From positions 330,718-384,314 of the forward strand of contig JBNGIO010006379.1 in the NCBI GenBank assembly GCA_049999805.1: a stretch of 53,597 nucleotides of DNA, in the 5' to 3' direction. Position 1 is the stretch's first letter, and every line of letters starts with the position of its first letter. Source of the DNA: Folioceros fuciformis. Its lineage: Eukaryota. A model generated the notes under the pieces. It was given only the letters and a program-made list of their open reading frames with translations. It was not told where the DNA came from and searched no databases. Made by a program: the position numbers and the translations under genes. This document shows positions 1 through 53,597 of the stretch, piece after piece.

Positions 1-816
1 CTTCCCGTGCTTAGCATGTGCAGAGATTATGGAAAACCACATGAAGACATTCGGTTTCCCTACCCTGTTGAACACATCCATCGCCTCCTTTAGCCTACCT
101 ACCTCCACATGCATACATGCGCAAGATATGGTTCCCCAAATATGCATTCGACTCGTACCCAAGTTTGACAGTGAGATCATGAACTCGTCGCCCCACCACC
201 AAATCCTTCTTAGCTGTACAGACTTTCAACACTGTGTAAAACAGAGACTGACAAGCGCCAGAGTCTGACTGCACCAGAGATTCCAGGGCTCAGAAAGCTT
301 CCCCTGATGACACAACATGCTCACGGTTGCAGCAGTCACGACGCCCGCTTCCAATTCTGCACGCCTGCCAGACCCATGCTTATACAGAGAGCTGGACTCG
401 AAAGAAGAGACTCCATGGCCCATTGGATGTGGAAGTGCTGGGTTTTTTACACTGCTGCCCCTGGAGCCCATTTCACCACCTGTACGCCTTCCAGGTTCAG
501 GATTATCTGGAGAGCTGGAGGTGGAAGCAGCGGAACCGTGATCCATCTGCATATCCAAGGAGACGAGCCTGTCATCACCCCATGCTGGCTTAAAACATGT
601 TGTCCAACCACAGCACATCGCCGGACCCCTTACGCCGGAAGTCAGGGGAACGGGAGCTCTTCTTGTCTTGTCTGTTATCCCACCACATGGTAGGGTCCAG
701 AAAAAGTTGTTGCCACAAGTGCTCCTGCTGCTCCTGGCAACTACCAGCATCGTCGTAGAGGCCTTGTAAACACACCAATTCCAATTTGTTGGGTCCACAA
801 GAGGTCCAGTTGCCAT
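1..816 (-). pseudogene. PLS-class pentatricopeptide repeat (PPR) gene, 5' part, disrupted by two frameshifts; continues past the left edge
   Basis: ORF 226..816 reads ...SMLCHQGKLSE. After a 1-nt frameshift near 286-289 it continues ALESLVQSDSGACQSLFYTVLKVCTAKKDLVVGRRVHDLTVKLGYESNAYLGNHILRMYACGGR. After a 4-nt duplication near 94-104 it continues LKEAMDVFNRVGKPNVFMWFSIISAHAKHGK. These are typical L-S-P type PPR motifs. Confidence 0.8.
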
Positions 817-1148
817 ACTGTGGCCATTGTTCAGGGACCGCTGTCGGAAGATGACTCTAACAAAAGTCTCGTCTAGGCAGATCCCCGGCAGGGTACACTG
901 TACGTATGTATGACCTCAGCAGCCTGAAGGGATGAACCGTGAGCCGTCCTGCCTGAAGGAGTGAGCCGTCCTAAAATACCTTGTGGGCGAGCTGTCGGAC
1001 TGGTGCTTCAGACCGGCTAGCCGTAAAAATCAGGTGGCCAAGTCTGGGCCCCACCGATCCACTCGTGCAGCCGTGCGATGCTTCAGGTATGACATTTCAT
1101 GACTTGTGCATAGGGATACGGTCAGCATCTACGTATGGTTTTGCATAA

Positions 1149-1207
1149 CACCGGCAACCGGTGAAATAAAGCGGCACCGGCAACCGGTGAAATAAAGCGG
1201 CACCGGC
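1149..1207. repeat. 26-bp tandem repeat (about 2.3 copies) with an internal palindrome
   Basis: caccggcaaccggtgaaataaagcgg occurs at 1149 and 1175, with a partial third copy at 1201. Confidence 0.9.
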
Positions 1208-1351
1208 TTAAGCGGCACGGTGGGTTATCGCCGCGAAAAACGGGCTGGCAAGGCAGATCACTAGCGAACTACTGTCCTTGTTCTACAGCGCACAATATGC
1301 GTATATACGATACGCATATATCTTCAATCAAATATTGACTTGTGCTGCCTG

Positions 1352-1472
1352 GAACCAAGTCCCGCTTCTTCTCTTCCACGGGCAGAACCAAGTCCGCTTT
1401 TCTTCTTCCACGGGCAGAACCAAGTCCGCTTTTCTTCTTCCACGGGCAGAACCAAGTCTCGCCGTGGAAGAA
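1352..1472. repeat. 32-bp minisatellite (about 3.3 copies) followed by a short inverted partial copy
   Basis: The unit cagaaccaagtccgcttttcttcttccacggg is repeated. ccgtggaagaa at 1462-1472 is the reverse complement of ttcttccacgg in the unit. Confidence 0.9.
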
Positions 1473-2118
1473 CTAAGCCTCGCTTCTGGTCTTCGACGAC
1501 CATAGAAGGTTTGCCATGGATTTGCCATTGCACTCCGAAGCCCTATGGATTTGAAATTTCTGAGCCTGGAGTCTGAGCCCTATGGATTTTAAGGGCTGCA
1601 GGAATCTAATGCCCATGGATTGGAAGGTTGTAGGAGCCTGAACTCCATGGATATGAAGACTGCAAGTAAGAAGGTCATGGAGGCAACAAGGCACTATAGT
1701 GAATAGAAACTAAATCCACAAAGCAACAGAAACATAGAAGCCAAGGTACTCCTGTAAAGAGAAAAACCAGGGCGTGCAACCCTGCCATTGTCTGGAAAAC
1801 ACCTGCCATTGTCCTGGAAAACACCACCTCCTAGCCGGTCAAGCCTATACTATAGGCGGTGTATGTATGATAGTTCGCGGTGTATGTATGATAGTTCTTA
1901 CAACCCGGTAGTAGACACAACCGGTAGCCGGTCAAGCTTATACTATATATGGTGTATGTATGATGGTCACATGGTTGTTATGTGGCAACTTTTGCATGCA
2001 CAGTCGTGTAAGAACAGTGTAAGTGGGGCCAGACCTGACCACCTGATTTTTACGGCTAGCCATTCGAACAGGGTTGATCAGTGACAGCCATGCCCACACA
2101 GTCTGATGTTGCTGCTGT

Positions 2119-2239
2119 CAGGACTCACGTCGGGTACCTCCAGGACTCACGTCGGGTACCTCCAGNNNNNNNNNNCAGGACTCACGTCGGGTACCTCCAG
2201 GACTCACGTCGGGTACCTCCAGGACTCACGTCGGGTACC
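2119..2239. repeat. 22-bp minisatellite spanning a 10-N gap (2166-2175)
   Basis: The unit caggactcacgtcgggtacctc is repeated on both sides of the gap. True copy number is unknown. Confidence 0.92.
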
Positions 2240-2428
2240 GCCACTTCTCTGCCTGTTCCGTGGCTCAGGAAAATGACAACTCAACTTTGTGACCGTTTCG
2301 ACGGCCTGTCTCCTTGAAATAAACTTTTTTTTCAATGGAACTTTGCACAAGATTCTTTCTGCGACTGCGGTTCAGGATTGGACGGGACTGTGCATGAAAT
2401 AAGGGGCAGGCTCTTTGTGGCAGCAAGA

Positions 2429-4822
2429 ATGTCGGGAGCCATGAAGCCGGCGGGATGTCTGTGGGCGTGGCTGCCGATGCTTCTCCTGTTCTGTATGCCT
2501 CTCAGCATCTGTGCCGCCAGCAGGTTGAAGTTCCCCAGGATTTCCGGCGGGTATGACAGGTCTCCCCAAGGCCAGGCGGAGCGCCTTATCAAGGCTCTCA
2601 ACCTGCTCCCTGGCGTGGCCGAAGGAATTGTCGATGGGGAGTTGGACAAGAATTTTCTCGAGGGGCCCAGGCTGCTTGAGAAGCGAGTTCACCTGGACAT
2701 TCAGGGCAACGCTTCCATCTCTACTGACGAGCTGGGGCAATATGCGGGCTACTTCGAGTTGGAAAGAACCCATGCTGCTAAGTGCGTTGCCGTTTTCCTT
2801 CCACTCTTTCCCCCACGGCATCTTGTTTGCACTTGCTCACGGTGTGACTCCTTTTGCAGGATGTTCTACTTCTTCTTCGAATCAAGAGGGGACAAAACCA
2901 AGGATCCGCTCATTTTGTGGATGACTGGAGGGCCAGGTTGTGCTAGTGAGTTGGCTCTGTTCTATGAAAATGGACCTTTTCAGATCACCGACGACCTTAC
3001 TCTGGTGTGGAATGACTACGGCTGGGACAAGGTGCGTTCCCTGCTCAATTGCAGGATGCCAAGTCGAGGACTTGAGTGCTGCGAAGACGAAGGGGTTGTT
3101 GACAGTTTTTGCCCTCGTGCCAGGCATCAAGCATTTTGTTCGTGGATCAGCCTACTGGAACTGGCTTCAGTTACAGTACTGATTTGCGGGACATCAGGCA
3201 CGATGAGCAAGGTGTGGCTGAGGATATGTATGACTTCTTCCAGGTATGTGTAGTAAATTTCGTGTGTGTGTTGTGGCGTTCGCTGCTTTCAGGTATTTGG
3301 ATGAGCACTTACGAGTGAAGGCTGCCTTTTTTCTTGCTTGGGGCAGGCATTTTTCGAGGCTCATCCAGAGTATGTCAAGAACAATCTCTTCATCACAGGG
3401 GAATCTTATGCTGGGCATTATGTGCCAGCGGTAACAGGTCGGCTGCATCAGGCCATAAAGATGGATGGCGCTAGCATCAACTTGAAGGTTTAAAGAAACT
3501 AAGCTTTGTCAATCCTGCGCATCTTTTTGAACCATTCCTTGCTTTCCTAAGCTCATCTCCTTCTTTCCATGCGGTCTACTTAGGGTTTCGCTATCGGGAA
3601 TGGCCTTACACAGCCGGATATCCAGTACGAAGCGTATGCAGATTTTGCATTGGATAATGGGATAATCACACAAGAGGACTACAAACGCGTGGAAAAAATC
3701 TATCCAGCTTGTCAAACCGCAATTAAACTTTGCGGTAAGTTTCCAGGTTCTGTTAAGACTATTTGTTTGTTGGAGCAATATAAACCTCTTCTGACACGCA
3801 CTGACAGCCTTCCATCTGTGTCATCTTGCTCTCAGCTTTTGCTAGTATCGCTACAGGCTTGATGTGTCCTACTTGAGTGTACGCAGGAACGGAGGGGACA
3901 ATCACGTGTCTTGCTGCATACTTCATTTGCAACAGCATCTTCAATTCTATTATAGCCGTTGCTGGTAACATCAATGTGAGCCATTGCTGAACTGGGAAAA
4001 CCTACTGGTTTGCTTTCCGGCTAGTCGGTTTCATGTTGTAGCTGCGAGAACGGGTCTCGCTAACGTCGTCATCTGCTTCCCAGTATTACGACATTCGGAA
4101 GGAGTGCATAGGACAACTATGCTACGACTTCTCAAACTTGGATGTGTATATGAACCAACCTGCCACGAGGGAGGCTCTTGGGGTTGGCAACCGGAAATTT
4201 GTGTCGTGCAGCCCCATAGTGTACCAGGCCATGCTGATCGACTGGATGCGGAACTTGGAGACTGGAATCCCAGAGCTTCTGGAAAATGGCCTCCAGCTGC
4301 TTGTGTATGCCGGGGAGTACGACCTCATTTGTAATTGGCTAGGTGCGGAAGAATCCCTTGTTGTAGAATCATTACAAGCAAGAATGCAAGTGTTGCAACC
4401 TGGCACCTCACCGTTACGTAACATTCTGCGCTGAGGTTGGAGTGTGCAGGGAATTCAAGGTGGGTGACAGCAATGCCCTGGTCCGGTCAGCAAGAGTATG
4501 CCAAGTCACCGTGGAAGCCCTTCGTGGTAGACAAGAAAGAGGCCGGTTCAATAACAAGCTACGGACCACTGACATTCCTCAAGGTAAATCCCTCCTACCG
4601 ATTGCTACATCATCGCCTTCATGCAGCAAGAGCGAGAATAATAAAGTCTTCTCTCGTGCGCAGGTCTATGACGCGGGTCACATGGTGCCAATGGACCAGC
4701 CTAAGAACTCCCTTGAAATGATCCGCCGCTGGACACAGGGGGTGCCTTTGGATAGCAGTAATCTGATAACAACCAAGGCAGGCGAGGTCGCCGGGAATGC
4801 CCAGACATTTCAGGGTATGTAG
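2429..4822 (+). CDS. Serine carboxypeptidase-like protein (peptidase S10, CPY-like, similar to the SCPL47-49 group), multi-exon
   Basis: Signal peptide, YAGYF, MFYFFFESR, LILWMTGGPGCASELALFYENGP, FVDQPTGTGFSY, catalytic GESYAG, YAGEYDLICNW and VYDAGHMVPMDQP, joined by GT-AG introns. Stop TAG at 4820-4822. The start could be ATG 2429 or 2441. Confidence 0.95.
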
Positions 4823-4952
4823 AAAGCTAGATCGTTGCTCCTTGCCAGCCGCATTGGAAGCTCACAGTGTAATTGTAAAAATGTGAAAATTCTAGAGGGA
4901 CTTGATAGAAGTACGGCAGCCTTGCCCTGCACCCCGATCGGATGCGTGTTGA

Positions 4953-5429
4953 TCATTCCTGGATTTTCACCATCTCTTGGCGCTTCTTGTACTCCGCAAG
5001 CTCCTCGAAATACACATCCCAAACGCATGTCGCACATCCCTGCCCGCAGCAGTCCCCTGGCAGTGGCTTCTCCGGAGGATCCCCGAGCTCCTCCGCCTCC
5101 GGCATGCTCTCAGACGCCTCTACCTGCTGCTGCTGCTGTTCCGGCTGCTGCTCGGCATCGTTATTCTCGGTCCCCCGATCTGACATCACGCTTCCTACCG
5201 GCAGTGACGAACGCAGCGAGCAGGGCGGGTAGATGGCCTTCTGCAGGAAGATGGCGGCAGGAGCTGGCCGTTGGTATCTCAAGCGCCAGTTCCCGATACC
5301 GATGCCAAATCCCGCCTCGATTCGGCGCAGCAGTGAAGAGCTGGCGCAAGGGAGCAGGCTCTTGGCGCCACCAAGTCGCATTGACGCGTCTCCAGCAAGG
5401 TCATGGCCTAAAGGTGGGACATGCACCAT
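4953..5429 (-). CDS. Oxidoreductase-like domain protein (OXLD1-like), single coding exon, probable organelle-targeting N-terminus
   Basis: C-terminal PPEKPLPGDCCGQGCATCVWDVYFEEL matches the Oxidored-like domain pattern (CCGxGCxxCVW). The start may be ATG 5429 or ATG 5381. Confidence 0.88.
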   Translation of the reverse strand: MVHVPPLGHDLAGDASMRLGGAKSLLPCASSSLLRRIEAGFGIGIGNWRLRYQRPAPAAIFLQKAIYPPCSLRSSLPVGSVMSDRGTENNDAEQQPEQQQQQVEASESMPEAEELGDPPEKPLPGDCCGQGCATCVWDVYFEELAEYKKRQEMVKIQE

Positions 5430-5969
5430 CCTTCAAAAATGCCTCCGCTTTAGACTTGTTAGGCAGCTTCATGTCCATTGGTGAGCCAGATGAACTAGCC
5501 ACAGACATCGGAGTATCGTGGTAAAGGAGCTAGGCATGCAAATGTCAGACAAGTAACTAAACAAGACTATCTAGCTGTTTACTAGGGGGCGACCCGTGGA
5601 CCTATGCACATATGCTACAGGCGCACTGCTTTCTTGGATTTCCACCCGATGCCAACTGAAATCCCTCGATCCTGTAGACCAATGGTATTGGCTACAACTT
5701 TCTTGCGGATTCCGTTGACACTTTAAAATTCTGCGTCCAACTTGTGCAGCAATTGCATATTTCCTGCTGCCATCTGAATAAAGCAGGAAATATTTGCACC
5801 TAATTGTGGTGGACGACGGAGGAACAGCCAGAGCGGCAGCAGCAAGCAGCAGGTGACCCAGAGAAGATTTGAATGGAAGGCTCGCTTGAAGCCTTGCGGA
5901 TTGGGTCGTGTGGGCAGCTGGGAGCACAGATTGCGAACTTCAACTTCACAGCAGCGTAGAGGCAGAGGG

Positions 5970-16179
<10,210 letters not shown>

Positions 16180-17549
16180 ACAGGTATTGGGAAGTCAGCC
16201 CCTTGTCACGATCCAGTCCGTTTTTGGCCTGTATCTGCGGGCCTACCGGTGTTCTGCACTTGCGGATATATTAGATTATGTTCTATTTGCGGATTGAATC
16301 TTTTAAATGTCTGGTTCCTTGTTTGTTGTACCTATATGTAATTCACGGCTTTCAAGTTCTTTTCCTTTTCCCTAACTTCTGAAGTGTAAATGGTCAGCAT
16401 GACTGCATATTCAGGTCACAGCGGATGAGCTGAATATGTGAACCATTACGATGTACATATGGCTATGTATGTGACTCGCTAGGCTTGTTGGGTAATCAGC
16501 CTTTCCCGTGCTGGACAGTCTTTTCATAAAGGTCAGTTTTCATAAAAAAAAATGGTTTATATGTATCACTTTCCGGTGTCGGAGTGAATTACAGTTCAAA
16601 AAACAATTCTTTATTTACAGCTGGCAAGAGGGTTTCTTTTTCCGTGATATCGCAAGGTCGTGCTGGCCTGGCTGGGACAGGGTGGAACCGTTTGGTGTCC
16701 GAAGGGCGTGAAGCAACAAACGGAGTTAACACACAACGTGGTATGGATGTATTTAGGCGTTCAGCATTTTGAACGAAGGGGAGTGCGGGGAGAGGCAAAT
16801 GCGCGGAGAGAGAGGGACGGCAGCTACTTCAAGGGCCTGACACAGGCGTCTTGGTTCTGCCCTGGATCACATGTGACGGTGTCTCTGTAGGCACGCCAGC
16901 GCATTGCACCACGCGCAGTACACCTGCAGTCTGTATGTATCTGGATGCACGGCTGGCGGGTCTTGAGCTGGTTTTGCCCTCCTGCCTGCGTCCTCGGCTG
17001 CTGCAGGGGGCGCAGCTTGCACAGTGGTTGTTTCCGAGCCTGTGCAGATCTGCCTGGGGAGCTGGTGGCTGAGGACCTGCGTGTACAGCAATGCTGGTGG
17101 TTCTCCATCGTCCAGGACTTCTCTCTCCTGCCTTATAGCGCCTGTGAGTGCAAGGACTCGGGTCGGTAGGAGGTCAAGTGTGCCGACGTTGCTGCGTTGT
17201 ACTTCAAACAGTGTCGCATTTATCCGGCGAGCATTGTACTGCGGGCTTGTTGGTGGCGCAGAGAGCTGTGGTAAGGCACCGTCAGTGCTGTCCACCTCTG
17301 TCCGTCTCTCATGTCGCCTAATGTTTTGCTCATCGTTGAGCTATGTGCAGTGTGTCATGGCACCTCCAGAGGTTTCTGGTATTATTGGTTATGCATCATG
17401 CTGGTTCCATTTTGACCATACTTCCCATCATGTGCAGGTGGTACAAAAAGGTGAGGAACTGTTGCCCGGTCGAAAACCATTGCAGGAGCTCTAGTAGTAG
17501 CGGGGTGATCCTGTGTGGAGGGCTGGTTTGGTTTGTTTGGCACTGAGAG

Positions 17550-19124
17550 ATGGATGCCAAGCAGGCCAAGAGCTACGGTGCAATGAACGGCGGAGGAGGA
17601 GGAGACTCCACTGTTGTCATCAGGATGAGGCAGCGGTTGCCTGACTTTCTGCAGTCTGTCAATCTCAAGTATGTGAAGCTGGGCTACCATTATTTCATCA
17701 CCAACGCCGTGTTTGTCTTCACGGTGCCTGTGATGCTGCTGGTGGTAGCATGGATTGCCAGGTTTGGGAAGGAGGATGTTGAGCAGCTCTGGGAGCATCT
17801 GCAGTTTAATCTCATCAGTGTGCTTGTGTGCTCTGGTGCTCTGGTTTTTGGAGGAACATTGTTCTTCATGTTGAGGCGACGGCCTGTCTATCTTGTGGAC
17901 TTCGCATGCTATAAACCTGATGACGAACGTAAGGTTTCCAGGGAGCTGTTCATGAAGTGCTCCAAGCTTGCAGGAACTTTCACTGAAGACAACCTTGAAT
18001 TCCAAAGGAAGATTATTGAAAGGTCGGGGCTTGGGCAAGAGACCTACCTTCCTCCGGCTGTGATCAGAATTCCTCCAAACCCGTGCGTGCAAGAAGCCCG
18101 CCTGGAGGCAGAGACCGTCATGTTTGGTGCTTTGGATGAGCTGTTCGAAAAGACGGGGGTGAGGCCCAAGGACATTGGCATTCTGATTGTGAACTGTAGC
18201 TTGTTCAATCCCACCCCTTCTCTGTCAGCCATGATCATCAACCACTACAAAATGCGGGGCAACATTTGCAGCCTCAATCTGAGTGGTATGGGTTGCAGCG
18301 CGGGGATCATAGCCATAGACTTGGCCAGTGATCTTCTGCAGGTTCATGCCAACTCGTATGCAATCGTAGTGAGTATGGAGAACATCACCTTGAACTGGTA
18401 CTTCGGGAACAACCGATCTATGCTGGTGTCCAACTGTATTTTCCGCATGGGTGGAGCAGCCATCCTGCTCTCGAACAAGAGGTCCGAGAGGAGGCGTTCC
18501 AAGTATCAGCTGATGACCTCAGTCAGGACCCACAAAGGTGCCATGGACAAGTGCTACCGTTGTGTTTACCAAGAGGAGGACGAAGCTGGCCGACTCGGCG
18601 TTGCACTGTCCAAGGACGTCATGGCTGTGGCTGGTAGTGCTCTGAAGACCAACATCACTACTCTTGGCCCGTTGGTCCTTCCCTTCTCGGAACAATTCCT
18701 CTTCTTCGCCACTTGGGTTGCCCGAAAGGTGTTCAGGAGGAACATCAAGGAGTACATTCCCGATTTCAAGCTCGCGTTCGAGCATTTCTGCATTCATGCT
18801 GGAGGGAGAGCCGTTCTAGACGAGATCGAGAAGAATTTGAAGCTCACCGAGTGGCACATGGAGCCCTCTCGAATGACACTCTACAGATTCGGAAATACGT
18901 CCAGCAGCTCGCTCTGGTACGAACTAGCCTATACAGAAGCCAAGAGCCGAGTCCGAAAGGGCGACCGCGTGTGGCAGATCGCATTCGGCTCCGGATTCAA
19001 GTGCAACAGCGCAGTCTGGAGAGCGCTCCGAGCAGTCAAGCGCTCTTCAACTGGCCCGTGGGCCGACTGCATCGACAAACTCCCTGTGCCTGTCCCTAGG
19101 TGTGTATCCGTTGCGAATATCTGA
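17550..19124 (+). CDS. KCS: 3-ketoacyl-CoA synthase (FAE1/CUT1-type VLCFA condensing enzyme), intronless CDS
   Basis: 524-aa ORF with [19 protein letters not shown], two N-terminal TM segments, GMGCSAG (Cys), EHFCIHAGG (His), FGNTSSSS (Asn) and [16 protein letters not shown]. Confidence 0.97.
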
Positions 19125-19509
19125 TCCCCGTCACCCTTATTGCTCCTGTTGCTGCCAGTGAATGTGTTTACTGGCAAATCAGAGTCTCCCCATTAGAAAT
19201 CTGTAGATAGCCCTGTCTGATGGATGTGGACTTGATGGGAAACTGAAGTGCTAAAAAAATGCTAGTTACTGTAGGTTGTTGTCCATCTCATCCAATATAA
19301 TTCTTTATCTTCTTCATGCTCATCTCTCACCCCGATCTGAGTCTCTTTTCTGAGAGTGAGATGCGAGGGACTGAGGAGAGCAGAACCTCACAACTTTATT
19401 GTATTTTTTTGCATTTTACTTCATTTTATTTCATTGCAGTTGTATCCTTGTGGTAAGGTCCCTTTCTTCCTCCAGAGTTTGTGTATAGATGAGCTTATTT
19501 GCCTTCACG

Positions 19510-19635
19510 AAGAACGACGAGTTGGGGTTGAACCTAATGGTTTGCTGGAGGAGAATGCTGAACGACGAAGAAAGTGGTGTGGAAATCCAAGAACGACGAG
19601 TTGGGGTTGAACCTAATGGTTTGCTGGAGGAGAAT
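19510..19635. repeat. 79-bp tandem repeat running into a 100-N gap (19636-19735)
   Basis: aagaacgacgagttggggttgaacctaatggtttgctggaggagaat occurs at 19510 and again at 19589, where it ends at the gap. Confidence 0.85.
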
Positions 19636-19852
19636 NNNNNNNNNNNNNNNNNNNNNNNNNNNNNNNNNNNNNNNNNNNNNNNNNNNNNNNNNNNNNNNNN
19701 NNNNNNNNNNNNNNNNNNNNNNNNNNNNNNNNNNNCTTCTTGACGTTCTAGATACGAGTGCTGCTAGCATCACACTTACAGGAAGTGACGGTGGGGAAAT
19801 CTTCACCCCGAAAATGAATAGAGGCGAGATATGAAGACCAGTGGGAAGGGCG

Positions 19853-21632
19853 TTATTGAGAAATCTGTGCAGCGAGCCTAGTCCTAAGGTCGACAGGGAA
19901 TTTGTGGATGCAGTCGGACCAGGCGCTGTTGCCCGAGTCGGGAGGAATCGTGCGCAACGCGCGCCACACCGCGCTGTTGCACTTGAACCCTGAGCCGAAG
20001 GCGATCTGCCACACCCGGTGGCCACGCTTCACCCGGCCCTTTTCCTCGGTATAGCTCAGCTCGTACCAGAGCGAGGAGCTGGAGGTGTTGCCAAACCTGT
20101 AGAGTGTCATGCGCGAAGGCTCCATGTGCCACTCCGTCAGGCTCAGATTCTTCTCCATCTCGTCCAGCACGGCCCGCCCTCCCGCGTGGATGCACAGGTG
20201 CTCGAACGCCAGTTTGAAGTCCGGGATGTAGGGCTTCGCCTTGGGGTTGAGGAACTTCCTGGTGACCAGCGACACGAAGAAGCGCAGCTGCTCCGACAGC
20301 GGCAGCACTAGCGGCCCAAGCGTGGTGATGTTTGTCTTGAGCGCATCCCCCGCCACGCTCATCAAATCCCGGCTCAGCGAAACCCCGATTTCCCCCGCCC
20401 CGAGCCCCGCGTCGTCGCTCTCCTTGTCCTCCTTCTGATACACGCAGTGATAGGATCTGTCATCCGCTCCCTTGTGCGTCCGCACCGTATGCACCAGCTG
20501 GTACTTGGCTGTGCGCCTGTCTCGCGGCCTGTTGGAAAGCAGGATCGCCGCCCCGCCCATCCGGAAAATGCAGTTGGACACCAACATGGAGCGATCGTTG
20601 CCGAAGTACCACGCCAGGGAAAGATTCTCCATGCTCACCACCACGGCATAGGAGTTGGGGTGCACCTACAGGACGGCTTGCAATGTCACATTTTGACTTG
20701 AAATGAAGGAAAACGAGTGTCGCACAAGGAAAGAAACCAACGTGCATCGGCATCCCTGCGCGTGAAGACAAGACACGGATTACAGCACAAACCTGGAGTA
20801 GATCTTTGGCGAGGTCGATCGAGATGAGGCCGGCGCTGCACCCCATCCCGCCCAGATTCACGCTCTTGATGTTGCAGCGCATCTTGTAGTGGTTGACGAT
20901 CATGGACGAGAGGGAAGGGGTGGGATTGAAGAGGCTGCAGTTCACAGCCAAAATGGCAATGTCCGTGGGCTTCACTCCGGTCTTGGCGAACAGGTCGTCC
21001 AGCATGTTGAACATGACTTCCTCGGCCTCCAATCTGGCCTCCCGCATGGTGGTTCTTGGGGGCTCTGACAGGATGGCGGTGGGCAGGTACGTCTTCTGCC
21101 CGAGCCCCGACCTCTCCACGATGCGCCTCTGGAACTCGAGGTTCTCCGGCGAGAAGGTCCCGGCTGCGCGCAAGCACTGGATGTAGCGCTGGTGCGTGAC
21201 CTGGTAATTGTCGTGAGGCCGGTAGCAGGCGAAATCCACCAGGTACACCGCCCGGGGCCGCGACATGCCGTAGAGCGTGGCGGCGAAGATGAGCGAGCCT
21301 GTGCACAGCATCACGCTCACCAGGTTGTACTCCACCTTCTGCCACAGCTGCAGAAGGGCGTGGCCGTCCATCCCCATCCGCCCCATCTCCGCGAACACCA
21401 CGATCAAAAGCGGCAGCAGCAGCAGCATGATGCCGTGAGAGATGAGCCGGTGGTAGCCCAGCTTCACGTGCGCCATATTAACGGATTGCCGCAGGTCCGG
21501 AAGCTTCTGCCTGATCTTGATGGCCACTGCCGGGGACGCGATCAGCCTCGCGACGTGGATATTCCGCTCCTCCTGCCCGCTGCGCCCACCAGAGCCATTC
21601 ATCTCCCCGTCAGCATGCAACAGGGGCGCCAT
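19853..21632 (-). CDS. KCS: 3-ketoacyl-CoA synthase paralog, two exons (21632-20793, 20665-19853)
   Basis: Exon 1 ends DLAKDLLQ|gtttgt and exon 2 starts tag|[14 protein letters not shown]. Motifs [24 protein letters not shown] and [11 protein letters not shown] are present. The first in-frame ATG is at 21632. Confidence 0.96.
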
Positions 21633-23811
21633 TTCTCGCCTAGCTCCTCCGTCCAGCGCCAGAACTCCGTCAGTCTCGTGGGAAATCACTCCTTCATCTC
21701 ATCCCTCCGCTTGCAAGAACAAAATCTGCGTCACCCGGGTGCTGCACATCGTGGTCACGAAACACTGAATTAGCGCTAGCTAGTAACATATACACAGCCA
21801 GCCAGAGGCGGAACTCTGCGCGGCTGCAGCAGAGTGTGAATGCCAAGACACGAACTTGATCCTCTCCTTCGGTGAGGCTCACTGTGCAGAGCTTGTGTGG
21901 CGTGACTGCCACTCCCGGCACCCCTTAATTGAGGCCGGACGTGTACAAGTAGCAGAGCAAAGGACAGAGAGGGAGGCGACGCTCTCGATTGGGGACCAGG
22001 CAAAAGCATGCAGCTGGTCAGGGCCGCGTGGCAGAGGAGAGTGTGATAGAGGTGGATCGGCGTCTCTCCCCTCTTTAAGGCTCGTGGCTGGGCACGTTAG
22101 TTGGAGGGAAGGTAATGAAGTCCAGCCGGCCTTGCGACCCTGGGTAGGGGATGGGAGAACCTGTCCTGCTTACCTCTTAAATGCAGCTCGTGACGAGCAG
22201 CTTTCTGGAGAGTTCCCGGAGTTGCAAAGCTTAGGACCCACTGCCACTGCTGGCGGGAAAAAGATAGAGCAGCCGACGCGACAGGGAAAGGGGAACGAAT
22301 GATTCACTTATCCATAGGAGCCCTGGCCAGAAGTTTCGGCTGCGATGCCGCCTCCTGGGACCAGACTGGACTGGTGTGGAGCTCTACCAGCATCCCATTC
22401 AAGATCTGTCTGTAAGTATGTACATGTGTGAATAGTGCAAGGGCCCAATGCTAAAGAAGCGCAGCAGGTAGCCGCAACCGCCGGTCGCTCCTCTCTGCAG
22501 GCTATCGCAGGCTACGGCTGCCTTCACAGCTTTCAATGCTTAAACGTGCCATCATGCCGCTTTCCCAGTTGGTGAACGTACCCGTCTTTAGCTTGCGTGC
22601 GTTAGACGAGCATTTCTGTACCACGATCCAATGGCTTCAACAGGCTCTCAGACCTAAGCCCAAGTCCAAGTCCAAGTCCGCATCATCAAGAAGGCCTATG
22701 CATATCCTCTTTTGCAAGCAAAAACGATCACAGTTTGTACCAGCTGGTCGATCCCAGGCGCCCGATTCCGCAACCCGCAACTCGGCCATGCCCTCGCCCC
22801 CGGAGTCGTGCAACGGCTGAACTTTCGAAACGTTTCCCTCCCTGCAACAGCATTGTACGTTTAACTGCCACACGCATAACCGGCTTTTTCAAACACGGAG
22901 AGGGAAGTACCCCATGCAAGGAGTGATCCACCGTACCGTTGTCCATCCACAAGGGCTTCACATAATCTTGCTATGTTACATTAAATTTGCAACCGCGATG
23001 TCATTGGTTGCACTAATGTACCGGGTAACAGAACCAGGACTTGTCAATTCTCCTTACAAAAGCAGACCGAAACCTTGAATCCTATACCATACCTCCCATG
23101 TTCCCCAAGCTAATCCCTCGGTTCTTATCTCTCCGTTGATGGATCGATTTCCCATGTCTTCCCTTTCTTGGATAAAAACTTTAACTTTTACCTTTTCATA
23201 GTAAAGTAATATATTTTCTCCGACATGTCAAGTTTCATCAATTTGACAAACTAGACTTCGCTCGAGCGGAGTGGGGAGCCCCACACTAACACCCCATAGG
23301 TAGCCAGTTGTTCTTAAAGAATGAATAATTTGAGATTACAATTTCACTGGATAGTGCATAGAGTTACAGATGCGGAGTCAGCCTTGGACTCGGCGAGTGT
23401 CTCTCCGATACTGGATTGCACATACAAGGTGTCTTCCTCGATGGGGACCACTATTTGCTGTGAAGTTCAGATACTAACATCACTGGAACCCAACCTGCTA
23501 AACTTTTGACCAACCTCGCATTTCAGCACTGCCTCCATCACATATGACCTCTGCAGAGGTGGAGAAAGGACGGAGGGAATTACCTTGCATTAACTACTGG
23601 CCACCTGCCGAGAGCTCCTCTCGATCAAAATTGTAGGAGGTCGTAAGTCCCCCATGCTCTAATACTGGTACAGGGATCCCAAGCTGGAGCAGTCAACCGA
23701 CAGCACATGCATACACCATCCCGAAAGATCTGTCTTTCCCCTGGAAACTGGCGCAGCAAATGTGAGCCATGAGAGTGTAAGGCGGAACCGAAATCCATGC
23801 TTGACCTTCTC

Positions 23812-26800
23812 CTAGTACGGGTGCAGCAAGGGGTCTCGGTTGACATCCTTGTAGAGGAGATACCGCGATCTCGTGCGACCCAGAGCAGCATACCTGGTGC
23901 ATAAATACAGCAATATCAGGTTGGATGCACTCTGAGAACTGGCACCAAATAATCTGTCCAAATACAAAGCACAATACCACTGCGGGACAAAAGGAGCCAT
24001 CCAGATAACATCTCCAGCCTGCACTGGGTGCCTGCATTTAAGTCCACCACAAATCCTGTTACAGACCTGTTGCACCAACGGGGCCCGTGCCATACTAAAC
24101 TCCACGTCTTTAAAGATCTCTGATAGATCTTGTGACACCAGTTTCAAAGCCGGAACGACCAACAGACTTAACCTATCCCCGCAAATTACACCTACCATTT
24201 GTCTCCAAGCCGATATATACCACGTCCTTCCAAAAGAAGAAGACCATGTTGAAAGTAGTGCACCTCCTGGGAAACCCGAAGACAATATGCGAGATAACTT
24301 GTAATGTGAGTACTGGAAACTTATCACAAAAATTTCAAAAATCGTGCCACGATGATCAATCCACAATTCATAGTTGCATATACCTTGACATTCAAAAACT
24401 CGCCAGGTTGAAAATCCATGACCTATTACCACGTGAGACCCACCAGATTAGAAAACGACCCAAAGTCACGTACACTCTCTGCTACAGCTCACTAGACACA
24501 TACATGGATGTTGAAGTCGTAAGTTGACGATGTGGGTAGCAACTTCCGCAATGCAAATACCTGGAAAGGAAAGTGGCCAGGGGCTGAGCTCACAAACATT
24601 TTTTTCACCACATTTTTCAAACCTCATGGAAAAGTTCTCACCTCTCCAGGTGTCTCGAGCACAGGCTGCTTGTCTGTCACTCCTACAATCAGTTCTGGCG
24701 TATCCATGTGAACGATATCTTTGACGTATCTGTCATCAACGAACATCATAAGCAGTCAAAAGAACCATGGACTTCCAGAATGTTTTGAACAACAACTATG
24801 TAACGCGGGCATAATGTCAGGTGGCATCATGCAAACATCTTGCCATGTGGTGCTCGCACTCGAATCAGTGCCTCACATCCTCCCACATTTCACCGAGCAC
24901 GAGAAACATACCATTGAAGGAAAAAGGGATCAGCAAATTTTATTTCACATGAATGCTAACCTTCGCTCAAAAACAACAATTGTTGCTGCGTAGCTTGACT
25001 TCAGAGAGTGTTGCGTGTTCGGTGGCAAATAGGCAAACCAATCCACCTGGCAGCAACAAGTCAAAATGTATCACTAGGCTTTTCCAAAGGCTGTTCAAAT
25101 GTGTATGAAGTTAAGGAGAGGTCACGTAGCAAAACATAAGAACGGCACAAATGATATGAAGTCGTACATGCATATTGTAGCACTCAGTTGAACTGGTTGA
25201 AAGTTGTAATTCACCTTTCACAACAAAGATAAACCTGCATGGACCACATGCATGTCAGTGACGACGGTGCAGGCAAATGAATGAGGACAGACCACAGCAA
25301 CAACCGTCTTCAGGGAGCTTTGGACCAGGAATGCAATTCATTCAAGCAAATGCCACATGTCAAACAGAATACCTCTCAACGTCCCCAAGTGGAGGAGCAG
25401 AAGATGAATTACCTACACATGCAAAACATGTTCAGTTTGATGTGGAGAAAAAACATAGCTGCAGCAACAAGCACATACAGAACGATACACCGAATGAAAG
25501 AAACACCTAACAAGCAATGCAGCTCATATGTGGAAGCCCGAGACGAAATATCTAGAGGAACTACAACCACCTACGGAACAGCTCAATTTGAAGCTATGAA
25601 ACTGAGGGAAGACACTCCGGAAGAAAACCTTTCATTTGAGCCAAATACATAGAAAAATGAGACCCCATGGCTGGCGTGATCAAATAAGCACCCAATGTAT
25701 TCACCCTACAAAGAAACCCAGACCAGAAGATGTCAAGTCCTAAATTCCACCACCTTGTCGAGGTCAGGCGCGTGCCCCACAACAATGGGCAGAAGAAGCA
25801 TGGAAGAGGTCTGTCTGCAGAGCACACACACGACATTTGATATAACTCGAGCGAAAGGCAGAATCGAGTACCAGCCAGGCAAAGGACTGTAGACTTGGCT
25901 CTCTGGTGCAATGAGTGCATAATCCCTCTCATACACGCTTCTCGTAAATCCTGGTAAATCTGCACAGCACGCCAGAATGAAGTGGATATTAACGACGTTT
26001 GTTCGTGAGTGAACACCGTCAGCGTCCGGCTGTGTAATTATTATCCGGAAGATTTAAATACAGCTCCAAAAAGTGTAGCAGACGCTCATTTATCAGTTCA
26101 AGGCTAGTTGTCAACATTATCAAACTTGGGTTGCAGGGACTCGGAACGCTGCATGCCTTGCCTTCAACTGTGCACCATCCCTGTGCTCAAGAGAAATATG
26201 GCAATCGATGCCTGTCTGTAGGATAGGAGAATCCACTAAGCCAGAAAAGCCACAACCTGTAATGTGTGTGATCTTTTAGAATAATGAAATCTACCTCGCA
26301 AGTGAGCAGCTGCAAGAGTGGGCTCTGTGACTTTGGAGTAGACATTTTGTGCCCAAGGTTCCTCGGCGCCTTGAGCTCTACCAGCCGTTCCCGGAAAGTC
26401 CATGTCATCTGAGATATAAGATGCAGCCAGCCGCGAACTTCAGCAACTCAACGCAAACAAACACACAGGAGGCGAGGGATCCAAACGCAACAACACAAGC
26501 AGATCCAAGAGCCGGATAGAAGCGCCCAGGTGAGAGGCAAAGAACCCTAGACAGCGTGCAAGGAGGCATGGGCTTCGGAACGAGTGGTCCGGCGAAAGCA
26601 GCGTCGCCAGGCGGTGAGCAGCCACCACCATATTGCGGGCATTCACAGCGCGCCTGGCGGAGGCCAGCTAGTAGCCGTCGATGGACATGCACACCTACGG
26701 ACTCATAAATGGCTTGGAGCTGAGAACAGATAGAGAGCGAGCACAGTTGCGCACTGTGGATGGCACTTGCACCCTCACCTTCTTCCCAGCTGGAAGAGGA

Positions 26801-26914
26801 GCAGTAGCCAGCAGGCAGGTCGGCACCACACTGGTAAGAGCAGCAGCAGCAGCAGCAGCAGAGCAGCAACCGCAGTGACAGCAGAGGCAAAAAGCGTGAC
26901 AGGAGGGACGCCAT
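23812..26914 (-). CDS. UGLYAH: (S)-ureidoglycine aminohydrolase (bicupin), 13 short coding exons, N-terminal signal peptide
   Basis: Spliced translation includes [144 protein letters not shown] and [13 protein letters not shown]. This is colinear with Arabidopsis UGlyAH as I recall it. Confidence 0.95.
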
Positions 26915-27364
26915 GTCCGCGAGCTCGGCTCCACTCGCTTGCTCCCCAAAAACCCGCCGCCTGCACCTGTTCGCTGCAGCCGTGGTCCAAGTGACTCCGG
27001 GTGACGCCAGGGTGAGGCGTAACGGGGCGGGGCGGCGCGGGGCGAGGAGGAACGGCGCAGGCGCAGGCGCAGCCGCGAGAACACGCTCGGCTCGACTGCA
27101 GTAGCGTGCGTCGACCGCGCAGCCAGGCAGGCCAAAACAGGCCAGGCCAGGCCGAGCCAAAGGCGAAGCCCAGCCAAAGACGGTCGGGTTGGGACGGAAG
27201 GCTCAACTTTCGCCGGAGTTCAGGGGAAAAGGCAGCAGGCCTGACCTGCCGAGCGTGCGAAGCCCAGACACATCAGAATGGAGCAGCCACCATTTTTCCG
27301 TCCGTCCACGGCCGGCCCGGCGGCCATGGATGGATGGAAAAACGCTCCTTTCCTTTCCTTCCCC

Positions 27365-28870
27365 TTAGCCTGCCTGGCCTTGCCTCGCCCTGCCTGGCCT
27401 CGCCTCGCCTCCCCTCGCCTCGCCTTGACTTGCCTTTGCCTGGCTTCGGCTCTGCCGCCGCCACAGATCTGCAGCTGCTGAGGCTGCTGCTGCTGCTGCT
27501 TGCTGCTGCCCGGTCCCGCCTGGCTGCCTTGCTCTAGAACATTGTATGATATGCTTCTGAGCTGAGCTGAAGCGCAATTTGCAACTGGACAAGTGGACGA
27601 GACGCTGCTGAAGGAAGAGGAGGAGGAGGAGGAAAAGGAAGACGAAGCAGGAGAGAGTGGTGAAAGTACCGTCGCCAGGCTCGGCCTCGTCGTGGTGCGT
27701 GGAGAGCTTGGGCCTCTTGCGGAGATGTCTTCTCCNNNNNNNNNNNNNNNNNNNNNNNNNNNNNNNNNNNNNNNNNNNNNNNNNNNNNNNNNNNNNNNNN
27801 NNNNNNNNNNNNNNNNNNNNNNNNNNNNNNNNNNNGGGCCCCCGGGGGGGGGCCAGGGGGAGGGGCGGGGGGAGCTGGGAGGCGGAGGAAGGAGCATCGT
27901 CGGAGAGGGGCAATGGCAGGGGCAAGGGCAGGGCTGGGCGTGGCTGCTTGGTGGTGCGGCCGACGATGGAATCCATCTTTGCAAACCATTGCCACTTGGT
28001 CTTGGCGGAGCCTGTGGTGAACATTTTATCCTTTTCGATTTTGTGGCGCTTCTTGAGATTGTCCAGCTTGTTGCGGCACTGCAGCACGCTCTTGGCGGGC
28101 TTGTTGCCATCGGCCCGCGCGTTCACTGCGCTAGTTACTTCCTCCCAATCCCGTCCCCGCAAGTTCCGTCCGTTCAATTCTTCATTCTTATCGGTGAATG
28201 CGTCCAGCAGCGAATTGATGGCTCCATTGCTCCAGTCCGCGAAGGTATCCTTTTGCTTGCCCCTGCCCGACCCTGCTGCCCCTGCTGTCCCCGCTGCTAC
28301 AACCACTGCTGAAGCCGAACCTGCCCCTGTTGCTCCTCCTGCAGCAGCTGCCGCAGCAGCCGATGCTGCTGTCGCCGTTATGCTTCCTGCTGGTGTCAGG
28401 CTTCCCGTTCCCCCCTTGCCTCCTGCTCCTGCTACCAGTGGTGATGCCGTGCTACCAGGCCCCTCGCCCTCCCGCACGCTCTCCGCCCGGTCGGTCTCGG
28501 GGCTCTTGGCGTCCAGCGACTCGCCTTCGCTGGTGGCAGTGGCCGTGGCCGTGGCCATGGCCTGATCCATGGCTGGCGCGGAGGCGGGCCCGGGCCCGGG
28601 CCCGGCCCCCGGCGAGCCGGCAATCTGGTGCAGGAATAACCCCTGTTGCTGCTGTTGAAGCTGGTGCAGGCGATGCTGCTGCTGCTGCAGAAGTTGCTGC
28701 TGCTGCTGCTGTTGTTGTTGTTGTTGTTGCTGCTGCTGCTGCTGCTGTTGTTGTTGCTGCTGTTGGAGCTGCTGGTGATGGTGATGGTGGCGGGTGAAGG
28801 AGGAGGAGGAGGGAGAGGGAGGAGCGGCGGCAGCAGCATGGATTCCCAGCGGATGAGCTCCATTCGCCAT
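27365..28870 (-). CDS. Trihelix (Myb/SANT-like, SIP1/ASIL-type) transcription factor with polyH/polyQ N-terminus; 3' end uncertain because of a 100-N gap (27736-27835)
   Basis: DWSNGAINSLLDAFTDK...LRGRDWEEVTSAVNAR...KSVLQCRNKLDNLKKRHKIEK is a single trihelix domain. ATG at 28870 (MANGAHP). The stop may be near 27365 or 27220 depending on splicing and gap size. Confidence 0.85.
   Translation of the reverse strand: MANGAHPLGIHAAAAAPPSPSSSSFTRHHHHHQQLQQQQQQQQQQQQQQQQQQQQQQQQLLQQQQHRLHQLQQQQQGLFLHQIAGSPGAGPGPGPASAPAMDQAMATATATATSEGESLDAKSPETDRAESVREGEGPGSTASPLVAGAGGKGGTGSLTPAGSITATAASAAAAAAAGGATGAGSASAVVVAAGTAGAAGSGRGKQKDTFADWSNGAINSLLDAFTDKNEELNGRNLRGRDWEEVTSAVNARADGNKPAKSVLQCRNKLDNLKKRHKIEKDKMFTTGSAKTKWQWFAKMDSIVGRTTKQPRPALPLPLPLPLSDDAPSSASQLPPPLPLAPPRGPXXXXXXXXXXXXXXXXXXXXXXXXXXXXXXXXXXRRHLRKRPKLSTHHDEAEPGDGTFTTLSCFVFLFLLLLLFLQQRLVHLSSCKLRFSSAQKHIIQCSRARQPGGTGQQQAAAAAASAAADLWRRQSRSQAKASQGEARGGEARPGRARQGQAG
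28674..28790. repeat. CAG/CAA trinucleotide tract encoding polyQ, with adjacent polyH codons
   Basis: (gct)n/(gtt)n runs on the + strand inside the trihelix ORF. Confidence 0.92.
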
Positions 28871-28953
28871 GGCCCGTCCCGCCGTTGATGGATGCCCGGT
28901 GCTGCGACTTCCTTCCGTACCTGTTCCACCCACGCCAGCCAGGTACCATACCT

Positions 28954-29080
28954 TTCCTTCCCTCCCCTTTCCTTCCTTCCTTCCTTCCTTCCTTCCTTCC
29001 TTCCTTCCTTCCTTCCTNNNNNNNNNNCCTTCCTTCCTTCCTTCCTTCCTTCCTTCCTTCCTTCCTTCCTTCCTTCCTTC
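28954..29080. repeat. (CCTT)n microsatellite containing a 10-N gap (29018-29027)
   Basis: Directly visible. It lies immediately 5' of the trihelix start codon. Confidence 0.95.
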
Positions 29081-31683
29081 TCCTCCCTCCCCTTCCCTAG
29101 CGTAGCGTTGCGTTGCGTTGCGTCGGCTTTGGGCCTGGGCTGGGCTGGCTGGCTGCCCGCCCTCCAGGCTCCGTTCCGCTCTCTCCCTCGTGGGCCGCTG
29201 CCCCCCAGTCGACTACACTGCACTGGTGATGACTGTGGTCGAGTCTAGACTCGTCGACGACGACGACGACGGCTCCCGAGGGCCCCCCTCTCCTCTCCTC
29301 TCCTCTCTCGCTTCCCTCGGCTGATCTACATCGCACTTTTTCCCCTTGTAGGTACGACGGCCTGGCACTGGACGGACGGCAGTGGTAGGTAAGGTTACCC
29401 CACCTACTCCGACGGAAGTTCCGTTAACCGCGCGACTGTTGTCTTGCCCATTTCCCATCTCCCGTCTTCCCTCTTCCTTGGGCATGGTCTTCGTCCCCCG
29501 CTCCCGGCTCCCGGCTCCTTTCTTTCTTTCTTTTTCTCTTGTCTTGTCTTTCACCTGCTGGCAGTGCTGCTGCTCGTGCTGGTCTCGCAATTCAAATCGA
29601 TTCTCATGTCCCTCTCTCGTCTCTGCGAGTGCGCGCTGCACAGGGCCCTCTGCGGCGCGGCACCGTTAGCCAGCCAGCCAGATGGGCCTTGCATAGTGAA
29701 AGGAATCCGAATGTTGTGTACCTAATATTAATTATAACGCCATCTTCATCAGCCTATCTCATCAGCCGCGTGGTGAATGATTCCATTCCCACTTCCATTC
29801 CGCTCTCTCCGTCTAGCTCTTCGATATCAGCAGGCGCCAAGGCCAGAGGGCGGGGCAGCGGCAGGGGCCAGTGGCCAGGGGCAGGGGCAGGAATCCTGGC
29901 TTACTGCTGTCGTGATGTCGCAATTACTGACGCGGTACATCCAACGATGTACAACGGCTGTACATACACGGAGGTAAGTGGTGTGCGGTACAACGGGGTG
30001 CGGGAAACGGGCAGCGGGCAGCGGGCAGAGCAGCGAGGACTGGCACCACCCGCACGCGTTCACTTCACACAGTCACGCCCAAGAGCACAGGCCTGCTACA
30101 GGATGCTCAGCAGCAGCGGCATCAAGAGACCGATGAAGCTACAGCACCCAGCACACAGCACACTGCATACTGCATACTGCACCGCACCGCTGCAGCCTGC
30201 GCTCCTTCCCTGCCGGGTTGGCCCAAGTTGGGAGATGATGATCGTCGTCAGGAAAATGAAGGCAAGGGAATGATGAGGCTGCCCTAGCAACAGTGTGGAA
30301 GTCCCGACACCCTGAGAGCTCATCTGGCGCCATGAGATGCGATGCGATGCCTGGAGAGGTCACAGCTGGATGTGTTATTTAGGGCAGCGGGCTGCGGCAG
30401 CCATGACCATCAATGTCTCTCTCGGCTCTGACACAGGATCGCTCCCGGATCTGCTGGGTACTGGCCCGCATTAAGCTGGTCCTGGCCGATCTGTGCTGTA
30501 GGGCGTGGGACTCTGGTGCTGCTGCATCGGGAGCTCCAGCCTCCAGCTCCCAGGCCCCAGCATGTGGGGGGCGCCTCACAGGCATGGGACCAGGGGCCCT
30601 ACAACCTTCTCTTCTCTCTACAACGGGGGGAGATTTCTAGTCTAGACCTGGTAGATTTCCATGTCCAAGGAATATGGATGGAATCTCTGGGCTCCGCCAG
30701 GGCAATTGGGCAATCGGGCAATCGGGCAATCAGGCAACAATCTCGCCATCAGGCAACAATCGGGCAACAATCGGGCCATGCGGGTTTGCAGTCCCTCGGC
30801 CGTGGGCCGCCCGGGCCTTCCGCTGCCTCTGCCAGAGCCAGTGCCGGTGCCAGGGCTGTGTCCAGGACACACACACTGGATTGCTGGATGCTTCATCCCT
30901 TTTGGAAGGAATATCGTGACGTGGTCGACAGCAACACGCAAAAAGAGAGCACAGGGTACCCGGCCAGTGCCCTACTCTCATCAGCCTTTTGGCACACGCT
31001 CCACCTGCACTAAACCCATTCCCAACCGGCATCCCCCACACAGTGGGTGGCACACTCAGAGCTGGGTGCCACAATCTCACACTTGGGTGCCCAGAAAAGA
31101 TTTCTTTCATATCAACCCTTCCACTTTTCTGTTTTTTAAACCAATCGGTCCATTATATTTATATTCCACACGCCACTCACCGCTCTCCATGAAACGCGCT
31201 AATCCATTACTGTACGACACCACGTATCATGTGCCGCCCCTATGGCCAAACAACAACAACAACTTGATTTATGTTCACTAGGATGAAACAAGAGATTATA
31301 GATCTATAATAATAATCAGTGACAGGTGATACTACTGCCTCATTCAACTTCCAATTACGCATTCCATCCACACACACAAATGATCTTATCAAGGGTAGGT
31401 GATGCCATTCCCATGGAGTATGTCATAAATTCTATGAAAATACTTCATCACAACCATGTTAATTACCTTCAATTGATATATTTATTTCATGTAATTGAAT
31501 AATTGGAATGAGCTTTCTAATATGACCTAAAACGTTGTTATGCGCATACCTTAATACAACAATATAAGATATAGAATTCAAGCATAAGAAGTCAACTTGC
31601 CTAAGCCTAGTGCATGCAATGTGTCTCCTTGTACATTCTTCATTGTGTTTTATTTATTTTGTCAACTAATTGTATTATATCTT

Positions 31684-31754
31684 AACCGCATAGCATGATG
31701 GATTAGTGTGTTGGAGGGATCCAAAGGTTGTGGGTTCAAATCCCATCGTGGTTG
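31684..31754 (+). pseudogene. Decayed tRNA-like sequence resembling plant cytosolic tRNA-Arg(TCG); probable pseudogene or SINE head
   Basis: aaccgca-tagcatgatggattagtgtg-ttgga ggga tccaa-aggtt-gtggg ttcaaat cccat-cgtggtt-g folds as a cloverleaf with A- and B-box-like motifs. The anticodon loop is only 4 nt. Confidence 0.7.
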
Positions 31755-32385
31755 TCCAAGGGATGTATTTGTAATCCTTAAATTTTGATTATGGCTCAAG
31801 TTTTTATAGCAAGAACAAGTTTCACTCTAACAAAACAAGACAAGTGTTCATTGTGAGGACATATTTCCCTCAAGGAATCATGTTGATTGTTTTGATTGGA
31901 AGAAGAAGTCTATGATTGAACTTTATACTTCACAACTCATACCATATTGAATCTACTACTACTTGCACTTAGGGTTGAATATGCTACTTGCGTTGTTGAA
32001 TCTGCTACAAATTCCATCTTGGTTGTCCAAGAGATAAGTTTGTTAACCTTAAATTTTGATTATGGCTCGAGCTTTTACAGCAAGAACAAATCTCCCCCTA
32101 AGAGAACAAGACAAGTGTTCATTGTGAGGACAGATTTCCCTGGAGGAATTATATTGATTGTTTTGATTGGAAGAAGAAGTCTACGATTGAACTTCAAACT
32201 TCACAACTTCATACTTCACAACTTGTACCATATTAAATCTGCTTCTACTTGCACTTAGGGTTGAATATGCTACTTGTGCTATTGAATTTGTTATTACTTG
32301 TATTTAGGGTTGAATATGCTATATATACTGTTAAATATACTACTACTTGTACTTAGGGTTGAATGTACTTCTTGCACTAAGGGTA
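31744..32385. repeat. AT-rich ~270-bp tandem duplication plus short acttg(c/t)acttagggttgaat repeats
   Basis: ggttgtccaag...ccttaaattttgattatggctc...aagacaagtgttcattgtgaggac...ttgattggaagaagaagtcta occurs at about 31750 and about 32021. Confidence 0.85.
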
Positions 32386-32963
32386 TTCTTTCCTTCCACA
32401 TGGGTAACTATATATCATTCCCTTTTGTTGTAAAAAACCAGCATATTCTTTGTGGTACTTTTCACAATCCAAAGGTCACCCTAATCTCCTCAATCTCCAT
32501 GCTTGTTTCTAGAATAGATATTTTGAATACAAAATATATATTATATTCTAACAAATGCGATGCTATGGACCGGGCTACTACATGGTCAGCTAGGGACACG
32601 CAGAGGCAGTTCACCAACGGTAGCCCCAGTCCCATGGTAATGGTGAACCGCTCACAAGACTTCACCGTGTTACGCTCCGCTACTTTTCATCACAAGTCTG
32701 TACAATCTGCTGTAAGATTGTTAAAAACATGCCTCAACTGGCCATGGCCATGGCTCTGCCCCGCCCGTCACTTTTCTCTCGGAACCTTGTTTCGTCTGTA
32801 ACATCTTAACAAAACAGGATGGAACGGCTGTTTCACGGCGAGAACTACGATTCATGTTGTCCGGTTGACGCAAGGCAGACTAGTCTATTCGAGTCAAATG
32901 TGCAGCTCTAAGCCTGTAAGGATCTAGAACCTTTCGCATCGCTGGATGCAACACTGCAGCTCG

Positions 32964-35445
32964 CTAGTCAACTACAGAAAGCCTCGCAAGGACGAAAGAG
33001 AGAAGCTGCACCCCTTTACCGATGTCCTCTTTGGAAGCGTACTCATCTGGTCTGTGACTGTAACCTGCATTGGCAGAAGGCAAGAACCTGGTCAACGTGA
33101 CTCAAACATGTTGAAGGAGCGGGGGAACAACTCATTTGCCAACCAACCTTTGTGACACGGAATGAAGATCATGCCCGTTGGTGCTATCCTGCAGGTGCAT
33201 CGACAAGAAGTCAATTTGAGGATTGTGCTGCCAGGCAGCTAAACAGCATGGAACAGTTCCAATCAGCTGCGTTAAAAAGCTACAAGCTAAAACCTGGCCA
33301 TAAAAAGAGAGTCGTGATACGCTCTGCTAATCATCATCTTGTGCGTTAGATTAAGTTGGTCCACTCCCATGAGCGCTGCTTGGATTACTTTGTCGGAACT
33401 CACAGCCGGTGGATCCTGATTGACGATCTCAAGGTTTGAGAGCTCCACATGACGTTCAGATGCTATGTGCTGGGCTGATGACAGAATCTTTTCCACAACT
33501 TTATCTCGCCTCTCCAAGTCGATGTCCCGAACGTCTGCAAACCCACCTCACCTGCTGTCATTACCTAGGCATTTGACATGCTTCACAAGCAGTGGATGGA
33601 CAACATGCTCGAGGCCAACTGCTTTCTGACCTATCATCAGGTGGGCCTCCCTCGGAATGCTGTTCACTGCTCCTGGATGAATCTCCAACACCCCTGTCAC
33701 GCCACCAAGATATCGAGCAGTGTAAGGCTTCAGTCAAGCTCAGCCTTCCTGCACCACATGCTATCGAAAATGACCTGTGGTGCCGACAGTGTCGATGGAT
33801 CCCGAAGCCAAAACGTGTTTTTCCACTGCCAACATCAGCTCAGCAGCCGCTAGGCCCGCATCATTCCTGATCAAGGTAGTAATAAAGTGAACCTGATTCT
33901 GCAAGCGGCATACAACAGAGAAACGAAAGAAACTTGCCCTGCACAAACTTGCACCGCATATCTGACCTCAATGGCATCAGGACGGCCCCTGCATGGCCAC
34001 CTCCTCCTTTGAAGCTAACTTTCAGAGTTGCTGGGGCTGCGATCGCTTTTACTATCCCAATGGATCGGCCTGCCACCAATCACAGAAGAGATGATAATGT
34101 AGGAAACACCCACTTGACAAGTTACTACAACCGATCGTCAGTGCTAGTGGCGTTCGAATAAGTCTTTACAGGGGTGAAGGTGACCCTATAACTCTTGCCT
34201 TCCTGTTCCAGAATAGGTCCCTGCTCGATGTGAAGCTCCACAAAAGCCTGATAGTGATCAGTGGCAAGAGTGACACTCTCCAGATCTTCGTCCGTTCTCA
34301 AGTAGCCTGCGTGCCTTGCAGCATCGGCGAAAGAAATATTCTGTGCATCAACTGCCCCTTTGAGAATCTCTAGGATGCCTTCACTGCCTGCAAGTGCCCG
34401 ACTGCGGATTTTGACCCGAACGCAACACAAGTTTAAAGGCTGCTCCTTACACTGCAAAGGCTAGACGACATGTATGATTCTTCAGTACGTCGTACGGTAC
34501 CTTCCAATGCAGCCCAAGCCAAACCGTGTAGGCTCTTCAGAAGTAAACATGATCACCTCCACCGACCTTTTGGGCTGAAATCCCGCTCTGCAAGAGTCAC
34601 CACAAGAGGCCAGTTGACGTCCCTCAAGCGCAGCAAAAGCACAAAGCTCCAAACCAAGGCGCAAACCTTTTGAGCGTGCGAATTGCCTCAATACCTCCCA
34701 ACACACCAACAACGCCATCATACTTCCCCGCAAATGGAATCGCGTCCATATGTGAGCCAGTGGCCACTGCCTTCAAATTTGCCTCCGTTCCATGCCTACA
34801 ACAACGCTATCAAAAGCGAAAGGAGAGTCCATGCTTGAATTCTACTAACACAAACAACGAAGACAAGCCTACCAGCGCCCGAAAATGTTGCCAATTGCAT
34901 CCTCTCGCACAAAGAGTCCAACGGACAACATCAACTCCTTCACGTAGCTGAAAACAATCCCAGAAGCACAAATATTTGTAGTTGCTTTCTTCTAGCGATT
35001 TGCAGTTCCATCTGCTACAGCTGATTGGGAGCTTTAGCTACCTGCGGGCGGCCACATCCTGGTCTGTGTAGAGAACACGAGTTACAGAGGGGTGGGGCGA
35101 TTCGGAGAGCAAAGCCAGTTCGTGTATCTGCCAGCATGTGCAATTTGGAGCACCATGAGTTCCCGTCCTCTCCACAGTCTGGCACAAACTCAGGAATCGG
35201 AAGACGGAAAGTACTACCTGGCGCTCTAGCCGGTGGACATCCACATCAAAGGGAGCCCCCTTGGATGGGACATCCTCCGATCCACAGCGAGTGGAGAAAG
35301 CATCGGGGTAGGCCACTTCGGCAACCGAACTGATGAGTGGCTCGGCTGAGACCCACACCAGCAGAAGCAAGGACATCAACAGAGTGCACGCTATCCTCCA
35401 AACTTCGCCACGTTCGGCCCAGCCAGGACAAGCCGAACTGGCCAT
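32964..35445 (-). CDS. UAH: Ureidoglycolate amidohydrolase (peptidase M20/amidohydrolase family), multi-exon, N-terminal signal peptide
   Basis: Motifs PSVTRVLYTDQDVAARR, REDAIGNIFGRW, VATGSHMDAIP, GKYDGVVGVLG, FTSEEPTRFG, ELHIEQGPILE, GGHAGAVLMP, NDAGLAAAE, NQDPPA, MISRAYHDSLFMAR and GYSHRPDEYAS. ISRAYHDS identifies UAH, whereas AAH has SGAGHDA. Confidence 0.95.
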
Positions 35446-35849
35446 TTCGAATGGAGCGATCGCAGCAAGCAGCACATGCGAAACAGGATGCAAACAAACG
35501 TAACAAGTGTACATGACCATAAATATGCCCGTCGGCGATAAAAAAGTACGGTCCAAAGCAAAGCACATTTTCAGAATCGAGACACTCCTCGCCGAGGTTT
35601 CCCGTAAACCAAAAATACGTAAGGCCGTTCCTCCTCTCACTGCTAAATTTCTCGAGAACTATGAAGACGCCACAGCACACACCATGTACTGCTGCCTACG
35701 TACTGGTCGACTCCTCGACCACTTCAACGCAGCACCTCATCGACGTGCTAAAGTGCGGTACCTCCAGTTCCGACCAGGAGGATGAATTTTGAAGAGGTCA
35801 CTGTCGGGATGATAGTCTACAGGTAGCAAAGCGAGGGGCACAGCCTGGA

Positions 35850-38800
35850 TTAACCCCGCCAGGTAGACCTTGAAGCAGAGCGTAAACTTGCTTCCGAAGA
35901 CGCGCTGCCTTTCCCTCGCTTCTGCTCTTCGGTCTGCTCTGGTTTTGGCACACTCTGCATCCAAGTTCCAACGATTTGAGCACATCCACAAGACTCTGGC
36001 CTTACGACAAGGGCAAGCATTACACGCAGTCACACGTGTGTAAACTTACCTGGACTGGAGACAGAGGCGGTTTCTTTGCCTGTTTCTTAGTCTGTGATTG
36101 TGAATCCCGATGCAACCGATGCTGGTGCTGCATATGCTCGAATTGCTTCAACCTCTGCACAAAGTTAATGCCACTCGATCCATTAACCAAATCCGCATTT
36201 TTGTCTCCGTCGTCACTGGGTTGTGAACCACTAGGGAATTGCGATAATATCTGAGCATAGGGTCCCCCAGAGGCAGTTCTCCTTATGGCATTCAGTCCAG
36301 AGTAATCAGAACTTGAGGTCGTTCCTGGAGCTTGAGTGAACGTATAAGGCGGAATCGTTTTCAACCTTGTCCGTAAGATCTTGAAAGCTGCACTTTGCTG
36401 TTTCCGTCAAAAAGACGCCGGCCAAGGGTTCCAATACCGTCAGTAATCAGCTCTCAACTTCAACATCAAATAACCCTAGCCTAGAGAAACAGACTTAGTT
36501 CCAAAACGAGAATCAACAAGTACCTGCGGTAGTAACATGAGAAGTCCATATAAAGTCTTCAGAAGCGCAGGATACCGTGCAGGCTCTAAGAGCTTCACCA
36601 CGAACACGTCCACAGCAGGTCCAACTACGATTATCAAGAGCTAGAACTCAAGGGAGTAAAAGCACAGACCTGGACACACTCACAACATACCTGCAGCCGC
36701 AGGTACGCAAAAATTGGGGTTTCCAGAAGCCGAATCAACTTATCAACTTGGACCAGCAAATTGACATTGATATCAGATTCACCCAAAGACTGGATAACCG
36801 ACGTGGCATGCTGATAAGCCTGCAAGAAACGAGCAAGTCAGATACAACTCCAAGCACACCCCTTCAAAATTTCAAGATCAGTGACATCGTAAGTACCTGG
36901 GCAAGCAAGCAGAGACTAACAGTAGCCATCGGAGAGTGGCACCAGGATGAATACAGCGCAACAAATAGATCCCTCCCATCTGAGTTTGTAAGAGACTGTT
37001 TCAACAACGAGCGCAGATCTGCCAGCTCAACGGCAGTGAGCAGGATCAAGTTCAATGCCTGCAAACAACCCAGAAAAGCACCGAGGGTCTGAGTTGAGAT
37101 CACCCAAACAAGGTCAATTATCATCACCAATCCAGAAACTAACAAAGTCCCGTCCACTCCCCACTTCTGACTGACACACTTTATGAACATCAGAGGGCCT
37201 ATTTTTAACACCAAATCTGTGGAATAACATGTCCAGTTAGCTGCCTGGCTCAAAGCTATCACCAGCGATGACATCACATTTTCCCAGATTTTTACAAGTC
37301 TGATGTTTCAGCACACCAATAACAACTCACAGCACAGACTGGTGTGTCACTCGGGCACTCCAAGCACATCTCCAATTCAAAATGAACGTCATAATCAGGC
37401 TCAGACTTGCTTTCTACATGAGCGTGTCCTGGTGCACTTAAGAGGTCGGAAAATTTTCAAGCAAACGCAACCGGCGAGGACAGATGATCACTCAAAGGCG
37501 AAAACTTCACCCTGTGATGAAATTAACAGCAGAAAGGCATAACTTTCGCACCTGAACCATCACAGATGCGAATTCCAGATCTGCTTCTCCTTCTAGAATG
37601 GTTGCAACCTCTCTGTACACTCTCTCTGCATCTAGAAGGACACAAAGTCGTCGGATGGCCAGAATCCCTCGTCTACACACACCATATGCGCGTCACACAA
37701 CTAGGCAACTTTAACCCACAGCAACGGCTTGTCACATGATCTTGTCTGACCAGTATATCTGGGAGGCACAGAAGCCTACTTTTCAAGCAAGGCTGGCTCA
37801 TTGTTGAACTTATGAAGCAAGAAGACCATCAGATGGCGGAAGTGTTGGGGGTCCTGCGCTATGCCGGCCTGTACCTCTAAAACTAGCAGAACAACCTGCA
37901 TTGCATAACCTCAAAGATTAGCAGATGGCAACAACACTCGGGAAAGATATTTGCAAGCACATGACAGTGGCCTTACTTCATCTGAGGTGTCTGACAGTGA
38001 CCGGAATAGTGCTGGAAATATATCGTCAAGAAAGGATAGAACCTAAATGTACAAGAGAAGCTCACAAACTTGAGCCAGCTGCATGGACAGAGGGAGAGAC
38101 AAACTTTGAGTCAATGTAAGAGGTATCACACCAGGCTTTCCCACCTCAGTCCTGTCTCTCTGTAGCAGGACATGAATCCATCGCAGTGCCTCAAGCCTTG
38201 TTGACTCCCATTCACTTCCAAGCTGACTGTAAACATTGAACGTGAATTTCCGAGGTGTCAATCAGACTCAAAACTTATCTTTACGTTCTGATAATATGCG
38301 ACAAGGAATCTGGACTGGGAACATGGGTACGACCCATGCACTAAACAGAAAAGAAAAACTGAAGGACTGGCCTTTCAAAACGAACCATGTTACCTCCTTG
38401 CAACAGTGAGCACGGCGGCCATGTCAAAGCCATCCCCTGGATTAGCATTAATTGCCCTAAGTGCATCGTTAGTTTCTTTTGCAACCTGCAATTCCCTGGG
38501 GCGTGTTGGTCAACATGACATGTACGGGCAATATGCATGAATCGACTTTAACCTATAAATGAATGATTCCCTGCTTTCCAATGATCTTGCTTGCCATCAT
38601 AGCTTACCGCTCGTATCTTCTCCTCCTTGTCTGAAATACAGGGTAGGATGGCTCCTAGGATATCTGAGTAGTATCGAACAAGCTGCTCACCTCCTAATTT
38701 TACAAATTCGTGCACCTGGATACAGAGAGTGTGAGCAACCTCCCAGATTTATTACAGTCTTATCTAGATTCAATTGTCCTCCAAAGTGATGGGAAAAGAA

Positions 38801-40982
38801 CAACGCAAAAAAAAAGGACCCCTAATGTCAATTTATTCATTAAAGACCTGATCGTTGCCCCTTCCACAAAGACTTACCCAGGTTATAGCAGTAAGCCTTG
38901 TGAACTCGTCTTGAGAGCTAGACCTTTGCACAAGGATCTCTGTCATGCGGCCATAGTCTACAGACTATGAGGGTGTAAGTATCATAAAGCAAATCTGAGC
39001 TGAAGCCGAACATGATATGAATAGGATAGGCATGTGCTACCGAGGCATTTCTTATTTCTTGCAGAAATTCTGAAAGCGCTGAATCTGCCTGCTGTCGAAT
39101 CTCATGGGCAGGATCACTGAGCATGTTGAAAAGTCCTACAGAATTGCAAGAAGTTTGTCACTAAATGGAACAGAAACCAACAGAAGCAATAAACAGCTGA
39201 AAAGAACCTTGGTTCCCACCGGGGATTCCTAAATCATTCGCAAATAAGGCAAACATTTTTGAATTTGAGAGTGAATACCATCAAGAAAGTCAGGAAGAAA
39301 CCCGAGCATGTCAATGTCCGGTACACTGTCCAGAACAGTGATCCATCCCACTAGAAATTGCCGCACATACGGGCTCAGAACATTCATGCGCTCCCTCAGT
39401 AGGGGGATGAAATGCTCAATACTGCAAACGGAGTTTCCAAAGCTTACACAAGAGGTTTACATGACAGACTTGTGACGTAAATTTCAGTGATGACTAAGTA
39501 TTAACGACCTGGCCCAGTTAGCAGTGGTGCAGTAAGGAACAAAACCCTGACATGCAGCTTAATGCACAACGGAATCCTGACCGCACTATCCAAAACCTTC
39601 ATTCCACATTTTTGACAAGCAATTAGACAGACCTGAACTGGTCACTCTCAGTGACAATGTCCTGTACATCCCCACAAGAGGAAAACGCTTCAGATCTACC
39701 ATCTGAAAGATACTATTCTTCTCATGGATCTCATTGCAGCAAAACTGCTTCAACAGTCAATAATTTGCTTACCTTTACTAGACGGTCCAACAAATGTGCC
39801 GCATTCTGCACACTTGGATCAGAATCTGCAAAGAGCCTTGACAGTGCATCAAAGATGTCGTTGAAAAATTCGATGATTTCTCCCCGCGTAACCTGAGGCA
39901 GCAGGCACGACGAGACATCAAACAATAGTTTGTGGCCAACGCATGGCAACAGGGAAGTTGAACCATAACCAGCATACCTTGGCTATGTTGTAAAGTGCCT
40001 CACAAGCATAATATCGCACACGACTATCTTGGTCTGTGAAAGCGTTTAGGACCAGAGGAACAATTTGCTGCAGACAGGAGGAAATGCATTACGACCCTGA
40101 AAATCGAAAACAAACTAAAAAAGTCACGTAGGGATTGTGAGCACGCCTACTTATCCCAGGTCTAGCGTACTTTAAAGAGATAGGGGTCCTCACCTTAAGG
40201 TGCTGTGAAGCTTCTGATGCCAGTCCAACAGTGGCCGCAGCTAGTCCAATGAGTCCACCCTGGGAACAGAGACTACACTGTTAAAGCACAATTGGAGAAG
40301 ACAGTAGCTCCAGCAGGAGAAGCTAAAACTAGTTTCGATCCCAACAAGAAATCAAGCATGAATTGCAATGCCATCCCTCGGAAGAACGGGGGAGCAGTAT
40401 ACTTTTCTGTGATTTGATTGCGACGAGTCCGTAAATTCCTTCTTCAGTATGCTAATAACACCACTAACTTTTTCATGATCTCCTACTGCGGTGAAGGCTT
40501 TCACGATTCCCTCAACCTGCACTCCGGGACGAAGGATCAGCATCAGCGAATACTGAAGTCCTCGCAATAGCACGTCGTGCAGAAAAACACAGCTAATAGA
40601 AAGAAATCAAGCCAGACCGAAAATGCCAAAAATTCCAAGGTCGGGATGACGTTGCTGTTGGCAAGCTCAGCCATAGCTCAAGTCCGGCAACTGAACGCAG
40701 CAACAACATGCAGTGGACGAGGACGCATGCCCCGGGCCACCTCGAGTGCTCGACGTGGGGAAGGCGAAAATTCAAAAGGCAAGCATATCATAGACGCCAC
40801 TCCGCGGCCACTCCAGTGATACGAAGGACAGAACAAGACCAGGGGGCGCCACACAATACAATTCCCGTACACCAAGGTCACCCAGCACGCACCTCGAGAG
40901 CTGCGTTCTTTCGTTTTTCATACAACTTGTCCGACAGATTGCGGAGGACTGAGGGAGGTAGGAGAGCTGCAGTCTCAGCCAT
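35850..40982 (-). CDS. VAC14: VAC14 homolog (scaffold of the PI(3,5)P2/FAB1 complex), many exons
   Basis: [129 protein letters not shown] and [10 protein letters not shown]. The last exon is inferred (SVPKPEQ...STWRG*, stop at 35850-35852). Confidence 0.94.
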
Positions 40983-42779
40983 CTCCCCGTCCACCTCCTC
41001 CCACCACAGTCCACAGAAGAGACCTATTTACACTGCCCGAGGATCACGCTCGCAGAAGCCCCACCTGTCCGCAGAGCTGGCGCTGAGTACAAGCCCAGCC
41101 AAGAAACCCATGACGTGCCCCCCTGATCTCAGACTCCCTCACCCACACTGAAAGCCACTACTACTCCAGAGCCAGCACCCGATCGCACTCCACATACTTC
41201 CTCCGCAGTCTGTACAATCATATCGCATGCAATTCAAAGCCTGCCAGGTGCTCAGTGCAGCGGGATCCGGCACCAAGGAGTGCTCGCGGTGACGGCCAGA
41301 TCTCCTTCCCACTCGCTACAACCACTCGTGCATCACATCACACCCCATCCAATCCCCAATCCCCACAAGCCAGCAAGGCTCTCCTTAGCTTCCCCGGTGC
41401 CTGCACGGCCCGCTGTGCATGTTCTGCTGTTCTGGCTGGAGTGAAGCAGCTACCTGTCCTGTTTCTTTGCGGGGATGTCACATACATACATACTGTACAT
41501 AATTTGTAAGCCTGCGACAGTGCGTGCGTGGGGCCTCCACTCAGCAGCACTGCTTCTTTCCTTACGGACGCCGTTCCACTTTCATACAACCAACCACCTC
41601 ACGTTTATCCAAATCCTTGCATACATGTCTTGATTCTTCCACTCCCAGTGTCCCCACGCCAGGTGTGGCTGCCTGCCTGGGTCCTGGGTTCGCATTCTGC
41701 TAAACTGGGTCCCAAATCACGGCCCGGGTTCGGACTCGCAGTCGCACTCCCGCACGGCACGAGGCTCGCACATACGTAAATGGACGCGCTCATTCTTTCC
41801 CCCCAACACTGACCGCCACGTAAGCAGTCACCGCAATGGTGATGACCGACGATAGCCGGTGGATTCGGTTGTAGCCCTCCCGCGGTCTCCATTTTCCCAT
41901 TCCCCCGGCCCTTCTAGGCTTTTGTCTTACATGTCTCTATTCCATCGTTCCCGCACCCGCACTCATAGTGTGAGGGACAAGTCGTAAGTGTCAACGCCCT
42001 CGCTTTCGCCCTCGCCTTCCCCAACTCATTTTAAAATTATTGTTTTTCTCTTCTTCTTTTTTCAGGTCTCTTTGAATCGTGGTTGCGTCCATAGGTACTC
42101 TGTTTCAGGACCATGCTATGCCACACTGAGCTAAGCAAAGCTAAGGTAAGGTAAGCAGGTTTTTAACCTAAAAAAAATGGAAGAGGGCAAGGTGTACTAC
42201 GAGGAGAGTTGCGAAGGAGGGAAAATAGACCCGTGAACGTGCGAGGGATTATGAATGAATAAATAATGATTTATTTTGAAAGCAGACCAATGAAAGGGCA
42301 ATGTGAATCGCATAGCGTCTGGATCTGGCTCGTATGTAGAGATGTGCCTGCCTCGCGTGCGCTGTAAGGCAAACAGTCCAGGTTTTCTTCCATTGCCAGG
42401 TGTGAAATTCAGGGAGAGTTCTGGTTATTATCCGTTGGATGGGGAGAATGGTGTAATGTACATGGTACTGCAGCTGGAAGGGTGTGCTTGGCTCTGCGGC
42501 AAGGTAAGCAGGTACACGACGCATCAGGCGAGAGCGAAACCTCCAGGCAGCTACGGACATGTTGTGTGAGGGCTGGGGCAGAATTGAATAGTGGTTCACC
42601 TGTCGCTGAAGAGCCGTGCTGTCCAAGGAGGACACGGATTGTACAATCTGGAGGACGCGGAATGCTAAGTAAGGGTAAAGTGTGGTGGGGTGTGGGCAGC
42701 TGTGAATTGGGGAGTAGCGCAACCTGTGGATCTGAGTGATACGGGGCTGGTGGTGGCATTCAGCTCCCCTGTGGAAGGC

Positions 42780-44526
42780 ATGTCAACAGGAGCTATCACA
42801 ACTTTCGAGCAAGCGGAGCGATGCAAGGAGCGGGGGAATGCTTGCTTCAAGAAGGAGAAATTCAGTGCTGCCATAGAGGCGTACACCGAGGTTGGGATGC
42901 TGTTCGTCATCTAGGTGCTTGTGTTGTACGGTGTAGTCCGTCTGTAATGTAGAGCTGGGCAGGTTAGGGATTGCGAACAGATTTCGGCTGGGTCCGTTCT
43001 CGGTCCAGCTCGGATGCTCCAAGCGCTTCGTGCTTTCGCTGGATGTGAGGATTTCTCAGTCAGGGGCAGTCGGATGGTTGTTTTCAGCTGATTTAGGGTT
43101 TCATGAGCTAACGCCCTTTCGGTCTGCGAAGCGGTCGGTTTGGCTTCGGCTGGTATTTAGTTGTGGATATTCTCTGTGCAGGCGATAACACTGTGCCCTG
43201 ATGTCCCCGTGTATTGGACCAATCGAGCTATATGTCACAGAAAGAAGAAGTAAGGAAATGTTTGGGTTGTTTGACTGTTTCTGACTATCTTTGGGTGGTA
43301 GATGACTGAGCATTTGTGTGACCAATTGCAGTGACTGGGAACGTGTGGCATCTGATTGTGGTCGAGCTTTGGAGCTTGACAAACATTCTGTGAAGGTACT
43401 TCTATGACGGAGGTTGGACCAGCTTCGACCTGGTGGTGTCATGCGTCATAACTCTGCGCTTCTTGCACTCTGCTTGATGGTTCTCCATATGTACGCCCCG
43501 TTTGCAGGCACACTACTATCTTGGTCTTGCTCTAGTGGAGTCCAAAGACTATGATGAAGCAGTCAAGCAATTCGAGAGGGTAGAGCCTATGTCCCTGTTG
43601 GTAGCGCACGTGCAAGCCCTCGTACTTCTTGCGTGCCATGAACGAAATTGTCTTGGTGTTGATATTGTTGACCAGGTATAGTTCATGGTGTTCAGGCATT
43701 AGAGCTTACGAAAGGTGGCAAACCTACGCAAATGGTTGAGTACATATGGGTCGATCTTGCTAATGCCAAATATCTAAGGTGGCGACAAGCAGCAAATGAA
43801 CGGGCAGAGAATCAAAGGGCCCTAAGGTATGTTGCATGTTTTCAACATGATACGTAAGAACCGGAGGTGCAATAGGGCAATGTCTTCTCCTGCACTTTTG
43901 TGCTTGTAGAGTACTTAGATTGCCTTAGGAATTTTGCAGAAAGTTGTGCGAGCTTCTCCTAAAGCGTGAAGTGGAGCGCACCAGTCAACACCATGCTTCA
44001 AGGGACAGTGAAGACTGTATGGACAGCAGTGGCACTGAAGTCAAAGAACGAACTGCCATGGGTCGGCTGGACGTCAACGAAGATGGTAAATCAATACGAG
44101 AGGAGCATGAAAGCTACCTTAAGACGCTTTATGATGTTTTTGAAAGAGCTGCGGCTTTAGATAATCCAGGAGAAGTTCCAGACTACCTTTGCTGCCAAAT
44201 TACCATGGAGCCCTTCCGGGACCCTGTGATCACTCCTAGTGGTGTAACTTACGAGCGGGCAACGTTGTTGGAGCATCTTACCAAGGTGGGTTTGTTATTC
44301 TTCTCGATAGTCTGTTTTGGCAAACCTAGTGCCGTCTCCCTCTTTTCTGTAGGGTTTCACTCTGTATTCCATCTCTAATATCTTTGGTCTGTTCCAATTG
44401 CAGATAGGCAAATTTGACCCGTTGACACGGAAAGGGTTGCATCCGGAGCAGATAGTTCCAAATCTGGCCATAAAAGAAGCTGTGCAGGCCTACCTCGATG
44501 AACATGGATGGGCATACAAGTCGTGA
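42780..44526 (+). CDS. CHIP: E3 ubiquitin ligase CHIP (TPR + U-box), multi-exon
   Basis: TPR region AERCKERGNACFKKEKFSAAIEAYTE|AITLCPDVPVYWTNRAICH. U-box EVPDYLCCQITMEPFRDPVITPSGVTYER...GKFDPLTR...PNLAIKEAVQAYLDEHGWAYKS*. Confidence 0.95.
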
Positions 44527-45145
44527 TGTTGGCTTGTTCGTCCCTTCCCCCTGTACATTACATGTCAAGAAAACGCCAAGGCTGGAGGCCCTTGGTAGGA
44601 TGGTGTCCCGTTACGGGTAGCTATTGATTGTGTGGGCTGTAAATTGGGCAGCTCTGATTTTTTGGGAAATTTCTATCCCGCCTCGGCGCATATGAGGGAT
44701 CAGGCTAGTGGCTAGTATGTGGTGCTGGCTAGACAGTAACACCGGGGCGCACGCCTACCAAGAAGCTCGAAAGCACACGTGATTTTTGCACTCGGTCTTG
44801 GATTCTGGCCTTCGAAGAAAGCCTCATTCACATTGACAAGATCCTCGAGGCCGTCTGTCGGTCCTGGTGCTAGGGCTAGAGAGGAGTCGGCGAGCTGGCA
44901 AGCTACCTTTGCCGACAACGGAACCAGTGTGAAGCCTGGAAAGGTCCTCCTTGACACGAATAACCGGTAGCTGGAACCAGTGTGAAAGCTTGGAAATGTC
45001 TTCCCGCCGACAAATTCACCAGACTGAGCTGTGAACAAATCGAATGAATGGTCGGAACCACACGGCCTCCGCCGCATGAGATATTCCAATGCAGATGCTG
45101 TATGCTCGGTGGCGACCATGGCCGTCAGAAGGATGCCTTGCCGGC

Positions 45146-45153
45146 TATAAATG
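45146..45153 (+). promoter_or_regulatory. Putative TATA box of the RNase T2 gene
   Basis: ctataaat lies about 60 nt upstream of ATG 45213. Confidence 0.5.
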
Positions 45154-45212
45154 ACTTCCTAGAATTCCAGATCTGTGTTGTGGAACAGCAAAGAGTCCGA
45201 AGCTTTCAGACA

Positions 45213-46200
45213 ATGGAGAAGAGCAACGTCGCTGTCGCTGCACCTGCGATGCTGCTGCTGCTGCTTCTGTTTGCTCCAACTTTAGATGCTCAAAGTTTCG
45301 ACTTCTTTTACTTCGTGCAGCAGGTACGAGCGGAATGCTCCGTGATCAACGAAGCAGAATTATCGTTCAGCTAGTAATGGGAGCATCCTACGGGTCTAAG
45401 CTCTGGCCTCGTGGTTTGCTTCTTGTCTTTACGTAGTGGCCGGGATCCTACTGCGACACATCGAGCGGATGCTGCTACCCTACCACGGGCAAACGGCCTC
45501 CGATTTCGGAATTCACGGACTCTGGCCTAACTACGACGACGGCAGCTACCCCTCCAACTGCGACTCCAGCAATCCCTTTACGGAATCCCTGGTACGCCAT
45601 AATCCGCTGGTGATACTCAACGTCTCCGCTACCGAGAGAAGCGATTTGTGGAAATCTGACCGATGCATTTGACACCGTTTTCCTTGTGTGCTACAGGTGA
45701 AGGACCTGGAACCGGAGCTGCAGGCAGTGTGGCCGACACTAGCATGTCCAAGTGGCACTGGCGTGGCGTTCTGGACACACGAGTGGAACAAACATGGCAC
45801 CTGCTCTGAGTCCATTCTCGACCAGCGAAGCTATTTCGAGGCCACACTGTCTCTCCGACAGAAGATCGATCTGCTCGGAGCTCTCACATCTGCTGGTACT
45901 GCCTGCTTCTTGCTCCCCATGCTCTCTCACGCGTGCACGTACCTCCTAGTCCTAATGCGGAGCTTGCTACATGTAGGCATATACCCCAACAACTCAAAAT
46001 ACAGTCTGGACAAGATCAAAACCGCTTTGCGGAACGGCGTAGGCCAGGAAGTCGGCATTGAATGCAACAAGGACGTGGATGGCAGCTCCCAGCTCTACCA
46101 GATCTACGTGTGTGTGGACACGGACGGCTCCACGATCATTCCCTGCCCTGTCCTCCCTGCAGGAACCTGCCCGTCCTCGGTTGCGTTTCCCCCTTTCTAA
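45213..46200 (+). CDS. Secreted ribonuclease T2, class I (RNS1/RNS3-like), 4 exons
   Basis: Signal peptide, FDFFYFVQQ|WPGSYCDT, CAS I DFGIHGLWP, CAS II FWTHEWNKHGTC, C-terminal QLYQIYVCVD...CPSSVAFPPF*. Confidence 0.95.
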
Positions 46201-47454
46201 ACGGTCGACACTTCCCAATATTCGCTTCCGCTTGCTCCTATGTCATTCCAGGTGGTTCGTGCCACGTGAATGTGGGTGGCATTTCCTGCACCACCATCGC
46301 CAGACGTCACCAACATATCTACTCCCAAGACGAGGCGTCTAATTTTACACCACGTGGCAAGCAAAGCTTTATTCCATTGGGCACGAACGATCCATCCAAA
46401 TCACAGCAGTATAGGAGAGATCGAGGGGAATTTGCAAATAGTAGCAATACCTATTGGGATTTATTCCTGATGTAAGAATAATTTAAAATCATATTTTGTT
46501 CCTTTTCCTAGCCACACATAAGCACAGAATACGCGGCACAGATTTCCTACCTATATTTATGAAGAATAATTTTAAATTATGAGTACCCACATAAGTGAAA
46601 TTAGGTGAAAGATAAAAATAAATAGAGATGAAAGCTAATCGACGTAAATGATAGTAGGTAGGCTTTTTGTTAATCCGTATCACCACATCTCGGGATAGTA
46701 GGTAGTTTTGATAATGATGTTCTTAGGGATCTTTTTGGCTTTGGCTGCATTTGGGTTGTTCCTCTATATCTTTGGAGTAGACGAGACTTTCTATCTTTTT
46801 TTTAATAATAAAAAATAATAGCTTTATCCAAATAACTCCCTTGAGTTATGTAGTACATTCTTGGAACAAAACTCCTAAGAGAGTAGAGTAGCACTACTCC
46901 TAAGAGAGTGAACTCCCCACAGCATTCAGAGAGTGAACTCCCTACAGCATTGTAGATGTGCGATCCTAATGCTTTGCCAATGACCCTTTTCCAATCTCTC
47001 ACCTACCAAAACAACAAGGGCTACTAATCATCCTTCATTCACCAGGCACCTTAAAGGCCTTGGCCTATCACGCTGTTGGGGCCAATAGCTTTCATGCTTC
47101 TCTCAAGTTATTTTGAGTTGATGTTGGTAGCTATGGTAGTGCAAGTTCCCAATCATGGTATCCTAAGTTACCTATCATAGTATCATAAGTTCCTTACTTT
47201 CTCATACCACTCAATCACACATAGCTCTTGAAATCAGTAACTTATGACACAATGTTTACCTAAGGACTTGGGGTGTAAGCATGTTCTATCAATGAGATAC
47301 GCATTAGAGTTTTACATGCTTTATACTTGGGTTTAGGGCTGCATCAAATATGGGGTGTTTTGCAGTGGTGAGTGTGGGTTAAAGGGCATCCGCTGCAAAA
47401 TGCTACTTCAATTTGTCACTACTATGGAGGACAGCTTAATGTGGAGTCATGGAG

Positions 47455-47680
47455 GAAAAACTCTTTTCCTAAGCAACAACGTAGAACCGTAGGGCAAAAA
47501 CTCTTTCCCTAAGCAAGAACGTGGAGCCATAGGGAAAAAATTCTTTCCCTAAGCAGCAACGTTGAGTCATAGGGCACGACCTCTTTCCCTAGCAAGAACG
47601 TAGAGCCGTAGGGCAAAAATTCTTTCCCTAAGTAGGAACGTTGAGCCATAGGGCACAAACTCTGTCCCTAAGCAAGAACA
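47455..47680. repeat. 40-bp degenerate minisatellite, about 5.5-6 copies
   Basis: Approximate consensus ctctttccctaagcaagaacgtagagccatagggcaaaaa, with copies at 47461, 47501, 47541, 47581, 47620 and 47660. Confidence 0.9.
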
Positions 47681-48519
47681 CAGACAATGATTAAGAAGTC
47701 CCAAGGTAGTCCAACTCTGCACCTACATATGATGTTTTTCAGATTAGACAAATTGGGCTCTTCAACCCAACATCACAAGCTAAGGAAGAGAATAGGCCAA
47801 CCTTACAAAGCTAGGACAACATCACAAACAACATCACAGCTCAACAACCATATGGTATAACTAGGGCATGTTTCACAAAGCTAGGACAACATCACAGCTC
47901 CACAAACATGTAGCATAACTAGGACATGTTGTCATCTTGCTGGGCCCTTAAACGTCTTGCATCCCTCATAGGATGTCAATGGAGGGTCTCATGGAGGATG
48001 GCACGTGGCGTCATCTTCTATGTGAAGAGTCGCAAAGGGTGAACAAAACTTTCTTCAAACAAATCCATCGTCCTCCATCTAGCTACTGGTGTAAACTACG
48101 TTGTTGGAAATGGTATCATGGAGTTGAGTGCTTCCATCACATGATGTCACGTCGAGTGGCATCTGATGACGCCCTTGGTGACCTGCCTACCATGGACTCC
48201 AATTTTCGTATGCAGGGGGAATCCGTCTGGACGCTATACACGCCTACGCCAGCACTCTGCTGCACTCACTCGCCGGAGCCTCTACAGTAGCTGGTGCAGG
48301 ATTGGAACCGACTGTTGCAACTCTGGTCTCGGGACGGTGCCTTTCTGCCGGGTCCGGCACATATGACCTGGGAGACAGGGAAGTTCCGAGGGCTTGATGG
48401 TTGGTAAAAGCATAAGCAAGATCGCCGTGATGTGCATCCTTGGAGATGACCCAAGACAAGGGAGGCTGAAGACGTGAGTGCAGCCAGTGCACTGATCAAC
48501 CTGTACAAAGTGCGAGCCA

Positions 48520-51319
48520 TCAAACGTAAGAGTTTCGGGAATCGCCGAGAAAACTAGTCTGCTCTGGCCAGTCCTTCATCTTGCTGTTCAGCTGGTAGGC
48601 TGGAGAAGCCAGGTGCTTCTCCGTTCCCTTGTCGGATGCCATCTGATACAATCTCACTCCATTCCCGCCTGATCGGCAGAACTTGGCCATCAACAAGAGC
48701 ATCATCACGAAGTGCAGTGCGCATACCATGATGCCCACGCCCGAGATGGCCCATGCCAGAGTCGGATGATGCTTACCAGCCACGATGTTCACTGCAGCGA
48801 TGAATGCCACAACAGTCGACACGGCTGCCACCCATACCAATTTGTTGGCGTTGGACAGAAGTAACTCCGCAGACTTGGGCTGCACCGGAACCACCGCCAA
48901 CAAGAGCAGGACAGAGAACAGAGCGATGAGGAAAGCAAGAGCATCCGCGCCGTAGTAGATGTAGTACACATAGACATCAGCCTGGTCTACAACGTCGGTG
49001 CTGGTGTAGGCAGTGCCAGACGCTTTGATTTGTGTCAGGGGAGCCATTAGGCCTACGAAGCTGATGACAGCGATGAGCGCTGCCACCACCAGCACAGTGT
49101 TGATGGAACCGTGAACCCTTTGCCGATGCAATTCCTTATTGAGGATCTCCAGGTGAAGCTCGGCTGCGTACTGGAAAGACGGAGAGGATCCCACCAGAGT
49201 CCCGCCATTATTGGGACCTCCCTTGGTGACGCTGTAATGCTGACTGTCGTGGAACATCTTTCCCGACATACGCGATGACGGCGTGGAAGGGGCTGAAGGT
49301 GGCATGATTTGGATGACGCTCTCCATCCTCTTGTCTGGCCCGGCTGCATCCTGATAGACGAACAGAGGATACTGCTCTGCCACCAAATTCCCCCTCTGGA
49401 TTTGACTCTGCCCGAACTTGTCCCGCGGGGATTCAGATGCCCACGTCCCCTGAGCCTCTGGAGGAGGGGGTGGCAGCTTGGCCGGCCTCCTGGTCCTGGC
49501 TGCTTCGGCCACGCCTCCTTTGGCTGTGAACGACAAGGTCTGCCCCAAGGACGAAGCAGGTTGCTCATCTGCGCCTTCATCACCTGTGTGCAGATGCAGG
49601 TCACTTATCGGATTTGTGATGACAGACATAGCTGGCGACATCTCCTGCACTGGCACCTGGAATAGGTGATTAGAAGCCACAGAAGCAGCAACAGAGAGTG
49701 TTGTTGGCTCAGGCTCAGGCCCAGGCCCAGGCACAGGGCGGGGAACTGTACTGAGGTTCAGGTTCTCTTTCTTCAGCGATCCACTCGCGCTCAGCTTCCT
49801 GCTGGCCGTCCTGCTTGGAGGCCCCGTGCTTGATTTGGGAGTCTCTGCTACAACTGTTGGAGCTCCAACTTCAACAGATGAATGCACAGATGCAACCCCA
49901 TGCCTGCTAGTGCCACTGGGTGGCCTAGGGAGAACATGCATCTCACTTGAAAGCCCAGGTTTCTCCATCTGCCAAGCATCCTCGCTGGATGCGATGGAGG
50001 AGGCGCTGAACCGTTTCCTCCTGGGCAGCCTGGGGGGACCGCCATCCTGATTCTCTGAGTCCCCGCTGGTCTGACCTTTGTGCTCTGAAGGCCTGAGGTC
50101 ACCGCTGCTTACGCCTGCTGACCTCAGTTGATCAATCACTTCCTCGGACACCAATGACGCCCTTGCAACATCCAGTACAGTCATCCCCTCATTGTCCACA
50201 GCACAAGGATCGATTCCAGGAGCTGCCAGCAGGATCTTCACAATTTCCGCGCTGTAGCTGTACGCGAAACCCACGGCAAAGTGTAGAGCCGTCCTTCCCT
50301 CCTTGTTCTTGCAGTTCACCAGCTCAGGCTTTGCAGTCATGAGGCAATTTACCACGCTCAACGCCCTCTGCAATCCCTGCTCTCCCGGCGGGTGAAACGG
50401 GCCGTAGACTGCCACATGCAACGGGGTGTCCCCTCTGTCGTTTGTCACGTCGATGAGGAGTTTGTCGGCCTTGAGCAGCTCCTCCACCACGGTGACATGA
50501 CCTCTTTGCGCAGCAGTATGCAGAGCTGTGTTGCCTATGTTATCCCGATGGTGGATCATGTCAGGCTGCAATCTTATCAGCTCCTGCACCACCTGCACAT
50601 ACCACATGACTTGTTACAGCACAATCTCCCAGTGTACAATCTCTTGTAATGACAAAATGCGTCAGACGGAAGAGAACTTGCAAGGTCACCTGCAGGTGCC
50701 CAGCACTGGCTGCAGCATCCAGAGCAGTAGCTCCATGGCTGTTGGTGGCCATGATCAGGTTTTCGTTGTGCTCCTCTCCCGCCTGGAGCACCTCTCTCAA
50801 GATATCCAACATCCCTCCCAACGCAGCAGCGTGGAGAGCGCTGCCCATATCCCCCTTGCTCCTCGTGCTCTCAGGATTGGTACTCATCAACAACCTGAGG
50901 ATATGCAGGCTTCCACCCTGCGCTGCTGCTGTGAGCAGGTCAGCACTCTTGTACTCCCCTTGCCCCTTGGCCAGCTCGGGCTTCATAGCCAGCAGGGATT
51001 CCACCATGGTCACATCCGCAGCTGCCACCGCAAGGAAGAGAGCCCATCCTCCATGAACGTCAATCTTGTACGCATCTTCTCTGAGCAGCTCCTTGGCAAC
51101 CAAAGCTCTCCCCACCCTGGCTTCCACGCAGGATCCCTCGTCCCACATATTCTCCAACCTCTTGTTCCGCTTGCGGGAGGTGAGCTTGCGGAAGAGGTTA
51201 GGATCCATCCGGAGAAGCTCTTTCACCACATCCACCTGCCCCTTGGCTGCCGCCCAGTCGATTGGAGAGACGTAGCGCCATTTCTGGCTCGTCTCCCATC
51301 TCATGAGACGGGATGCCAT
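48520..51319 (-). CDS. Ankyrin-repeat protein with C-terminal transmembrane (PGG-like) domain, two exons (51319-50690, 50592-48520)
   Basis: N-terminal SPIDWAAAKGQVDVVKELL, ankyrin repeats (SALHAAALGG, TALHTAAQRGH, TPLHVAV, TALHFAV), a long low-complexity linker, then GSINTVLVVAALIAVISF and 4-5 hydrophobic helices. The intron 50593-50689 is GT-AG and in frame. Confidence 0.92.
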
Positions 51320-52643
51320 TGTCTCCTTCCAATTTCAGCAAAACCTCTCAACACCTTCCAAATCACCCGGCGCAGGATTCTCGCAACGGACACAACGTCG
51401 TCCTCACGCCATCCTCATCCTCGCTAAACCTCTGCCTCTCCTAACTGCCAGCTACGGGAATGCTCATCCAACAGGATTATGGCTCCGACCTCGATACGGA
51501 GCTGCATAGCCCTGGCAGAACAATTTCTGGCTTCTTCCGTGTCCGCATCGGACGACCCCTTAACAGACAGGCCTCCAATTATCATGCCCAACTGTCAGCA
51601 CAAGGGAGCAAGCCGAAAGCTGCAATGAAATGGACAAGGCCAGCAAGTAAGGTTGCAATCACTAGCTGAAATCGTACACGCCAGATGAATTCATGCAACG
51701 CGCCCGCAACGAATCCTGAGGCATGTCAATCCAGTATCTCTGACAACTCGTGCGCGAATCGCGATCTCGAACAAGTCCGCTGTGACAGTCTCTCTCCCCC
51801 CTTCCGACTCCTTGAACGGGATCCTCCTCCTGGAGCAGGATTCGGTCTTCAGAGTCTGTAGGCTCCAGCCGGAGACTCCATAGCTACCCGCTCACGCCAT
51901 GGCATTCTGCATGGCCCGTGACGAACCGCAAATCGGACGAGACAGCCAAGATTTCCTTCCTCTCTAGAGTTGAGACGACGCACGCAGCAGGTGGAGCTGG
52001 AACAGTCGAGAAAAGGGACCTGTAGCTAGATCGTGCCTACAAGTCCCGGCCGCCAGCTACAGCAATGCACAGGTGCGAAAGGAAGGCGAAGCAAGGAACT
52101 GCCTGAAGGCACTGACTTGCGCAAACAGGAAGCAAGGATCTGGGATTGCAACCACACAGCGCTACCGAACGTGGTTGCGCTGGCAACGCGCCAACTGCCG
52201 TGGCGTGACCTCTGTTTCATGATAAACCGCCTGAGTGGCCTATGAAGATTAAGCGTCATCGACATTGAGCTTGAGCATTCCTCGAAATTGAAACTGACCA
52301 GCGCATTGGACGCCCATTTAGCTGTCGTCAACCTCGACAACTGCACTAGTCTTACTATCTAGTCTCATTTTAGGAGGAGTTGTAGCTGTTCCAGTCTCCT
52401 CGCCGAAAAGTAAGATACAGCGGCTATTTCCAGGCTCTACACATGTTTCCGACTTTAGCCTCCCGTTTGCACACGATCAGCGCATCACCCTGATTGCTTT
52501 CTTTGCCGTGACAAAGATCGGCCACATCTTCCACTTAAACAGTTATTGCAAAGAATGGAAATTATTATTTCTCTCATAAGATAAATTAAAACATGCACGC
52601 AACGTTGAATATCTCATCAAGCGTGACGGTCTGCGGCCGCACC

Positions 52644-52819
52644 AAACCCGCCTTATTAAAAGAAAACTAGGCTGCAAATAAATTTCTTTCACTTGAGAAA
52701 AACAAGATGGAAGATCCATCAATCTGGAGCCCCCCTCACCGAACCCGCCCTATTAAAAGAAAAATAGGCTGCAAATAAATCTCTTTTTTTTAGAAAAACA
52801 ATGTGGAAGATCCATCAAT
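52644..52819. repeat. ~97-bp imperfect tandem duplication
   Basis: aacccgcc(t/c)tattaaaagaaaa(c/a)taggctgcaaataaat...gaaaaacaa..tggaagatccatcaat occurs twice. Confidence 0.85.
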
Positions 52820-53597
52820 GCAGTGCCCCCGAGCCAACCTGCCAAATGGGACCGAGATAGCTTGCCAAGTGGGATCTGTATTGACAATGGCAACCCCACA
52901 ACTAATAAGTATGAGAAGTATGGTTAATCATGATTTGTAAGCAATTTGAATAAATATAACTTGTCATTCATAACTAATGTAACCTAACCCTTCCCTTTGT
53001 TAGTAACTCTCCTTAGTATCTCAATCATGATTTATCTTCTTGTTTAGTCTTTAAGGGTAGATGGGTTTTTCCATCTTGTTTTTCTAAAATAAATAGTCCC
53101 TATGCTTTGTGCCTAGGTGTTAAAGTTTTTCTTTATACTAAACAAAATATATATATTTTTAAATTTTTAGTCTTTTTTAGGTTGAAAAGAACGTAGATAC
53201 ACCTCTAAACATCCATATGCTTTCTAGTTTAGTATTTAACTCTTTTAGTGTACCAAACTTGAAATCAAGATATTCAAAATATGACATACTTGATAAGGCC
53301 ATTTAGTCAAAAAGATACTTAAAAAGGCTTTAGGGTCTTCTCATGAGCTTCATTATGGTCATCCATCCCCTTCTATTGTAGAACATCCTTAAAAGGGCCT
53401 CACTCTAGCTTGAGAAGCTCATATCACACTTGGTGGCCTTACTTACATAAGCGTCTTTCTATGGCTCTAGCTCTAACTCTAGAAATTATCCTCGGCGTAA
53501 GTGATTTACAAGTTTGCTACAAGTGCACGTGTAACGGCATTGGCAGTTGCGGTTCAAGGTACGCTTTTCACTATATTCGACCATCATATAATAAGCC

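Follow-up and report, generated by a model that had tools for sequence, protein, structure and literature searches.

In the hornwort Folioceros fuciformis, the genes for (S)-ureidoglycine aminohydrolase (UGlyAH) and ureidoglycolate amidohydrolase (UAH) lie on the same strand about 6.0 kb apart, inside the stretch of 53,597 nucleotides analysed here (the window). Together the two genes occur within two gene positions of each other in four genomes, representing three land-plant lineages and one alga, in three of them as judged by gene numbering only. Hornwort, moss, clubmoss and green alga share the arrangement and the angiosperms checked lack it, so the pair is likely older than land plants; we are highly confident that its closeness is an ancestral linkage, and selection probably explains why it has survived.

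In plants, gene clusters tend to be regarded as recent and as a feature of specialised metabolism. If two core nitrogen-recycling genes have indeed stayed together between a streptophyte alga and a lycophyte, they would mark, as few others do, the ancestral gene order of land plants; the pair also bears on the source of the urea-free purine catabolism of plants. The reason why eukaryotes hold the genes of a pathway together can be probed here directly, with a natural contrast at hand: in Physcomitrium, where one of the two could be moved, they are neighbours, and in Arabidopsis and rice they are separated.

The two genes and the interval between them

Both UGlyAH and UAH are real, intact and spliced genes, open from ATG to stop, and the coordinates and shared strand given in the earlier note prove exact (Table 1). 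UGlyAH has 13 exons for 332 amino acids; 11 of its 12 introns are spliced in the own-species RNA contig X3, and a second contig stops at the exon-1 boundary (26779). UAH has 12 exons for 482 amino acids, with nine of its 11 joints listed in an own-species RNA contig and one intron of the GC-AG type. The remaining three junctions of the two genes were picked by best match to homologues, and X3 was taken as RNA since it splices introns. Both genes are transcribed in a single own-species RNA run, the contig depths of which are unfit for ranking genes by expression, and both are single listed copies in the genome.

Table 1 Features in and around the gene pair (window positions)
Feature	Position	Strand	Basis or remark
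UGlyAH, (S)-ureidoglycine aminohydrolase gene, cupin	23812..26914	-	RNA contig joints and gene model
Trihelix (Myb/SANT-like, PF13837) transcription factor gene, poly-Q N-terminus	27365..28870	-	Pfam E 2e-13
100-N assembly gap inside the trihelix gene	27736..27835	.	spanned by X9 record 27046-28328 and X7 record
10-N gap in pyrimidine-rich microsatellite	29018..29027	.	missed in the earlier note
Non-coding block conserved in organisms B and C	29133..31042	.	RNA contig at 29350-29751
tRNA-like fragment (31684-31754), then degenerate direct repeats, AT-rich	31684..32397	+	Rfam 38.7 bits
UAH, ureidoglycolate amidohydrolase gene, M20 family	32964..35445	-	RNA contig 32522-35482 and gene model
VAC14, 3' part, upstream neighbour (context outside the pair)	35512..37307	-	PF11916

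The UGlyAH protein is 65-73% identical over its full length to plant UGlyAHs (bryophyte, lycophyte and angiosperm), has land-plant UGlyAHs as its tree neighbours, and is the sole TIGR03214 match of the genome in a profile search. The Glu, two His and Gln of the Mn site are present, together with the C-terminal Tyr and Lys; these motifs, at residues 265, 304 and 317, match the sequence of PDB 4e2q. This entry, which the homologue matches, is Arabidopsis UGlyAH (At4g17050), which is orthologous to the window gene and has the same metal and specificity motifs, except that in the hornwort a Phe replaces Asn within the metal motif, as it does in Diphasiastrum and Selaginella.

UAH is likewise full-length, 61-70% identical to plant UAHs, and its homologue matches PDB 4pxb/4pxe; metal and specificity motifs are conserved with the orthologous Arabidopsis UAH (At5g43600, PDB 4pxb). 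Motifs of the binuclear metal site are present. At residue 425 the protein carries S-R-A-Y-H-D, placing a Tyr at the Tyr423 position, where the AAH-like gene on contig C6380 has Gly; a Tyr there marks UAH and a Gly AAH (PMC13751858). As the same source uses co-occurrence of AAH to separate UGLYAH from UGLYAH2, the C6380 gene also assigns the cupin of the window to UGLYAH. As to the putative signal peptides for ER targeting, both proteins have hydrophobic N-terminal stretches, with 11-residue Kyte-Doolittle maxima of 2.55 and 2.85, by hydropathy only.

Contamination or recent transfer was considered and is ruled out by the 12 and 11 introns and by grouping with land plants. Selaginella is not supported as the source lineage, being at 66% identity and showing no tree grouping with the window genes; LCIB is present in the genome of the window and points to a likely hornwort. 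Upstream, the RNA contig of VAC14 ends 30 nt from that of UAH.

Between the two genes lies, as the earlier note had it, a trihelix gene, with an RNA contig at 27846-28662 and an uncertain 3' end, which would be at 27365 should the frame continue without splicing. Contiguity across the 100-N gap inside it, earlier marked as a point to confirm, is now secured by contigs of two related organisms, B and C (65 letters in C), and by X3, whose letters also sum to 65. About 65 real letters thus belong where the assembly has 110 (between 27735 and 27846), and the 45 fewer letters leave the frame intact. The bridging contigs rule out a misjoin there and, the gap being tiny, the true distance between UGlyAH and UAH is close to the 6 kb first estimated.

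No listed contig was seen to bridge the 10-N gap, near which the contigs of organisms B and C end from both sides (from record lengths). Neither organism has a contig bridging 31042-32806, and about 31800 to 32590 is covered by neither. In the conserved, partly transcribed non-coding block, which the earlier note had missed along with the tRNA-like fragment, the longest plus frame is without a Pfam match and no Rfam family reaches its gathering score. The tRNA-like fragment was not called by ARAGORN, and it and the repeats have one match in the genome; no microRNA or Rfam family besides this piece was found in the interval.

Linkage in other genomes

Gene numbering places the two genes next to each other in Klebsormidium (kfl00022_0200/0210) and in Physcomitrella (Pp1s29_183/184). 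In the lycophyte Diphasiastrum, O6H91_01G128700 and 128900 (accessions KAJ7570621-22 and KAJ7570625) lie on the same 101.6-Mb chromosome with one tag, 01G128800, between them. By the measure of an orthologous pair inside a six-gene window in at least three genomes of at least two classes, this is a conserved neighbourhood, with four genomes, three of them by gene numbering only. The UAH orthogroup of Klebsormidium has two members, only one of them adjacent to UGlyAH (from an orthogroup table); expression of kfl00022_0200 is non-rhythmic. No earlier report of UGlyAH-UAH linkage was found in the open literature searched.

The earlier note had allowed that the pairing might be due to chance. For one named pair, chance closeness has a probability of about 1.6e-4 in this genome, a value that is not remote across all pathways, and of about 1e-4 per other genome, taking round numbers for the gene totals other than the hornwort's. 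Recurrence in three distant genomes, the streptophyte alga, the moss and the lycophyte, excludes chance.

The synteny proposed for a check holds in these three lineages and fails in several others. Angiosperms have the pair split in 19 of 19 comparisons, in line with the unlinked genes noted earlier for Arabidopsis and unlike the window. In Chlamydomonas both genes are on the same chromosome, far apart, with fold changes under N starvation of 16.8/15.2 versus 3.1/3.9 for the two genes; in Cyanophora they are split. At one Sphagnum-like locus, where UGlyAH neighbours RAF1 and an MBOAT gene, no UAH was found within 9.3 kb upstream or 7.5 kb downstream. Picea, with the genes on separate small scaffolds, is uninformative on linkage. 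For Marchantia, the UGlyAH tag MARPO_0072s0097 was found and no UAH tag in the parts searched of published supplements: those of PMC9946954 yielded only AAH, and the searched portions of PMC12185132, PMC8075897 (one small file) and PMC10823260 gave 0 matches. Selaginella UGlyAH is absent from the orthogroup row, and the identifiers carry no position. Eukaryote-looking loci L023-L025, L031, L034, L051 and L062 gave no UAH match, and these organisms may lack UAH. The pair is dispensable, as its split state in angiosperms, Chlamydomonas, Cyanophora and the Sphagnum-like locus shows, and this counts against a role of selection.

Bryophytes reportedly show limited collinearity with one another and with vascular plants (PMC8075897), and only 0.5-1.9% of chlorophyte genes are in neighbourhoods shared with Klebsormidium (PMC7826186). 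None of the nine flanking orthogroup rows joins Klebsormidium scaffold 22 to Physcomitrella scaffold 29. By this small control, limited to two genomes and to 11 places of about 32 prefix hits, conservation of the pair goes beyond general synteny.

It is possible, at perhaps a quarter of our belief, that the two genes were adjacent in the streptophyte ancestor and stayed so by luck in four slowly rearranging lineages, their proximity being functionless. The losses in all angiosperm comparisons and at the Sphagnum-like locus fit such a neutral history, as does the gene inserted between the pair in the window. Ancient pairs are known, with 169 neighbourhoods common to Klebsormidium and chlorophytes (PMC7826186), and so is slow rearrangement in the family of Diphasiastrum. 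However, the flanking rows were not kept between alga and moss, and what survived is a pair of consecutive enzymes, which bacteria pair too.

We favour instead, as the probable explanation, an ancestral streptophyte two-gene metabolic pair that selection for coordinated expression of consecutive steps has likely preserved. UGlyAH converts ureidoglycine to ureidoglycolate and ammonium, and UAH converts ureidoglycolate to glyoxylate, ammonium and CO2, without urea. Both ureidoglycine and ureidoglycolate are unstable (PMC13751858; PMC3793230). Matched expression of the two genes would keep nitrogen going to ammonium, with less leak to urea, and a common chromatin or regulatory neighbourhood could favour pairing; with a whole gene between UGlyAH and UAH, a promoter common to both is impossible in the hornwort. 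The trihelix gene would be a later insertion rather than a regulator of the pair, and the linkage would have been lost in angiosperms.

Bacterial counterparts and a possible operon origin

In bacteria, UGlyAH is directly upstream of UAH in 45 of 55 plant-type UAH loci; among more distant M20 loci the figure is 1 of 25. Searching by UGlyAH gave five bacterial metagenome loci with a plant-type UAH just downstream, and the bacterial locus L044 holds a full purine-catabolism operon with UGlyAH-UAH. In such operons of Verrucomicrobiota, Acidobacteriota, Planctomycetota and Deinococcota, orthologues of both genes are direct neighbours. They are, however, intronless and have UGlyAH first, inside larger operons, whereas the window pair is intron-rich, has UAH first and a transcription factor between, and leaves the other steps elsewhere. 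The bacterial unit, with UGlyAH directly upstream on the same strand and no gene between, is therefore not what the window contains.

A bacterial UGlyAH-UAH unit might nevertheless have entered the plant ancestor, the present adjacency descending from it; this origin, compatible with later selection, we regard as rather unlikely. We give similarly low credence to its fuller version, in which an early alga acquired a bacterial two-gene operon unit a single time and selection then preserved it in streptophyte algae, mosses, hornworts and lycophytes, until seed-plant genome duplications broke the pair; the window would then show a primary-metabolism mini-cluster that predates land plants. Besides the gene order in bacteria, plant UAH is sister to the plant-type bacterial UAH clade (FastTree), and a plant UGlyAH matches PDB 1sfn, a Deinococcus protein, better than YlbA. 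A bacterial transfer of UAH was proposed earlier (PMC3493653). Against this stand the reversed order in the window, with UAH upstream, and the non-adjacent orthologues of Chlamydomonas and Cyanophora, so that a transfer would predate both and several losses would be needed. Furthermore, the plant genes do not fall inside a single donor lineage in either tree; these are quick trees of 27 chosen loci without a rooting test.

The rest of the pathway

Matches to AAH, allantoinase, allantoin synthase, uricase, XDH, UPS and urease are all on contigs other than that of the window (C6380 for the AAH-like gene, C6119, C6281, C6897, C2532/C1657, C994/C6345/C6079 and C6142); in Klebsormidium and Physcomitrella, AAH and ALN are likewise away from the pair. 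We are thus dealing with a two-gene pair, and the ureide gene cluster suggested in the earlier note is not supported. A whole-pathway cluster is ruled out for these seven other families; as the assembly is in 7240 contigs, loose linkage with other pathway genes may exist. A plant metabolic gene cluster unites, by definition, at least three non-homologous enzyme genes from the same pathway, and the window has only two.

That the trihelix factor is a local regulator of a ureide cluster, another earlier suggestion, now seems very improbable. The gene does sit between the pair and adjoins UGlyAH in organism C (from overlapping contigs) and organism B (from record length), and Diphasiastrum too has one tag in this place. 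But synteny is expected in organisms B and C, given their close relationship (about 90% alike); the pairs of Klebsormidium and Physcomitrella have no intervening gene, and the rest of the pathway is scattered. Least credible of all is chance juxtaposition or misassembly in this genome: the 10-N gap is without a bridging contig, but contigs span the 100-N gap, and an erroneous join would not reproduce a neighbourhood that three distant genomes show independently.

Like plant biosynthetic gene clusters, the window links non-homologous enzyme genes of one pathway. Those clusters usually have at least three enzyme genes, act in specialised metabolism and are confined to particular lineages, whereas the present pair belongs to primary metabolism and is shared with an alga. 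Closer in kind are the green-algal gene neighbourhoods of Foflonker and Blaby-Haas (PMC7826186), likewise non-homologous, functionally linked, spanning few positions and hundreds of millions of years, and including nitrogen metabolism, with urea, nitrate and urease-assembly examples. They were drawn from nine chlorophytes and Klebsormidium, with no land plants, in a study whose main text does not contain 'ureid' or 'purine'; our pair differs in extending to moss, hornwort and lycophyte and in being non-adjacent in Chlamydomonas. The DAL cluster of the yeast Saccharomyces cerevisiae is also a eukaryotic clustering of allantoin-breakdown genes, with six genes, urea-releasing enzymes and a recent origin by relocation (PMC13751858). 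In contrast, the window pair consists of two genes of an ammonium-releasing route and is apparently ancestral.

The UGlyAH and UAH genes and the interval between them

The source assembly (87.2 Mb, 7240 contigs; window G000:C6379:330718-384314) carries open models of both genes, their exons placed by six-frame translation and tblastn with homologues. Own-species spliced contigs (X3, taken as RNA) skip 11 GT-AG introns of UGlyAH and, among the joints listed, nine UAH introns, one of them GC-AG; three further splice junctions were set by best homologue match. Metal-site motifs and hydrophobic N-termini are found in both models, and that of UAH has the Tyr which, in passages of PMC13751858, separates UAH from AAH (allantoate amidohydrolase). 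Family searches of the genome gave at least one place for UGlyAH and at least one for UAH, one each among the matches listed.

Ureide-pathway genes in the Folioceros assembly
Gene	Contig	Position in window	Strand	Model
UGlyAH	C6379	23812-26914	-	13 exons, 332 aa, open
UAH	C6379	32964-35445	-	12 exons, 482 aa, open
AAH	C6380
Allantoinase	C6119
HIU hydrolase/allantoin synthase	C6281
Uricase	C6897
XDH-like genes	C2532, C1657
Ureide permeases	C994, C6345, C6079
Urease	C6142

The genome carries a spliced LCIB gene (PF18599 above cut-off), reported in hornworts and missing from other plant lineages according to passages of PMC8075897. In the UGlyAH tree the window forms a separate branch, apart from Selaginella, mosses, liverworts and angiosperms. 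The source is probably a hornwort.

The gene between UGlyAH and UAH is a trihelix factor (PF13837), interrupted by a small 100-N gap. Contiguity here, which the earlier note wanted confirmed, is now established: a contig of the close relative organism C spans 27046-28328 with 65 letters replacing 110, and the own RNA contig likewise has 65 letters (38+24+3); a contig of organism B, another close relative, covers both flanks. In organism C, where the spanning contig overlaps that of UGlyAH, the trihelix gene likewise lies next to UGlyAH. A further gap (10 N, 29018-29027) lies inside a microsatellite, and no bridging contig was found among those listed; own-species DNA was compared over 23600-28630. 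Two blocks, 29133-31042 and UAH-VAC14, are each conserved in organisms B and C, but the stretch from 31042 to 32806, which contains a repeat, is crossed by none of the contigs listed. Because both organisms are so close to the window (~90% alike), their synteny is weak evidence on selection.

Several observations concern this interval. A single RNA contig (26779-27699) extends from the trihelix gene's 3' portion into exon 1 of UGlyAH, with ~450 nt between the likely trihelix stop and the UGlyAH ATG; it reflects either overlapping UTRs or read-through, and a contig need not equal one transcript. Another (29350-29751) starts at an acceptor-like site of the + strand within the non-coding block 29133-31042 and may represent an unannotated transcript running divergently from that gene's trihelix neighbour; neither block nor contig gave Pfam or Rfam matches. 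At 31684-32397, a tRNA-like fragment followed by degenerate direct repeats spaced 49 to 286 nt, with one match in the genome, looks like a decayed tRNA-derived element.

Linkage in distant genomes

The pair was fixed before distant genomes were compared. By gene numbering, UGlyAH and UAH are adjacent in the alga Klebsormidium nitens (kfl00022_0210 and kfl00022_0200; the UAH orthogroup has a second member, kfl00064_0140) and in the moss Physcomitrella patens (Pp1s29_184 and Pp1s29_183), as identified in entries of the orthogroup table of PMC6374488 (supplementary file 5). The lycophyte Diphasiastrum complanatum has, again by numbering, one tag between UAH (O6H91_01G128900, KAJ7570625) and UGlyAH (O6H91_01G128700, KAJ7570621-22), both on a single 101.6-Mb chromosome. 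By this measure the synteny that the earlier note proposed to look for is present in a streptophyte alga, a moss and a lycophyte. Chance per recurrence is near 1e-4, with gene totals that are partly round numbers; for hornworts, passages of PMC8075897 give 24,700-25,800 genes. With the pair fixed beforehand and such a chance each time, common descent is the plain reading, and we regard ancestral linkage of the two genes as very probable.

As a control for general synteny, none of nine flanking orthogroup rows (five from Klebsormidium scaffold 22, four from Physcomitrella scaffold 29) links the two scaffolds. This control covers 11 of ~32 prefix places; two further rows, a false prefix match and a distant gene, were dropped, neither being shared, and the table has no entry for three immediate neighbours. 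In both species AAH and allantoinase lie on other scaffolds. Collinearity is limited among bryophytes and versus vascular plants (passages of PMC8075897), and 0.5-1.9% of chlorophyte genes are in neighbourhoods common with Klebsormidium (passages of PMC7826186). Taken together with the small control, these figures suggest that the pair outlasts its surroundings.

Among the copies listed, the two genes share a chromosome or contig in none of the 19 angiosperms compared: Arabidopsis and rice (from the PMC6374488 table) and, by locus tags or contig records, 17 others (four Prunus species, Striga, Genlisea, Oldenlandia, Ulmus, Cornus, Euphorbia, Ziziphus, Morus, Nicotiana, Ranunculus, Orobanche, Castilleja, Erythranthe). 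They are also on different contigs in Cyanophora (entries of the same table); in Chlamydomonas both are on chromosome 6, far apart and unequally induced by N starvation (dataset entries of PMC12541418). In two Sphagnum-like loci (L047, L049), UAH is absent within 9.3 kb upstream and 7.5 kb downstream of UGlyAH, which has RAF1 and an MBOAT gene next to it on the upstream side; in L047 (6948-13647) UGlyAH stands head-to-head with the Rubisco accumulation factor 1 gene, ~1.4 kb apart.

The pair works like a conserved gene neighbourhood and qualifies as one. It falls short of the three genes asked of a plant metabolic cluster, and its order is not that of the bacterial operon unit. Both enzymes are already known. 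Full-text searches of the open-access literature did not turn up the linkage; subscription literature on plant ureide enzymes may mention the moss case. The linkage is absent from the matching passages of PMC13751858, PMC7826186, PMC3793230, PMC3493653, PMC9667741 and PMC13691922. In the matching passages of the first, a 2026 review, the section on genomic organisation names bacteria and yeast.

Bacterial loci

Plant-type UAH (at least 44% identity) occurs in 55 of the 80 bacterial loci listed, 80 being a lower bound. UGlyAH is directly upstream in 45 of these 55 and downstream in none, several of the other ten being short contigs; in more distant loci it is directly upstream in 1 of the 25 listed. 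Searching metagenomes with UGlyAH gave 48 loci, five of which have the same order, one of these inside a full purine operon. Whereas UGlyAH comes first in the bacterial operon, the window has the reverse, UAH first. In quick trees of 27 chosen paired loci, plant UAH falls beside, not within, the bacterial clade, and these trees give no donor lineage for either gene. The purine-operon locus among the five (L044, 2631-17588) holds nearly the whole route in one run, with what we take to be deaminases, malate synthase, OHCU decarboxylase, HIU hydrolase, AAH, allantoinase, UGlyAH, plant-type UAH and XDH (three names checked, most others read from the sequence). That plant UAH came from bacteria has been suggested before, linkage being unmentioned in the matching passages (PMC3493653).

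Possible function of the linkage and genomic surroundings

UGlyAH and UAH act consecutively on unstable intermediates, yielding ammonium without urea (passages of PMC13751858 and PMC3793230). Intact and expressed, they lie close together in the window and, by numbering, in three distant genomes, with other steps elsewhere. Balanced expression of the two steps would be favoured, and proximity may have been kept for it in lineages whose genomes rearrange slowly or have seldom been duplicated; selection is, in our judgement, the somewhat likelier reason for the kept proximity. Since the two genes cannot share a promoter here, any effect would be exerted by a regulatory or chromatin neighbourhood common to both, or else the arrangement in the hornwort is a relic in decay. 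The trihelix gene, suggested earlier as a possible local regulator, is best read as an insertion, because no gene separates the pair in alga or moss.

Nor is the suggested ureide pathway cluster supported: for the seven other families searched (AAH, allantoinase, HIU hydrolase/allantoin synthase, uricase, XDH, ureide permease and urease), the matches are all on other contigs (Table), none on C6379. In an assembly this fragmented, they may still be loosely linked to the pair on one chromosome. Matches to XDH (C2532, C1657) and ureide permease (C994; loci L012-L015) include long open frames, and some could be from associated microbes or paralogues.

Beyond UAH, the RNA contigs of VAC14 and UAH lie 30 nt apart (the former ends at 35512, the latter starts at 35482), a spacing that would place the UAH promoter inside the 3' end of VAC14. 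The stretch 17547-21698 carries a convergent pair of 3-ketoacyl-CoA synthase (FAE1/KCS) genes, and both sides of the 100-N gap between them (19636-19735) look duplicated. A multi-exon gene at ~5800-16200, with TPP-enzyme and alpha/beta-hydrolase domains, is presumably the fused phylloquinone gene PHYLLO. Ordinary neighbours (2318-5432 and 43929-51334) encode a serine carboxypeptidase, an oxidoreductase-like N-terminal protein, a U-box protein, an RNase T2 and an ankyrin-PGG protein.
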